From positions 4,032,001-4,096,000 of the forward strand of contig OZ255836.1 of assembly GCA_965277715.1 (NCBI GenBank): a stretch of 64,000 bases of DNA, given 5' to 3'. The notes under the pieces are model-generated. The model was not told where the DNA came from and did not search any database. It saw nothing but the letters and a program-made list of their open reading frames with translations. The translations under genes and the position numbers were made by a program. Shown in pieces: positions 1 through 64,000 of this stretch (positions within the stretch are counted from its first letter, which is position 1; each line of letters begins with the position of its first letter). This stretch comes from Gammaproteobacteria bacterium. GTDB lineage: Bacteria > Pseudomonadota > Gammaproteobacteria > JBCCGL01.

Positions 1-983
1 TGTGCCTCCATCAATACATTGGGCAGGCCATCCCGGTCACCGTTTGAGGATATTCTGCTCGGCAATACAAATAAATCGGCTTTGCGGTATTGGGCCAATA
101 CATCGGTTTGTGGTAGTGCGCCCAGCCATTCGATGCGCTGTTCCAGTCCAAGTGTCTTCGCCTGGGCTTTGAGTGTGTGTAGCAGTTCGCCGCCGCCAAT
201 ATGGGTGAATCGCCAGTGCAGGTCGGCTGGCAGTGCCGCCAGTGCAGTTAATAGGTAATCGTACCCTTTTTTATTGACTGCACGGCCCACTGATATTAGC
301 CGTACCGGGCTGCCTGGGTCACTGCCATCGTTGTGGGGTACGGCGGCTTGTTTATCCGGGAAGCGGGTGAAATCCAGGCCGTGGTATAGCAGCGTGACCT
401 TATCGCTTTGGTCCACCAGGGCGGCGAGGTGGTCCGCATTGGCGGATGTACAGGTAACAACCCAGGCGGCGCTGGCAATTTTTTGCCTTTTTTCCCAGTC
501 ATCAATTGTCCAGATATCTTTGGCGTGTGCTGAAATACTCCAGGGTTTTTGGTTAATCAGGCTGGCGTAAGCGGTTACGGAGGCAGGGGTATGCATAAAA
601 TGTGCGTAGTAGTGGTTAACCGAATCAGGCATGTCGTGCGCCAATACTAATGCCTGGGCAAACCGGCGCATGCGGCTTGTACTAAAGTCGCGGCGCAAAT
701 CGTGAATAAAGGCCCGTTTTGCCTGTTGGTAACCTGGACGATTGCGCACTTGCCACCAGGCGCGTAGTACACGTGACATGTCATCGGCAAAGTATTCGGG
801 TAAATAGCGGACAGGTGCTTGAATCTCTTCATGGATTGGGTGCTGAGAGGTGTCGGTGGGGCGCCGCAGTGAAAATAGGCAGAGTGAAAAACCACGCAAT
901 TCGAGTGCGCGGATCTCCTGGGCGATAAAGGTCTCTGACAGTCTTGGATAACCTTTCAGTACAATGGCAACAGTGGGTGGCAT
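1..983 (-). CDS. GT4-family (WcaL-like) glycosyltransferase, 3' end outside the window
   Basis: Missing from the ORF track because it runs off the edge. Manual translation from ATG at 983 gives MPPTVAIVLKGYPRLSETFIAQEI...YAHFMHTPA...SAHAKDIW...SVGRAVNKKGYD...DLFVLPS...DRDGLPNVLMEA, typical GT4 motifs. Confidence 0.85.
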   Translation of the reverse strand, partial: MPPTVAIVLKGYPRLSETFIAQEIRALELRGFSLCLFSLRRPTDTSQHPIHEEIQAPVRYLPEYFADDMSRVLRAWWQVRNRPGYQQAKRAFIHDLRRDFSTSRMRRFAQALVLAHDMPDSVNHYYAHFMHTPASVTAYASLINQKPWSISAHAKDIWTIDDWEKRQKIASAAWVVTCTSANADHLAALVDQSDKVTLLYHGLDFTRFPDKQAAVPHNDGSDPGSPVRLISVGRAVNKKGYDYLLTALAALPADLHWRFTHIGGGELLHTLKAQAKTLGLEQRIEWLGALPQTDVLAQYRKADLFVLPSRISSNGDRDGLPNVLMEA

Positions 984-1211
984 TGATCTATCAGTACCTG
1001 TTTTATTTAGCGAAGAAGGGTGTGCGATGTTACACTGCCGCCCGGGTTGGCGCTATTGATCCAGTACTCTGTTTGCCTGGTATTGCAAGGTTTAGCGTAA
1101 CACCCAACGCATTCATTTTACAGGTGGGTTAACTGAACCCATTGAATAAGGTAGACCGGGTAGTCGCTATCCCGGCGTATCCTGTTGGTAAAACACACAA
1201 AGAATCAGCTT

Positions 1212-3917
1212 ATGGAACCCTCGCTCTACCGCTATATATTGCAGCACAGTCGCAACAGTCAGTTTTTGCTGATTGCATTGTCGCTGGTGTCGTTGCCGAT
1301 TGTTTATATCACTTTGGAGCTGCCCAAAAAAATTATCAATATGCTGGAGGGTGAAGATTTACCGAGCGAAATCGTTATTTTGCAAATCGATAATTTTCTG
1401 GGTGTCATTACCGATTATGTGTTGAGCTTTCGCCTCGATCAGCTATTTGGCTGGCAGATTAACCAAACCAGTTACCTGATGTTACTCAGCTTTGCTTTTT
1501 TGTTTGCTGTACTCGTTAACGGTGGCATTAAATTTTACATCAACGTCTATCGTGGTGCCTTGGGTGAGCAGTTGCTGCGGCGCTTTCGCTACACGTTATA
1601 TGAACGTATTTTACGCTTCCCGATCCCCTATTTTAAGCGGGTATCACAGGGTGAGCTAATCCCAATGATTACCGCCGAAACAGAGCCCCTGGGTGAGTTT
1701 ATTGGTGAGTCTTATTCATTGCCGGTATACCAGGGCGGCATACTGTTTACCTATTTGTATTTTATTTTTAAGCAGGATATTTTTTTAGGTATAGCGGCTG
1801 TTTCGCTGTACCCGTTTCAGTTATATGTTATTCCCAAGTTGCAACAGCGGGTTAACCAACTGGCCAAGGAGCGTGTGCGTATGGTACGCAGTTTGTCTGG
1901 GCGTATCGGTGAGACGGTCGCGGGCATCACCGAGGTGCATGCCAATGACACCAGCTATTACGAGCGCGCACAAATAAGCCATCGTCTTGGCATTATTTAC
2001 CAGATTCGTTACGCGATTTACCGGCGCAAATTCTTTATCAAATTCCTCAATAACTTTATTGCCCAGTTAACCCCTTTCTTCTTCTATTCGGTTGGTGGTT
2101 ATTTTGTATTGCGTGGCGATTTATCGATTGGTGCAATGGTGGCCGTGTTAGTGGCGTATAAGGATTTGGCAGGCCCCTGGAAAGAATTGCTGCGCTACTA
2201 CCAACGCAAGGAGGATATCAAGGTCAAGTACACACAGGTAATCGAGCAATTTAACCCGCAGAATATGATTGATGCCAACATTATCGATAACGAGCCGGAT
2301 ACCCTACAGTTACCACAGGGGGTGTTACAGGGAAACAATGTAGGTTATAGCGAGGATGATGTGTATTTTAGTGTCGATAGCGCCAGCTTTAACCTGGGTC
2401 TGGATCAACACATTGCCGCAGTCGGCTTAAGCAATAGTGGCAAGGATGAATTAGCTTGCTTGCTTGCACGGTTGATTAACCCATCCGTGGGAAGTGTCAG
2501 TATTGGTGAGCAGAAACTGGTGGATATACCGGAGGCATTGATTGGTAGACGGCTCGCTTATGTGGGGCAAAATACACACCTGTTCACCGGCTCGGTGCGC
2601 GATAATCTGCTTTACCCTTTAAAGCACCGCCCCATTGCTGAGGCAGATGTAGACGATGACAAAGTGCGTGCTATGCATCGACAGCTGGCAGAACAGTCAG
2701 GTAATTCTATCCACAGCATCGACGATCACTGGGTGGATTATGCTGCCACTGGCGTTGAAGGGGATGCCCAATTCAGGCAGCGGGTTCACCAGCTATTGGT
2801 TACCGTCGAGCTGGATGATGAGATTTACCAATTTGGTTTATTGTCGCAGGTCGATCAATCGCAGAACCTTGATTTGGCGCGGCGCATTATGCAGGCGCGC
2901 CGACAGTTGCGGGATCTGTTGGGTCAGCCGGAGTTTGCCAAGCTTGTCGAACCGTTTGATCAGGATAAATATAATACCAATTTAACTGTGGGTGAGAACC
3001 TGTTATTCGGTACCATCTACGATGGCGCGATCGATACAGACCGGCTGGCCGACAATCCAGCGATTCGTCGTATACTCGATGAGACCAATCTGATCGATGA
3101 CTTTTTCTCTGCCGGTAAACAGATTGCAGAAGTCATGCTCGATTTGTTCTCTGACGTAGAGCCAGACAGTGAGCTCTTTGAGCGCTTCAGTTTTATCAGC
3201 GCCGACGATTTGCCTGAATTTCAGCAATTGCTGATGCACACACGGGATACATCGACGACTTCGATCAGCGAGGAGGATAGAGGGCGCTTATTATCCCTGC
3301 CATTTAAATTGATTATCGCCCGCCACCGTCTGGGTTTAATTAATGAACCGATTCAGCAACGCATACTGCAAGCGCGCAAACGCATTCGTGAAGAGGCTGC
3401 ACAGCACGCCCTGGGCATTGAATTTTTTGATGAAACCCAATACAACCCACGCATTTCAGTACAGGACAATATCCTGTTTGGCAAGCTTGCTTACGGCCAG
3501 GCGAATGCGCAGGCAAAAATTAATAAGCTGATTGCCGATGTTGTCGAGGCTTTATCGTTGCGCAGTGACATTATCGAGGCCGGGTTGGCGTTTGAGGTGG
3601 GTGTCGCCGGTGCGCGTTTATCGTCTACGCAACGGCAAAAGCTGGGCCTGGCACGTTGCCTGATAAAGGCACCGGATGTATTGATCGTCAATGAAGCGAT
3701 GGCGGGTCTGGATACTGCCACTGAGCGCCGGTTAATAAAGCGGGTGCGTGAGCAAATGTCATCACGTGGTATTTTCTGGGTGTTGGCACGGGCGCAGTTG
3801 GCGGAAAATTTTGATCGGGTGATGGTGATGGAGCGGGGTAAGTTGGTTGCCAATGGCTTGTTTGATGAAGTGGCGGCGGACAGTGAACATTTCCAGCGGT
3901 TGGTGGGGGATGAATAA
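1212..3917 (+). CDS. Fused ABC transporter permease/ATP-binding protein with a degenerate, interrupted NBD
   Basis: N-terminal multi-TM ABC membrane domain; Walker A-like GLSNSGKD; signature LSSTQRQK; Walker B-like VLIVNE. Start placed at ATG 1212 (MEPSLYRYI). Confidence 0.8.
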   Translation: MEPSLYRYILQHSRNSQFLLIALSLVSLPIVYITLELPKKIINMLEGEDLPSEIVILQIDNFLGVITDYVLSFRLDQLFGWQINQTSYLMLLSFAFLFAVLVNGGIKFYINVYRGALGEQLLRRFRYTLYERILRFPIPYFKRVSQGELIPMITAETEPLGEFIGESYSLPVYQGGILFTYLYFIFKQDIFLGIAAVSLYPFQLYVIPKLQQRVNQLAKERVRMVRSLSGRIGETVAGITEVHANDTSYYERAQISHRLGIIYQIRYAIYRRKFFIKFLNNFIAQLTPFFFYSVGGYFVLRGDLSIGAMVAVLVAYKDLAGPWKELLRYYQRKEDIKVKYTQVIEQFNPQNMIDANIIDNEPDTLQLPQGVLQGNNVGYSEDDVYFSVDSASFNLGLDQHIAAVGLSNSGKDELACLLARLINPSVGSVSIGEQKLVDIPEALIGRRLAYVGQNTHLFTGSVRDNLLYPLKHRPIAEADVDDDKVRAMHRQLAEQSGNSIHSIDDHWVDYAATGVEGDAQFRQRVHQLLVTVELDDEIYQFGLLSQVDQSQNLDLARRIMQARRQLRDLLGQPEFAKLVEPFDQDKYNTNLTVGENLLFGTIYDGAIDTDRLADNPAIRRILDETNLIDDFFSAGKQIAEVMLDLFSDVEPDSELFERFSFISADDLPEFQQLLMHTRDTSTTSISEEDRGRLLSLPFKLIIARHRLGLINEPIQQRILQARKRIREEAAQHALGIEFFDETQYNPRISVQDNILFGKLAYGQANAQAKINKLIADVVEALSLRSDIIEAGLAFEVGVAGARLSSTQRQKLGLARCLIKAPDVLIVNEAMAGLDTATERRLIKRVREQMSSRGIFWVLARAQLAENFDRVMVMERGKLVANGLFDEVAADSEHFQRLVGDE

Positions 3918-3933
3918 TCTTAATCGCTGTGTT

Positions 3934-4005
3934 TAACCTAAATTCCGCAGTTGAATCTACTGCGACCACCTACTCGCTACGATTCAACTGCGGAATTTAA
4001 GTTTA
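3934..4005. repeat. Palindromic intergenic repeat (CCTAAATTCCGCAGTTGAATC family), copy 1
   Basis: AACCTAAATTCCGCAGTTGAATC...GATTCAACTGCGGAATTTAAGTT inverted pair between convergent genes. Related copies at 16142, 41581, 50851 and 54421. Confidence 0.8.
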
Positions 4006-5601
4006 ACAACCCCACACATCAACTGTTAGTGGCTCATTCCTGGGTCGGTTGTGGTGCCATATCCTGTCGTCCCAGGATACCTGTGCGTTGCGATTAAATA
4101 TCAGCAGGTGTACTTCTGTTGCACCACATTGGTGGGCATAAGCGGTGGCCTGTGCAACACCATCGTCAATCGTTTGTTCCAGGTTTGAGTAGAGAATTTT
4201 TAGTTCCAGTACAATGCGTTGTACCTCGCCGTAAAACCCCTGCACCTCATCGACAGGCCACTCAATATAGAGATCTGTGTACTTACGCCCCAGCGCATAT
4301 TCGCGGTGGATGCGCCCACCACCATTTAATATACGTTGTAAAAATGCCTGTAATATCAGTTGTGGCCCCGCTTCTTTATACGGCAACCCCTGTAACCATA
4401 TATCGGCATTTTCGCGAAAGAATTGTTGGAATTGTGACAGGAGTTTACTCATGTCCAGGTGTTTGTTAGGGGTTACATACCATGACGGATCAGGTGCGAT
4501 GGCATCCTGTATCGGTGCAGTGATTTCACGTGGGATAATTTCCTGATAGATGGCATTGGCAATGCGCAAGTGCGGTTTACGGGTGATCAAACCCAAGTCT
4601 TCCACATATTGCAAATCATCTTCCTGCATAGCGGGGATGCTTGGTTCGCCAGCCAATATAGCGGCAATGACCGTATGTACACGGGCCTCTTTAAGCTTGT
4701 GTGTCAATTGATCAAGGTGTGTCGCACGCGAGCGAATTAAACGCTCGCGTGCTGCCCGATAGCATTCGATGGTAATAGGGGTATTGCGGTTGCGGGCCGC
4801 TTGATCTTTCCAGGTCATCTCATGGCCCAACGCATTGGCCAGCCAGGGTTGCCCCTGGGTGTCCTGCCATAGTGCGGAAAATAAATCAGCGGTAAAAATC
4901 TGGCCGGTTTCCTCTGTGTGTTGCTTATACAATAAACCAACTTCATTTTGGTTTAAGTTATTCATGCGTAGGGATTCAGCCTTGATATTAAATGCGCTCC
5001 CTCCGGTGATGGTTTCCTTGTGGTGGCTATGAATACGGTAATCTCTGATATCACGCACACCACAGAGAATGATGCTTTGTGGAAATGCTGCCGGGCGCTG
5101 GGCATAACCAGCACGAATTTGGCGCAATAGTGAAATCAGCGTATCACCTATCAATGCATCCACTTCATCCAGCATTAGCACAATAGGTTTATCACTCATT
5201 TGTGCCCAGCGGCTGAGCAGTGTGGTCAGCGCGCCGCGTGCCTGGCTATTTGCCAACAGTTCACGTGTCAGTTTTTCCAGGCGTGGTTCAACGTTATATG
5301 TAGTCGCTGTTGCGGCGATTGTTTCACAGACAATGGCAAGGCCGCTTTCTGCGTCATCGCGTGCGGCTTGGGCTGCTTCAATATTGACATAGAGTGTGCT
5401 GTATTTCTCCTCCTGATCGAGCCCCTTCATTATTGCCAGCAATGTGCTGGTTTTACCGGTTTGGCGTGGCGCGTGGAGGATAAAATATTTTTCAGAATCA
5501 ATCAGGTGTTGAACCTCTGCCCAGTCAATGCGTTGCAGCGGGTCTACACAATAGTGCTTGCCCGGGAAAACCGGGCCAGTGGTGTTGAAATGCCTGGGCA
5601 T
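4003..5601 (-). CDS. AAA-type P-loop ATPase with a C-terminal PD-(D/E)XK-like domain
   Basis: Walker A HAPRQTGKTS, Walker B LMLDEVD, C-terminal REYALGRKYTDL...VLELK nuclease-like motif. Confidence 0.75.
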   Translation of the reverse strand: MPRHFNTTGPVFPGKHYCVDPLQRIDWAEVQHLIDSEKYFILHAPRQTGKTSTLLAIMKGLDQEEKYSTLYVNIEAAQAARDDAESGLAIVCETIAATATTYNVEPRLEKLTRELLANSQARGALTTLLSRWAQMSDKPIVLMLDEVDALIGDTLISLLRQIRAGYAQRPAAFPQSIILCGVRDIRDYRIHSHHKETITGGSAFNIKAESLRMNNLNQNEVGLLYKQHTEETGQIFTADLFSALWQDTQGQPWLANALGHEMTWKDQAARNRNTPITIECYRAARERLIRSRATHLDQLTHKLKEARVHTVIAAILAGEPSIPAMQEDDLQYVEDLGLITRKPHLRIANAIYQEIIPREITAPIQDAIAPDPSWYVTPNKHLDMSKLLSQFQQFFRENADIWLQGLPYKEAGPQLILQAFLQRILNGGGRIHREYALGRKYTDLYIEWPVDEVQGFYGEVQRIVLELKILYSNLEQTIDDGVAQATAYAHQCGATEVHLLIFNRNAQVSWDDRIWHHNRPRNEPLTVDVWGC

Positions 5602-5771
5602 GGGATTTTGACTGGTTTGACAGAGTGTTGTTAGTGTAGCACTAAGGAACGGGGAAAAATAAATTTGCGTGAGTTACACAGGTGTTTTTAGTCTTTTGCC
5701 CAATACCCATTGCTAATGCCTCATTCCGGTGATGATCGATCCTGATGCCGTATTCTGTTGGCCTCGGCTCC

Positions 5772-6095
5772 CTACCAGGTCTTTGGTATAAACCCATCCG
5801 TATTAACAATCGCCGCTGAATCCTCTGTGGCGCGAATGGTTAATAAGCCATGCCGTGCAGCCATGCCTCCTGCATCCGAGTCCATGGTTAAATACGCCAT
5901 GCTACCGTACACTTTGTTTGCTGCATAACGCGGCATCCAGGTCTTTAGTTGTGCCAGTTTGTCGATGAAGTGTGTTACATCGCCGGGTCGCCGGGTGGTT
6001 TTTACTTCTACCACCACAATCTCATTGCGGTCAGTCGCTTTGAATTGGCGAGCCGTTTCCTGGAATTGTTGGTTGGTTTCTTGTTGGGAAATCGC
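5772..6095 (-). pseudogene. Remnant of a coiled-coil/PD-(D/E)XK (DUF3782-like) protein with internal deletion
   Basis: Coiled-coil piece QQETNQQFQETARQFKATDR is joined directly to NEIVVVEVKTT...FIDKL...YGSMAYL. The middle of the protein and a proper start are missing. Confidence 0.55.
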
Positions 6096-6282
6096 CAGGC
6101 TGGCAACTAATTATTTAAGTGCATTGTCGGTCATTGGCTTACGTCCTTTGTAGATGGTATAAAGTTGTAGCCTAGCGGTTTGCCAGTTTAGCTTACAAGC
6201 CGACTGATTAAACATAGCTGCATAGTATAGTTGCTCAATTGCGCAACCGATATTAATGCACTGAATCTTAAAAAGGTCTTTT

Positions 6283-6900
6283 ATGGGGACGCCACTTTCA
6301 ATTGGGGTTGTACTTTTTGATGGGTTTGAATTGCTCGATGTATTTGGCCCGTTGGAAATGTTTGGCATGTACCCGGAGAGGTTTTCATTGCGAATGGTCG
6401 CCGAAAACAGCGGTGTGGTTGCCAGTGCGCAGGGGCCTCGATCTGTTGTAGATGCGGTTTTCTCCGACGCTGTGCAGTACGATATATTATTGGTGCCAGG
6501 TGGTCGTGGCACGCGTACCGAGGTGAATAATCCGGTTTTATTGGCATGGTTGCAGGCGCAGGCGAACGGTGCGCAATTTGTTACATCGGTGTGCACCGGC
6601 AGTGCGGTGTTGGCTAAAGCGGGGCTGCTCAACGGGCGCAGAGCGACGGGTAATAAGCTCAACTTTTCGTTTGTCACATCGCAAGGCCCCGATGTCGATT
6701 GGGTAAAAGAGGCTCGCTGGGTTGAAGACGGGAAATTCTTTACATCATCCGGGGTATCTGCCGGGATCGATATGTCACTGGCACTGATTGCTAAAGTGCT
6801 GGGTAAAGACGCTGCCAGGCAGACGGCTGTCTGGGCCGAGTATGAATGGCACGAAGACGCGGGGTGGGATCCTTTTGCCAGGGTTTATGGACTTGTTTAA
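6283..6900 (+). CDS. DJ-1/PfpI family protein
   Basis: FDGFELLDVFGPLE, LVPGGRG, SVCTGS nucleophile elbow, TSSGVSAGID. Confidence 0.9.
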   Translation: MGTPLSIGVVLFDGFELLDVFGPLEMFGMYPERFSLRMVAENSGVVASAQGPRSVVDAVFSDAVQYDILLVPGGRGTRTEVNNPVLLAWLQAQANGAQFVTSVCTGSAVLAKAGLLNGRRATGNKLNFSFVTSQGPDVDWVKEARWVEDGKFFTSSGVSAGIDMSLALIAKVLGKDAARQTAVWAEYEWHEDAGWDPFARVYGLV

Positions 6901-6950
6901 AACGGCTTCACCCAGCAGCAGCACACAACTTAATCATGTGAGTATTCCCG

Positions 6951-8456
6951 ATGCATTTTGTAATTGCGCTGTTTCAGCACGAAACCAATACCTTTTCACC
7001 GATAGAAACGCCCTATGCGGCCTTTGCGGGTACAACCGGGTTGAGCGAGCCGCCCTGCGGTCAGCAGGCGATTGATGCCTATGGCAGTGCAGACTTTGCC
7101 TTCAAAGCGTTTCTTGACCTGGCGGCAGAACAAGGTGCGAGCGTTGTTGTGCCGATAGCCGCGTATGCGGAACCAAGCGGTTATGTGTTCGATGACGCAT
7201 TCGATGCGATTGCCCAGTCGATTTGCGATGCGGTAGCGGCTGGCTGTGATGCGGTATTTCTCGACCTGCACGGCGCGATGGTGACACAGCGCTACAGCGA
7301 TGGCGAAGGCGAACTATTGCGCCAAATCCGCGCCGTAAATCCCACGGTGCCCATCGCTGTGGCGCTCGACTTTCACGCCAATATGAGTGATGCCATTGTC
7401 GAGAACGCCAATGTGGTGACGGGCTATTGCACCTACCCCCATATCGATATGTACGAAACGGGCCTGCGTGCAGGCAAGACATTATTGCGTGCGCTAGCGG
7501 GTGAGTGTGACCCGGTAACGCGATGGCTGCGTGCGCCCATGTTAACCCACATGCTGTTGCAAACACCCGCACGTGAGCCGATGAAATCGATCACAGACCG
7601 GGCGATGCACGCCGAATCCAGTGGTGAAGTGCTTAACGCCTCGGTGTTTGGCGGGTTTCCACTCGCAGATATACCCGAGGCTTGTTTGAGTGCGGTGGTG
7701 GTGGAAGAGCGCAACAGTGGTGCGGCACAGCCACTAATGGATGCTTTGATTAACCAGGCGTGGGCGCGCCGTCGCGATTTTGTGTGGCAGTGTGAGCCTG
7801 TCGAAGTGGGCGTGCGCAAAGCGGCCATATTGGATGATGGCCCGGTTGTCGTCGCTGATCATGGCGACAATACCGGGGCAGGTGGCCCTGCGGATAATGT
7901 TGACGTACTGCGGGAAATGTTGCGGCAGGGTTTGAGTGATATTGCTGTTGCGCCGATATGGGATCCGCAGGCATTGGCCCAGTGCCTACACGCCGGTGAA
8001 GGGGCGAGGCTCACACTGGATATTGGGGGCAAAACCGATAGCCCTGCGCTAAACCTCAAGGCACAGCCGTTACATTTAAGCGGCACGGTTAAACGGATTA
8101 CCGATGGCACTTTCACTATTAGCTGCCCTATGCAAACCGGTCTACGTGTCTGTTTGGGGGCGACCGTGGTGTTTGCCACTGAGCAGGCGGATATCCTTAT
8201 CAGTGCCCACCGCTGGGAGCCTTACGATGTGGGGTGCCTGACACATGCCGGTATCGACGTGACGGAGAAACACTATATATTGGTTAAGTCGCGGCAGCAT
8301 TTTCGCGCAGGTTTTGAAGCCATCGCAAAACATATTGTGCTGGTCGATGGGCCGGGTGTGTGCAGTTCTGACTACAATCGCTTTCCCTTTAAGCGCCTTT
8401 CACGGCCTATCTATCCGTTGGATGAGGCGATGCAGTTTGGTCTATCTATAGAATGA
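6951..8456 (+). CDS. M81 family metallopeptidase (MlrC-like)
   Basis: HETNTFS, LDLHGAM, LDFHAN, YPHID and DNTGAGG motifs. Confidence 0.9.
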   Translation: MHFVIALFQHETNTFSPIETPYAAFAGTTGLSEPPCGQQAIDAYGSADFAFKAFLDLAAEQGASVVVPIAAYAEPSGYVFDDAFDAIAQSICDAVAAGCDAVFLDLHGAMVTQRYSDGEGELLRQIRAVNPTVPIAVALDFHANMSDAIVENANVVTGYCTYPHIDMYETGLRAGKTLLRALAGECDPVTRWLRAPMLTHMLLQTPAREPMKSITDRAMHAESSGEVLNASVFGGFPLADIPEACLSAVVVEERNSGAAQPLMDALINQAWARRRDFVWQCEPVEVGVRKAAILDDGPVVVADHGDNTGAGGPADNVDVLREMLRQGLSDIAVAPIWDPQALAQCLHAGEGARLTLDIGGKTDSPALNLKAQPLHLSGTVKRITDGTFTISCPMQTGLRVCLGATVVFATEQADILISAHRWEPYDVGCLTHAGIDVTEKHYILVKSRQHFRAGFEAIAKHIVLVDGPGVCSSDYNRFPFKRLSRPIYPLDEAMQFGLSIE

Positions 8457-10474
8457 ATAAGCCCGTCAATTACCTTTCACATATCTGGATTCCGATGCCA
8501 GATGGGGCGCGTTTGGGCGCCCGCGTTTGGCGCCCGGAAAATGCAGATATGCACCCGGTTCCCGCCATTCTTGAATACATTCCCTATCGAAAAGATGACT
8601 ACACCGTTGTGCGTGATGCAACCACACACCCCTATCTGGCTACCCACGGTTACGCGTGTGTGCGTGTGGACATGCGCGGTGCAGGCAGTTCAGACGGTGT
8701 ATTAATGGACGAGTATTCCGAGCAGGAAATGCAGGATGGTGAAGACGTGATTAAATGGATCGCACAACAAAACTGGTGCGATGGCAATATCGGGATGATC
8801 GGTATTTCCTGGGGAGGGATTACTGGGTTACAAATGTCCAGCCGCAATGCTGACCACTTGAAAGCGGTTGTTGCATTGGGCGCCACTGAATTTCGCTACT
8901 ACGATGATGCCGGGTATTACCTCGGTTGTATGGTTGGGCAGACTATCGGCTGGGCCGCCATAATGTTTGGCTACAACACCCGCCCACCAGACCCACTACT
9001 GTACGGCGACAAATGGCGCGACTTGTGGATGGCGCGGCTTGATACCGCGCCGATGTACCTCGGGCTGTGGCTTGAACATCAGCGCGAAGATGACTACTGG
9101 CTGCGCGGCACCGTCGGCAGTGATTATTCGGCTATCAGGATTCCGGTTTACGCGGTGAGTGGCCATGTCGATTGCTGGCCGAATACCGTGTCCCGCCTGC
9201 TGGAGAATCTGTCCTGCCCGCGTAAAGGTTTACAGGGTGCGTGGTCGCACCGCTACCCACAAATGGCTATTCCCGGCCCTGGTATTGGGTTTATGCAGGA
9301 AGTTGTGCGCTGGTTTGATCATTGGCTGAAAGGCAGGGAAAACGGCGTTGACGCTGAACCGATGTACCGCGTGTATATGCAAGGCAGCGTGCGCCCGCAA
9401 CGCTACTACGAAAATCGCCCTGGCCGCTGGATTAGCGAAGCCACCTGGCCGTCTGATCAAGTCGCCAACCGGATCTTTTATTTTGGTGACAACACATTAC
9501 TCAACCAACACACAGCGGGGCGGCACACAGCGGCAGGCGTGCAACCGATTTGCTCGCCGCAAACGGTTGGCTTGGCGGGGGGTGAGTATATGCCCTGGTT
9601 TGCGTTTGGTCCGGGCGATGAGTTGGCGGGTGATCAGCAAATCGAAGATGCCGGGTCACAGGTATTTGATACCGGGCCACTTAATGAAATGCTCTCGATA
9701 CTCGGTAACCCCAAAGTCGTCGTCGATATTTCCAGCGATCAACCACAGGCGTTACTGGCCGCCCGTATTTGTGATGTCTGGCCGGATGGTGCAAGTACAT
9801 TGATCACCCGTGGTGTGCTTAATTTAAGCCAGCGCGACAGTAAACAAACACCGGATGTACTGGTGCCGGGGCAGCGGTATCGTGTTGAAATATCGTTGAA
9901 TCACATCGCCTATGAAGTGCCACCAGGGCATCGGTTGCGGGTCGCTTTGTCTACCAGTTACTGGCCCATCGCGTGGCCAGCGCCGCGTGCGGCAACGGTA
10001 TCGATTTATGCCGCATCCAGTCAATTGCAGCTGCCGCTGCGTAGCCCAAACGCTATCGATGCACCCGCTCCCGATTTTGCGGGGCCCGAAGTAATGCACA
10101 GCGATGCGGTCGAGTACCTGCGCGCCCACAGGGAGAACCGCCATTGGCGAACTGACCGGGAAAGTGGTGAATCGGTGCTCGAAATTAAAACAGACAATGG
10201 CCGTCAACGGTATCGGGAGACAGGGCTAGAATTGGACTCAAACAGCTTACAGCGCTACAGCATTTGCCCTGATGATCCATTGTCTGCGACAGCGCACTAC
10301 CAATGGCGCTGGTCGTATCAACGGGCTGATTGGCATGTCACAACACAATCGACAATCACGATGAGCTGCTCAGAGACAACATTTAATGTGATTGCGGAGA
10401 TCATCGCATGGGAGGATGGCGAAGCGGTTTTTCGTAAAAGCTGGGATAAAAAATACCCCAGAGATCATTTTTAG
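8453..10474 (+). CDS. CocE/NonD family (S15) serine hydrolase
   Basis: IPMPDGARLGAR, EYIPYRK, VDMRGAGSSDG, GISWGG nucleophile, C-terminal PepX-like domain; start overlaps the upstream stop. Confidence 0.9.
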   Translation: MNKPVNYLSHIWIPMPDGARLGARVWRPENADMHPVPAILEYIPYRKDDYTVVRDATTHPYLATHGYACVRVDMRGAGSSDGVLMDEYSEQEMQDGEDVIKWIAQQNWCDGNIGMIGISWGGITGLQMSSRNADHLKAVVALGATEFRYYDDAGYYLGCMVGQTIGWAAIMFGYNTRPPDPLLYGDKWRDLWMARLDTAPMYLGLWLEHQREDDYWLRGTVGSDYSAIRIPVYAVSGHVDCWPNTVSRLLENLSCPRKGLQGAWSHRYPQMAIPGPGIGFMQEVVRWFDHWLKGRENGVDAEPMYRVYMQGSVRPQRYYENRPGRWISEATWPSDQVANRIFYFGDNTLLNQHTAGRHTAAGVQPICSPQTVGLAGGEYMPWFAFGPGDELAGDQQIEDAGSQVFDTGPLNEMLSILGNPKVVVDISSDQPQALLAARICDVWPDGASTLITRGVLNLSQRDSKQTPDVLVPGQRYRVEISLNHIAYEVPPGHRLRVALSTSYWPIAWPAPRAATVSIYAASSQLQLPLRSPNAIDAPAPDFAGPEVMHSDAVEYLRAHRENRHWRTDRESGESVLEIKTDNGRQRYRETGLELDSNSLQRYSICPDDPLSATAHYQWRWSYQRADWHVTTQSTITMSCSETTFNVIAEIIAWEDGEAVFRKSWDKKYPRDHF

Positions 10475-10592
10475 ATGTGCATTGGTCTGTGGGCTTTAAC
10501 GTTGTTGTCGCCCGATAATTGGGTTAGTCTGAACCAAGTCGATTTTTCGATCAGCCATGAAATAAACAATAGTGAAATGAGGGGGATTACAA

Positions 10593-12182
10593 ATGAAAAA
10601 GAAACAAGCCAATAGCCTACTGCCAGAAATGAACCGGCGCCGTTTTTTGCAAACGTCCGGTGCATTGGGTGTCGCCGCTGCAACCGGCGGCATGAGCCAG
10701 ATTGTATTTGCCGATGGCAAGAAAATTCTGAAGGTGCGCGCCTACAGCGATTTGCGCAGTCTCGACCCCGCCTTTTCCCAGGGAGTGGTCGATGAAGAGA
10801 TTCAAAGCTGCATCTACAGCAAACTCATTCAATACAAACCAGGTCGCGAATGGGGTTATCAGCTCGATGCCGCAGAGTCCATCGAACAGGCCAGCCCAAC
10901 CAGTATCAAATTTAAATTAAAGAAGGGCATCATGTTTACGGGTGGATACGGTGAGATGACGGCGGAGGATGTGAAGTACTCCTACGAACGCATTGTCGCC
11001 GATGCAACCGAATCGACAAATAAGCCCGACTGGGGAACACTCAAAGAAGTCACCGTCGACAGTAAATACGAGGGCACCATTGTTTTTGCCGACCCCTACC
11101 CACCCGCGTGGAATATCGCACTGCCCTACATCGTCGGCAATATCATTAGCAAAAAAGCCTGGGAAAAGTCCGGCGGTAAAGTCGCTACAACCACGCCATC
11201 GACATCGGGGCCGTATCTGCACAAAGCGTGGGAGCCGAAGCAACGCACAGTGCTGGCGCGCAATCCTGACTGGCATGGCGGCAGTGCGGCGTTTGATGAA
11301 ATTCATATCCTGCCGATCGATGATGAAAATACGGCGCAAATCGCCTACGAAGCGGGTGATATTGATTACACGCGTGTATCGCTGGGTTCCGTTGGCAACC
11401 TGAAAAAATCACCGCCCGCCAACTCCACCTTAGAGGAATTCCCCTCGTTGTTTTATGTGTGGGTTGGCATGAATGTGGAAAATGAATTGTTGTCGAATAA
11501 AAATTTGCGCAAAGCGATTCAGTACGCTATCGATGTGCCATCGATTATGCAGGCCTCGTATTTCGGTGCGGCTAAACCGTCAACCGGCATTATCGCACCA
11601 GGGCTGATCGGGCATCGCGAAAAAAGCCTGGTCGACCCGGCAATGAATATTGCCAAAGCAAAAGAATACCTTGCCGCCGCCGGTATGGAGGACGGTGTAA
11701 CCGTGACGCTGGATGTATTGAATAAAGCGGCCAACGTGACCACAGCGCAAGTCATTCAGGCAACCTGTGCGCAAATTGGTATCAATGTTGAGGTGAATCT
11801 GCATGAGTCGGGTGCGTTCTGGTCATTGGGTGACGCCAGCGCGGGTGAACGTTACAAAGATATCCAACTGATTCTCAATCGCTATTCGATGGCCCCCGAT
11901 CCGTCCTACGCAACCGCGTGGTTTATCACAGGGCAAAAAGGTATTTGGAACTGGGAGCGCTATAGCGATGCGGAGTTTGATAGGCTGGAGGCGGCTGCCA
12001 AAGCGGAAACCGACAACGGCAAACGCGCAAAAATGTATCAGCAGATGCAGGATTTGATGGAGGAGAGTGGTGCCTATCGCTTCCTCACCCACGAGGCGAC
12101 GCCAGTGATTTATAACAACAGTATCAAGCCGGCATTCCGCCCCGATGGATTGCCGCTGTTCCGTTATTTCGCCAGCGCTTAA
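10593..12182 (+). CDS. Peptide/nickel ABC transporter substrate-binding protein (family 5), Tat-exported
   Basis: Twin-arginine leader MNRRRFLQ; SLDPA, TAEDVKYS, SGPY motifs. Confidence 0.9.
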   Translation: MKKKQANSLLPEMNRRRFLQTSGALGVAAATGGMSQIVFADGKKILKVRAYSDLRSLDPAFSQGVVDEEIQSCIYSKLIQYKPGREWGYQLDAAESIEQASPTSIKFKLKKGIMFTGGYGEMTAEDVKYSYERIVADATESTNKPDWGTLKEVTVDSKYEGTIVFADPYPPAWNIALPYIVGNIISKKAWEKSGGKVATTTPSTSGPYLHKAWEPKQRTVLARNPDWHGGSAAFDEIHILPIDDENTAQIAYEAGDIDYTRVSLGSVGNLKKSPPANSTLEEFPSLFYVWVGMNVENELLSNKNLRKAIQYAIDVPSIMQASYFGAAKPSTGIIAPGLIGHREKSLVDPAMNIAKAKEYLAAAGMEDGVTVTLDVLNKAANVTTAQVIQATCAQIGINVEVNLHESGAFWSLGDASAGERYKDIQLILNRYSMAPDPSYATAWFITGQKGIWNWERYSDAEFDRLEAAAKAETDNGKRAKMYQQMQDLMEESGAYRFLTHEATPVIYNNSIKPAFRPDGLPLFRYFASA

Positions 12183-12215
12183 GTAGTCGGTGAGTCGGTG
12201 CAATATTCTGAGTTG

Positions 12216-12241
12216 AGGGGTGCGGCAATCAGCCGCCCCCT
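12216..12241 (+). promoter_or_regulatory. Intercistronic stem-loop between the SBP and permease genes
   Basis: GGGGTGCGGC-AATCA-GCCGCCCCC hairpin, in the position typical for stabilising SBP mRNA. Confidence 0.4.
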
Positions 12242-12270
12242 ACGTTAACAATAGTTAACGATTTTCTGTT

Positions 12271-13215
12271 GTGTTGATCTATTTAATTAAACGCATTGGC
12301 CTCGGCCTGCTGATTGTCATGCTGGCGGTCACGCTGCTGTTTTGCATGATTCATTTAGTGCCGGGAGACCCTGCGCGGATTATTCTCGGCCCGCGTGCCA
12401 CGCCGGAGTTAATCGCCAGCATGTCGGCACAGATGGGTCTGGACAAACCGTTGCCCGTGCAAATTTTGCTGTTCTTCGGTAATTTATTTACCGGTGATAT
12501 GGGCATGGATGTGATTACTAATCGCCCCGTCGCCGAGATTGTTTTTGGGCAGTTGCCTTATACGCTATGGTTAATTTTTACGGCGATAATAGGGGCCGCT
12601 GCCATTGGTATTCCACTGGGTTGTTATTCAGCCGTTAATCGCAATTCGCTCGGTGATCGCATCACAGGCGTTTTATCCGTTGCCTGTATTACCGCACCCG
12701 CATTTGTTGTCGCGTTGTATTCGCTATTAATATTTTCGGTAACGCTACGTTGGTTTCCCGCCGTTGGCGCCGGTGATAAAGGTGATATTTTCGATCAGGC
12801 AATGCACCTTGTTTTGCCCGCCTTCGCGATTGGCTTGTCGTGGGTGGGTTACCTGTCCCGATTGGTGCGCGCATCAATGCTAGAAGTGATGGGTGAAAAT
12901 CATATACGCACGGCGCGTGCTTACGGATTACCCGAGCGCGTCGTTGTTTTTCGCTACGCGCTAAAGCTCGCCGTGTTACCCACCGTGACAGTGATAGGGG
13001 TTGGCATGGGGTTTTTATTATCGGCGGCACTCTTTACTGAAATTGTCTTCGCACGGCCAGGCATTGGCAAACTGATTTACGATTCGATTGCCACGCGCAA
13101 CTACCCGGTGGTAATGGGGTCAGTGCTAATCAGTACGATTTTATTTGTTATCAGTACAACGCTTTCTGATTTAATCAATGCGTGGCTGGATCCACGTATT
13201 CGGGCCTCCCTGTAA
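12271..13215 (+). CDS. Peptide ABC transporter permease (DppB/OppB-like)
   Basis: VPGDPA, EAA loop RTARAYGL, EIVFARPGIG, RNYPVV. Confidence 0.92.
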   Translation: MLIYLIKRIGLGLLIVMLAVTLLFCMIHLVPGDPARIILGPRATPELIASMSAQMGLDKPLPVQILLFFGNLFTGDMGMDVITNRPVAEIVFGQLPYTLWLIFTAIIGAAAIGIPLGCYSAVNRNSLGDRITGVLSVACITAPAFVVALYSLLIFSVTLRWFPAVGAGDKGDIFDQAMHLVLPAFAIGLSWVGYLSRLVRASMLEVMGENHIRTARAYGLPERVVVFRYALKLAVLPTVTVIGVGMGFLLSAALFTEIVFARPGIGKLIYDSIATRNYPVVMGSVLISTILFVISTTLSDLINAWLDPRIRASL

Positions 13216-14048
13216 TGCCGATAATTAAACGCATTTGCAGTGAACCACTTGGCCTTATTGGTTTAATCCTGGTTGTACTGATAGTGGTTAGCGCAGTATT
13301 TGCCGGGTTGTTGGCGCCGTACGACCCGATTGCCCTGAACATTACTGACCGCTTGCAGGCCCCTTCACTCAACCATCTGCTGGGCACCGATCAACTGGGC
13401 CGCGACCTGTTTTCACGCGTGCTCTTTGGTGGGCAAATCGCTTTAAAAGTGGCGCTGATCTCCATCAGTATCGCGCTGAGTATTGGTGTGTTGTTGGGCA
13501 TGATCGCCGGGTTTGGCCCGCGTTGGCTGGATAACATTATCGTTTTATTCTTCGATACGATTCGCTCGTTTCCCACGGTTATGTTCGCATTGGCGACGGT
13601 GGCATTAGTCGGCCCCTCTTTAAGCACAGTTGTCGTGGTTATTATCGTTACCTCGATACCGACTTACGGGCGCGTGGTGCGCACGCAAACATTGGCGATT
13701 AAAGCCAATGAGTTTATTCAGGCTGAGCACGCAATGGGGGCATCGGTTGGTCGTATACTGGGTGTGCACCTGTTACCCAATGTTGTCGGGCCACTGTTCA
13801 TTCTTGCGTCGATGGATATTCCCACCGTTATTGCATTAGAGGCGGGCCTGAGTTTTCTCGGCATGGGGGTTAAACCGCCATCGCCGTCATGGGGCAGTAT
13901 TCTCAACGATGGTTACACACTGATTCGCAATACCCCATGGCCTATTATCGCTGGCAGTATTCCTTTGGTTTTGGTGACACTTGGGTTTACCTTTCTCGGT
14001 GAATCGCTACGCGATTTAATCGACCCGAAATTGCGCAAAAACCTATGA
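13215..14048 (+). CDS. Peptide ABC transporter permease (DppC/OppC-like)
   Basis: HLLGTDQLGRDLFSR, EAGLSFLGMG, PSWG; ATG overlaps the upstream TAA (TAATG). Confidence 0.92.
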   Translation: MPIIKRICSEPLGLIGLILVVLIVVSAVFAGLLAPYDPIALNITDRLQAPSLNHLLGTDQLGRDLFSRVLFGGQIALKVALISISIALSIGVLLGMIAGFGPRWLDNIIVLFFDTIRSFPTVMFALATVALVGPSLSTVVVVIIVTSIPTYGRVVRTQTLAIKANEFIQAEHAMGASVGRILGVHLLPNVVGPLFILASMDIPTVIALEAGLSFLGMGVKPPSPSWGSILNDGYTLIRNTPWPIIAGSIPLVLVTLGFTFLGESLRDLIDPKLRKNL

Positions 14049-15016
14049 GCGACAACGTACTTAGCATCCGCGATTTGTCGGTCAACTATCATACTGACCG
14101 TGGTGTTTTACGTGCGATGCGCAATATCAACATCGATATCCCCAGAGGGGCTATCGTTGGCATCGTGGGTGAAAGCGGTTGTGGCAAATCGACGTTGATT
14201 TCCACCATTATCCGATTACTGGCCAACAATGCCGAGATACCCAGTGGTGAGGTCGTGTTTGAAAACCGGGACTTGCTAACACTATCGGAAGATGAAATGC
14301 GGGCCTTACGCGGCGATCGGATGTCGATCGTCTTCCAGGACCCGATGTCGACGCTGAACCCAGTGTTGTCTATCGGTCGGCAAATGACAGATATACAGTA
14401 CCGCGATAAGAAAACCATGGCAGAAAAGACGCAGCGCGCTATTGCGATGTTAGCGCGTGTTGGCATTCCCGACCCAGCCAGTCGCCTAAAACAGTTTCCA
14501 CACGAATTTTCTGGTGGCATGAAGCAACGTATTGCCATTGCCATGGCGTTGCAAGCAGAACCGTCGTTGCTTATCGCCGATGAACCAACCACTGCACTGG
14601 ATGCAACGCTGGAAGTACAGATTATTCACCTACTCAAACAACTGCAAACGAACATGGGGTGTTCGATTTTGTTTATCTCACATCATCTCGGTGTCATTGC
14701 AGAATTGTGTAACTACGTAGTAGTGATGTATGCCGGTGAAGTGGTTGAGCAGGGCACGGTCAGTGATGTGTTCAAACGACCACAGCATCCGTACACAGAG
14801 AAACTGCTTGAATGCGACCCCGCCAATATCGCACAAAAGACACGCGCATTGCCGACAATTTCCGGTAGTGTGCCCGATTTGGTGGATTTGCCAGGTGGCT
14901 GTATTTTCAAGGATCGCTGCCACGCAAAAATTAACACCTGCGATACCGTTCGACCTGATTGGCTCGAAGCCGATGATAGGCATTTTGTCCGCTGCCATCT
15001 GCGGGTGCCACAGTGA
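14045..15016 (+). CDS. Peptide ABC transporter ATP-binding protein (DppD-like)
   Basis: GESGCGKS, FSGGMKQR, IADEPTTALD, C-terminal Cys-containing oligo_HPY domain. Confidence 0.93.
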   Translation: MSDNVLSIRDLSVNYHTDRGVLRAMRNINIDIPRGAIVGIVGESGCGKSTLISTIIRLLANNAEIPSGEVVFENRDLLTLSEDEMRALRGDRMSIVFQDPMSTLNPVLSIGRQMTDIQYRDKKTMAEKTQRAIAMLARVGIPDPASRLKQFPHEFSGGMKQRIAIAMALQAEPSLLIADEPTTALDATLEVQIIHLLKQLQTNMGCSILFISHHLGVIAELCNYVVVMYAGEVVEQGTVSDVFKRPQHPYTEKLLECDPANIAQKTRALPTISGSVPDLVDLPGGCIFKDRCHAKINTCDTVRPDWLEADDRHFVRCHLRVPQ

Positions 15017-15993
15017 GTGTGCTCGACGTAAACGATCTGCGTGTGCGCTTTCGCGTGCAGTCGCCGCTACAGGCAATATTGAACAAAAACCCTGATCCAT
15101 TTATCGATGCCGTGCGTAATGTTTCTTTTTCTATTGAGGAGGGAAAAACATTTACATTGGTGGGGGAGAGCGGCTCGGGTAAATCGACGCTGGCATTGGC
15201 CGTGGCCCGGCTGTTACCGAGCACTGAAGGTTCTATTCGATTCAATGGCGAGGAAGTCACCCGCATGTCAACGGCTGAGGTAATGGAGTACCGCAAACAA
15301 ATTTCAATGATGTGGCAAAACCCCGTCGGCTCGCTCAGCCCACGATTGACCGTTGGTGCATTGATTACTGAGCCGTATAAAATCCACGGGCTAAAAGACA
15401 AAGACCGCGATGCCGAATGCAATCGACTACTCGAAATGGTTGGTTTGCCAACACATTTTAGGGCGCGTTATCCGCACCAATTAAGCGGTGGCCAGGCGCG
15501 CCGGGTTGGCGTAGCCCGTGCTTTGGCCTTAAGCCCCAAATTAATTATCGCCGATGAACCCACAGCGGGCCTGGATGTTTCCGTCCAGGGCGAAATTCTA
15601 AATTTACTCAATCGCCTACAGGACACACTCGGTGTCAGCATGTTTGTGATCACACATAACCTGAATATCGTCCGCCATATTTCTGATGATACGGCAATCA
15701 TGTATCTTGGCCGGTTTTTGGAAGTAGGGCCAACCGATACTATTTTTTCCGCGCCGAAACACCCTTATACCGCTGCGTTGTTAGCGGCGAACCCGAAACC
15801 TGATCCAGACGCAGAAATGGAGCATGTCGAATTACAAGGAGAAGTACCTGGTTTGATCAATAGGCCAAAGGGTTGCGAATTTCATACCCGTTGTCCGTTT
15901 GTGAAGGATGATTGTTATCGGCAATTGCCCGAGCTGAGTGGCGGTGAGCATCTTTTTCGTTGTCACTATCCACTGGATAACGGATTCAACTGA
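15013..15993 (+). CDS. Peptide ABC transporter ATP-binding protein (DppF-like)
   Basis: GESGSGKS, LSGGQARR, IADEPTAGLD, HPYT, GCEFHTRCP. Confidence 0.93.
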   Translation: MSVLDVNDLRVRFRVQSPLQAILNKNPDPFIDAVRNVSFSIEEGKTFTLVGESGSGKSTLALAVARLLPSTEGSIRFNGEEVTRMSTAEVMEYRKQISMMWQNPVGSLSPRLTVGALITEPYKIHGLKDKDRDAECNRLLEMVGLPTHFRARYPHQLSGGQARRVGVARALALSPKLIIADEPTAGLDVSVQGEILNLLNRLQDTLGVSMFVITHNLNIVRHISDDTAIMYLGRFLEVGPTDTIFSAPKHPYTAALLAANPKPDPDAEMEHVELQGEVPGLINRPKGCEFHTRCPFVKDDCYRQLPELSGGEHLFRCHYPLDNGFN

Positions 15994-16013
15994 TTGTTAC
16001 TATGAAAGTCATT

Positions 16014-16132
16014 CCACCAAGCGCGACCTAAAAGAGCTTGAGCTACGCTTGACGCATGATCTCACTTTACGTTCAGGTGGAGTGATGGTGATAGCTATTG
16101 GCGTTGTCGCAACGCTGGTTAAGCTGTTGTAA
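16014..16132 (+). pseudogene. 3' fragment of a DUF1640/CCDC90-like coiled-coil TM protein
   Basis: TKRDLKELELRLTHDLTLRSGGVMVIAIGVVATLVKLL matches the typical C-terminus of the family; no N-terminal part. Confidence 0.55.
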
Positions 16133-16141
16133 TCAAACTCT

Positions 16142-16197
16142 TAAACCTAAAACCCTCAGTTGAATCTACTGCGGACACCTAAGATACAGAATTTAAA
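16142..16197. repeat. Degenerate copy of the CCTAAATTCCGCAGTTGAATC repeat
   Basis: AAACCTAAAACCCTCAGTTGAATCTACTGCG resembles 3934-3964. Confidence 0.6.
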
Positions 16198-16268
16198 GCG
16201 CTTTAACCCCCTAGGCCCCATGTATTAACTTGCACACAAATCAATACGTGAGGTGAGGTTGACACACA

Positions 16269-16291
16269 GGGGTTCCCGCAGCTTACTCACC
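16269..16291 (+). mobile_element. Tiny remnant of a group II intron 3' terminus
   Basis: GGGGTTCCCGCAGCTTACTCACC is 21/23 identical to the intron end at 41524-41546. Confidence 0.45.
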
Positions 16292-16400
16292 TAATTTTAT
16301 AAAAACCTGATAACAGCCACCGGCTTAAAATTTTACTGCCTGATATATTTGTTTTGTAACCGTTAAGCCAATTGATCTGGGTCTTTATATGAGTCTCAGT

Positions 16401-17111
16401 TTATCGCTTAGCAACTAACATTTCCCGCTTACCCGGTGGCCCAGGTAATCGTGTAACACAAAATCCACACTGTAGCATCGCACGCCGTACAGCCCCTTTG
16501 GCGCAATAGGTGACCACTGCACCGCCATCGTTAAGGTGTGAATACAATAAATTAATTAATTCAACCGACCACAGTTCAGCATTTTTCCCAGGGCTGAAAG
16601 CGTCGAGGAACACCAGATCAAAATGTGGTGTGTTATCTGTCAATAATAAATCGATTTTTCTGTGTAGTTGCAGGTAGGTGTTGTTGTACGCAAAAACAGG
16701 CAGTAATTCGTCTGTTATGCGATAGCAGTTATCGAGGTGGGCCAGTAGTTTTTGGGTGTGTGTAGCCCGGTTTAGTAAGGCGCCATAGTCGAGTTGTGCC
16801 AATAATGACCGGGGTAAAATGCTTTGCTCAAGTGCCGTGTAGTGTAAGTAAGCGCCCGTTTCTTCGGCCAATTGCGTGGCCAACAAATAATTTAATCCCG
16901 TGCCAAAGCCAATCTCAAGCAGTCGCAGTTTTTGTGTAGTGCGTAGTCGTAAAGCGAGTTCGCTGGCTTGAATAAATACATGCCGGGATTCATTCAATGC
17001 GCCGTGTATAGAGTGGTAGGTTTGTTGGTAGTGCGGGCAGAATAAGGTTTTTGAACCATCGGCTGTTTCAACGATATGGGGATGCCGTGTGGTGGCTGGC
17101 TCTGCACTCAT
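16401..17111 (-). CDS. mnmD: tRNA (5-methylaminomethyl-2-thiouridine)(34) methyltransferase, standalone MnmC-MTase type
   Basis: TADGSKTL, YHSIHGALNESRHVF, LEIGFGTGLN, FLDAFSP, TYCAKG, GPPGKREM. Confidence 0.85.
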   Translation of the reverse strand: MSAEPATTRHPHIVETADGSKTLFCPHYQQTYHSIHGALNESRHVFIQASELALRLRTTQKLRLLEIGFGTGLNYLLATQLAEETGAYLHYTALEQSILPRSLLAQLDYGALLNRATHTQKLLAHLDNCYRITDELLPVFAYNNTYLQLHRKIDLLLTDNTPHFDLVFLDAFSPGKNAELWSVELINLLYSHLNDGGAVVTYCAKGAVRRAMLQCGFCVTRLPGPPGKREMLVAKR

Positions 17112-17132
17112 CCGCCTGAGCCGGACAAACCG

Positions 17133-18179
17133 CTAACTAACATCAGGGTGGTGTTCATCCTCCGGCCCCAGCAGAATGGCTATCCACTGGGTATCCGGGT
17201 GGCTCTCAAAGGCAATTTTTATGGTGATGGTCAGAGGCACTGATAACAACATACCGACTGGCCCCAAAATCCAACCCCAAAAAACCAACGATAAAAATAC
17301 CACCAGGGTCGACAAACCCAATCCACGGCCCATAAAGCGTGGTTCAATAATATTTCCCACGAGTACATTAACGAAAACAAATGTCGCTGTAGTGAGCAGT
17401 GCCGCTGACCCGCCAAGCTGTACCAGGGCCAATAAAACAGCCGGAACAGCCGCAATGATCGAACCGATGTTGGGGACGAAATTCAACAGGAAGGCGAGTG
17501 TCGCCCACAGCAGGGGGAAATCCACACCAATTAGCCACAGCAGGGTGCCTATCAAAAAGCCGGTCAGTAAGCTGGCACTTGCCTTGATGGCGATATAGCG
17601 TTTTACATTATCGGTAAACAGCCTAAAGCGTGAAAACGTGGCATCTGGGTTGGCGCTTATTTGGCGTAACTTCGAGGGAAAACTGGATGCCTCGAAAAGA
17701 ATAAAAACGACGGTTAGCAGTATCAGAAAGCTGTTAGCCAGGACATTGCCAAAACCGGACAGTGTATTGGCGACCAATTGCATTGCCATAGCCGGGTTAA
17801 AGTAGTCGAGTAGTTGCGTTGAGGCAATATCCAGCCCCTGGCTATGCAACCAGGTGAGCATATTGGCCGTTTCAGTTTGTAGCCGTACTTGATAACCGGG
17901 TAGAGCGCGTGAAAAACTATCCACCGATGAACCCAACAATGCAGCGATGATGATAGCTGCGACGACGACGCCGACAATAACCAGTAGCATGGCTATCGGC
18001 TTGGGCAGACCTTTGCCCGTAAGCCAGAACAGGGGTGGGGCGGCAATCACCGCAACAAATACCGACAATAGAAAAGGCACCAACATGGCCTTGGCTGCCT
18101 GCATACCCGCGATAACGATAATAAAAGCGGCGCTGATGAGCAGCACACGCAGAGCAAATGATGAGCGCAGGTTATCCAT
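17133..18179 (-). CDS. AI-2E family transporter
   Basis: Multi-TM protein; LNFVPNIGS, GNIIEPRFMG, FWGWILGPVGMLLSVP. Confidence 0.9.
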   Translation of the reverse strand: MDNLRSSFALRVLLISAAFIIVIAGMQAAKAMLVPFLLSVFVAVIAAPPLFWLTGKGLPKPIAMLLVIVGVVVAAIIIAALLGSSVDSFSRALPGYQVRLQTETANMLTWLHSQGLDIASTQLLDYFNPAMAMQLVANTLSGFGNVLANSFLILLTVVFILFEASSFPSKLRQISANPDATFSRFRLFTDNVKRYIAIKASASLLTGFLIGTLLWLIGVDFPLLWATLAFLLNFVPNIGSIIAAVPAVLLALVQLGGSAALLTTATFVFVNVLVGNIIEPRFMGRGLGLSTLVVFLSLVFWGWILGPVGMLLSVPLTITIKIAFESHPDTQWIAILLGPEDEHHPDVS

Positions 18180-18201
18180 AATGATTCAACTGATTATTAG
18201 G

Positions 18202-19098
18202 TTAAAACGGTGGGCGGTAACTATTACATAGTTTCAGGTAGCGGTGGGTATTATCTGGCATGGGCACGCGTGCTTCGGCAATATGGCGCAGTAATTGTTT
18301 GCCTTTACACAGAACTTGCATACCCTCCTGGCAGCGGTATTTATCGAGCTGGCTGCAATTGGCTGGTATATGTGGTTCAAAGGACTGGAGTTGTTCGGCG
18401 GCGGCGACGAATGAGGGCCAGATTTTGAAAATACACGGGTCTGACTTCATTGTCTCGCATTCACGTTTTGCGGCGTTGGCAAAGGTTTCTATTTTTCCAT
18501 CGATATTGGCAAAAGCGGTACTGTTGGCAAACGTATTTTTCATGGCGGTTTTGATCAAATCAATGTCGCGCATGCTTTGTGCAATCTTGATATAGCGCGA
18601 TTGGTAAAAAGCCACAGGGGGGGTGCTGAATGCTTTAAATGGCTCTCCCCACAATTCGTCTATACCCTCTTCACCGCTGTAGTGTTTTACTTGTTTGCCG
18701 AGATCCAGCGCTTCACGAAAGCATTTGCTGCACTCTTTCATCAGCTCATTGGAACGGCTGACGACGACACTGCGCTCGCCCAGGTCTGCAATCGTGGTGA
18801 ATAAATCGGTGGCCCGGTTGAATAGTGCGCCCGCCAGCATCGCGGCGTTGACACGTTTGCGCTGTAAATTGGTTTCAGTCTGGTAACTGCGGCGGGCTTC
18901 TTCGAGCCGTTTGCCGGGGGTGTTGATGCCGGGTTCGGTGTGGTGGAATGCGCGGCGGGTGAGGTTGTCGATAAGGGCTTTACGGTTGGGCAGTGTATCG
19001 TCTGGCGGGGCGTAGTAGCGAATCCAGTAGCCATCGTAGAATATACACGGCGTGTTATCGATGTCACTGCGCGTGCCGTTTACGGGGGTATTTTTCAT
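18202..19098 (-). CDS. Conserved hypothetical protein
   Basis: Long, protein-like ORF (IFYDGYWIRYY...TRRAFHHTEPGINTPG...). Start moved to ATG 19098 to avoid overlap with cmoB. Confidence 0.65.
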   Translation of the reverse strand: MKNTPVNGTRSDIDNTPCIFYDGYWIRYYAPPDDTLPNRKALIDNLTRRAFHHTEPGINTPGKRLEEARRSYQTETNLQRKRVNAAMLAGALFNRATDLFTTIADLGERSVVVSRSNELMKECSKCFREALDLGKQVKHYSGEEGIDELWGEPFKAFSTPPVAFYQSRYIKIAQSMRDIDLIKTAMKNTFANSTAFANIDGKIETFANAAKRECETMKSDPCIFKIWPSFVAAAEQLQSFEPHIPANCSQLDKYRCQEGMQVLCKGKQLLRHIAEARVPMPDNTHRYLKLCNSYRPPF

Positions 19099-19207
19099 TG
19101 CTTTATCAAGTGTAGCCAATGGTATCGTTATTTGCGGCGCATAATATAGGCGCAGTGGGAAATTAATACAATTAGTGCGCCAGCTTAACGACGCATTTAA
19201 GCAATAT

Positions 19208-20194
19208 TTACTTTTTTTTGTTTGCCACGAATACAGCACGCACAGGTGCCGGGTGACCTTCAATGGTTTTGTTATGGTCGTCTGGGTCGAGAAAATCGGC
19301 CAGCGACTGAAACTGCATCCAATCGGTACTGCGTTGCTCGTCGGTGGTGGTTTTACGGATGTCGATAAGCCTCACATCGACAAAGCCGCAACGCTCCATC
19401 CAGCCAATCAGGGTTGCACAGCCAGGCAAAAACCAGACATTGCGCATTTGTGCATAGCGTCCTGGAGGGAGCAGTGAATAGCCTACCTCGCCATCAACCA
19501 CCAGGGTTTCCAGTACTAATTCACCGGCTGGCCGCAACAGTCGCTGTAAATCGAACAGGTGATCCAGCGGTGAGCGTCGGTGGTATAGCACGCCCATTGA
19601 AAACACGCTATCGAATACCGGCAGGTCGCCGGGAAGATCTTCAATACCCAGTGGTAAAACCCACACAGGTAGATCACCGGCAAAGTGTTTACACGCCAGA
19701 AACTGCATAACAAATAGTAGGGTGGGGTCGATACCAATAACCCACTCAGCGCCGCCTTGCAGCATGCGCCAGCAGTGGTAGCCATTGCCGCAGCCAATAT
19801 CCAGCACTTTTCGACCCGTCAGTGGGGTGATACCAGGCTGTACGCGATCCCATTTCCAGTCGGAGTGCCATTCGGTATCGATCACTGTGTTTGCTATGTT
19901 TAAGGGGCCTTTTCGCCACGGGTGGAAAGTGCGTAAACAGGTTTCCAGTTGTGTGTTTATTTCGGTGGAATAACTTTCCCCGCCAGCCATACAGAGGTGC
20001 TTGTTTTCGTACACGAGTGAGGGTTGGTCAACGCGTGGCAGTTTCGCTATGGCCTCCAGCCAAACGGGCAATTTGCCGTTGCGTTTGGCTGAGAAGGCGC
20101 TGTCGAGCAGGGGTTGTAAGGTGTGTAACAACGGTGCTGCAGGCGTATCCTGGAGTGCTGTATAAAGCGATTGGTACGCGTCTATCGGGTTCAT
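19208..20194 (-). CDS. cmoB: tRNA 5-methoxyuridine(34)/uridine 5-oxyacetic acid(34) synthase
   Basis: [47 protein letters not shown]. Confidence 0.95.
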
Positions 20195-20925
20195 TTTATC
20201 GCTACCAGGGAGGCAAAGTTAAAGCATTGAAACCATAGTTCACAGTGGGTGAATCCGGCTTTGTACAGGCGTTCTTTGTGGGTGTTAAGGGTTTCGGGGA
20301 TTAATACGTTTTCCAGTGCGTTGCGTTTTTGACTGACTTCCAGTTCACTGTAACCGTTGGCGCGTTTAAAGCTGTGGTGCATGTCTATTTGTAGCTGTTG
20401 GATGCGCGGGTCATCAAATGCCAGTTTTTCTGATAAGACTAAAATACCAGTGGGCCGGAGGCCCGCATAAATGCGCTCGATCAGTGCAGCGCGCAGTGTC
20501 GGGTCGATAAATTGCAGGGTGAAGTTGAGTACCACCATTGAGGCATTTTCAATGGGTGTATCGTCGATATCTGCACAGTGGATGTCGACGGGCGTAGGGC
20601 TTGTGTCGGTATTTATATTGTTACGGCACCCGTTCACCATTGCAGGTGCATTGTCGATGGCAATAATGCGGCAACCCCGGTGTTGGATATTTTGCCGCAT
20701 TGCCAGTGTGGCGGCGCCGAGTGAGCAGCCGAGGTCGTAGCAGTGGCTGTAGGCCTGTACATGTTTGCGGGCCAATAAGCCAATCGAGGTAATGATTGAG
20801 GCGTAGCCGGGCACCGAACGGCTGATCATGTCGGGAAAAACATGGGCAACGTTGTCGTCAAAGGCAAAGTCGGCAATGCTGGCGAGCTTGCTGGCGTAGA
20901 GGGTATCTTCTTGGTTGTTGGTCAT
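20191..20925 (-). CDS. cmoA: Carboxy-S-adenosyl-L-methionine synthase
   Basis: [42 protein letters not shown]; overlaps cmoB. Confidence 0.95.
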
Positions 20926-21062
20926 GCAGGTGTTGATTAGGAGTAACCGGTGAATAATAACGTGTTGAAAGGGGCTGTTACCACTTGTCGATAGGTTTCT
21001 TTATTTTATTTTCTTTAGGCCTACACCTATCAATATAAGCTTAATGGTGAACACAAAACATC

Positions 21063-21310
21063 ATGTAGGCAGCAGCTAAAGGTTTAAGGTTTCCTACACG
21101 TGAATTGCTGGAAAGTGTCGCTCGGGGAGAAGGCGTTGTCATTACTTACCGGGGTAAACCTCACGCTAAACTAGTGCCGATTGAGGCAGTGGAGGAGAGT
21201 GATGAGACGGTTAACCCACTGAGACCCACTGAGGAGTATTTGGAAAAATGACAAGGAGAGTGAGGATATTAGTGGCTATTTGCGTAAGCTGAGGTGTGGT
21301 AGGCACAGGG
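21063..21310 (+). pseudogene. Phd/YefM-family antitoxin pseudogene
   Basis: M*AAAKGLRFPTRELLESVARGEGVVITYRGKPHAKLVPI..., then a frameshift at duplicated ACCCACTGAG to ...IWKNDKESEDISGYLRKLR. Stop at codon 2; no cognate toxin follows. Confidence 0.65.
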
Positions 21311-21601
21311 CAATCGAACTCAAATATCAGCAATAGTTTGTAGTGAGTATTCTTTAACTTCATACGACTTTGGGATATTTTTTTATCCCGGTTTTGGCGG
21401 TCTTTTTCCTTTTTAATTATATTCGGTGCAAGCTGTTTCACAAGCGATAAAAACTCTGTGTCTGTAAGTTACTAACTGAAGAGCGGGGTTCGTTTCAAAA
21501 AAGCTGTTGCATAATTGGTGTCATCAGTGGTTAAATCACTCACAGTTTCACGAGGCTTTTAAGTAAGCGCGTGACACCTGAGCTTAATCAAGGATACAAA
21601 A

Positions 21602-22051
21602 ATGGTTGTTAAAAAGGTGGTAACACTTGTTTTTGGTCTAGCAGTCGCTGGGCTTATATGGGTTGTGGGTATGACCGTTATCCCGCCCGATAGTGCGGAA
21701 ATTGCATCGGTTACAGACGCCTATGTAAATGACGTAGAAAAAACCCTCCCTACCACTGCAATAATGTCTAGTGGAGCTGACGAACCAATCGATCACGAAC
21801 AATCCCCGTCAGCAAAAAAACTACAAGCACTCCTCAATACACAAACATCACTCCCCACCGAAATTGAGCAAACAGAGGCAACAATTGCTCAGCTTGATCA
21901 AACACTGCGTAAATTTGATCAACAGTTACAAAGCCAGGGTATTAATCCACCGGATCAAAATATAACTGAACCAACAGAGGAAACTCCATCGTCAACGGTG
22001 CAGCGCCTGCAAGCTATCCGCGACCATATCAATAAAACCCCTGTGGAATAA
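21602..22051 (+). CDS. Membrane-anchored coiled-coil hypothetical protein, first gene of the rhs operon
   Basis: N-terminal TM helix, Q/T-rich coiled coil; 12-bp gap containing AAGGAG before the rhs gene. Confidence 0.7.
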   Translation: MVVKKVVTLVFGLAVAGLIWVVGMTVIPPDSAEIASVTDAYVNDVEKTLPTTAIMSSGADEPIDHEQSPSAKKLQALLNTQTSLPTEIEQTEATIAQLDQTLRKFDQQLQSQGINPPDQNITEPTEETPSSTVQRLQAIRDHINKTPVE

Positions 22052-22063
22052 GGAGAGAACCTA

Positions 22064-25000
22064 ATGACCTCATTACTTACCCGTATCACCTGCGTATCTA
22101 CCGTAGTATGCGCCCTAATAGTACAGACGCTGCCTGCAACGGCGGTTGAAGTTGGCGCTACCGCAGGTGAATTCAATGTATCAAATGGTAATGCCAGCTA
22201 TACCCTTCCAATTAAAGTTGCCCCTGGCCGTGGGGGTATGCAGCCAGACGTTGCGCTTTCTTATAACAGTGCGGCAGGCAACGGTATTATGGGGGTGGGA
22301 TGGAACCTTAGCGCAGTATCGGCGATCAGCCGCTGCCCGGCCAATCTGGCGCAGGACGGTTTTATCAGCGGCATAACCTTTGGCGATAAAAGCCGTTATT
22401 GTCTGGATGGTGAACGTTTGATTCCCGTCAGTGGGGCAAACGGTGCTGTTGGCACTGAGTATCGTACGGAAATTGATGGTTATTCGCGCATTCGTTCGGT
22501 GGGGGGTAGTGCTAACAACCCGGCTTATTTTGTGGTGGATACCAAGGCCGGTCATACCATGACATTTGGTTTGGGCAATAATGCTACTGTGGCATTTGCC
22601 TATGGACGGTTGAATTGGTTATTAAGTGAGGTTAATGATAGTACGGGCAATAACCCAATCACGTACAAATACCGCATCCAGGACAATAAACAGTACCTGG
22701 ACAGTATGGAATACAGTGGCGGGAAAGTTAATTTTGTCTACGAGCAAAGAGCAGATGAAAATAAATACTATATAGCAGGTTCTGAAGTCCATACCCGGTA
22801 CCGTTTACGGTCAATTTCTAGCTATCACAATGATGTTATCTTAAGAAACTATCACCTAACGTACCAAAGTAATCTGGAAAACACTTTACTGAGTAGCGTA
22901 CAAGAGTGTACTTCACAAGACAGCCATTGTTTCAATCATATAAGGTTTGGTTGGCAGGGTGAACCTGCTGCTTACAATGCTGTTATTTCCAATACACCGA
23001 CGGCATCAGGTGGGTATGGGTCAAGTGGGTGGCAGTTTTCTGGGTTTCACGATACCAATGGTGATGGATTGCCAGATGCTATCTGGACATACGCTAGTTC
23101 ACTAAATGTTGGTACTCGGGTAGCAGTCAGTCTCGCCGAAGGGTCAGGTCGATACGGTGCTATTATTGTCAATACACCGACGGCATCAGGTGGGTATGGG
23201 TCAAGTGGGTGGCAGTTTTCTGGGTTTCATGACACCAATGGTGATGGATTGCCAGATGCTATCTGGACATACGCTAGTTCACTAAATGTTGGTACTCGGG
23301 TAGCAGTCAGTCTCGCCGAAGGGTCAGGTCGATACGGTGCTATTATTGTCAATACACCGACGGCATCAGGTGGGTATGGGTCAAGTGGGTGGCAGTTTTC
23401 TGGGTTTCATGACACCAATGGTGATGGATTGCCAGATGCTATCTGGACATACGCTAGTTCACTAAATGTTGGTACTCGGGTAGCAGTCAGTCTCGCCGAA
23501 GGGTCAGGTCGATACGGTGCTATTATTGTCAATACACCGACAGCATCAGGTGGGTATGGGTCAAGTGGGTGGCAGTTTTCCGGGTTTCACGATACCAATG
23601 GTGATGGATTGCCAGATGCTATCTGGACATACGCTAGTTCACTAAATGTTGGTACTCGGGTAGCAGTCAGTCTCGCCGAAGGGTCAGGTCGATACGGTGC
23701 TATTATTGTCAATACACCGACGGCATCAGGTGGGTATGGGTCAAGTGGGTGGCAGTTTTCCGGGTTTCACGATACCAATAGTGATGGATTGCCAGATGCT
23801 ATCTGGACATACGCTAGTTCACTAAATGTTGGTACTCGGGTAGCAGTCAGTCTCGCCGAAGGGTCAGGTCGATACGGTGCTATTATTGTCAATACACCGA
23901 CGGCATCAGGTGGGTATGGGTCAAGTGGGTGGCAGTTTTCCGGGTTTCACGATACCAATGGTGATGGATTGCCAGATGCTATTTGGACATACGCTAGTTC
24001 ACTAAATGTTGGTACTCGGGTAGCAGTCAGTCTCGCCGAAGGGTCAGGTCGATACGGTGCTATTATTGTCAATACACCGACGGCATCAGGTGGGTATGGG
24101 TCAAGTGGGTGGCAGTTTTCCGGGTTTCACGATACCAATGGTGATGGATTGCCAGATGCTATCTGGACATACGCTAGTTCACTAAATGTTGGTACTCGGG
24201 TAGCAGTCAGTCTCGCCGAAGGGTTAGGTCGATACGGTGCTATTATTGTCAATACACCGACGGCATCAGGTGGGTATGGGTCAAGTGGGTGGCAGTTTTC
24301 CGGGTTTCACGATACCAATGGTGATGGATTGCCAGATGCTATCTGGACATACGCTAGTTCACTAAATGTTGGTACTCGGTTAGCAATTAGCCTTTCTAAT
24401 GACACAAAACCAAGACTGTCATCAATAACAGACTCTTTGGGCACGCATACGGATATTAGTTACGCCTCTTTAACCGACAAAACGGTCTACACCAAAGGCA
24501 CTGGCGCCGCTTATCCGGTAATTGACCTACAGTACCCCCAATACGTGGTTAGCAGTGTTACCGCCGATGATGGCATCGGTGGCAGTATTTCTACAAATTA
24601 CCACTACGAAGGATTAAAAGCCCATGTAAAAGGCCGGGGTTCCTACGGTTTTGCCAAAATTACCGAAACGTACCCTGACACAGGTAAAACACAGGAAACC
24701 TGGTTCGACCAGAGTGGCTTCCCCTTTACCGGCCATGTGCTCCGCCACACTGAATCGTACAACGGGCAACTCCTGAATGAATCTACCACTGAATATAGCC
24801 AAGATAGTTACTATGCTGGGGTAGAGTCCGTCCACGCGCACCGCACCGTGCAGCGCAGTTATGAACTCGACGGTTCATTAATTAGCACCGTTACTTCACT
24901 GAGTGAAAACATAGATGCCTATGGCAATGTGGGAACTGTCACTGTTATCACTGAGGGTGGTGGTGAAACATTCACCCAAACCACCGTTAGCCAATACGAC

Positions 25001-28000
25001 AACAATACAGATAACTGGCACCTTGGCCGCCTAATGGAAGCGCGTACTACCCACACCACCCCCCAGGGCGATGCCACGCCCAAGCTCAGCCGCTTTACCT
25101 ACGACGCCCATACCGGTTTGCTCGATTCGGAAAGTATTATCAGCACCCAAACCGGTGAAACCTTCCAAACAACGGTTTACCAATACGATAGTTTTGGTCA
25201 GAAAATTGCTGTTACGCTCAGAGTGCCTAACCATGCTGATCGCACCAGCACCACCGAACGGGATGTGCTGGGTCGCCCTACCAGAAGCTGCAACCCTCTT
25301 GGCTTGTGTGAAACCTTTGAATACAACGAACAGGGACTATTAGCCACGCAAACAGGCCCCAATGGCATCACCACCCGTTGGTCATACGATGGCTTTCAGC
25401 GCAAACGCCTGGAAACGCGGGCCGACGGCAACCAGACCCGTATCGATTATTACTTCGCCAATAGCAACCAATGCGGTGAACGAGCAACGTTTGCACACTA
25501 CTGTAGTGTCACCGAGAGTAGCGGCAGCCCGGCGGTGACCGTACAGTTCGACAACCTGGGCCGCGAAGTGCGCAAAATTACCACTGCACTCAACGGTTTA
25601 AAGGTTTACCACGAAACCGAGTACAACCATTTGGGCGAGGTATACCGTGTTAGCCGCCCTTACTTTTTGGGTGACAATATCTATTGGGCCAGTACCCAAT
25701 ACGACGCTATTGGGCGTGTGGTTGAAATCACCGAACCCGGCCCGCATGGCAGCACGAATACAATCAACAACCGCTACAACGGGTTGACCACGACGACCTA
25801 CAACGGCCCCAAGCAATTGGCGAAAACAACCCGCACCAATGCATTGGGACAAACAGTGCGTGTTGAGGAGGAGGAAGGCAGTAGCGTTGAGTATCGCTAC
25901 ACAGTTGACGGTCAATTGCTGACCACCACGGTAGCAGGCGATGCCGCCACGACCATTACCCTCGCATACGACGAGCGTGGCCGCAAAATCAGCATGGACG
26001 ACCCCGATATGGGGTATTGGACTTATGCATACGATGCCTATGGTCAATTGATTCAGCAAACCGACGCCAAAGGCCAGGTTGTCACGATGGATTACGACCA
26101 ACTGGGGCGCCTGGTGCGCCGCCAGGAAACCGAGGGCATCACCACATGGCAATACGGCGATACCAGTGCACCGTTGGGTAGCATTGGCAAACTCCTCGTC
26201 GAAAGTAACGGTGCTGTCAGTAAAACCTACGAATACGACCACTTTGGGCGTACCGTCGCCACCACCCATACTATTGAAGGCACGGCCTACACCACGCGTG
26301 TTCACTACGATGCGCTGGGGCGCGTAATTAAAACTGACTACCCCGGTGGGCAGGATTTCTACACCGAAAATCTCTACAGCGAACTGGGTTTTCTTCACAG
26401 TGTGCGTGGTAGTCGTCTCCGGGCAGAAACCGGTGATCTCAGCCAATTAGCCCCGTTAATTCTGGCCGCGACAGACCTGGCTGAAAGCTACGAAACCCGT
26501 GCGCACACCTTGCGGCGCATTGGGCAGCGGTATCGCGCCAAACTCGACGACTACCGCGCATTACTTGCCATACAAACCCGTGCAGAGGCGAAATATCAGG
26601 CTGACCTTAAAGAAGCTGAGAAAGAAGCTGCCAGTCAACCCTTGGTGAGCGTACAAGTACCGATTAGTGTTGGAGATATCACCATTTTCGTACCTGGCTG
26701 GCGCAGTCAATTGGTTCTGCCAACCAGAGACCCTGTGCCTGTACCGCATTTAAGCGATGACTTGCAAGCCGATCTGAATAGTCAGAAAAGTTTGCTAACA
26801 GAAAGTATAAATAATGCCAAGATAGAAAACCCCCATGTAATTACCCTGGCACCAGTTAATGTCAATGGTATAAGTATTTTCATACCGGTTGAGAATGGCC
26901 AAGGAGTAACACCTACCCAGAACCTTAGTTCTGACGAACAAACAAACCTAACGGCGAGTATTGGGCAAAACCAAACCCTCTCACCGGCGTTTTTAGGCCA
27001 CCTCAACAATACCGTTATTGAGCTTGAGAATGTCATTGCGTTACTCGATCAGCATATCGGCAGTTACACCCAATTGATCGAACAAATCACCGTATTAGCC
27101 GAGCAAACGCTGGCAGCGGCAGATCAAAGCTTCCATTACACACGCAGCCTTGAAAACGGTGCTGAAAGCTATCAAGCACAAACGGCTGATACCCAACATA
27201 TCACCTACTGGCAGGCGCTTGATGCCGATGCGTCCGGTCGCATTACTGCAGAATCGTATGGTAACGGCATCGTTAACGACTACAGCTACAATACCGCCAC
27301 TGGTCAGTTGCAAGTTACCCATAGCGGCCTGCTTGGCAGCACCGCGATACGGCATATCGAATACCAATACGACGCCTACAATAATGTCACATTGCGCGAT
27401 GACCTGGTTAACGACATCCGCGAAACCTTCGAGTACGACCGCTTAGACCGGCTGACCGCCACGCACTTGGTCAGTGAGCGCTTTATCGGTGGTGGTCTCG
27501 ATATTGCGCAAACCCAGAATTATGACGTTTACGGCAATATCACCTACAAATCTGACGTGGGTCACTACCAATACACCAGTGGTCGGCCACATGCTGTTAG
27601 CAGCGCGGGTAATCATCAATACCACTACGATGCCAACGGCAATATGCTCGAAGGCGATGGGCGCCGCTTCACCTGGAACAGTTTTAACAAACCGATCCAT
27701 ATCAGTAAAAACGGCAAATCGGCCCGTTTTAGTTATGGCCTTGACCGGGCGCGCTATAAAAAGATCAATCACACAGGTGATACCACCTGGTACGTAGGGG
27801 GATTGTACGAGAAACAGGTCACTGACAACGGTCAACACACCCGGCATCAATACTACATCTACGCTGCAGGCAATCGGGTCGCCAGCCACAGTGTTTCCAG
27901 CAAGGAAGGTGTAAAAACCCACTATCTGCACAAAGACGCGCTTGGCAGTATCGACACGATGACGGATGCTGACGGTCAAGTGGTTGATCGGCGCAGTTAC

Positions 28001-29320
28001 GATGCCTGGGGTAAACAACGCCATTTTGACTGGCAAGGTGCGGGGTCGCTGTACAGCATGCGTTTACTGTTTACCACCCGAGCGTATACCGACCACGAAT
28101 CGATTGAGGAAGTGGGCCTGATTCATATGAATGGGCGGGTATACGATGCAAGCCTGGCGCGGTTTGTTAGCGCTGATCCGCATATACAGGCGGCGGGCAT
28201 GAGCCAGAGCTATAACCGTTATAGCTATGTGCTGAATAACCCCATGAAGTATACGGACCCTAGCGGGTACTTTTTTAAGAAGCTTTTTAAGTCGATTAAA
28301 AAAGCGGTTAAAAAAGTGGTAAAAGCTATTAAACCATTTATAGGGGTGATCATTGCGGCTGTGGTGACTTTTTATTGTCCACCCTGCTTAGCGTTAGTGG
28401 GGGGAAACGCAGTTGCACTGGGCGCACTGGCCGGGGCGGCAGCAGGGGCAGCCAGTGCGGCTGTTAATGGTGGTAATATACTTAAAGGCGCCATTACTGG
28501 TGGTATATCGGGTGCTATATTTGCGGGTATAGGTGTGTCAGGTTGGGAAGATACAGCGAAGGTATTGGCTCATGGTGTAGCGGGAGGGTTTATGTCTGTG
28601 GTGCAAGGAGGGAAATTTGGGCAGGGATTTTTGAGTGCTGGGTTTGCTAAATTTGCAACGACCAACCTGACTAATGGCGGTGTTTTTAATATGGCTGATC
28701 GAAGTACTGGGAATATTGTGGGCAGAACGGCGGTTGCGGCAGTGGTGGGGGGTACGGCATCTAAGCTTGGTGGGGGTAAGTTTGCAAATGGAGCAGTCAC
28801 GGCTGCTTTCGCTTATACCTTTGCTAATGCTGCAAGAAGATTTGGAGAAGGTGGTTCCCCGTCCTCTGGTACAGCTTCTGGTTCACAACAGGCTAACCCA
28901 AACCGTGTATGGGAAAATCCAACAGGTGGACAAGTACGCGGTTGTGACTCTCAAGGCTGTGGTGGATACGGAGAAGGTCGTAGCTATGGCCCACATCAAG
29001 GCGCAGATTATGTAGCAACGCCTGGACAAGATGTGGTTGCAGTCACTGATGGCGTTATAGATAAGATTGGTTATCCCTATACCAATGATCTGTCTTATCG
29101 ATATGCAAGAATAACAACTCTCGATGGTTATGTAGTACGTCAGCTTTATGTTGCGCCAGCATCCGGCATCAGCGTTGGTGCAAGTGTTTCTGCTGGTCAG
29201 ACTATTGGAACGTATCAAGGCTTAGGAACTCGGTATCCGGGTATTACTGAGCACGTTCACGTGGATATTCGACACAATGGCCAACAGGTAAATCCAACGA
29301 CTTTGATTCCTTCGCCGTGA
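22064..29320 (+). CDS. Large RHS/YD polymorphic toxin: signal peptide, SpvB-like N-term, 8 FG-GAP-like repeats, TcB-mid, YD shell, RHS core, Gly-rich hydrophobic linker, M23 peptidase tip
   Basis: YTLPIKVAPGRGGMQPDVALSYNS (SpvB); DTNGDGLPD repeats; many YD dipeptides; HMNGRVYD...RFVSADP...NRYSYVLNNPMKYTDPSGY core; HQGADY...HVH M23 zinc motifs. Confidence 0.92.
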   Translation: MTSLLTRITCVSTVVCALIVQTLPATAVEVGATAGEFNVSNGNASYTLPIKVAPGRGGMQPDVALSYNSAAGNGIMGVGWNLSAVSAISRCPANLAQDGFISGITFGDKSRYCLDGERLIPVSGANGAVGTEYRTEIDGYSRIRSVGGSANNPAYFVVDTKAGHTMTFGLGNNATVAFAYGRLNWLLSEVNDSTGNNPITYKYRIQDNKQYLDSMEYSGGKVNFVYEQRADENKYYIAGSEVHTRYRLRSISSYHNDVILRNYHLTYQSNLENTLLSSVQECTSQDSHCFNHIRFGWQGEPAAYNAVISNTPTASGGYGSSGWQFSGFHDTNGDGLPDAIWTYASSLNVGTRVAVSLAEGSGRYGAIIVNTPTASGGYGSSGWQFSGFHDTNGDGLPDAIWTYASSLNVGTRVAVSLAEGSGRYGAIIVNTPTASGGYGSSGWQFSGFHDTNGDGLPDAIWTYASSLNVGTRVAVSLAEGSGRYGAIIVNTPTASGGYGSSGWQFSGFHDTNGDGLPDAIWTYASSLNVGTRVAVSLAEGSGRYGAIIVNTPTASGGYGSSGWQFSGFHDTNSDGLPDAIWTYASSLNVGTRVAVSLAEGSGRYGAIIVNTPTASGGYGSSGWQFSGFHDTNGDGLPDAIWTYASSLNVGTRVAVSLAEGSGRYGAIIVNTPTASGGYGSSGWQFSGFHDTNGDGLPDAIWTYASSLNVGTRVAVSLAEGLGRYGAIIVNTPTASGGYGSSGWQFSGFHDTNGDGLPDAIWTYASSLNVGTRLAISLSNDTKPRLSSITDSLGTHTDISYASLTDKTVYTKGTGAAYPVIDLQYPQYVVSSVTADDGIGGSISTNYHYEGLKAHVKGRGSYGFAKITETYPDTGKTQETWFDQSGFPFTGHVLRHTESYNGQLLNESTTEYSQDSYYAGVESVHAHRTVQRSYELDGSLISTVTSLSENIDAYGNVGTVTVITEGGGETFTQTTVSQYDNNTDNWHLGRLMEARTTHTTPQGDATPKLSRFTYDAHTGLLDSESIISTQTGETFQTTVYQYDSFGQKIAVTLRVPNHADRTSTTERDVLGRPTRSCNPLGLCETFEYNEQGLLATQTGPNGITTRWSYDGFQRKRLETRADGNQTRIDYYFANSNQCGERATFAHYCSVTESSGSPAVTVQFDNLGREVRKITTALNGLKVYHETEYNHLGEVYRVSRPYFLGDNIYWASTQYDAIGRVVEITEPGPHGSTNTINNRYNGLTTTTYNGPKQLAKTTRTNALGQTVRVEEEEGSSVEYRYTVDGQLLTTTVAGDAATTITLAYDERGRKISMDDPDMGYWTYAYDAYGQLIQQTDAKGQVVTMDYDQLGRLVRRQETEGITTWQYGDTSAPLGSIGKLLVESNGAVSKTYEYDHFGRTVATTHTIEGTAYTTRVHYDALGRVIKTDYPGGQDFYTENLYSELGFLHSVRGSRLRAETGDLSQLAPLILAATDLAESYETRAHTLRRIGQRYRAKLDDYRALLAIQTRAEAKYQADLKEAEKEAASQPLVSVQVPISVGDITIFVPGWRSQLVLPTRDPVPVPHLSDDLQADLNSQKSLLTESINNAKIENPHVITLAPVNVNGISIFIPVENGQGVTPTQNLSSDEQTNLTASIGQNQTLSPAFLGHLNNTVIELENVIALLDQHIGSYTQLIEQITVLAEQTLAAADQSFHYTRSLENGAESYQAQTADTQHITYWQALDADASGRITAESYGNGIVNDYSYNTATGQLQVTHSGLLGSTAIRHIEYQYDAYNNVTLRDDLVNDIRETFEYDRLDRLTATHLVSERFIGGGLDIAQTQNYDVYGNITYKSDVGHYQYTSGRPHAVSSAGNHQYHYDANGNMLEGDGRRFTWNSFNKPIHISKNGKSARFSYGLDRARYKKINHTGDTTWYVGGLYEKQVTDNGQHTRHQYYIYAAGNRVASHSVSSKEGVKTHYLHKDALGSIDTMTDADGQVVDRRSYDAWGKQRHFDWQGAGSLYSMRLLFTTRAYTDHESIEEVGLIHMNGRVYDASLARFVSADPHIQAAGMSQSYNRYSYVLNNPMKYTDPSGYFFKKLFKSIKKAVKKVVKAIKPFIGVIIAAVVTFYCPPCLALVGGNAVALGALAGAAAGAASAAVNGGNILKGAITGGISGAIFAGIGVSGWEDTAKVLAHGVAGGFMSVVQGGKFGQGFLSAGFAKFATTNLTNGGVFNMADRSTGNIVGRTAVAAVVGGTASKLGGGKFANGAVTAAFAYTFANAARRFGEGGSPSSGTASGSQQANPNRVWENPTGGQVRGCDSQGCGGYGEGRSYGPHQGADYVATPGQDVVAVTDGVIDKIGYPYTNDLSYRYARITTLDGYVVRQLYVAPASGISVGASVSAGQTIGTYQGLGTRYPGITEHVHVDIRHNGQQVNPTTLIPSP
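22991..24385 (+). repeat. Coding tandem repeat, 180 bp x about 7.8, near-identical
   Basis: Units start at 22991, 23171, 23351, 23531, 23711, 23891, 24071 and 24251 and differ by only a few substitutions. Confidence 0.97.
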
Positions 29321-29330
29321 GTATCTAAAA

Positions 29331-29891
29331 ATGAATTTTTTGATAAAGATGATTATTGGTATTGGCTTCATTATTTTAGTTTCGGGTTGCTCCAAAACTG
29401 AAGCTGCAATTGACTGTGATGTTCCAGAAGTTATCGAAGGGCATCACGACTATAATAAGTTTGTATGCATTGGAGTCGAACAGGTACAGGAGCAAAAATA
29501 CGAAAAAGCTATTAAGTCATTTGAGGCTGCCCTTGCTTTACACTTGTTCGAGACTCCTAACTTTGAATTATTCCCTCAATTAGCTTGGGCCTACTTTAAA
29601 GCAGGTGATCTTAAAAAGGCTGAGGATAACTTAGAGAAGGCTGAGTTATCACTTTCTGTATTTACTGGAATACTAGAGTGTGGAGAAAGTGAAGGTGGGT
29701 TTTATCTACACGATCAAAATGGTGTTCGCCGCACTGGAAAAATTAACGATGAAGTCACTGCCATAATGTGCGGGGCTGCTTACGATTATATTTATGAACG
29801 TCAATCTCTTGAACGTGTGCTACTAGAAGCAGGAATTGTAAAACGTTATTTTGATGTGAAACAGCGAATCGAAGAAATAGCCAGTAAGTGA
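29331..29891 (+). CDS. Lipoprotein with TPR-like helices; putative cognate immunity protein
   Basis: Lipobox LVSGC; AT-rich; 10 bp after the toxin stop. Confidence 0.75.
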   Translation: MNFLIKMIIGIGFIILVSGCSKTEAAIDCDVPEVIEGHHDYNKFVCIGVEQVQEQKYEKAIKSFEAALALHLFETPNFELFPQLAWAYFKAGDLKKAEDNLEKAELSLSVFTGILECGESEGGFYLHDQNGVRRTGKINDEVTAIMCGAAYDYIYERQSLERVLLEAGIVKRYFDVKQRIEEIASK

Positions 29892-29898
29892 TCTATGC

Positions 29899-30012
29899 TT
29901 ATTCAATCTGCTCGGTCGTCAACACCAAACAGCCATCCATCACCCTGATCTTAACGGGCGTATTCATATCAAATCCCGCGTCTCTCAGCCAGTGACCTTT
30001 AATATTGATCCA
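29899..30012 (-). pseudogene. symE: SymE-family toxin, C-terminal fragment
   Basis: WINIKGHWLRDAGFDMNTPVKIRVMDGCLVLTTEQIE* is the SymE signature; the 5' part is cut off at the motif beginning 30017. Confidence 0.75.
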
Positions 30013-30128
30013 GAACGAAAAATAGGACAGGCACTATATAGAAATATAGTAAGCGCCCAATGGCACTAAGAAGAAAAGCAGAAAAGGGGTCAGGCTAGTT
30101 ATTTAGTATAAACAAAGTATTTTTTGTT

Positions 30129-30155
30129 AAAGCCTCGTATACCGGAGGCTTTTTT
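30129..30155 (+). terminator. Rho-independent terminator-like hairpin
   Basis: AAAGCCTC-loop-GAGGCTTT followed by a T-run. Confidence 0.5.
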
Positions 30156-30287
30156 ATTGGCTTATGTAGCGTGCCACTTTCTGATCGTATAAATCCCCAA
30201 ATTATCTATCATAGTATTTTTCGAAAAAGGGGTCAGGCTAGTTATTTACTATTTAAAAGATGAAAGTAGAAATAGGACAGGCACTAT

Positions 30288-30384
30288 AGGTCACTGACAA
30301 CGGCCAACATACCCGGCATCAACACTACATCTATGCTGCAGGCAATCGGGTCGCCAGCCACAGCGTTTCCAGCAAGGAGGGTGT
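30288..30384 (+). pseudogene. 97-bp orphan fragment of a paralogous rhs YD region
   Basis: 91/97 identical to 27816-27912; 5 of the 6 differences are synonymous. Confidence 0.9.
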
Positions 30385-30922
30385 TAACGAAAAAGGGGTC
30401 AGGCTAGTTATTTACTATTTAAAAGGAAAAATAGGACAGGCACTATATAGAAATATGCAAGGACATCCCGAGAAATTGGAAATAGCGCCCAGGATAGTCA
30501 AACCTGATTTTTTTACTTACTTAGGGGGTTATTCGGTGTAATGATCCAGTTATTGAGCCTTGTTTTAATGAAAAATATTTTTTCAGGCAAATGTAGCGTG
30601 CCACTTTCTGATCGTATAAATCCCCAAATTATCTATCATAGTATTTTTCAGTTTTTCGGCGTTTTTGCCACATTCCGATCATAATAAAAAATACTTTTAC
30701 CGCATTAAAATCTGACGTTTTACCCATCCATATTATACCCGTACGATAACCTCGGCTGACCACGATACTCTCGTAGGTTGCCCTTTATGATGTCATGGGT
30801 TAACTTGTAACAGGGAGCACATAGCCCCCTGTTACGATAGATGTCGCAAACAACGTTTCTCTAAGAGTTGATGCTATTTTCACTGTCCGAAAAGGATAAG
30901 GTGGGTATCCTGGTTCTCTCCC

Positions 30923-31729
30923 TTACGCCACTTGCTGTTTGATTAATTCTTCATGAGAGCGCCAATGGGGTTGTACCAACACATTGTTGACATAACTGAT
31001 TGTCACGATTTTTTTGGTTTCTCTACAAGCTTCGATAAGACTGCCATAACACAGATTGCGGCAGAGCCGTAAGTTTCCCTGTGCTGAACGTACGATCAGC
31101 TCGATAGCGGCGCTATCAAAGGTATTAATGCCCATCCTAACCGCTTCCAACTCTTTGATGATATAACGTTCCAGGTCATCGTCATTGAGCGGGGATATAT
31201 TTTCAGAATAAGTAATACGACTCTTGATATCCTGGTTTACATTCATAGACAGGTAATACAATAAATCCCGCTGTCCAAACAGTATCAGGTTATGTTTTTT
31301 CGGAAAACGTTCAAACAATAACCTTAGCTTTCGCAACACTAGCATGTCCAATAAATGCGCTTCATCAATCAGGATATAAAGCGTTTTTCGATCCCGGATA
31401 TGATTAAATGCGCTGATGATTAATTCCTTTTCCAAGTCTTTAACAGCGACCTCAATTTTAAACGACTCCGCCAGTTGTTTGAGAATATTGAGGTAAGTAT
31501 GCAAAGTGCGTGAGCAGGATACAACCGTGATGTTGCGTTCTTTTTGCAGATTTTCAATATGCTCAAACAGTACGCTTTTACCGACACCAGGTTTGCCGAT
31601 AACGACAGAGAAACCCCCTTGCTGGGAGTGAATCTTGATGATATCAAGGATCTTCTTCTGTTGGGGCAATAGTGTCAAGTCACGCCGATTAAAGGGTTCT
31701 TTGGTGAGTCCGAAGATGGATTTAATCAT
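30923..31729 (-). CDS. ExeA/TniB-like AAA ATPase (transposition helper)
   Basis: FGLTKEPF, Walker A GKPGVGKS, Walker B ILIDEAH; overlaps the transposase stop. Confidence 0.85.
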   Translation of the reverse strand: MIKSIFGLTKEPFNRRDLTLLPQQKKILDIIKIHSQQGGFSVVIGKPGVGKSVLFEHIENLQKERNITVVSCSRTLHTYLNILKQLAESFKIEVAVKDLEKELIISAFNHIRDRKTLYILIDEAHLLDMLVLRKLRLLFERFPKKHNLILFGQRDLLYYLSMNVNQDIKSRITYSENISPLNDDDLERYIIKELEAVRMGINTFDSAAIELIVRSAQGNLRLCRNLCYGSLIEACRETKKIVTISYVNNVLVQPHWRSHEELIKQQVA

Positions 31730-32963
31730 GGGTTAGCGCCTTTTTTCTGAGGTTAGCATTATAGTGGAGATTCAGTACTGTGGCGTCCCCCATACGTGTG
31801 TCAGCAAAATAGACCACAAAACGATCTCGCTTAGTCCGGTCATAACGCACCTGGATGGTTTTTTCCCGCAAATCCACCGGGCATTCGTATTTTTGTGAGT
31901 TGATAGAAAAGACATTGGTTTTACTGACTTTGCGATTTTCTTGGATAAAGAAAACCTCTTCGGTGTACTCATCGTCAGTGAGGAAATGGATACGGCTATG
32001 GTCGAGGTTAAACCGGTCAATCGGTATCATTCCAATGCCGGTATGGTGCTTGGTGTTATAGTCATTTTCTACCCATTCACCGGTCAGCGCGTTGAGTTTA
32101 TCCAATGACTCAAAGGTTACATGTTGGACTAAAAACCGATCACGGAATCCCCGAAAGAACCGTTCGATTTTACCTTTTGCTGCACCGTCCCTAATGGGTG
32201 CATGGGACAGATGAATATTCAGGCGCACACAGGCTTGTAGTATTTCTTTAGAGGTGTAGTTGGCCCCGTTATCAAAGTAGAGTCTTTCGGGTTTACCGCG
32301 TTTAAACAGAGCGGCTCGAAAGGCCTCCACCATGTTGTCGGTATTATCCCGATAAAAGAATTCGCCGTGGGTAATGACCCGGCTGGCATCGTCAATAAAG
32401 GCGATCAGAAAGGTCTTTTTCCATTTGCCATCGGGTTGTTTGATTGAAGGCCCATACAGGGTATCGGCCTGCCAGAGTTCATTGGCAAACTGCATAGAAA
32501 AGGATCGTCGAAGTTTTTGTATTTGTTCACCATTAAGCAGATCATTTTCTCTAAGCATACGATAGAAAGAGGTTTGTGAGAGTTGGCTACGCTGAAAGTA
32601 ATTGCGCTGAAGTCACTGGCGATAAATGGCCTGTTTTGGAACGATGCCTATTTTATTGTGACTTAACGTTGGAAGGATGTCATTAATGGCCTCAGCCAAT
32701 TCGTTGAGCTGGATTTTCCGGTAACTGTTTTTATCCGCGCGGGTTTTGCTATCAAGTGCGGTGACACCGTGTTTTTTATACCGGTACAACCAGGTGCTGA
32801 TGGTTCGCCAGGTAAAGGTGTACTGGCACCCGGTTTGTTCGTCGTGGAAGGTACGGTTGGCGACCTGTTTGATGCGTTTGCGGATCGACTGGCCGGGCGC
32901 ATAATCGACAGCGCTTAAGACACGCAGCCTGAGTTCGAGGGGAGGATGTTGAGTGGATTTCAT
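31722..32963 (-). pseudogene. DDE (rve/Mu-like) transposase interrupted by a single in-frame TGA
   Basis: HTH part (MKSTQHPP...AIYRQ*) continues in the same frame after TGA at 32613-32615 into LQRNYFQ...WQADTLYG...FIDDASR...YFDNG...KGKIERFF. Confidence 0.85.
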
Positions 32964-33177
32964 GTTAGACCTCATTAAACGATGGATGAGGTTGGGGATG
33001 GTAGAGAGCGCCATGGTGTTAAACGAGTGACGGATTCTGTTGCAAGAATAGAGGAGGCGATAAAGCCTCATGGTTTTGCGCGGCGGTGGATGATAATGTG
33101 GTAATGCCTATTTGTGATGGTGGCTCATATTTGGGGTGTATTGGGTAAATCAGCGGGTATCCTGATGATGGTAAACG

Positions 33178-33741
33178 TTAAATAAACGCCGTTTGTCGGC
33201 GGTGCTGGTAGTGGGTGCAGGGGTTGGTGGGTAGAGTTGAAAACAGGGTTTGCAGGGTAGGCAATACTACTCTCAAACGTCGTGTTCGCGTCTTGAAACG
33301 TTCGGCAAGGGAGGGTGCGTGTAAGGCGAGTCCTTGTCTGAAGTTCATCAATTTAAGGCTTAGCTTATGTAACCAACGATACGCATTGCGAGGGTCTTTA
33401 GTACCGGTAGCGGCTTCATAGGCCTGTTGAATACTACACAATGCGATCAACGATAAAAGAAAGGTAAAAAGGTGCTGAGTGGAGTAGCGAAGGGAGGGAA
33501 TGGTCTCGGCCAGATACAGTCTACGAGTTGTGCCGCAGCCCGTTTTTGCGTGTCGATTCGTGCAGAAAATGCGTTTGCCGACAACAACTTTCTGGGTGCT
33601 GGAGATCTGTTTGTAGACAAAGCCGTGGGAGACAAACGAGTTGCATTTAAACCAGTTAGGGCATAGTAGCTCATCCTGATGGAGGTCAAGTTCCAGGGTG
33701 TAGCGATGCAGGGTGTCAACGTTATCAAAATAGGTGCGCAT
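33178..33741 (-). CDS. Transposon accessory protein with Cys motifs and possible HTH
   Basis: CPNWFKC...RIFCTNRHAKTGCG...NAYRWL; first gene of the element. Confidence 0.6.
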   Translation of the reverse strand: MRTYFDNVDTLHRYTLELDLHQDELLCPNWFKCNSFVSHGFVYKQISSTQKVVVGKRIFCTNRHAKTGCGTTRRLYLAETIPSLRYSTQHLFTFLLSLIALCSIQQAYEAATGTKDPRNAYRWLHKLSLKLMNFRQGLALHAPSLAERFKTRTRRLRVVLPTLQTLFSTLPTNPCTHYQHRRQTAFI

Positions 33742-34030
33742 AGTGGCGATTGTAAAGTGCTAAAGGGCTTTTACGCCGCTGATCAATTAAGTTAATGGCG
33801 TTGAACACCCCAGGGCATAATATTTTCAGTAGAAATTTGTGTTGCCACATTACCGTTATAACGCAGTGATGTTACTACGATCAGAATGTGGTTGAAAAAC
33901 GGCGGTTTGTACAACAGTAGCTTGGTAAATAACAATAGCCTATATCAGAAAGCAGTTAGACATCGGAGAGTTCTATGAGATGATGTACCAGATTGAAAGT
34001 CAATTGAACAGTGAATAACTGGCCTGACCC

Positions 34031-35596
34031 GAATGGCACTTCCTTAAGCTCTAAGTACATGAAAAATATGGAAGTACTTTCATTGTAAATGACCTATTTC
34101 TGTTTTTTGGGATGGCCATATTTTTTAACAACACTTCTGGCCACGTCCCTTGGCTGCATCAATAAACGATATGGTTTGGGTCTTCGTTTAACCACTCTTG
34201 GTTCAATACGCCCCGGTCGATTACCCACACAGTTTTCTGCAATCAACGCACATAGCGCCAACACCTTATCACTACCCAGAGGGCTACCGCCTTTCTGATA
34301 ACGATACGCTACCCAAATTTGTAACGTATGCTTAAAACTTATCTGTCGAGGCAGTATGTCCACTAGTAAAGCAGATTGCGCCATTAATAAGCGAATAAGG
34401 TTGTAAGCTAATATGTGTACCCACATTTCCTTCTCAACCATTTCTGGCGTCTTACAACGGAAGGTGTGCATCTTCATTGTCGTTTTTATATGGCGTAAAT
34501 CAAGTTCGACATGCCAGCGTTCTTTGTAGAGCTGTTTAAGCGCCTCTTTAGACGCCGATTTAACTAATAACAACGTTGTCACCAACAGTTTTTTACCCAC
34601 TTTCAGTTCACGTATAACCACTTCATCAGCAGCCGCTTCATAGGCTTCTTCGCTCATCCACTCTGGTCTTTTCTTGGGCTTTGTATAACAAATCAGATGA
34701 TCCTTCGATCCAAGCCTTTTGCCTTCTCGAAAATCTGTGGATTTACGCCGCGCACCATGCGGCTCAAATACACCGTCTACTCCTTGCTCTATAAGGTTTG
34801 CTAGAAAAAAATAACCCGCAAAATAGGCATCACCCACCACAATATCACCCGGTTTAAGCGCATTTTGTATTTTTCTCAATAACGTTTGCTCATCCGCTCC
34901 CTTACCTTTAAAAGGACCCATTGCCGCATCGAGAACACCACCACTGGCTAAACAAATAATTCCTACCCAGCGACAAAGAGGAAAACCGATCCCCACTTTC
35001 TGGCCTGACTGTTGTGGATAAACTACCTGATTTTCAGGCGTATCGGGCATTGTCACAGTGGTGCCGTCAACCAATTTAACTGAACGCCCTTGCCAGTGCC
35101 AGTGACTGGCCGCTTCATTCGCCACACACTCGCCTGTACAACGGGCAAGCCCTGAGACGAGGGGGGTTGGCAGCCTTTGTCGCGCTTTACAATAACTCCC
35201 TGTATACGTATTACTCACTGATAAACCTTCACTTAATCGCTGTACAGCGAGTGTGTTGACAGCTTGCTGGCAGGACTGATCTGCACTCATTGTTTGGTAT
35301 AAAAACAGCGATAAGGTGTCTAGAGGAGGATAGCGACGCGCTCGAAAATCCGGTTGTAATTCTTCCAGTTTCGTAAGTAACTGAGAGGATGTCAGCAAGT
35401 GATAAAAACTCAATGCATCCGAGGATTGAGCTCGGCTTTTGATGCGACGTTGAAGAATGTTGACTTTTACATTATTCTGCATGATGGCTGGTTCCTATGG
35501 GATAAAGGGTATTTGTGTTGACAACAAATAACCTACCATAGAACCAGCTTTTTTTGTAATTACTTCAAATACTTACAGCTTAAGGAAGTGCCATTC
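34031..35596 (-). mobile_element. IS4-family insertion sequence (1566 bp)
   Basis: Terminal IRs GAATGGCACTTCCTTAAGCT...AGCTTAAGGAAGTGCCATTC enclosing a transposase. Confidence 0.92.
34094..35482 (-). CDS. IS4-family transposase
   Basis: LVDGTT, GDAYF, YKERWHVELDLRHIK (YREK motif), EPRVVKRRPKPY. Confidence 0.92.
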   Translation of the reverse strand: MQNNVKVNILQRRIKSRAQSSDALSFYHLLTSSQLLTKLEELQPDFRARRYPPLDTLSLFLYQTMSADQSCQQAVNTLAVQRLSEGLSVSNTYTGSYCKARQRLPTPLVSGLARCTGECVANEAASHWHWQGRSVKLVDGTTVTMPDTPENQVVYPQQSGQKVGIGFPLCRWVGIICLASGGVLDAAMGPFKGKGADEQTLLRKIQNALKPGDIVVGDAYFAGYFFLANLIEQGVDGVFEPHGARRKSTDFREGKRLGSKDHLICYTKPKKRPEWMSEEAYEAAADEVVIRELKVGKKLLVTTLLLVKSASKEALKQLYKERWHVELDLRHIKTTMKMHTFRCKTPEMVEKEMWVHILAYNLIRLLMAQSALLVDILPRQISFKHTLQIWVAYRYQKGGSPLGSDKVLALCALIAENCVGNRPGRIEPRVVKRRPKPYRLLMQPRDVARSVVKKYGHPKKQK

Positions 35597-35681
35597 GGGT
35601 CAAGGCAGTTATTTCCTATATTTCTTGCTGGAAACCACTGTTTTTATCCGTATTAGTCGTTGTATGGTGAATAATAAGCCT

Positions 35682-35718
35682 GACCCCCTTGCTGGACCCC
35701 CTTGCTGACCCCCTTGCT
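35682..35718 (-). repeat. Triple tandem GACCCCCTTGCT (inverted motif-B end)
   Basis: Copies at 35682, 35695 and 35707, following AATAATAAGCCT. Confidence 0.8.
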
Positions 35719-35779
35719 TTTGTTCAAATTATGTAGGTGGTGATCATCGCATTCCGCCAGGTCTTTTTTAGGAAGTTGA

Positions 35780-36361
35780 GTGAAATTTACAATGAGAAAT
35801 TTCGTCATGAAACATGATTCTTTTTTTATTGTGCTATTGCTGCTTTTACTTCAGGGGTGTGTGCCGTATGTTAATCAGTTTAACTATATATCGTTGGTAG
35901 ATGTACCCGATATTCAAGTATTAGAATACGGCAAATATGAACCTGGGAAAATTTTTTCCCACGAGGAAATGCCGGTTAAATATGAATTACCCAGGGCGTC
36001 ATATAAACTGTATTTTGAAATAGATAGCTACAGTGCAGGTAAAGTTTTGATGGTATGGTCAAAATCTAGCTCTGACGATCCCTTAGATGTAAGAGCTGTC
36101 GATGTTGAAGGGAGCTGTGGTGGATTCAGGAGTTACCGGTCAAAAAATGAATATTGGAACGCTGTTAGAGCGAAGTATTATTCTTGGGGAGCTAAAACTC
36201 GGAACTGCACTTCTGAAGGCAGTAGTTATCAGCTTGATGTTGATCAAAAATATCGAGTGATTGCATTTGAAGTTTTGGATGGAGAGATTGTTTTAGGTAA
36301 AGAGGTAATCCCGTTTAAATGGGTAAACAACGGTTACTATGTTCATAGTGATTCGTTGTAA
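35780..36361 (+). CDS. Lipoprotein; putative orphan immunity protein
   Basis: Lipobox LLQGC; AT-rich; flanked by GGGGTCA/GGACAGG motifs. True start may be ATG 35792 or 35807. Confidence 0.7.
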   Translation: MKFTMRNFVMKHDSFFIVLLLLLLQGCVPYVNQFNYISLVDVPDIQVLEYGKYEPGKIFSHEEMPVKYELPRASYKLYFEIDSYSAGKVLMVWSKSSSDDPLDVRAVDVEGSCGGFRSYRSKNEYWNAVRAKYYSWGAKTRNCTSEGSSYQLDVDQKYRVIAFEVLDGEIVLGKEVIPFKWVNNGYYVHSDSL

Positions 36362-36387
36362 GTAAAAATCATACGGAAGATAGGGTA

Positions 36388-36458
36388 AAAAGGAAAAATA
36401 GGACAGGCACTATATAGAAATATGCAAGGACATCCCGAGAAATTGGAAATAGCGCCCA
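36388..36458 (+). repeat. 71-bp exact duplicate of 30421-30491 (motif A plus extension)
   Basis: Direct comparison of the two segments. Confidence 0.9.
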
Positions 36459-36479
36459 AGAACAAAAGGGGTCAAGGCA

Positions 36480-36686
36480 GAATGGCACTTCCTTAAGCTG
36501 TAAGTATTTGAAAGTATTGGTATTACGTGCTTGGTTCAGATAACTTGGCATATGGTTCTTGAAAGCAATATTTGTAAAACTATCCCGGTTATCATTGGCG
36601 GCAACTTTCAAAATATCATTTTTTTCTTAGAAATAATAAATAAACTCTTTACTATCAGTTGCTTACGTCTTAAGGAAGTGCCATTC
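36480..36686. mobile_element. MITE (207 bp) with the ends of the IS4 element
   Basis: GAATGGCACTTCCTTAAG...CTTAAGGAAGTGCCATTC with no transposase. Confidence 0.88.
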
Positions 36687-36713
36687 GGGTCTAGCCTTTC
36701 TGATAAGCGCTTG

Positions 36714-37304
36714 TCAATGGTAGCTTCTTAACATACCCACCAAAATACCTTGAATGGTAACGCGCCCTGCCGCGTAGTACATCGGCTGCATATCGATATT
36801 TTCCGGGATTAGTTCAATCTTTTCACTGACCTCCCCAAGGCGCTTCAGTGTCGCCTCGTGTTTATCAATCAGGGCGACGACAATGTCCCCACGCCGGGCA
36901 AAGTTTTGTTTTTGTACAATCACCGTATCGCCATCCATGATGCCCGCACCCGTCATCGATTCACCACGAATACGCAGCGCGTAGCGGTTGGGACCAGCAA
37001 AGTGGGTAGCCATGTCCAGCGTCGTTGGCTCTTCAATCGCCTCGATAGGCTGTCCGGCAGCAATCGTGCCGAGCAAGGGGATACGCGTGTGTGTATGTTC
37101 AGTGTCTGCCAGCCGGATACCCCGCCAACCGGTTTGCTGCTGCACCAGGTGGCCTTTGTCAATTAAGCTGTGTATATAGCGGTGTGTCAGCGATCTGGCC
37201 TGCCCAAGTGCTCCGGCTATTTCGCTGATAGTGGGGCCTTGTTGATATTCGTTTTGGTAGTTTTCGAAGTATGCCAGCACGCGCTTTTCATTTTCTTTCA
37301 GCAT
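36714..37304 (-). CDS. lexA: LexA transcriptional repressor
   Basis: PTISEIA wHTH, IAAG cleavage site, GESM catalytic Ser, ATLKR catalytic Lys. Confidence 0.85.
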   Translation of the reverse strand: MLKENEKRVLAYFENYQNEYQQGPTISEIAGALGQARSLTHRYIHSLIDKGHLVQQQTGWRGIRLADTEHTHTRIPLLGTIAAGQPIEAIEEPTTLDMATHFAGPNRYALRIRGESMTGAGIMDGDTVIVQKQNFARRGDIVVALIDKHEATLKRLGEVSEKIELIPENIDMQPMYYAAGRVTIQGILVGMLRSYH

Positions 37305-37470
37305 TCTTGTTCACTCGATGAATCGAAAACATAGCATAGTGAATGTCCACCGAACGTTCAATGTTTTTCAAACACTTTTATTCGGTGCAATTCTTGCTGT
37401 AATCCGGCTTGTATGGGCAGGGTGGTAAATCGATTAATTTAGAGTTGAGCAGGGGATAGATTTAAACGCA

Positions 37471-38277
37471 ATGAAGGTTTGGTCGGTTTGCAACCAGAAA
37501 GGTGGGGTGGGTAAAACCACTACGGTGGTGACACTGGCGGGGTTGCTGGCGCAGTCCGGTGCAACAACACTGTTGGTGGATCTCGATCCACACGGCTCTA
37601 TGAGCAGTTATTTTGGTATTAACCCGGATGAGACTGAAGACAGTGTGTACGGTCTTTTTGAGCAGGGCGCCAATACGCTGAGTGTATTGGCGAATATAAG
37701 GAATACGGCATTTGAAGGTATTTCCCTACTGCCAGCCTCGACAGCACTGGCCACGCTGGACCGTCAAATGAGCACGCGCCCCGGTATGGGGCTTATCATC
37801 AAACAAGCCTTGAAACGGGTTGAGGCACACTTTGACTTTGTCATCCTCGACTGCCCGCCGGTGCTCGGTGTGCTGATGATTAATGCCCTGGTTGCCTGCC
37901 AGCAGTTGTTGGTGCCGGTGCAAACGGAGTTTCTCGCTCTAAAAGGGCTGGAGCGAATGCAGCGTACACTGTCGATGATCTGCGCATCGCGCACTATTGA
38001 GCCGCAGTGGATGATTGTACCCACCCTATACGATCAGCGCACACGGGCTTCGGTGCAAACCCTGGCCACGTTGCGGCAACATTATTCACAGCGGATGTGG
38101 AATTCGATGATTCCGGTCGATACACGATTTCGCGATGCCGCTAAAGCGGGCAAACCACTATCTTATTTTGGTCGCCAGTTTCGCGGTGTGCAGGCGTATG
38201 CAGCGCTGTTGGATTACCTGTTGATGGATGATATGCCACTTGCCAGAGAAGTTGCGCAGGTGGCCGAGTGCGGGTGA
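37471..38277 (+). CDS. ParA-family ATPase, chemotaxis-associated (ParC-like)
   Basis: NQKGGVGKTTT, DLDPHGS, LDCPP, VQTEFLALKGLERM. Confidence 0.88.
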   Translation: MKVWSVCNQKGGVGKTTTVVTLAGLLAQSGATTLLVDLDPHGSMSSYFGINPDETEDSVYGLFEQGANTLSVLANIRNTAFEGISLLPASTALATLDRQMSTRPGMGLIIKQALKRVEAHFDFVILDCPPVLGVLMINALVACQQLLVPVQTEFLALKGLERMQRTLSMICASRTIEPQWMIVPTLYDQRTRASVQTLATLRQHYSQRMWNSMIPVDTRFRDAAKAGKPLSYFGRQFRGVQAYAALLDYLLMDDMPLAREVAQVAECG

Positions 38278-38987
38278 CCCTGTTCATGGTAAATAAACAG
38301 CCTTATTCCATAACCTATACGCCAGCGCCTCCCGGTACGCGGGTAGTAACCACGCAACATTTGGCATTGACTACCTACCTGGATGCTCTACTGGCTAAGG
38401 CAACAGAGCCGCCGGTGCGTGTGATGCCACGTACCTATCGATGTCAGGATAATATTGAGACGTTGTTTGATACGGCCTTATCTGAACCGCAACAACCTGA
38501 CGATGTGCCCTCGAAAAAACATAATTTTGACTTACCCACAGCCTGCCTTCAGTTCAGCGTAGCGGGTATAGCGTATGCGCTACCATTAATTGATATCTAC
38601 CGTATCACACGCTGCACACAGCGAATAAGTGCAGTACCTGGCAGATTGGTCGGGTGCGTGGGCACGCTGGTTGAACAGGGAAAAAGAATCGAAGTACTCG
38701 ACCTCCCAGTGTTGGTAGGTGGGTGTCAAAATAACGGCTTTAAAGACGAAAATGAAGCGATAGCCCATTTACTACAGTTTGGTGGAGGTGGTTTGGCACT
38801 GATCGTGGATCAACTGGGTGAGGTGATCAACGTGGGTGTGAAAGATATTCAATGGCCGATAGAAAACCATACTGATCGATGGCGGGCTGGCTTTATAAAA
38901 CAAACGCTTACTACACTACTGGACATTGATGGCCTGAGCCTGACGTTGGCTCAGGCACGCCACCGTTGCCCGCACGGTGTGCAATAA
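38268..38987 (+). CDS. CheW-domain protein (ParP-like), divergent
   Basis: ALTTYLDALL N-terminal motif, CLQFSVAGIAYALPL CheW-like domain; position between parA and cheW. Confidence 0.65.
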   Translation: MRVTLFMVNKQPYSITYTPAPPGTRVVTTQHLALTTYLDALLAKATEPPVRVMPRTYRCQDNIETLFDTALSEPQQPDDVPSKKHNFDLPTACLQFSVAGIAYALPLIDIYRITRCTQRISAVPGRLVGCVGTLVEQGKRIEVLDLPVLVGGCQNNGFKDENEAIAHLLQFGGGGLALIVDQLGEVINVGVKDIQWPIENHTDRWRAGFIKQTLTTLLDIDGLSLTLAQARHRCPHGVQ

Positions 38988-39112
38988 CGCTTACTTTGAT
39001 TATTCAGGGTCACTTTGTAGTGACTGATAAGTGATGAGCTTGGCGCAATGCCTGCCTGGCACAGTTGCTGCAGTTGCTGACCTCTATCAGTAATGTGTTA
39101 CCAGTGGAGAAA

Positions 39113-39571
39113 ATGATGAACAATGTAGCTCAGCAGATTGCCGGCGCTTTTACCCAATGGGTAACATTCAGGCTTGATGGAGAAACGTATGGTGTCAATG
39201 TGATGGATGTTCAGGAGGTGCTGCGGGTTACAGATATTGCCCCAGTACCAGGGGCGCCTGATTTTGTACTCGGCATCATCAATTTACGCGGCAATGTAGT
39301 GAGTGTGCTCGATACACGGCGTCGGTTCGGTTTGCCGACAGTTGAAAACAGTGATGCTACGCGCATTATTATCATCGAATCGGGTGGGCAGACTGTGGGT
39401 ATTCGTGTCGATGCGGTGGCGGAAGTGCTCGATGTCGATAGCAGCGATATTGAAACCTCACCGGATGTTGGTAACGATGAAGCGTCCAGGTATATTTCCG
39501 GCATGGTGAGCCGTGGTGATGAACTGGTCATTTTGATCGACGTCAATAAGATGATTTCGGGGGATCAGTAG
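39113..39571 (+). CDS. cheW: Chemotaxis protein CheW
   Basis: QWVTFRLDGETYGVNVMDVQEVLR, PVPGAPDFVLGIINLRGNV. Confidence 0.92.
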   Translation: MMNNVAQQIAGAFTQWVTFRLDGETYGVNVMDVQEVLRVTDIAPVPGAPDFVLGIINLRGNVVSVLDTRRRFGLPTVENSDATRIIIIESGGQTVGIRVDAVAEVLDVDSSDIETSPDVGNDEASRYISGMVSRGDELVILIDVNKMISGDQ

Positions 39572-39601
39572 CGCCATGAATGACTATAGAGGGCATACAC
39601 A

Positions 39602-40027
39602 ATGACCACACTTGAATTGGGGGTTGTCGGTTTTACCTGCTTAATGCTGTTGGGGTGTATTGGCGTATTGTTTAAACTGCACCTGTGTTGGAAACACATT
39701 TATCAGCGTGAGGCACAACGCAATCAGGATTTTGAAAAATGCTGTAAAGAGCTGGAGATGCTGGCCTCGGGCAATATGGGAATAGGGCGGCATGTGGCGC
39801 GTATTGGGCGTGATATGAATAGCCTGCGGGAAAAAGTTGAACGGCTCGATCAAATCCGCGTTGAACCTGTCGCCTACGATCAGGTTGCCCGCCTGGCGGG
39901 GCAGGGCACTGATATTAAAGATTTGGTGAGTGTGTTTGGTATTTCAGAAGCTGAAGCCGAATTGGTTATGAAATTAAACACCGATAGCGAAAAAATCCGT
40001 GGGTCTCTCTCCACAACCACCCACTAA
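39602..40027 (+). CDS. DUF2802-family protein
   Basis: N-terminal TM, coiled coil, YDQVARL...GISEAEAELV; canonical position after cheW. Confidence 0.8.
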   Translation: MTTLELGVVGFTCLMLLGCIGVLFKLHLCWKHIYQREAQRNQDFEKCCKELEMLASGNMGIGRHVARIGRDMNSLREKVERLDQIRVEPVAYDQVARLAGQGTDIKDLVSVFGISEAEAELVMKLNTDSEKIRGSLSTTTH

Positions 40028-40137
40028 TCCCTATTTTCTCAGATATTGATAAGCCTATTTAATTATCAGTATTTGCTTTTCCTTGTTAGTTGGTCTACTA
40101 GAGTAAGGAACGTTAACCACAATATGGAAGCCTTGCT

Positions 40138-41097
40138 ATGTTATTCATCACTAACCGATCACCACAGGGTTCAATCCGTACAAAAAAGGGTCGAGCATAC
40201 AAATTTGATTTGAATAAAAATTCACCATCAAATTCAGTTTATTATTGCGAACGACTGGGTAAAGACGACTATATTGAAATAGGGTCAAGTGAACTGATGT
40301 CAAAACTTAAGGAGAGTAGAGCACAGCAAATATTATTTTTTCTCCATGGTTTCTCTAATTTGCCTGAGCCGGATATATTTCCAAGAGTGGCGCAGTTACA
40401 GCGATACTTTGATTTAAAAGAACCCGATTTAGTACAGGTGGTTCCATTAATATGGCCTTGTGATAATGATTTTGGCATTGTAAAAGATTACTGGGACGAC
40501 CAGAAATCAGCAGATAAAAGTGCGTTTTCATTCGCTCGTGTTCTACAGTTATTTATGGCGTGGAGAGATAAAACACCAGAAGATGAGCCGTGTCTTAAAC
40601 GCATTAATATACTCGCTCACTCCATGGGGAATAGGGTATTTAGAGAAACGCTTTCAGTATGGAATCGATGCGATTTGGCAAACGGCGTTCCATTGCTGTT
40701 TAGAAACACCATTTTAATGGCGGCGGATATTGTTAACGAATCACTCGAAGACGGTCAAGAGGGCCTCTTGATCAGTCGTGTGTCTAGAAATGTGTCCGTA
40801 TATTATGCATCTGATGATCTTGCACTTAGGTCAAGTAAACTATCCAATTTGAAAAACAAGGTCGCTTCAAGGCGACTTGGGCACACCGGCCCTGAGGACA
40901 TGAATAAAGTTAAATCCAATGTCTATGCAATTGATTGCGACAATTTTAATAATAAATATGATAGGCCAAAAGGGCACGCTTATTTTTTGGGTGATGGGGG
41001 TGGTGAAGTTGGGCAGGTATTCGAGCATATGTTCAATACAATAAAGACAGGTAGGGTTTCTGTCGATGACAAAATAAATAGAAAACACATACTTTGA
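40138..41097 (+). CDS. Alpha/beta hydrolase (DUF900-like)
   Basis: FLHGFSN, LAHSMGNR, AADI, DDLALRSS, RLG; AT-rich. Confidence 0.8.
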   Translation: MLFITNRSPQGSIRTKKGRAYKFDLNKNSPSNSVYYCERLGKDDYIEIGSSELMSKLKESRAQQILFFLHGFSNLPEPDIFPRVAQLQRYFDLKEPDLVQVVPLIWPCDNDFGIVKDYWDDQKSADKSAFSFARVLQLFMAWRDKTPEDEPCLKRINILAHSMGNRVFRETLSVWNRCDLANGVPLLFRNTILMAADIVNESLEDGQEGLLISRVSRNVSVYYASDDLALRSSKLSNLKNKVASRRLGHTGPEDMNKVKSNVYAIDCDNFNNKYDRPKGHAYFLGDGGGEVGQVFEHMFNTIKTGRVSVDDKINRKHIL

Positions 41098-41154
41098 AGA
41101 ACGCTAACATAAATACGGTTAAAAAATACATTCACGAGCGTTATTGAAAGACAA

Positions 41155-41193
41155 CTCTCACCCCAACTCCTCTGCCTGAGGGTGAGGGGCTTT
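41155..41193. repeat. CCCTCACCCC...GAGGGTGAGGGG-type palindromic repeat
   Basis: CTCTCACCCCAACTCCTCTGCCTGAGGGTGAGGGG hairpin. Confidence 0.45.
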
Positions 41194-41319
41194 TAAGGCG
41201 CTCTCTCTGAGAGAAGGCGATAGTATTTAGTTTTGTGGTTTGGCTGTTAAACACTCCCCATCCTACGGTCTCTGGAGCGAAGAGGCAGCGTCAGACGGTT
41301 CTTTAAAGTGTTTACAACT

Positions 41320-41546
41320 GTCTTAGGCAGGAGGATATTCACGAACAGAACAAAGACGTTAGGCTATTTGTAGCAAAAGTGGGCTGTGGACTGGCTCAGG
41401 AAGATACGTTTGCAGTTACATGATTTGTTTGCCTATAGACGGGCAGGAATAGGCGAGGGTTTGTCTGATGGGAGCGGTATGAATCGAGAGGTTCACGTAC
41501 CGTTTTGCGAGGGGCTGCGGGGGGAGGTTCCCGCAGCCTACTCACC
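41320..41546 (+). mobile_element. 3' remnant of a group II intron (RmInt1/class D-like): degraded IEP tail plus domains V and VI
   Basis: DV GAGCGGTATGAATCGAGAGGTTCACGTACCGTTT (41472-41505); DVI GGGGCTGCGGG...CCCGCAGCCTACTCACC; upstream WAVDWLRKIRLQLHDLFAY resembles an IEP C-terminus. Confidence 0.85.
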
Positions 41547-41580
41547 TGCGGGTTCGGTGCGGACACCGAATTTCGATACA

Positions 41581-41625
41581 TAATCCTAAATTCCGCAGTA
41601 GATTCAACTGAGGAATTTAGGATAA
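41581..41625. repeat. CCTAAATTCCGCAG repeat family, compact palindrome
   Basis: TCCTAAATTCCGCAGTAGATTCAACTGAGGAATTTAGGA. Confidence 0.8.
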
Positions 41626-41674
41626 TTACCATCTGAACCATTAACCCCTTTACCTTTAATAACATCCGGGTATA

Positions 41675-42553
41675 TTGGCAAGTATGAATGACAACATCGC
41701 GCACCTACCGGAATCCAAACAGGACGAGCTAAGACGTATTGCCGAAGTAGTGCGCAAAGAATGCGATAACGTGGAAATGGTTGTTCTATTTGGCTCCTAT
41801 GCGCGTGGCGACTGGAAGGACGGCCCGCACGAACAGGGTCGGGGCCGAATGCTTATTCATAAAAAAAGTGACTACGATATTCTTGCTATTACCCGCAACG
41901 AGTACATTGCCAAAGATGTCACGCTTTGGCACAAGATCAAAGATGAATGCACCAAGCTGAACGTCAGCGCCTATGTTCGCATTCTCGCCCGTGATATTGA
42001 GTTTATTAATTACAAGCTTCATCAGGGACAGTACTTTTTTACCGAGATCATACAACAGGGTATCGCGCTTTATGACAGTGGAAATGTAGAGCTGGATGAA
42101 AAGCGACCGCTTGACCCTGCTGAAGAAAAGCGGATCATTCAAGCGGATTTGGATGAGGCTTTTTCAGCCGCTAAAGAATTTTATGAAGGCTGCGAATGGA
42201 ATATGACAAAAGAGTACTTCAAGAGAGCTGCTTTCAATCTTCATCAGGCGTGTGAACATGCCTACAAAACTATTCTGCTGATTTTTGCAGGAGAAAGCCC
42301 ACAAGAACACCATCTGAATGTTTTGGGCGATATGGCGGCAGACTACTGCCCAGATTTAGTTGGTGTAATACCCCGTGAAACCCCCGAACAAAAAGCGCTG
42401 TTTGAATTGTTGGACTATGCGTATATTGGTGCTCGTTATGATCGGAGTTATAAAATTACCCAAGAGCAGTTGGCAGTTTTGATTCCCTGTGTGAAAAAAC
42501 TGCATGAAGTGGTCGAGAAATGTAGTAGTGAGCGTATGGCGGGTTTTTGTTGA
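41675..42553 (+). CDS. Fused nucleotidyltransferase (MNT)-HEPN domain protein
   Basis: LFGSYARGDW...SDYDIL Pol-beta motif; AAFNLHQACE...HHL...AYIGARY HEPN. Confidence 0.88.
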   Translation: MASMNDNIAHLPESKQDELRRIAEVVRKECDNVEMVVLFGSYARGDWKDGPHEQGRGRMLIHKKSDYDILAITRNEYIAKDVTLWHKIKDECTKLNVSAYVRILARDIEFINYKLHQGQYFFTEIIQQGIALYDSGNVELDEKRPLDPAEEKRIIQADLDEAFSAAKEFYEGCEWNMTKEYFKRAAFNLHQACEHAYKTILLIFAGESPQEHHLNVLGDMAADYCPDLVGVIPRETPEQKALFELLDYAYIGARYDRSYKITQEQLAVLIPCVKKLHEVVEKCSSERMAGFC

Positions 42554-42574
42554 TATATTGTCGATTGCATTTAT

Positions 42575-43294
42575 TTAATCTTTCAGCCAATCCGCATATG
42601 CCTCGACATCAATCATTGGTACCGTCCCGGCCATTTGTAATTGGGAGATCAGGCGAAATAGAAAACCCGTAGCTGCTGTTCTATCAGTATTGATCTGATA
42701 TTTATCTGTTTTTTGATTCAAATAAAAAAAACCGTGTGAAGCAATACAGCCTAAATCAAGGTGTCCGCCCTCACTAGAACTGAGCGATTTGTCAAAGGAG
42801 TCACCGAATGGCGGTTTCCACTCAGATTCAAAAGTCAGCATCCCACCCAAGATGTGGAACGGTTTTTTTGCCGGATATTTACCTCCAGCGTGTGGGATGG
42901 GTAAACTTGTTCGCTTCAGCCTACGAACGCTTGCAATTTTTTCCCGAGAATAAGCGACGAGGCTTGCATTCATTGTCTGCTTGGCTTCAAAAACACCGTA
43001 TACACTCTCAGCAGGGATGACCGTTGAGCCTTTGAATTTTTGAATAAATGGTGAGTATTGGCGATCAAAGATCACGACATCTATCTGATCGCTAAAGGTT
43101 CCCTCGCTATCTACAACGTGAGCTTTCTTTGCGTGATACCTAGCCGGAAGGTATTCCTGAAGCAACTCAAGCCAGACGCCTTCACTAGCATCTCCTTTCT
43201 CTGAAGGATGACCAATGCCCCTAGCTCGACACAACTGCCCCTGAATGTCGCTGTGCAGATGACCCAAGATTGTTTTGAGATTCCACTCTGTCAT
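42575..43294 (-). CDS. nucC: NucC cyclic-triadenylate-activated endonuclease (CBASS/type III CRISPR effector)
   Basis: KGDASEGVW, YLPARY, SDQIDVVIFDRQYSPF, PAESVYGVFEAKQ, SVRRLKRTSLPIPHAGG and GTVPMID closely match NucC as recalled. Confidence 0.88.
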   Translation of the reverse strand: MTEWNLKTILGHLHSDIQGQLCRARGIGHPSEKGDASEGVWLELLQEYLPARYHAKKAHVVDSEGTFSDQIDVVIFDRQYSPFIQKFKGSTVIPAESVYGVFEAKQTMNASLVAYSREKIASVRRLKRTSLPIPHAGGKYPAKKPFHILGGMLTFESEWKPPFGDSFDKSLSSSEGGHLDLGCIASHGFFYLNQKTDKYQINTDRTAATGFLFRLISQLQMAGTVPMIDVEAYADWLKD

Positions 43295-43586
43295 ACTGGC
43301 ATGTCCTCTATTTTCTTTTCAATACGTATGGGTTGCGGGCTAGTAAATATCTAAATGGGGTGTGAAGTATGAAATCCCACTCAAATGCTACCACCGTCAG
43401 CGAAAATGGGAAGCATGACATTTTACCTAATAAGACCTAAATAATGGGCTTATTTTAGCTTGTTTTGACCGGCTCTTTCCATAATCACTGTACGCCAGTA
43501 TCAACAGGGATAGCTGTCGAGTCAGGTACGTTTTTGCACATGGCTTAGCGCCAATCCGGCCAACAGTGCCAGGCCCATCATCCTCA

Positions 43587-45341
43587 TTAATCCACATCAC
43601 TGGTGACGCGAATCACTTCGTCGATGGTGGTGACGCCCTGCTGTGCCATGTGCAGGGCACGACGCGACAGGTTGGTGTAGTCCTGCTGTTGTCCGATGGC
43701 GTGGGTGAACCTGCGCAGGTCATCGTTGCGCAGCGCGACTTTGGCGTCGTGGCCGAGGATTAACAGTTCGTAGGTGCCGGTTCGACCGTCGAATCCGCTA
43801 TTGTTACAGCGTGGGCAACCGTCGCCACGAAAAAACGACAGGGTGTTGCTGTCCAGATCGGGGAACAGGGTTTCCAGCCACACGTGCTGGGCATCCTCAA
43901 TGCTGTGCGGTACTCGGCACTTTTCACAAATGCGGCGCACCAGGCGCTGCGCCAGAATACCGGAGAGCGAGGTCGCCAGCAGGTATCCTTTGGCGCCAAT
44001 GTCGATCAGGCGGGCGATGGTACTGGCGGCACTGTTGGTGTGCAGGGTGGACATCACCAGGTGCCCGGTGATCGATGCGCGCACGCCTATCTCGGCAGTT
44101 TCCAGGTCGTGCATTTCACCGATCAGGAGCACATCCGGGTCCTGGCGTAGCGCGGTACGCAGCACCCGTGAAAATGTCAGGCCAATTTTTTCGTTGATCT
44201 GCACCTGATTGATCCGCGCCATTTGGTTTTCGATGGGATCTTCGACAGTAATGATTTTTCGATCCGGTGTGTTCAATTCCTGTAGGCAGGAATACAGGGT
44301 GGTGGTTTTACCGCTGCCCGTTGGCCCGGTGACCAATATCAGGCCGTGGGGTTGATTGATCAGACGGCGGAGTTTTTTGATCATACCCGTGGGTATGCCG
44401 AGCTGATCCAGCGTCAGTTGCCCGGCGGTTTGGTCGAGCAGCCGCATGACCACTGATTCACCGTGCTGCACGGGCATGGTTGAGAGCCGCACATCGAGGT
44501 TGTGGCGTTTTACTTTGATATGGAAACGGCCATCCTGTGGCAGGCGCTTTTCTGCAATATCCAGTTGCGCGAGGATTTTCAGGCGTTGTACCAGCGCCGG
44601 GGCAATGCGTGTTTCACTGACAATGTGTTCATTCAGTATGCCATCGACGCGTTGGCGTAGGCGCAATACCTGCTCGTCTGGCTCGATATGAATATCGGAG
44701 GCGCCCGCGTGTACGGCGTCTTCAAACATGGATTGCAGCAGTCGGAATACCGGGGTTTCAGAGGTTTTGGCACTGCGTATCAGCTCGTCGAGGTCGAGCT
44801 TGATACCACTGGCAGATAACTGCTCGTCGAGTGCTTCAGCGAGGCTGTCGATTTCCTCTGTGCGCCGGTAAACGCTGTCGATACTGTGCAAAACATCGGT
44901 TTCGCGCACCACTGCCTGGTGCACACGGCGCTTTAGCTGGCGGCTGATTTCATCAAAGGCGTACAGGTTGGTGGGGTCGGCCATGCCCACCAGCGCCTGT
45001 GTGTCATCCATCTCCAGCACCAGGGCGCGGAAGCGGCGCGCCGTGCTCTCGGGCAGTTTTTTGACGGTTCCGGTATCGAGCTTGTAATCGACCAGTTCTA
45101 TAAACGGTATTTTGAGCTGCTGCGAGAGAAAATTGAGCAGATGGGTTTCCTGGATAATACCCAGTTCGATCAGTGTGTTACCGAGTTTGTTGCCGGTTTT
45201 TTCCTGCTCGACGAGGGCGCTTTGCAGTTGTGTCTGTGAAATGATTTCGTTCTGCACCAGCATATCGCCAAGGCGCAGTTTCTTTGCCAGTGGGGCTGTT
45301 TTTCCGTGGGTAATTAAACCGGGCGTTATTTCAGAGGTCAT
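43587..45341 (-). CDS. mshE: GspE/PilB-family ATPase with MshEN c-di-GMP-binding N-terminus (MshE-like)
   Basis: RLGDMLV...QLQSAL...KLGNTLIELG; GPTGSGKTTT; LRQDPD; TGHLVMSTLHTN; CxxC zinc motifs. Confidence 0.8.
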   Translation of the reverse strand: MTSEITPGLITHGKTAPLAKKLRLGDMLVQNEIISQTQLQSALVEQEKTGNKLGNTLIELGIIQETHLLNFLSQQLKIPFIELVDYKLDTGTVKKLPESTARRFRALVLEMDDTQALVGMADPTNLYAFDEISRQLKRRVHQAVVRETDVLHSIDSVYRRTEEIDSLAEALDEQLSASGIKLDLDELIRSAKTSETPVFRLLQSMFEDAVHAGASDIHIEPDEQVLRLRQRVDGILNEHIVSETRIAPALVQRLKILAQLDIAEKRLPQDGRFHIKVKRHNLDVRLSTMPVQHGESVVMRLLDQTAGQLTLDQLGIPTGMIKKLRRLINQPHGLILVTGPTGSGKTTTLYSCLQELNTPDRKIITVEDPIENQMARINQVQINEKIGLTFSRVLRTALRQDPDVLLIGEMHDLETAEIGVRASITGHLVMSTLHTNSAASTIARLIDIGAKGYLLATSLSGILAQRLVRRICEKCRVPHSIEDAQHVWLETLFPDLDSNTLSFFRGDGCPRCNNSGFDGRTGTYELLILGHDAKVALRNDDLRRFTHAIGQQQDYTNLSRRALHMAQQGVTTIDEVIRVTSDVD

Positions 45342-45344
45342 GGC

Positions 45345-45705
45345 GTTATGCTTTTGATCGTGGTGTTTATGGCGTCTACACGCCGCTGTGCGTGGCGGCG
45401 TAATTCAACCGACAGGTAAGGGGTGCTGAATACTGTTGCTGTATCTGGGATCACTGCCAGCGCTGCCGGTAGGCGAGGTGTCTGCGGTATTGTGCCCGGT
45501 ATTGTGCCTGTCCCGACAAAGTAGTCCCGACAAAGTATTTTGCATCGTCGAATACCTGTTGGGCCGGTTTATCCGGGGCCATACTGAGGCAATGCGCTTC
45601 GAGCAATTGGGGTTGCGCGTTTTTGCCGTGCTCGATCACGACCGTCAGCGCGTTGTCCTGAATACTCAAGCCAACCTGAAGTGTGTTGTTGCGCCGTTTA
45701 AACAA
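45345..45705 (-). pseudogene. Deletion scar fusing the 5' end of an MshI-like gene to the 3' end of an MshN-like TPR gene
   Basis: MFKRRNNTLQVGLSIQDNALTVV... resembles an MshI start; a second frame just before mshE reads ...YLSVELRRHAQRRVDAI, like an MshN end. Inferred largely from gene order. Confidence 0.4.
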
Positions 45706-46040
45706 TGTTGTCGTCCAGAAAATTATCGATAAGCCTACTGATTATCTATAACGGCCATCGCGGTAGTAGGTTTAACCTATTTTTCAGGTCTGGTCGCTCG
45801 TCTAACAAGACGTGACTGAAGATCGATAGATTCTGTGTTTGTCTGCATGAAGAGAATATGCCGTGAAATTCCTTGATCAAAAATTGTGCCAGGTGCGTCA
45901 TTGTTCGGGGTGTGCGGGGAATCGCTATTGGAGGCTGCGCAGAGCAGATAAGCACGTGTCTACGGCATGGCTGTTAGGTCAGATTGGATTAGGCTACGTT
46001 AGGGTAGGTCGGGTGAGATTTAAGCCGGGTGAGGTTTAAA

Positions 46041-46943
46041 CTAGGCCAAATCGGCCTCGGTTTTGTAATCGAGTAAAAACTGGAGGAAGGTATTGGCTAC
46101 CCGCGACAGCTGTTTGCCCTTCATATAACCGACATACCAGCGCCGCAATAGCGGGAAAGCCTCAACATCAAGAGTGATAAGCTGGCCCGTTTTAAGTTCG
46201 GTGTGCAAATTATTGGTAGACAGAATAGACAGGCCCAGCCCTGCCATTGAGCCTTGCTTGATCGCCTCGGTACTGCCCAGCTCCATATAGGGCTCTACAC
46301 TGAGTTGGTGTTCGGTGAAGATACGCGTGACTGCCAGGCGCGTTCCCGAGCCTTGTTCGCGCATCAGCAAACGCTCTTTGGTGATACGCCGCAAGGGGAT
46401 ATTTTTTTCACTGGCCAATGGGTGTTGTGGGTTGGCGACTACTACCAGTGGGTTATCCATAAAAGGGTAGGCTTGCATTTCCATCGAATCGGGGATTTTT
46501 CCCATAATCACCAGGTCATCGCTGTTGTCGTTGAGCCGTTCGATGAGCTTGGCGCGGTTGACGACCACCATACTCGGCTCGACTTGTGGGTACGCCTGGA
46601 CAAAACGGCCCAGCAGATGCGGCATAAAGTGCTCGGCGGTGGTGACGACAGACAAGCGCAATTTGCCCTTGATAGAACCCTGTAACTCACCAATCGCTGC
46701 ACTCAGGTGATCGATGCGTTCGAGTATGTCGATACAGGCGGCGTGCATTTCTTTACCGGCATCGGTAAGGTAGTTACGCTTGCCGATTTTTTCAAATAAT
46801 GGCAGGCCAATATTATCTTCCAGGCGTTTAACCTGAATGGAGATAGCGGGCTGTGTGAGGTGCATCTCCCTGGCGGCACGGGTAAAACTGGCGTGCCGGG
46901 CCACCGCGTCGAATACTTTCATTTGTTGAAGGGTGAGGTGCAT
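46041..46943 (-). CDS. cbbR: LysR-family regulator, CbbR-like
   Basis: MHLTLQQMKVFDAVARHASFTRAAREMHLTQPAIS HTH; VVTTAEHF, REQGSGTR and STEAIKQ are typical of the CbbR subfamily; divergent from rpe. Confidence 0.7.
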   Translation of the reverse strand: MHLTLQQMKVFDAVARHASFTRAAREMHLTQPAISIQVKRLEDNIGLPLFEKIGKRNYLTDAGKEMHAACIDILERIDHLSAAIGELQGSIKGKLRLSVVTTAEHFMPHLLGRFVQAYPQVEPSMVVVNRAKLIERLNDNSDDLVIMGKIPDSMEMQAYPFMDNPLVVVANPQHPLASEKNIPLRRITKERLLMREQGSGTRLAVTRIFTEHQLSVEPYMELGSTEAIKQGSMAGLGLSILSTNNLHTELKTGQLITLDVEAFPLLRRWYVGYMKGKQLSRVANTFLQFLLDYKTEADLA

Positions 46944-47053
46944 GGTTTAAAATTAACATAATTTTATTAGCTTTATAAAATTTATTATTTTTGTTTATGA
47001 TAAGTTTGCCCAGAACGCCTATTTACTTACCGTCAACGATGAGAAACACCTGT
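46944..47053. promoter_or_regulatory. AT-rich divergent promoter with probable LysR boxes
   Basis: ATAATTTTATTAGCTTTATAAAATTTATTAT run of ATAA/TTAT half sites between the LysR gene and rpe. Confidence 0.4.
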
Positions 47054-47734
47054 ATGAATAAAGACGTGATCGCGCCCTCAATCCTCGCCGCTAACTTTGC
47101 CCGCCTGGGTGAAGAGGTCGACAACGTACTCGCCTCTGGCGCTGATATGGTGCACTTTGATGTGATGGATAATCACTATGTACCTAACCTCACGATTGGC
47201 CCGCTGGTGTGTGAGGCCTTGCGTAAACACGGTGTACAGGCACCTATCGATGTTCATTTAATGGTCAAGCCGGTTGACCGTATCATCCCCGATTTTGCCA
47301 AAGCAGGTGCCAGCTATATCACCTTTCACCCGGAGGCCAGCGAGCATATCGACCGCAGTCTACAACTGATCCGTGAGTGCGGTTGTAAATCGGGGCTGGT
47401 ATTCAACCCCGCCACATCACTGGATTATCTGGATTACGTACTCGATAAAGTGGATATGGTGTTATTGATGTCGGTTAACCCCGGATTTGGCGGGCAGCAG
47501 TTTATACCCTCGACGCTGGACAAACTGCGGCGGGTGCGCAAGATCATCGACGCCAGTGACCACCCGATTCGTCTTGAAGTGGACGGTGGTGTGAAGATCG
47601 ATAACATCGCTGAAATAGCCGCAGCGGGGGTGGATACGTTTGTCGCCGGTTCGGCGGTCTTTGGTGCTGGGCGAGATGCGGATCCCCATCGCTACGATAC
47701 GGTTATTGGGCAGTTTCGGGAACAGTTGGGGTAG
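47054..47734 (+). CDS. rpe: Ribulose-phosphate 3-epimerase
   Basis: [47 protein letters not shown]. Confidence 0.95.
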
Positions 47735-47906
47735 CTTGGTGCTGGTAGGGGAGGAATAGCGTGAGCGGGTGCTTATATCAGTGGTTCGGTTCGTGTACCC
47801 TGATTTTCTCAAACAACCAGTTCCTGAATTTTTGCAACTGTCGGTTTGATCGTATGCATGTCTTACGCCGTGCCATTCAATCATAGTCGAAAAGATAAAT
47901 TGACAA

Positions 47907-48554
47907 ATGCACAACGTCTTACAATTTCAAGAAGACATACTGAAGGGTGAAAGTGCCGCTTGGGAGCATTCAATATCAGACAAGGGACAGGTTTATACCC
48001 GCCCGGAAGTTGTCGAGTTCATGCTTACCGCATTGGGTTTGAACACATGCGATGATTTTAAAAATACCCGTATTCTTGAACCATCGTGTGGTGAAGGTGA
48101 GTTTGTCGTCGCCATTGTAGACAGGCTTGTCAACCTTCCGAAAAACCGTCCTACTGTTAAACAACTTGGCGGTAAGCTGCTCGCGATAGACCTTGTGGCA
48201 AGCAGCCTTGAAATAACCAAGAAGAAGGTGGCCACATTACTTGAAACAAGAGGTTATAGTACTATTGAAGTAACCTTATTGCTGAATCAATGGTTTCTAT
48301 CGACTGACTTTCTACTTGCAGATATAACACCGGGTTTTACACATGTTATTGGTAACCCTCCGTATATCAGGGTTGAAAATATTCCTAAAAGTCTTTTAAA
48401 CGAATATAGAAGACAGTTTGCGACAATGACTGATCGTGCTGATTTGTATATTCCATTTTATGAAAAGTGCCTTTCACTGTTAAAAGATAATGGAAGACTC
48501 TCATTTATCTGTACAGATCGCTGGACAAAAAACACCTATGGTAAGAGATGTTAA
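47907..48554 (+). pseudogene. Truncated N6-adenine DNA methyltransferase (Eco57I/TaqI-like)
   Basis: GQVYTR, LEPSCGEGEF, IGNPPY, DLYIPF; ends abruptly after KNTYGK with no target-recognition region or partner REase. Confidence 0.8.
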
Positions 48555-48622
48555 GGGAGATTTTCCAGTTTCGCTGCACCCCCGGCTGCGCTTCAAGTGG
48601 GGCTGATTACAAGGCGTGAGGC
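48550..48622 (+). other. Degenerate attC-like site
   Basis: Imperfect hairpin (CACCCCCGGCTGCGCTTCAAGTGGGGCTG) ending AAGGC-GTGAGGC, one mismatch from the GTTAGGC core. Confidence 0.4.
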
Positions 48623-48646
48623 ATAATAAACACAAGAGGAAAAACC

Positions 48647-49075
48647 ATGATTGAAATTATTGCAACTTTATGCGCCGGTACTTTTTTCGGTGCCGCCGTA
48701 TATATAAACCTTGCTCAACATCCGGCCACGTTGGAAACGGGAGGTGAATTCGCGGGTAAATTTTTTCCACCAATGTACGCCAAAGCGTCTGTATTACAAA
48801 TTGCTCTTGCACTTTGTGGTACAGCTCTAGGTGTCATTTCCTGGTTTCTTTCTGATGATACATACTGGCTTATCGGTGCTGTTTTTCTTGTGTCAGTTGT
48901 TCCGATTACACTACTCTTTATCAAACAAATAAACGATCAGCTACTACACCCTAAGCACCAACTTAAACCGGAAGAGGTAATCGCTTTACTTGCGCAGTGG
49001 AACCCTAGGCATTGGGTTAGAACAGGCGTTAGTCTTGTCGCTTTTGTTTGTTATCTTTTAGCCGTTGCAGGGTGA
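48647..49075 (+). CDS. DUF1772/anthrone oxygenase-like membrane protein; probable gene cassette
   Basis: FFGAAVYINLAQHPA, four TM helices, WNPRHWVRT. Confidence 0.75.
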   Translation: MIEIIATLCAGTFFGAAVYINLAQHPATLETGGEFAGKFFPPMYAKASVLQIALALCGTALGVISWFLSDDTYWLIGAVFLVSVVPITLLFIKQINDQLLHPKHQLKPEEVIALLAQWNPRHWVRTGVSLVAFVCYLLAVAG

Positions 49076-49161
49076 GCCGTACCAAGCAGGACTATTAAAT
49101 TTTCTACCGTTGATCGCCGGGCGCCCAACTACTGCGCTCGCCGTTTATGGCAGCGTTAGGC
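49076..49161 (+). other. attC-like site
   Basis: Starts right after the stop codon and ends GGCAGC-GTTAGGC (GTTRRRY core); inverse core degenerate. Confidence 0.5.
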
Positions 49162-49455
49162 AAATATAGAGAACCATGCCATAACATAATGTATACCCGT
49201 GCTATTGTTGTGAGAGAAACAGGTATCAGGCATATTTCATTGTATAAAAAGAACTTATACGAGTAGGAAAAAAATCGGGTGGACGATTTTTCATAGCAAT
49301 GCCCTGCTGGATACGGTTTAGATATGATCGTTTCTTTTTTGTGGCATTTTTAACATGATAATTATGACGGGCTGTAAGGTGACACACGGCTTGAAAGTTA
49401 TTAGTGGTCAAGGCACACTGGTAAATTCAAAATAACTTCACCACTCGGGGGCTTT

Positions 49456-50730
49456 ATGAAGCTGGAATCTATTGCACTACACCATGGGTATGAGTCGGAA
49501 GCCACGACTAAAGCGGCGGCGGTACCGATCTACCAGACTACATCTTACACTTTCGATAATACCCAACATGGCGCGGATCTGTTCGATCTCAAGGTAATGG
49601 GGAATATCTATACCCGTATCATGAACCCAACCCAGGATGTTTTAGAACAACGGTTGGCAGAAATGGAAGGCGGTATCGCTGCCCTGGCTACTGCTTCTGG
49701 TATGGCGGCAATCACTTATGCAATTCAATGTATCACCCAGGCTGGCGATAATATTGTCAGTACCAGTGAGCTTTACGGCGGCACTTATAATTTATTTGCT
49801 CACGGACTGCCTAATCAGGGTATTGAGGTGCGAATGGCCTCCGGTGATGATATCGGCGCCCTTGAAGCGTTGATTGATGATAAGACCCGTGCAGTATTTT
49901 GCGAATCAATTGGTAATCCCCTTGGCAATATTGTGGATTTAGCGGCCCTGTCAGAAATGGCGCATCGCCATGGTGTGCCGGTAATTGTCGATAATACTGT
50001 TCCTACCCCTTATCTGTGCCAACCCTTTAACCATGGCTGTGACATCGTTGTTCACTCGCTTACCAAGTATATTGGTGGTCATGGCACGACTATTGGTGGC
50101 GTCATTATTGATTCTGGAAAATTCGATTGGGTGATCAATAAGGATCGATTCCCGATGCTTAACCAGCCCGATCCGTCTTATCATGGTGTGGTCTATACGG
50201 AAGCCCTGGGGCCTGCCGCCTATATTGGGCGTTGCCGCGTAGTGCCGTTACGAAACACCGGTTCTGCCATCGCGCCCCATAGCGCTTTTATGGTGTTGCA
50301 GGGTTTGGAGACATTGGGGTTACGCATTGATCGCCATTGTGAGAATGCGCTGGCTGTGGCCAGTTATTTGTCGGACCATGATCAGGTCAGTTGGGTTAAT
50401 TACGCGGGCCTTGAAAACCACAAACACCATGGGCTTTGCCAAAAGATTACCAGCGGCAGGGCGTCGGGGATTTTGAGCTTTGGTATTCAGGGTGGCGAAG
50501 CAGCGGGTGCAAAGTTTATTGACGCTTTACAAATGATTCTGCGGCTAGTCAATATCGGTGACGCCAAATCACTCGCTTGCCATCCAGCATCCACCACTCA
50601 CCGCCAGCTCGACGATGCCGAACTTGCAACTGCGGGTGTGAGCCGGGATATGGTGCGGATATCGGTGGGTATTGAGCATATCGACGATATTATTGCGGAT
50701 ATCAGTCAGGCGCTGGATGCGGCTGCATAG
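49456..50730 (+). CDS. metY: O-acetylhomoserine aminocarboxypropyltransferase/sulfhydrylase
   Basis: PIYQTTSY, NIYTRIMNPT, HSLTKYIGGHG (PLP Lys), NIGDAKSL, HPASTTHRQL. Confidence 0.9.
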   Translation: MKLESIALHHGYESEATTKAAAVPIYQTTSYTFDNTQHGADLFDLKVMGNIYTRIMNPTQDVLEQRLAEMEGGIAALATASGMAAITYAIQCITQAGDNIVSTSELYGGTYNLFAHGLPNQGIEVRMASGDDIGALEALIDDKTRAVFCESIGNPLGNIVDLAALSEMAHRHGVPVIVDNTVPTPYLCQPFNHGCDIVVHSLTKYIGGHGTTIGGVIIDSGKFDWVINKDRFPMLNQPDPSYHGVVYTEALGPAAYIGRCRVVPLRNTGSAIAPHSAFMVLQGLETLGLRIDRHCENALAVASYLSDHDQVSWVNYAGLENHKHHGLCQKITSGRASGILSFGIQGGEAAGAKFIDALQMILRLVNIGDAKSLACHPASTTHRQLDDAELATAGVSRDMVRISVGIEHIDDIIADISQALDAAA

Positions 50731-50850
50731 GGTGGTTGTTTGGTGAAATTTGAAAAATGATGCCTATAGAATTAGTTTTGGAATTAAATATAGTCGCCTT
50801 AATATATTTTTGGCTAATATAAATATACTTGATCTCTTTAAATCTCCCAT

Positions 50851-50871
50851 CAACTGCGGAATTTAGGATAA
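50851..50871. repeat. Half copy of the CCTAAATTCCGCAG repeat
   Basis: CAACTGCGGAATTTAGGATAA. Confidence 0.65.
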
Positions 50872-50882
50872 CAGGCTTATTG

Positions 50883-51707
50883 TCAGCTTTTAATATTGTT
50901 GATTGGCTGGCTCATCATCTGATGGCCCACTTTTTTCAGCATGGCCCGCGAAGGGTAGTCATTGATCATCAGGCCGCCATCGACAATCAGGGTCTGCCCG
51001 GTTATGAAGGATGCTTCATCACTGGCGAGGAAGAGCACGGCGGCGGCAATTTCATCCGGTGTGCCCATACGGTTGAACAATGATGGCGGCATTTCCCAGC
51101 CACCGTCGCCAGAGGCGGGGATGGCCGCGTCGCGTTCGGTTGAGATCCACCCAGGGCTGACGCCGTTGACGCGAATACCCCGTGGCGCACCCTCGGCGGC
51201 AAAGGCGCGGGTTAGCCCTTCGACACCCGCTTTGGCGATGCAGTAAGTGCCCCAGTTACCGTGCCAGGTGGCCGTGGAGGCGATATTGACAATGGCTGAA
51301 CCGGGTGATGCCGCTAACAGCGGCAGGGTGTGTGCTGAGACGAAATAAGGCGCATCAAGATTGGGGCCACGCATTTTGTCCCAGCGCTGTTTGGGGGTGT
51401 CACTGTCTTCAATACTGGCGCGGCGACCACCAATACCAGCATTGTTGACGAGGATGTTTAAGGCACCAAAATCCCGGGTGATATGTGATGCCATATCGGC
51501 TACTTCGGCCTCACTTGATAAATCAGTCGCATAGAAACGGGCTTCACCCCCAAGGTTGGCCACTTCCTGTAATACGGCCTGGCCTTTTTGTGAGTTGCGG
51601 GCGGCGATGGCTAACCTGGCGCCTTCACGGACAAACCGGTGGACGATTCCCCGGCCAATACCCGAGTTGCCACCGGTGATCAGGGCGTTTTTATTTTTTA
51701 GTCGCAC
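50883..51707 (-). CDS. SDR family oxidoreductase
   Basis: TGGNSGIG, NNAG, YCIAK, ITGQTLIVDGG. Confidence 0.92.
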   Translation of the reverse strand: MRLKNKNALITGGNSGIGRGIVHRFVREGARLAIAARNSQKGQAVLQEVANLGGEARFYATDLSSEAEVADMASHITRDFGALNILVNNAGIGGRRASIEDSDTPKQRWDKMRGPNLDAPYFVSAHTLPLLAASPGSAIVNIASTATWHGNWGTYCIAKAGVEGLTRAFAAEGAPRGIRVNGVSPGWISTERDAAIPASGDGGWEMPPSLFNRMGTPDEIAAAVLFLASDEASFITGQTLIVDGGLMINDYPSRAMLKKVGHQMMSQPINNIKS

Positions 51708-51723
51708 AGTGTTTTCCTATAAA

Positions 51724-53094
51724 TTAAGGGTGTATGCGGAGCATTAGCCGCGAAGTGCGCATCATCAAATACAGGCGTATAGACAACAAAATAGACGCAA
51801 CCATTAAGCCCGCTGCCAGTCCCCACCAAATGCCTTTGGCGCCGTAACCCAAAATAAACCCGGTGGTATAACCACCGCCCAGTCCACACAGCCAATACCC
51901 CCCTGTGGCGATCCACATGGGGACCAGGGTGTCTTTTAAGCCGCGTAAAGCCCAGCCGGCAACCACCTGCAAACCATCAAAAAACTGAAATACGGCCGCA
52001 ATGGCGGTGAGTGCCACGGCAATTTCAACGGTGTTTGCGTTATGTGCGGCATCGATGTCGATAAAAATAGCGACGATAGTGTATGGAAAATACCATAACA
52101 GCAGCGCGGAGATGATCATCACTGTTGAGCCGAGCGCCACAGCCATCAGGGCGTTCCACTGTACGGATGGCAGGTTTCCCGTACCGATATGAAAAGCGAT
52201 GCGTATTGCCGCCGCTTCACCGACTGCCGCCGCGATGACAAAGGTTGTCGCCAGTAAGTGAAATAGGATTTCATTGGCTGCCAGCCAGTCGGCGCCCAAT
52301 GTGCCCATTAAAATACCCACCACTACAAACAGCCCACCTTCCAGAAAAGCGGTGACGCCAGCGGGAACCCCCAGGCGCAGGATTGACTGGCAAATGGCAA
52401 GGTTAATCTGGCGGATGGAATGAAATACGTTAAAGGCACGGCACTCCCGGTCGGCACGGGTATACAGTAATAGCGCAATAAACATTATGGCATTTACCAC
52501 GCTGATGCTGATTCCAGCCCCGGCGACTCCGAGTTTGGGTAGCCCAAACTGGCCCAGTACCAGCGCATAGTTAATCAGTAAATTTAAACTGATTGCGGGA
52601 ATCGTCACGTACAGCACAATACGGGGTTTCGATAGCACCACGAGAAAATTGCGCAGTACCACAAAGCCGAGGGCAAACGGTATAAACCATACGGCCCATG
52701 TAACGTATTCACCGGCGAGCCGAGTCACTTCAGGGTCTTGCCCTGTCGCGCTGAAAATAGTGGAAATACTCAGGCCAAAGATGATCGCCAGCACAGATAA
52801 ACCCGCCGCGACCCAGAAGCCCTGCACGACAATCTGGGTAACAGCCCCCCGATTGCCACTGCCCAACGATTGCGAGCTGAGTACGCTGACCATCGATAAA
52901 ATACCGAAGCACACCAGTACAAACTCGACCAGCATACCGACTGCCAGGCCAACCGCCGCCAACTCGGTACTGCCAAGCCTGCCGACGATGATCATATTGG
53001 TCACGCCCATTGCCACCTCTGTGAGGTAGTACAGGGCCAGTGGTGAGGTAATCCTGAGAAGCTGAATGAACTCCTGGATTTTTTGTCCGTGCAT
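51724..53094 (-). CDS. MATE family efflux transporter
   Basis: About 12 TM helices; GRLGSTELAAVGL, FQFFDGLQV...ALRGLKDT, GIWWGL. Confidence 0.9.
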   Translation of the reverse strand: MHGQKIQEFIQLLRITSPLALYYLTEVAMGVTNMIIVGRLGSTELAAVGLAVGMLVEFVLVCFGILSMVSVLSSQSLGSGNRGAVTQIVVQGFWVAAGLSVLAIIFGLSISTIFSATGQDPEVTRLAGEYVTWAVWFIPFALGFVVLRNFLVVLSKPRIVLYVTIPAISLNLLINYALVLGQFGLPKLGVAGAGISISVVNAIMFIALLLYTRADRECRAFNVFHSIRQINLAICQSILRLGVPAGVTAFLEGGLFVVVGILMGTLGADWLAANEILFHLLATTFVIAAAVGEAAAIRIAFHIGTGNLPSVQWNALMAVALGSTVMIISALLLWYFPYTIVAIFIDIDAAHNANTVEIAVALTAIAAVFQFFDGLQVVAGWALRGLKDTLVPMWIATGGYWLCGLGGGYTTGFILGYGAKGIWWGLAAGLMVASILLSIRLYLMMRTSRLMLRIHP

Positions 53095-53098
53095 ATGC

Positions 53099-53737
53099 CT
53101 AACGTTTCTGCATAACGTAGTACATCGCATCCGGTGTGCTGTTTTCGAAGTAGATGTCGTGGATGAGGTTGGCCGTGTGTACCTGGCCCGATTGGTTCAG
53201 TGCGTCAATTTTGTCGGCAAACCCATGTTGGTTCCAGATGGATTGGTGGATGGTACAAACCAAATACCCACCGGGTTTGATAATGCGAAAAATTTCATCC
53301 AGCGGCTCTGCCCCGACATGGCCGTGGGTGAAGGTGCCTGAACTGATGGCTGCATCGTAGTGGGCGTCGGCAATTGCCAGCGGTTGGTTGAGGTCGGCCT
53401 GTATCAGTGACTGGTAAAAATTGCGTGTGCGGGCCTGTTCCAGCATCGCCGCAGAAAAATCCAGCCCGTCGATATGCTGATAGCCCGCAGTTGCCAGGTC
53501 GATGCTGGTCAGGCCAGTGCCACAGCCGATGTCAAGTATACGGGCGCTGTGATCGCTTATGTATTGCATAAATAAAGCCGCTGTTTTTGCCGGTGCGACA
53601 TAGCTTAGCCCCTGCTCCAGTTGGGTGTCATACTCGCTTGCCCAGTTGCTGTAAAAGTCCTGCATATCCTGGTCGGTGGCGAGGTGGTAAGCCTCCTGTA
53701 AAAATTGGTTGGTGCGGTCTTTAGGGGTATTTGTCAT
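53099..53737 (-). CDS. Class I SAM-dependent methyltransferase
   Basis: YSNWASEYD, ILDIGCGTG, GTFTHGHV. Confidence 0.88.
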   Translation of the reverse strand: MTNTPKDRTNQFLQEAYHLATDQDMQDFYSNWASEYDTQLEQGLSYVAPAKTAALFMQYISDHSARILDIGCGTGLTSIDLATAGYQHIDGLDFSAAMLEQARTRNFYQSLIQADLNQPLAIADAHYDAAISSGTFTHGHVGAEPLDEIFRIIKPGGYLVCTIHQSIWNQHGFADKIDALNQSGQVHTANLIHDIYFENSTPDAMYYVMQKR

Positions 53738-53808
53738 GGTGGGTCACTGGGCTGTGTGTCGGTCAATTGCATTTTTATTGCTTTGATTGACCGGTTTGTT
53801 GTGCGTGT

Positions 53809-54210
53809 TTATTGTAAAAAAATATTGCCTTCTAAAACGCTCGCCTTGTAATAAGTGTCACCGGATTGCCAGTAGAGATCCTTGCCCAGCACTAATAGGT
53901 TGTAACAGGTTTCCTGGGATGACGGCGGCCATACAGAGCAGTATTGCCCCCCGGCGTTGACGCGCCAGCGGCCAGTGCTTGGCCGCGCTCCCGCTTCCTG
54001 GTAGTTGGTTGAGCCACTCGCTGAAAAATATTGCTGGTACGGGCGCCCCGCCCAAAGGCCTTCGGTGGAGTTACCTGAAATCAGGTCCAGCAGTTGCTGT
54101 TGACTGGGGGCAGCGGCTTCTGCCGGTGGCTGCCCGGCACGCAGTGCCGTAGTGTATAAAGCGCATATAATGCAGCTTAATGGTATTAATAAACAGTATT
54201 TACGTAACAT
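53809..54210 (-). CDS. Secreted hypothetical protein
   Basis: Signal peptide; QYFSASGST...GRWRV...YCSVWPP. Confidence 0.6.
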   Translation of the reverse strand: MLRKYCLLIPLSCIICALYTTALRAGQPPAEAAAPSQQQLLDLISGNSTEGLWAGRPYQQYFSASGSTNYQEAGARPSTGRWRVNAGGQYCSVWPPSSQETCYNLLVLGKDLYWQSGDTYYKASVLEGNIFLQ

Positions 54211-54420
54211 TTTGAGCGCCTCGTTGTTTCAGGTGTATTTAGCCTATTTGCCCGGTTGATGGCAAGCCCGGATATGCATGCCGGGCCACTTGGGCAGGGG
54301 CATCAAACGAATTTTTGAAACAACCCGTACTGCCAATGACGGACGGCCAGTAGCATGGTTGTGCCGCGCTTTTCCGCCAGCGGTAACGGTGCGTCCTGCT
54401 GCATTATTTCATTTGCACCA

Positions 54421-54460
54421 GATGGTCGCAGTAGATTCAACTGCGGAATTTAGGTTTAAT
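54421..54460. repeat. CCTAAATTCCGCAG repeat, end copy
   Basis: Reverse complement AACCTAAATTCCGCAGTTGAATCTACTGCGACCA is identical to 3935-3968. Confidence 0.8.
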
Positions 54461-54465
54461 AATCA

Positions 54466-54628
54466 GGAGTCTGTCGGGTTCAGGACTACTCTACTGCGGG
54501 AAAGCCGATTTGGCCCTTTTTTGCATAATATTTCATCACACTAGAACCACTATGCTCCTCAATAGTGCGCAAAAAATGACTCAAATCGGTCTTTCCCTCG
54601 CTACGAGCGGCTAAACCCGACAGACTCC
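54466..54628. mobile_element. MITE-like element (~163 bp) with 15-bp IRs
   Basis: GGAGTCTGTCGGGTT...AACCCGACAGACTCC; internal arms GGGAAAGCCGATTTG / CAAATCGGTCTTTCCC; partial second copy at 63257. Confidence 0.75.
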
Positions 54629-54646
54629 CAAACGGCGGGCAAACGA

Positions 54647-57600
54647 ATGAAAAAAATAATGGTGATGGCAGGTGCGCTACCGTTTTTTATCGCGGTATTT
54701 TTGAATGCATTTGTCGATCTTGGCCACAAGATCATTATCCAGAATACGGTTTTTAAGGTCTACGATGGGCAGGAGCAGGTGGTGTTGACGGCTATCGTCA
54801 ACGGTTTGATTCTGTTGCCGTTTATTCTGTTGTTCAGCCCGGCGGGGTTTGCCTCAGACCGGTTTCCGAAAACACGGGTGATGCGTTTATCGGCCTGGGC
54901 GGCGGTGCTGTTGACAGCAGGTATCACGGTTAGTTATGCGCTGGGGTGGTTTTGGGTCTCGTTTGCGATGACGTTTTTACTGGCGGTGCAGTCGGCGTTT
55001 TATTCCCCCGCCAAATTTGCTTACATCAAGGTGTTCTTTGGTCGTGAACGTTTAGCCGAGATTAACGGTGTGGTACAGGCGGTCTCCATTGTCGCTATTT
55101 TGTGTGGCACCTTGTTATTTTCGGTTTTGTTTGAAGCCTGGTTTCCCGGCGGTACAGGCGATAAGGCAAAGGTGTTGCAGGCGATACTGCCGGTCGGGTT
55201 TATGCTGGTCGCCTGTAGTGTGGTCGAGCTGCTCATGGTGTACCGGTTGCCGAATCCTGAATTGTCGGCAGAATCATCAGATCAGGCGGTTCAGTTTGAT
55301 GTAAAACGTTACTTGAGCGGTGGTTTACTCAAAGCCAATTTACACCCCGTTTGGCAAAAGGAGGCGATCCGCCTGTCGATTATTGGTCTGGCCACATTCT
55401 GGTCGATAGGGCAGGTTATGCTGGCCGCTTTCCCCGCGTTTGCCAAAGCGCAAACGGGTGAAACCAATACCGTTATTATCCAGGCGATTATCGCCGCCTC
55501 CGGGGTGGGCATTGCGTTAGGTGCTGCACTGGCGGGCCGTTTTTCACGCAATTATATCGAGACAGGCTTTATTCCACTGGGGGCGGTGGGCCTCGCGCTG
55601 GGTTTGTTTGTGCTGCCCGGTTTGCAGTCGCTGGTGTGGATGGCGGTTTGTTTTCTGGTGATTGGTGTGATGGGTGGTCTGTTTATCGTGCCATTAAACG
55701 CGATGGTTCAATACCATGCCGATGACAAGGCGCTGGGTAATACCTTGTCTGCAAATAATTTTATCCAGAATATCGCGATGTTGTCATTTCTTTGCGTGAC
55801 TGTCGGGTTTTCGATGATGGGTATTGGCGGGCAGGCGCTGTTGATGTCGATGGGGGTGCTGGCGCTGATCGGTGGCTGTTATACCGTGTACAAATTACCA
55901 CAGAGTCTGGTGCGTATTTTGTTGTCACTGCTGATGAGTAACCATTACAAAATCGCGGTGCAGGGAATGAAAAACGTACCGCAAAGTGGTGGTGTGTTGT
56001 TGCTCGGCAATCATATAAGCTGGATTGATTGGGCTATTTTACAACTGGCCTGCCCACGCCCGGTGCGCTTTGTCATGCATAAACGCATTTATGAACTGTG
56101 GTATCTGCGTTGGTTTTTTAAGTTGTTTGGCTGTATTCCCATTGAATCGGGTATCAGTAGTGGTGAGTCTTTGCAGCAGATAGCCCGGATGCTAAACGAT
56201 GGACAGGTGGCTTGCCTGTTTCCTGAAGGAATGATTAGTCGCACAGGTCATTTTGCTGAGTTTCGCAGTGGCTATGAGCGCGCCGCTGCAGCGGCCGACG
56301 ATACGGTAAAAATTGTGCCCTTCTATTTGCGCGGTCTATGGGGCAGCCATTTCTCACTGGCCTCTGATCACTTGAAAAAGACACCTGTAAAAGGCTTCCG
56401 CCGTGAACTGGTGGTCGCCTTTGGCCCGGCTATCGATAAACAAACCAGGGCGGATGTGGTAAAGCGCCGCGTGTTCGATTTATCGATCAGTTCGTGGCGC
56501 CACTACGCCGAAACCCTGCCGCCAATTCCCAATGCCTGGATCGATACCGTAAAACGGCAAAGGGGCGCGATTGCGATTGCCGATACGATGGGCGCCCCCC
56601 TATCGGCGACTCGGGCACTGACGGCGGCTATTGCATTTTCGCGCCGAATTAAAAAAATCAGCCATGAGAATACTGTGGGTTTGCTGATGCCCACCAGCGC
56701 AGGGGGTGTGCTGGCGAATATGGCGGGCCTGTTGGCGGGGAAAATTATTGTCAATTTAAATTATACCGCCAGTGCTGAAGCATTCGCCTCTGCCTTGCAG
56801 CAGGCGGAAATAAAAACGGTTTATACATCTAAGCGCTTCCTTAAAAAATTGCAGGGGCGGGGCATTGATTTTTCAGCGCAGCTTGAAAATATCGAGGTTG
56901 TTTACCTGGAAACGCTGAAAGAAGGTATTTCAAAACTGGAATTGATCGCGACGATGTCAGCGGTGAAATGCCTGCCCGCATTGGTATTGAAAAAAGTGTT
57001 TGCCAGCAGTACCCCGCCGGACAATACGGCGGTTATTTTATTTTCCAGCGGCAGTGAGGGTTTGCCTAAGGGCATTCGCCTGAGCCATACCAATGTTATG
57101 GCAAACCTTAAACAAATAGCCGAAGTGCTCAATGCTAAAAACGAGGATGTGGTGATGGCATCGCTGCCGCTGTTTCACGCGTTTGGTTTAACGGTCACAC
57201 AGTTTATGCCACTGATCGAGGGTATGCCACTGGTGTGCCACGCCGACCCAACTGATGCCCTGGGTATTGCCAAAGCGATCGCCAGGTACCGGGTGAGTGT
57301 CTTGTGCGCTACATCGACTTTTTTACGCTTGTATTGCCGCAATAAAAAAGTGCATCCACTGATGTTAGACAGTTTACGCGTTGTGGTTTCCGGTGCAGAG
57401 AAACTCAACCCCGATGTGCGTGAGGCGTTTAAATTAAAATTTAATAAAACCGTTTATGAAGGTTTTGGTGCCAGCGAGACCACCCCTGTTGCCAGTGTTA
57501 ATGTGCCGGATTCATTGGATGTGGACAGTTGGCGGGTGCAGCGTGGGGATAAGGTGGGCACGGTGGGTATGCCATTACCGGGCACCAGTTTTAAAATTGT

Positions 57601-58144
57601 CGACCCGGAAACGTTTGACGAATTACCCTCGGGTGACAGTGGCATGATTTTGATTGGTGGTGTGCAGGTGATGCAGGGTTATTTGCACGATAAGGGCAAG
57701 TGTAGCGAAGCGATTAAAATCATTGATGGGGTGCGTTGGTATGTGACCGGGGATAAGGGATATATCGACCGCGATGGTTTTTTGAGTATTGTTGACCGGT
57801 ACTCGCGTTTCGCCAAGCTGGGGGGTGAAATGATTAGTTTATCTGCGGTCGAACGGGCTGTCGGTGACGCCCTGCAGTCGCATATCGAGGCCTGTGATAT
57901 TGATGTTGTTGCAGTAAACCTTCCCGATGAGAAAAAGGGTGAGCAGATCATTTTACTCACAGCGTCGGCATTTGATCTCGATACTTTGCGCAAGGCGATG
58001 CTGGCAAATGAATGCAGTGCGCTGTTAATTCCAGCGGTAGTGATAAAGGTGGATGCACTGCCCAAGCTTGGCTCGGGAAAGGCTGATTTTTCTGCTGCGA
58101 AACAGTTGGCCGTTGAGCACAGTACAAAACGGGGGGTGGCTTAG
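54647..58144 (+). CDS. aas: Acyl-[ACP]--phospholipid O-acyltransferase (MFS + PlsC + acyl-ACP synthetase fusion)
   Basis: MFS N-terminus; NHISWID and FPEG acyltransferase motifs; FSSGSEGLPKG AMP-binding; YVTGDKG. Confidence 0.9.
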   Translation: MKKIMVMAGALPFFIAVFLNAFVDLGHKIIIQNTVFKVYDGQEQVVLTAIVNGLILLPFILLFSPAGFASDRFPKTRVMRLSAWAAVLLTAGITVSYALGWFWVSFAMTFLLAVQSAFYSPAKFAYIKVFFGRERLAEINGVVQAVSIVAILCGTLLFSVLFEAWFPGGTGDKAKVLQAILPVGFMLVACSVVELLMVYRLPNPELSAESSDQAVQFDVKRYLSGGLLKANLHPVWQKEAIRLSIIGLATFWSIGQVMLAAFPAFAKAQTGETNTVIIQAIIAASGVGIALGAALAGRFSRNYIETGFIPLGAVGLALGLFVLPGLQSLVWMAVCFLVIGVMGGLFIVPLNAMVQYHADDKALGNTLSANNFIQNIAMLSFLCVTVGFSMMGIGGQALLMSMGVLALIGGCYTVYKLPQSLVRILLSLLMSNHYKIAVQGMKNVPQSGGVLLLGNHISWIDWAILQLACPRPVRFVMHKRIYELWYLRWFFKLFGCIPIESGISSGESLQQIARMLNDGQVACLFPEGMISRTGHFAEFRSGYERAAAAADDTVKIVPFYLRGLWGSHFSLASDHLKKTPVKGFRRELVVAFGPAIDKQTRADVVKRRVFDLSISSWRHYAETLPPIPNAWIDTVKRQRGAIAIADTMGAPLSATRALTAAIAFSRRIKKISHENTVGLLMPTSAGGVLANMAGLLAGKIIVNLNYTASAEAFASALQQAEIKTVYTSKRFLKKLQGRGIDFSAQLENIEVVYLETLKEGISKLELIATMSAVKCLPALVLKKVFASSTPPDNTAVILFSSGSEGLPKGIRLSHTNVMANLKQIAEVLNAKNEDVVMASLPLFHAFGLTVTQFMPLIEGMPLVCHADPTDALGIAKAIARYRVSVLCATSTFLRLYCRNKKVHPLMLDSLRVVVSGAEKLNPDVREAFKLKFNKTVYEGFGASETTPVASVNVPDSLDVDSWRVQRGDKVGTVGMPLPGTSFKIVDPETFDELPSGDSGMILIGGVQVMQGYLHDKGKCSEAIKIIDGVRWYVTGDKGYIDRDGFLSIVDRYSRFAKLGGEMISLSAVERAVGDALQSHIEACDIDVVAVNLPDEKKGEQIILLTASAFDLDTLRKAMLANECSALLIPAVVIKVDALPKLGSGKADFSAAKQLAVEHSTKRGVA

Positions 58145-58184
58145 TACACCGTCTAACTGATAATGCAGACGGTGTACTAGACCC

Positions 58185-58700
58185 CTAGTGTAATACTGGC
58201 CCTGAAGCCCCCTTGGCGAGTTCCTCTGCGCTGGCATCACGCACTTGTTTCACCGTGAGAATGTAGCTGATGGTCTGCCCTGCCAGTGGGTGGTTGCCAT
58301 CCAGGGTTATCTGGCTGTCGGTTATTTTAGTGACGCGGAATTTTTTTATATCGCCACTGTCACTCTGAAACTCAGCCTCTGCACCCATGTAGCGAAATTC
58401 TTCCGGTACATTATCGATGTCATCGACAAACAGCAGTTCGGGGCGCGGTTCACCAAAGGCTTCTTCCGGTGTGAGTTTCAGTTCGACGGTATCACCTATT
58501 GAGGCACCTGCCAGGGCGCGCTCAATAACTGGAATAACCTGATTGTCAGTACCGTGTATATAGGCGATGGGCAGGTCGATGCGTTCGACGATTTCACCGA
58601 GTGCGTTGTTGATCTGGTAGGTAACTTCAACATATTTGTGCTTGCTTATGACTTGTGACACGGTATCCTCGGTAGTTATTACAAATTCTGGTCGGGGCAA
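58185..58700 (-). CDS. slyD: FKBP-type peptidyl-prolyl isomerase (SlyD-like)
   Basis: YIHG, LTPEEAFG, LDGNHPLAGQ; start uncertain. Confidence 0.8.
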   Translation of the reverse strand: MPRPEFVITTEDTVSQVISKHKYVEVTYQINNALGEIVERIDLPIAYIHGTDNQVIPVIERALAGASIGDTVELKLTPEEAFGEPRPELLFVDDIDNVPEEFRYMGAEAEFQSDSGDIKKFRVTKITDSQITLDGNHPLAGQTISYILTVKQVRDASAEELAKGASGPVLH

Positions 58701-58788
58701 TGCAACGGCACGGCCAGCCTATAATACAGAGGTTTTACGCGGTAGTGCATGTGCATCGCGCTATTGTTAAAAACAAAGGCTGAGCAAA

Positions 58789-59814
58789 TTGAAAACGATT
58801 AATATCAATAATATATCAGTCGATTTTACTTCGACAGTCAATGACGTTATTCGCTATCTCCACAAACGATTTGGTTTCAAGCTGTGGATGGTGACGTGTG
58901 TTGAAGGCAATGATTGGATAGTGCTATACGCAGAGAATCACGGTTATAAGGTCGCTCAGGGTGATGTTTTTAGGTGGGCGGATTCGTTTTGCTCGCGTAT
59001 GGTTAAGGGTTTGGGTCCCTGTGTAGCGCCCAGTTCGGCCGCTATTGCGGAATACGCCTCGGCTCCTATCGGCCAGCAACTTGAGATAGGGGCGTATATC
59101 GGTATGCCACTGTACCGCAGTGATGGGGAGTTGTTTGGTACCTTGTGTGCTATTGACCCCAACCCACAACCTAAAGGGATTGTTGATGAGGAAGAGACCA
59201 TTAAGATGTTCGCCCGGTTGTTAAATTCGCTGCTAAACAAGGAGTTGAGTTTGTTGCAGGAGCAGCGCCGGGCGGAGCGGGCCGAATTCGATTCTGAACG
59301 GGATGCCCTGACCGGTTTGTTCAACCGGCGTGGCTGGGATAAGTTACTGGCTGTCGAGGAATCGCGCTGTCAACGCTATGGCAGCTCTGCCTGTGTTATC
59401 TCGATTGATCTCGATGATCTTAAAAAGACCAACGATTCTTTGGGGCATGACGCGGGTGATCAATTGCTGATTGATGCGGGTAAGTCACTGCTGGAATCGG
59501 CGCGCCCTTCAGATATTGTGGCACGGATTGGTGGTGATGAGTTTTTGCTGTTGGCATTGGAGTGCGATGTTGAAGGGGCGACGAAATTGGTCAAACGGGT
59601 AGTGGATAACTTTCAGTTGAAGGGGATCGCGGCGTCTGTCGGTTTTGAGTTGCGGCGTCCAGACGGTGATTTGTACACTGCGCGCAAAGAGTCTGACCGC
59701 AAGATGTATGAGGCCAAGCGCAATCAAAAACGTAGCGCTGCGAATGCCTCGGGGCGTTCTCAATTACCTGAGCGGCTGATTTTGAGCTACAACCGTGCTG
59801 GCAAGGCGCAGTGA
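58789..59814 (+). CDS. GAF-sensor diguanylate cyclase
   Basis: GAF (AYIGMPL...GTLCAID); DALTGLFNRR, NDSLGHDAGD, RPSD I-site, GGDEF. Confidence 0.9.
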   Translation: MKTININNISVDFTSTVNDVIRYLHKRFGFKLWMVTCVEGNDWIVLYAENHGYKVAQGDVFRWADSFCSRMVKGLGPCVAPSSAAIAEYASAPIGQQLEIGAYIGMPLYRSDGELFGTLCAIDPNPQPKGIVDEEETIKMFARLLNSLLNKELSLLQEQRRAERAEFDSERDALTGLFNRRGWDKLLAVEESRCQRYGSSACVISIDLDDLKKTNDSLGHDAGDQLLIDAGKSLLESARPSDIVARIGGDEFLLLALECDVEGATKLVKRVVDNFQLKGIAASVGFELRRPDGDLYTARKESDRKMYEAKRNQKRSAANASGRSQLPERLILSYNRAGKAQ

Positions 59815-59929
59815 GGGGTAATAGTCATTCTATTGTGACGAGCTATTGCAACGAGTTGCAACGCTGCCAGTGCGGAAAAGGGCCAAAGTCAGACCGTGAA
59901 GGTGATTGAGAGCGGCCTTAGTTCCGGGT

Positions 59930-60706
59930 TTAATTTTTGTAGGAAGGGTCAGCCCGGTCACAGCGTCGTTTCAGGGCGGGCCATTCGTATTTTCCCGGTG
60001 AAAACGCGGCGTATTGTTGCGATGACATTGCCCATAGTGCGGGTGTGGCCGGTTCCAGTGCCAACCCGGAAGCGTGCGCCTGTACGGCGACTTCGCACAG
60101 CCGGATCAGGTAGTACATGTTCATAAAGGCTTCACCGGCCGTTTCGCCGACGCTGAGAAAGCCGTGGTTGCGCATTACCAGTACTTTATTGTCACCGAGG
60201 TTTTCGGCGATGCGAAAGCGCTCATCGAGATCCACCGATAATCCCTCCCAGTCGTGGTAGCCAATTTTGCCGTAGAGCATCGACGAATCCTGTACCCAAA
60301 ATGGGATGCCCTCTTTAAACGCAGTTGCCGCCAGTGCTGTGGGTGGATGCGCGTGAAACACAAAGCGGTTGTTTGGGTGGTGCAGGTGAATCGCGCTGTG
60401 AATGACAAAGCCTGCGGTGTTGACATCCGCCGGGCCTTCGAGCACGTTGCCGTGCTCATCGACTTTGATGAGGTTGGAGGCGGTGATTTCCTCATACAAC
60501 AACCCAAAGCGGTGCATAAAAAAGGTGTGGTCAGTGCCCGGTGTGCGGGCGGTGATGTGGTTCCACACTGTGTCATCCCAACCCATTAGATGGGTGAGGC
60601 GAAACATCGCTGCCAGGTCGACGCGAACCGACCACTCTGCCGCGTTGGAGGCGGTGGCACTGTCGGTGTTTTTAAAGTCATCGGCGGTTATTGCATTATT
60701 GCTCAT
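59930..60706 (-). CDS. Class II aldolase/adducin family protein
   Basis: NHITAR, GFVIHSAIH, HAH, MRNHG. Confidence 0.9.
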   Translation of the reverse strand: MSNNAITADDFKNTDSATASNAAEWSVRVDLAAMFRLTHLMGWDDTVWNHITARTPGTDHTFFMHRFGLLYEEITASNLIKVDEHGNVLEGPADVNTAGFVIHSAIHLHHPNNRFVFHAHPPTALAATAFKEGIPFWVQDSSMLYGKIGYHDWEGLSVDLDERFRIAENLGDNKVLVMRNHGFLSVGETAGEAFMNMYYLIRLCEVAVQAHASGLALEPATPALWAMSSQQYAAFSPGKYEWPALKRRCDRADPSYKN

Positions 60707-61596
60707 GGGTGTTCACTCAAAAAAATAGCGTTATCCTCTTCAAGCAAACGCACCGCTTTTAGGTGGTTTGCATCAAATCCATAGGTTTCGATAGCGCGTG
60801 CGTAGGTTTGCGTGGTCAGTTCGCACATCGGTAGTTTAATACCGAGATTTTCAGCCATCTGCTGTGCCAATTGCATATCTTTATGCGCCAGGCCAAGCGT
60901 AAATGAGGCATCGTAATCGCCATTTAGGATGGGGGGGCCGTAGCGGTCCGCTACGTAGCTATGCCCGGTACTGTTCTGGATGATGGAGAGCATTTCAGTG
61001 GCGTTGACACCGCCTTTCACACCGAGCATTAAAGCCTCTGACAAGGCCAGTGAGTGTAAATAGCAAAGCACCACCTGGGCAATTTTTGCTGAGTAACCGG
61101 CACCTGTTGGGCCGAGGTGGGTAATACGGCCACCGATTATGCCTAAGATGGCCCGGTAACGTTCAAATACGGTTTTTTCGCCACCGACTAAAATAGTCAG
61201 GTTGCCGGCGCGTGCGCCTTCGTCACCCCCGGAAACCGGGGCGTCGAGAAAGTCGATGGACTGTGCCGTCGCGCTGGCGGCAATGCGTTGGCATACGGCG
61301 AGGTTGTTCGTGCTGAGGTCGATCCAGGTAGCCCCGTCGCGGAGTGTGGCGAACAGACCATCGTCGGCGAAAGCAACGGATTCGATCTGTTTGGGGCCAG
61401 GCAGTGATGTCATTACCATATCGGCATTGCGAACGGCGTCAGCAATTGAGTGGGCGCGTATTGCCCCTTTGGCGACCAGCTTATCTACACGATCCGCCGC
61501 TATATCAAAAACCTGTAGTGTGTGGTCACCACAGCGCACAAGGTTTTCCGCCATCGGTTTACCCATAACACCAAGGCCAATAAAAGCAATGTTCAT
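60703..61596 (-). CDS. NAD(P)-dependent oxidoreductase, 3-hydroxyisobutyrate dehydrogenase family
   Basis: FIGLGVMG, DAPVSGG, AHKDM. Confidence 0.9.
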   Translation of the reverse strand: MNIAFIGLGVMGKPMAENLVRCGDHTLQVFDIAADRVDKLVAKGAIRAHSIADAVRNADMVMTSLPGPKQIESVAFADDGLFATLRDGATWIDLSTNNLAVCQRIAASATAQSIDFLDAPVSGGDEGARAGNLTILVGGEKTVFERYRAILGIIGGRITHLGPTGAGYSAKIAQVVLCYLHSLALSEALMLGVKGGVNATEMLSIIQNSTGHSYVADRYGPPILNGDYDASFTLGLAHKDMQLAQQMAENLGIKLPMCELTTQTYARAIETYGFDANHLKAVRLLEEDNAIFLSEHP

Positions 61597-61638
61597 GTTG
61601 TTATTAATATAAAAACGGTTAGTGAGCAGGCAAGCAGG

Positions 61639-62058
61639 TTATTCAGCATCATGCGATACATTAAACCGCCCGGAGGTTGTTTCCACGATGGTTTTAAAGT
61701 CATCACGGCTGGCCCAATTGAGGTTGAGGGTTTTTTCTGAAACACCGTTTTCATCGCTCAGTTCAAGCTTTAGGGCGCGCACAATGGGTGTTACACGTTG
61801 AATTGAGGCTGTTGAGTAGAGTCTGCCACAGTAAAGACCGCGTTCGTCCAGGGTGAGTTGTGGTTGCGTCCAGCGCGGTTTTAGGTAGCGAAAAGCAAGG
61901 ACAGTGGTGATGGCAAACACAAGCAGGTGTGGCACGCCTGGCGGCCATTGCCACAACCCAACCAGGTAGAGCAGTGCCGGTGCAAATGCAATGTTTATGG
62001 CCATGTGCACAAGCCTTGGTTTGCTCGCGTAGAAAAGGATGGGTCGTTGTTCATTCAT
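61639..62058 (-). CDS. Hypothetical membrane protein
   Basis: Two TM helices plus a small soluble domain; same-strand run. Confidence 0.55.
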   Translation of the reverse strand: MNEQRPILFYASKPRLVHMAINIAFAPALLYLVGLWQWPPGVPHLLVFAITTVLAFRYLKPRWTQPQLTLDERGLYCGRLYSTASIQRVTPIVRALKLELSDENGVSEKTLNLNWASRDDFKTIVETTSGRFNVSHDAE

Positions 62059-62110
62059 TCTTAAGGGTGTGCCTTTATGCTTTTTCCGACACCCTCTTTC
62101 TGGCAGGGTG

Positions 62111-63205
62111 TTAACGGTTGTCTTTTACCATTTCTGCCACCCATTCTGCAATGGCCAGGGAGGCGGTGATACCGGGTGATTCGATACCGCATAAATTAAC
62201 CAGGCCGGGTATGCCATGTTGTTGTGTTCCCTGAATGAGAAAGTCGGCTGCGGGCTCTCCCCGGGCAGAAATTTTTGGGCGTATTCCTGTATAGCCGGGC
62301 TGTAATCTGGATTCATCGAGCGCTGGGTAGTAGGCCTTTATCGCGTCGATAAACCCTGGGCGATCAGCGTGATCGAACGTGTAGTCGATTGTTTCAATCC
62401 ACTGCACGTCAGGGCCAAAACGCACTTGGCCCGCGAGGTCGAGGGTGACGTGTACTCCCAGTCCGCCAGGCTCGGCAAGGGGGTAGATCAAGTGTGAAAA
62501 AGGTGATTGCCCGCTGTAGGCATAGTAGTGGCCCTTGGCGTAGTAAGGTGTGATGGCGCTGTCTTTGTCGAGGGTTTTAAACAGGCTGGGGGCGTGCAGA
62601 CCGGCGCAGTTAATCAATAGCCGGGCAGATAAGCGGTAATCGTCGGTCGCGGCGCTAATGCCACCGTTGTCACGCTGCAGTGCGGTAACCTGCGTGGCGA
62701 GTGCGATGATGCCACCGGCATTTTCTATATCGCCGCATAGCGAAGTCATGTATTCGTGGGTATCGAGAATCCCGGTATCAGGTGAATGGATACCGGCGAT
62801 ACAGTGGATATCCGGTTCCCGTTCGGCAATAGCGTCCCGTGTCAGCCAGGCCAGCTCGCCTGCCTGGTTTTGCGCGGCATTTTCCTGGTAGTGTCGCAGC
62901 ATCGCCAGTTGTTGCGTGTGGGTGGCTACGATAATTTTTCCGCAGCGCTTAAACGCTAACTTCCGCTCGCGTAAGTAGGTGTATAGCAGCGCTTTACCTC
63001 GCACGCATAAGCGTGCTTTTAATGAGTGGCGGGGGTAGTAAATACCCGCGTGAATGACTTCGGAGTTGTGGCTGCTGGTTTCATAACCGATACCGGTGTG
63101 TTGTTCCAGTACTACCACTTCGCGCCCCTGCAAGGCAAGCGCCCGCGCCACGGCAAGCCCGATGACTCCCGCACCAATAACCAGTACATCAACTGTTTCT
63201 GACAT
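62111..63205 (-). CDS. FAD-dependent oxidoreductase, L-2-hydroxyglutarate oxidase-like
   Basis: IGAGVIG, SSHNSEVIHAGIYY, GLGVHVT, GIRPK, GIESPG; start at ATG 63205. Confidence 0.88.
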   Translation of the reverse strand: MSETVDVLVIGAGVIGLAVARALALQGREVVVLEQHTGIGYETSSHNSEVIHAGIYYPRHSLKARLCVRGKALLYTYLRERKLAFKRCGKIIVATHTQQLAMLRHYQENAAQNQAGELAWLTRDAIAEREPDIHCIAGIHSPDTGILDTHEYMTSLCGDIENAGGIIALATQVTALQRDNGGISAATDDYRLSARLLINCAGLHAPSLFKTLDKDSAITPYYAKGHYYAYSGQSPFSHLIYPLAEPGGLGVHVTLDLAGQVRFGPDVQWIETIDYTFDHADRPGFIDAIKAYYPALDESRLQPGYTGIRPKISARGEPAADFLIQGTQQHGIPGLVNLCGIESPGITASLAIAEWVAEMVKDNR

Positions 63206-63256
63206 TGTATCGAGCACCTGGTGGGTGAAATTATAAACACAGAGTAATGAGTGCCA

Positions 63257-63287
63257 GGAGCCTATCGGGTTTAGGCGCTCGTAGCGA
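63257..63287. repeat. Single end of the 54466-54628 MITE family
   Basis: GGAGCCTATCGGGTTTAGGCGCTCGTAGCGA versus GGAGTCTGTCGGGTTTAGCCGCTCGTAGCGA. Confidence 0.65.
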
Positions 63288-63342
63288 ACGAAACCCCTAT
63301 AGCACAACAGATAAATACAAAAATTAACAAAAAGCGGGCTAA

Positions 63343-63445
63343 GGAATGTGTACGAAATAATCTCCGCTTTTGTAATGTTATTTAGCCCAGGTATAAGGTA
63401 AATCGGTGCATTTACGAATCCCGGAATTTATTTCGTGCACGTTCC
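63343..63445. mobile_element. Small MITE-like element with 18-bp imperfect IRs
   Basis: GGAATGTGTACGAAATAA...TTATTTCGTGCACGTTCC (16/18 match). Confidence 0.6.
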
Positions 63446-63462
63446 CAATGGGCAAAATAAAA

Positions 63463-64000
63463 CTACGGCGCTGTTAACCACGTTAATGGGCCGTCTATTT
63501 CCGGTCTAAAATAGCCTATCATCCGGCCATCTTTTCCAGCAGTGGCCGATTTTCCCCAAGTGGCAATGCCATGCAGTGATAAACGGTGGGCGATAAACGC
63601 TTCACCGGGCACGGCGGCAATTTCGATTCGTTGACAGTTTGCAAATACTGCGCGCCGCGCCTGGTGATAAGCATCGGTAATATCTTCTTTGCACCACTGT
63701 TCGGGAGGGTGGTGTGCGAAGCGGGCCATCAGTGCGGATCGAATGATTGTGTGAGAACCTTCCCAAATAACAAACGGTGATGCGTCGGCGCTGAACTCGA
63801 CCAGTGGGATACCGAGTATAAATCCGTGGTATTCGCGTAGGTATCTACGGCGCTTTTCACCTTCTGGCAGTAAACCATCGACGTGGGCGGCACCGTGATC
63901 GCGACGAAAGCGAAACGCTGCTGCAGGTTCAGATGCCATCGGTTGTGGGTAGTTGGGGTAGCAGACAGATACCTGCCCCCGATCCCAGGCAAACCCGTTG
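63463..64000 (-). CDS. Hypothetical protein, possibly a 2OG-Fe(II)/PhyH-like fold; 5' end outside the window
   Basis: Frame is open to the window edge; HVDG, WEGSH and LHG motifs. Confidence 0.6.
   Translation of the reverse strand, partial: NGFAWDRGQVSVCYPNYPQPMASEPAAAFRFRRDHGAAHVDGLLPEGEKRRRYLREYHGFILGIPLVEFSADASPFVIWEGSHTIIRSALMARFAHHPPEQWCKEDITDAYHQARRAVFANCQRIEIAAVPGEAFIAHRLSLHGIATWGKSATAGKDGRMIGYFRPEIDGPLTWLTAP

Follow-up and report, generated by a model that had tools for sequence, protein, structure and literature searches.

A probable repeat-rich landing zone with TIRYT-type repeats behind an rhs toxin-immunity pair in a gammaproteobacterium

Downstream of an rhs toxin gene and its candidate immunity gene, unrelated pieces of DNA are joined at two recurring motifs, A and B, which raises the question of what assembled them. 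The initial annotation proposed that a trans-acting recombinase cuts at the motifs and builds an array of toxin and immunity pieces, integron-like or CRISPR-like, as a memory of inter-bacterial conflict. The window, i.e. the whole stretch analysed, is 64,000 nucleotides long, and the features of the locus are given below by coordinates and strand.

21602-22051, ORF upstream of the rhs gene with a weak, below-cutoff match to Cas3_C
22064-29320, + strand, TcB/TcC-like Rhs polymorphic toxin of 2418 aa with a C-terminal M23 peptidase (Pfam SpvB, FG-GAP, TcdB_toxin_midN, RHS_repeat, Peptidase_M23)
29331-29891, + strand, TPR lipoprotein, candidate immunity protein (TPR families; lipobox LVSGC)
29899-30015, - strand, symE 3' half, its 5' part replaced by motif A1 (from reading frames)
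30017-30105, + strand, A1-B1 unit, A1 at 30017-30047 and B1 at 30081-30105 (motif scans, repeat comparison)
30129-30152, + strand, terminator-like hairpin, then a T run
30164-30222, + strand, solo 59-nt transposon-end copy, 100% identical to 30591-30649, the end of a TniA/TniB-type transposon
30223-30288, + strand, B2-A2 unit (motif scans, repeat comparison)
30288-30384, + strand, 97-nt fragment of a paralogous rhs gene, 93.8% identical to 27816-27912 of the main rhs gene
30389-30494, + strand, B3-A3 unit
30591-33933, - strand, broken TniA/TniB-type (Tn5053/Tn7-like) transposon (Pfam AAA_22, rve, rve_3, Mu-transpos_C; repeated end sites) with TniB-like (30923-31729), interrupted TniA-like (31722-32558 plus 32613-33071) and ORF187 (33178-33741) reading frames
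34013-34030, - strand, inverted motif B variant adjoining the left end of the insertion sequence (IS)
34031-35596, - strand, IS4-family IS (transposase 34094-35482; ends begin GAATGGCACTTCCTTAAGC; DDE_Tnp_1)
35597-35688, no strand, doublet of ~91 nt made of two inward-facing B-type repeats; 11 nt, GGGTCAAGGCA, at 35597 recur at 36469
35681-35722, - strand, three tandem partial repeat copies (GACCCCCTTGCT), the same habit as next to Y1 genes at loci L098, L105 and L114
35792-36361, + strand, lipoprotein, candidate orphan immunity gene (lipobox LLQGC; no known family)
36393-36479, + strand, A4 unit, then a B variant cut by a MITE (motif scan, repeat comparison)
36480-36686, no strand, 207-nt MITE derived from an IS4-family element (repeat comparison, IS-end comparison)

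The motif A core ATAGGACAGGCACTATA has four matches in the 64-kb window, all exact, at 30022, 30272, 30431 and 36398 (GAAA(A) starts at 30017, 30269, 30426 and 36393), as compared with 0.10 expected from shuffles. The motif B core GGGGTCAGGCTAGTTATTT, for which the shuffle expectation is 0.01, has three exact matches at 30086, 30229 and 30395 and four variants, namely two inverted copies with three mismatches each (34013-34031 and 35669-35687) and the GGGTCAAGGCA copies at 35597 and 36469. The degenerate pattern AAAANNGGNCAGGC, allowing at most one mismatch, gave nine matches in 64 kb against 1.76 expected, seven in the motif region and two one-mismatch matches elsewhere. Thus, within the window, both motifs are restricted to the stretch behind the rhs gene (30.0-36.5 kb), and their recurrence there, as first described, was confirmed. 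The repeated units exceed the motifs originally delimited, B2 and B3 being the same over 38 nt and A3 and A4 over 71 nt. Copies are solo, in tandem or in the one inward-facing doublet, and their spacings (143, 166, 250, 159 and 5967 nt) are irregular, some repeats directly adjoining each other.

The sources proposed earlier for the intervening pieces (a symE 3' half, a transposon end, an rhs fragment and a second lipoprotein gene) were all corroborated. At 29902-30033 (- strand) Pfam SymE_toxin is matched with E 4e-14 over profile positions 22-54 of 54 only; hence the piece is a 3' half. The 97-nt rhs fragment corresponds to aa about 1918-1949 of the main protein, keeps the native frame and differs from the main gene at six positions, all transitions. 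The lipoprotein at 35792-36361 is unrelated to the TPR lipoprotein, has no Pfam or NCBIfam match and has only two homologues (99% and 51%), both in assemblies of public runs. As the initial annotation also stated, pieces end at or near motif starts (30015/30017, 30222/30223 and 30384/30389). The rhs and symE pieces share at most 2 nt with the motifs at their junctions, which indicates illegitimate or site-specific joins, not homologous ones. However, the notion of an array of toxin and immunity pieces was not supported: the pieces are whatever DNA was nearby, and a transposon end here, together with fragments of transposon genes and of lexA in other strains, shows no selectivity for toxin/immunity DNA.

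A link of the motifs to TIRYT elements, put forward in the initial annotation, proved correct for motif B, which contains GGGGTCAG, a match to GGGGWSAS, given as the consensus of TIRYT terminal repeats in the accessible text of Di Nocera et al. 2013 (PMC3733652). As described there, TIRtrons share this core and form a moderately abundant family whose repeats are found singly, as dimers and in clusters; motif B likewise occurs as separate copies, a doublet and tandem partial copies, and in tandem B-B arrays in public runs. In contrast to TIRtrons, the window contains no Y1 gene, motif B has weak A/T arms that do not make a clear palindrome, and motif A (TAGGACAG) has no GGGG and no GGGGWSAS match. 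Nor do the two B variants GGGGTCAA (36466 and 35596) match GGGGWSAS. Most terminal inverted repeats (TIRs) of the Y1 clade are clear palindromes, unlike A and B. The overall identity of motif B to other TIRs is 22/28, no better than its shuffles can attain (mean 17.8, maximum 23); therefore, the assignment of B as a TIR rests on its core, its arms, the IS register and its genomic position. No counterpart of motif A was found in the other genomes retrieved.

A Y1_Tnp gene flanked by the same repeats had been suggested as a check. The 64-kb window has none (best tblastn E 6.8; Pfam scans), and neither a Y1 transposase nor an integrase or other recombinase was detected in 29899-36686 or in the ten flanking ORFs scanned. 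The closest genome compared, G266 (CmoB 59% identical; 70% identity over the N-terminal 419 aa of the ORF at 54647-58144, a match to an acyl-ACP--phospholipid O-acyltransferase family), does have a Y1_Tnp gene, and only one (Pfam E 3e-12). This gene stands between GGGGTCAGAC inverted repeats (flanking repeats ATCAATGGGGTCAGACACGATTGAT), with an orphan rhs fragment 1.1 kb upstream of it. In the G266 genome the terminal inverted repeat is present in 12 copies, compared with 0 for a reversed control. A search of G266 gave no B-type motif, no TIR within 9 kb downstream of its main rhs gene and no rhs within 7 kb of the other TIR copies (5 loci). Many Gammaproteobacteria carry a Y1 gene with such repeats; the clade is present in 104 of 399 sampled gammaproteobacterial genomes, and a GGGGWSAS motif, always with GGGGTCAG among the motifs, lies at most 260 nt upstream of the Y1 gene, mostly 50-150 nt before its start, in 20 of 30 loci (19/29 without an unpublished genome). 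At several loci, partial copies preceded by an A-rich prefix stand in tandem, which is also seen in the window.

That such repeats occur near rhs genes, as the initial annotation stated, was borne out by the genomes; in the accessible text of PMC3733652 'rhs' has no occurrences, nor does that text place the repeats immediately 3' of rhs modules. RHS similarity was found within 8 kb at 6 of 41 Y1 loci, as against a rough chance expectation from rhs density of 0.1-0.6 loci, with the rhs 3' end always towards the Y1 gene and 0.8-2 kb away. The order rhs, small ORF, repeat, Y1 gene thus recurs in other Gammaproteobacteria; five of the six loci are co-directional, and in the three with an ORF called immediately before the first repeat, this repeat follows the ORF's stop within ~60 nt. 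An rve transposase control had rhs nearby at 2/40 loci, also at rhs 3' ends, so that the Y1 frequency is not significantly higher (Fisher one-sided p = 0.14; without the seed locus 5/40, p = 0.22). In genome G124, a second rhs fragment is followed ~0.8 kb downstream by three solo repeats with no Y1 gene, as in the window. In the other genomes the repeats do not enclose the rhs module but all lie 3' of it.

Public sequencing runs tie the motifs to further rhs copies of this organism, in agreement with the linkage that had been suggested as a check. The conserved part of the main rhs gene is multi-copy to about 28800 (GGGKFANGA), the summed contig depth in run X6 being 700-1676 before 28835 and 254 after it; the motif-bearing stretches have ~4-5x single-copy depth, about as much as the conserved rhs part. 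Contigs leaving the conserved rhs end at 28788-28796 stop 22-30 nt into motif A or B (three in X6, one in X1 and two in X3), and the window's own unique contig spans 28759-30046. Every rhs variable module seen in the runs is followed by motif A or B, empty B sites occur, and in other strains a wide variety of sequences adjoins B at its fixed 5' edge; these joints were read from contigs, not reads, and are labelled 'between: not known'. Neither circles nor excised products appeared, although contigs would not reveal such forms. The transposon at 30591-33933 has contig breakpoints at 33933/33934 and ~2x single-copy depth.

The IS at 34031-35596 has an IS4-group DDE transposase (214 bits to NCBIfam transpos_IS4_1, whose cut-off is 115) and inverted ends, and its Acidovorax relative has the tip GAATGGCAC with a direct 10-bp target duplication just outside. 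No direct duplication borders the full copy in the window, which has an inverted repeat copy on its left; its right flank has the 11 nt GGGTCAAGGCA in common with the left flank of the MITE, as expected of a target duplication. At three of four further sites, in two other genomes, the IS ends GAATGGCACT.ACTTAAG adjoin the GGGGTCA... repeat exactly 12 nt past the first G. The left end of the window MITE is in the same register, which a further IS copy in X6 fits to within one base. Both in the window and in two other genomes, insertion of the IS4-family element into such repeats follows a single register. IS4 itself has the target AAA-N20-TTT, and IS1397 is a REP-hunting IS. Like these, the window IS is target-specific, inserting at a fixed point of its repeat and duplicating 10-11 bp, and the repeat resembles the IS4 target in having A-rich and T-rich arms about 20 nt apart; unlike theirs, its target appears to be a TIRYT-type repeat.

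REP/BIME elements with RAYT transposases and the neisserial mosaic elements are short intergenic repeats that serve as recombination points and insertion targets. The window repeats likewise form irregular mosaic arrays between genes, but have neither the GTAG tag nor the stable hairpin of REP/BIME elements, and within the window occur at the rhs locus only, not throughout the intergenic sequence. Rhs orphan toxin-immunity modules were reportedly described by Koskiniemi and co-workers in 2014 and by Poole and co-workers in 2011. An rhs core fragment downstream of the main gene is reminiscent of these, starting at aa 1918, close to where orphan modules begin in relatives (aa 1714-1907); however, only 97 nt of core are left, and neither a toxin tip nor its immunity gene follows, because motif B3 cuts the fragment off. 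The rAID-1 loci of Bacteroidales, long co-directional immunity-gene arrays with an XerD-family tyrosine recombinase (bioRxiv 10.1101/471110), and polyimmunity loci beside XerC/D (PMC3482391), as far as the accessible texts describe them, resemble the proposed store in being conflict-linked arrays that have a recombinase alongside and repetitive sequence between their genes. In contrast, no XerD-type recombinase was found in the ORFs scanned here, there are at most two candidate immunity genes (for the TPR lipoprotein and one further lipoprotein), and the repeat is of HUH type. An integron-like nature was not upheld, as the ORFs scanned include no integrase and motifs A and B show no significant hairpin, folding no better than shuffles (z -1.56 to +0.50) where attC would fold. 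The CRISPR analogy likewise fails on irregular spacing, no Rfam CRISPR match and no full cas gene match in the ORFs scanned.

A dedicated Y1 (HUH) recombinase acting in trans to capture and reorder toxin and immunity DNA would account for the TIRYT core of motif B, the recurrence, at 6/41 loci and mostly in the same direction, of Y1 genes with repeats just 3' of an rhs-small ORF module, a motif after every rhs variable module seen in the runs, the diverse sequences at the fixed 5' edge of B and the presence between repeats of an intact gene for a lipoprotein from a polymorphic family. It is nevertheless unlikely, with no enzyme found in the window by tblastn, unselective pieces, repeats flanking rhs modules on the 3' side only and the rve control near rhs as well. 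Of the original interpretation, TIRYT-type repeats linked to rhs were retained, but not a recombinase in range or selective capture; nothing here demonstrates a dedicated toxin-gene capture system. Alternatively, the repeats could be passive: with an A/B unit behind each rhs variable module, RecA-dependent swaps of toxin-immunity tips among paralogues could use that unit as homology on the downstream side and the rhs core on the upstream side, the mosaic being the wear left by these swaps. Unique toxin-immunity contigs bounded by the conserved rhs end and motif A/B (at least four X6 modules, including that of the window), exact repeats of 31-71 nt, which suffice in length for homologous exchange, and a tandem duplication of a 104-nt A unit in X3 are consistent with this. 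However, the non-homologous rhs-piece and symE junctions do not fit, and there is no strain comparison that reveals a tip swap with its crossover in a motif; as a complete account it is doubtful, and it is compatible with the landing-zone explanation below.

An open frame of 85 codons running through the rhs piece, B3 and A3 might suggest that A and B act as RNA, encode protein or regulate expression, whether by stabilising the 3' UTR of the toxin-immunity operon or terminating its transcription, as a small ORF or as the beginning of toxin tips. This is very improbable given that the motif region has no Rfam match and no stable fold, that promoter-like sites are not in excess (2 observed against 2.8 expected), that the reading frames of A and B vary among copies, and that copies occur in both orientations and in tandem. 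The inverted repeat of the IS might also be taken to reach 50 nt, the arms 34014-34063 and 35564-35613 being 90% complementary with the B-like part included, which would make motif B a remnant of an IS4-family outer end. We consider this refuted by the tip and adjacent duplication of IS relatives, IS-free copies of B (B1-B3 and empty sites in runs), the 11 nt common to the IS right and MITE left flanks, and the same IS tip adjoining TIRs of Y1 genes in other genomes.

The stretch is thus probably a landing zone for mobile DNA that is rich in repeats of TIRYT type, lies 3' of rhs cassettes and has been scrambled by deletions and by insertions nested in one another. It would be dominated by lineage-specific short repeats of ~26-31 nt. 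Motif B would be a TIR element as at TIRYT-type Y1 genes (A-rich arm, GGGGTCAG(G/A)C core, T-rich arm), and motif A, which has GAAAAA..GG.CAGGC in common with it, a diverged relative. The enzyme spreading the repeats, absent from the window, would act in trans from elsewhere in the genome, and a Y1 enzyme may well spread both A and B in this organism. The repeats would be a preferred target of the IS4-family element and its MITE, and the TniA/TniB-type transposon also sits in the array. Pieces would end at motif boundaries because nested insertions, adjacent deletions and repeat/IS recombination cut the neighbouring DNA, leaving the orphan rhs start, symE and the transposon end. As a by-product, the repeats may serve as downstream homology for the exchange of rhs tips.

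Motif A and motif B recur at 30.0-36.5 kb of the window, behind the rhs toxin gene, among the features below.

22064-29320, TcB/TcC-like Rhs protein of 2418 aa with SpvB, FG-GAP, TcdB-mid, RHS repeats and a C-terminal M23 peptidase
29331-29891, TPR lipoprotein directly after the rhs gene
Between the motifs, minus strand, symE 3' half (SymE_toxin, E 4e-14, profile positions 22-54 of 54)
Between the motifs, 59-nt exact copy of the end of the TniA/TniB-type transposon
Between the motifs, 97 nt of a paralogous rhs gene, 93.8% identical, with 6 differences, all transitions
30591 to ~33933, broken TniA/TniB-type transposon with a TniB-like AAA_22 protein and a TniA-like rve/Mu-transpos_C protein interrupted at 32559-32612
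34031-35596, IS4-family element (NCBIfam IS4_1, 214 bits, cut-off 115)
35792-36361, between the motifs, second lipoprotein gene, unrelated to the TPR lipoprotein
36480-36686, MITE built from the ends of the IS4-family element
36714-37304, minus strand, LexA-like repressor (TIGR00498, 137 bits) at the edge of the mobile-DNA zone

The window scan revealed four exact occurrences of motif A, compared with 0.10 expected, and three exact and two inverted occurrences of motif B, the latter with 3 mismatches, compared with 0.01 expected. Further GGGTCAAGGCA variants of B lie at 35597 and 36469. A degenerate A/B pattern has 7 of its 9 matches in this stretch, and the remaining two, with one mismatch each, are elsewhere in the 64 kb. 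The repeated units exceed the motifs in length, extending over 38 nt (second and third copies of B) and 71 nt (third and fourth copies of A). The motifs are related to each other, having GAAAAA..GG.CAGGC in common. The motif counts and the identities of four pieces (symE, transposon end, rhs and lipoprotein) confirm that unrelated pieces are joined at the motifs behind the toxin pair, as described in the initial annotation.

The lipoprotein encoded at 35792-36361 has just two homologues (99% and 51% identity) among 5.8 billion clustered proteins, both from run assemblies, and looks like a member of a fast-evolving, lineage-restricted family, as immunity proteins would be. The N-terminal part of the Rhs protein (window ~22960-24270) includes ~8 near-identical tandem FG-GAP-like units of ~54 aa (TPTASGGYGSSGWQFSGFHDTNGDGLPDAIW...), and their near-perfect repetition suggests a recent expansion or an assembly-sensitive region. 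The LexA-like repressor has no close relative, its best identity being 46% among the 80 loci listed from the genome collection scan, and parts of its gene adjoin motif B in another sponge metagenome.

Rfam gave no match over 28000-38000 at E up to 1. None of five motif units folded as DNA beat its shuffles, and promoter-like sites were not in excess in the motif stretch. The exact 22-mer of B had 0 matches in the genome contig collection, and the exact 19-mer of A had one match in the metagenome contig collection, within an unrelated coding region, which was taken as chance. The whole region matched nothing among plasmids by megablast, and the ~120 fetched loci (L085 and above) held no A-like motifs of note.

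A family for motif B was provided by Y1 transposases. In Di Nocera et al. (PMC3733652), the name TIRYT is given to Y1 transposase genes that have terminal inverted repeats (TIRs) on both sides; GGGGWSAS is common to some of these repeats, which form families in dimers or clusters. Motif B contains GGGGTCAG; hence the statement in the initial annotation on GGGGWSAS terminal repeats of Y1 transposases is borne out by both the paper and the window.

The ORFs to the left of the region encode methyltransferases, one with a strong Methyltransf_9/CmoB-type match, and those to the right a ParA-like ATPase and CheW proteins. Hill-climbing with CmoB located the nearest genome (G266), the sole genome of its order in the collection searched, in which CmoB is 59% identical and the N-terminal 419 aa of the window's ORF at 54647-58144, matching an acyl-ACP--phospholipid O-acyltransferase family, are 70% identical. 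Motif B is absent from this genome, where a B-like 13-mer gave 2 matches, neither in a related context, and the control gave 1. The genome contains an orphan rhs fragment corresponding to aa 1907-2127 of the window's protein, followed in order by two small ORFs, two direct copies of ATCAATGGGGTCAGACACGATTGAT, the sole Y1_Tnp gene and an inverted copy of ATCAATGGGGTCAGACACGATTGAT. This repeat has 12 copies in the genome, compared with 0 for a reversed control.

The Y1 clade was found in 104 of 399 sampled genomes of the class (E up to 1e-45). A GGGGWSAS motif lies ≤260 nt upstream of the Y1 gene in 20 of 30 loci (19 of 29 without the locus of an unpublished genome); the motifs found there always include GGGGTCAG and mostly lie 50-150 nt ahead of the gene start. 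At several loci there are tandem partial repeat copies with an A-rich prefix, like those in the window. Compared with 91 TIRs, B reaches a global identity of 22/28, which is not above shuffles of B. B has weak A/T arms only, and most Y1-clade repeats are clear palindromes. Two of the three features that define the TIR family are present at the window locus; the third, a flanking Y1 gene, is absent from the 64-kb window. No recombinase of another type was found in the motif region or in ten scanned flanking ORFs, five on each side.

The Y1-clade gene is usually described as single copy, and clusters are unusual. Several such genes or gene fragments are clustered within 10-17 kb at G316:C3:901759-919114 and at L142 (G118:C4), both in other genomes.

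The placement of the IS4-family element argues further for the assignment of B. The tip of its relatives is GAATGGCAC, and a copy on an Acidovorax plasmid is bordered, immediately beyond the tip, by a direct 10-bp duplication. In the window, the 11 nt GGGTCAAGGCA adjoin both the IS on its right side and the MITE on its left, as would follow if both elements had inserted at one and the same point of a B-type repeat. To the left of the IS lies an inverted repeat copy, consistent with IS copies having undergone an exchange later on. Ends with this IS signature are present at four further sites in loci fetched for other reasons, and at three of them, in two genomes, the IS ends exactly 12 nt past the first G of a Y1-associated GGGGTCA... 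repeat.

L145, ~7194-7290 of the reverse complement (forward ~9488), IS end abutting the repeat
L146, 12469, IS end abutting the repeat
L163, 409, IS end abutting the repeat

A further copy in X6, a public sequencing run, has GGTCAGGCT before the tip and agrees with this register to within one base. The common insertion register indicates that the IS hunts these repeats and that B behaves as one of them. Since the same tip and register recur in two other gammaproteobacterial genomes, this IS4 subgroup looks like a specialised hunter of Y1-associated repeats.

Eight listed runs from 4 studies contained the stretch; five are from sponge metagenomes and the remaining three from a coded organism, and the runs of study P4 include 75-86% of its words. 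The runs were compared as contigs over 27500-37500. In X6, the depth of the conserved part of rhs is 700-1676 and that of the toxin tip 254 (a 3-6-fold difference), and the motif stretch at 30172-30839 and the IS are at ~4.5-5 and 8-15 times the depth of the tip, respectively. The window's own unique contig starts at 28759, within conserved GGGKFANGA sequence, and stops at 30046, 30 nt into the first copy of A. Contigs departing from the conserved rhs end (28788-28796) stop 22-30 nt into the third or first copy of B, the fourth copy of A or the variant at 36460; there are three in X6, one in the run X1 and two in the run X3. They are taken provisionally as other rhs copies whose variable toxin-immunity part would also precede a motif, given that contigs necessarily break off at repeats and leave the intervening sequence uncovered. 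X3 is without cover at 28836-29837.

Other run contigs include tandem B-B arrays, a B site free of the IS and a 104-nt tandem duplication of an A unit. In X3, the 5' edge of B is joined, within 3-20 nt, to parts of the transposon genes and of lexA. Judging by these varied joints, B meets many different sequences at a constant point, its 5' edge. The view that the pieces are toxin and immunity DNA is therefore not sustained: pieces abutting B are not selective, as the transposon-gene and lexA fragments demonstrate.

The transposon at 30591-33933 is present in ~2 copies per genome, with internally deleted forms in another run. Its 59-nt end also occurs solo beside B, and in other strains a variant end comes after the post-B spacer.

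Among 30 Y1 loci, four have RHS similarity within 1.5 kb, and among 41 (the G266 seed locus and the best 40 other places listed, the unpublished genome being left out) six have it within 8 kb. In all six, the rhs 3' end faces the Y1 gene at 0.8-2 kb, and five of the six pairs are co-directional. Where an ORF was called immediately ahead of the first repeat (three loci), the repeat begins ≤ ~60 nt past the ORF stop. Two more adjacent Y1-rhs pairs are at G359:C71 and G342:C2. In the genome G124, a second rhs fragment is followed at ~0.8 kb by three solo repeats and by no Y1 gene, like the situation in the window.

The six loci are in clear excess over a random-position expectation of ~0.1-0.6. 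That figure derives from the ~189 rhs matches listed across 399 genomes, a minimum number since no more than four candidates were scored per genome. In a control with rve transposases (one locus per genome), an rhs 3' end lies at a distance of 1.6-3.1 kb in 2 of 40 loci, and Fisher's one-sided test of Y1 against rve adjacency gave p = 0.14, or 0.22 without the seed locus, kinship among genomes being uncorrected. Since rve control loci also adjoin rhs, the DNA behind rhs tips is read as a general landing zone for mobile elements. None of the papers searched links TIRYT, RAYT, REPIN or IS200-type genes with rhs loci. The sole paper with both RAYT and Rhs treats them separately, and an IS200-Rhs match concerned an unrelated transposon. 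Y1 genes with GGGGTCAG repeats directly behind rhs toxin-immunity modules, as they recur in several Gammaproteobacteria, were not found described in those papers.

A few kb from rhs, a nucleotidyltransferase-HEPN protein (41675-42553) adjoins a DUF6602 protein on the opposite strand (42575-43294), and the two may together form a small islet of defence or toxin-antitoxin genes.

The array would be best explained as clustered TIRYT-type repeats (B) together with their diverged relative (A). A Y1 enzyme whose gene lies elsewhere would have introduced and multiplied them in DNA on the 3' side of rhs toxin-immunity modules, where they are tolerated. The IS4-family element would have been drawn to the repeats, transposon and IS copies would have added deletions and inversions, and remnants of neighbours (an orphan rhs start, symE and the transposon end) would consequently end at repeat edges. 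Each rhs copy seems to have such a unit behind it, so tip exchange may also make use of the repeats as homology on the downstream side. Derivation of B from an IS end was ruled out by the insertion of the IS into these repeats in a common register, and A and B as conserved coding starts of toxin tips were dropped because the frames vary by copy and stops intervene.

The initial annotation had proposed a trans-acting recombinase building an integron- or CRISPR-like array. By the defining tests for integrons and CRISPR, the locus is neither. The systems nearest to that array concept are rAID-1 arrays and XerC/D-linked polyimmunity loci, and by the rAID-1 defining test the locus is not an rAID-1 array. 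Closest to the locus itself are TIRtrons, REP/BIME and neisserial mosaic repeats, and Rhs orphan modules. A dedicated capture system is not needed for the explanation by TIRYT-type repeats, is not demonstrated by these data and seems very unlikely. We would likewise give little credence to a broader proposal in which TIRYT-type Y1 enzymes and GGGGTCAG repeats belong to TcB/TcC-type rhs loci as a conserved accessory, the repeats being 3' boundaries of the toxin-immunity cassettes at which the enzyme nicks ssDNA, leading to capture or exchange. Polymorphic toxins would then have an HUH-driven cassette system, with the window as an enzyme-less, heavily used array.

Should the link between Y1 genes and rhs be real, TIRYT/RAYT function and exchange of rhs tips on the 3' side could be tested together. 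Entry of the IS4-family element in a fixed register in at least three genomes is a clean natural case of target-specific insertion. If the reading as TIRYT-type repeats holds, the locus is instructive but ordinary, an example of how a polymorphic toxin gene can come to be followed by DNA broken into motif-bounded pieces through the combined action of a transposon, an IS that hunts repeats and short repeats of transposase type.
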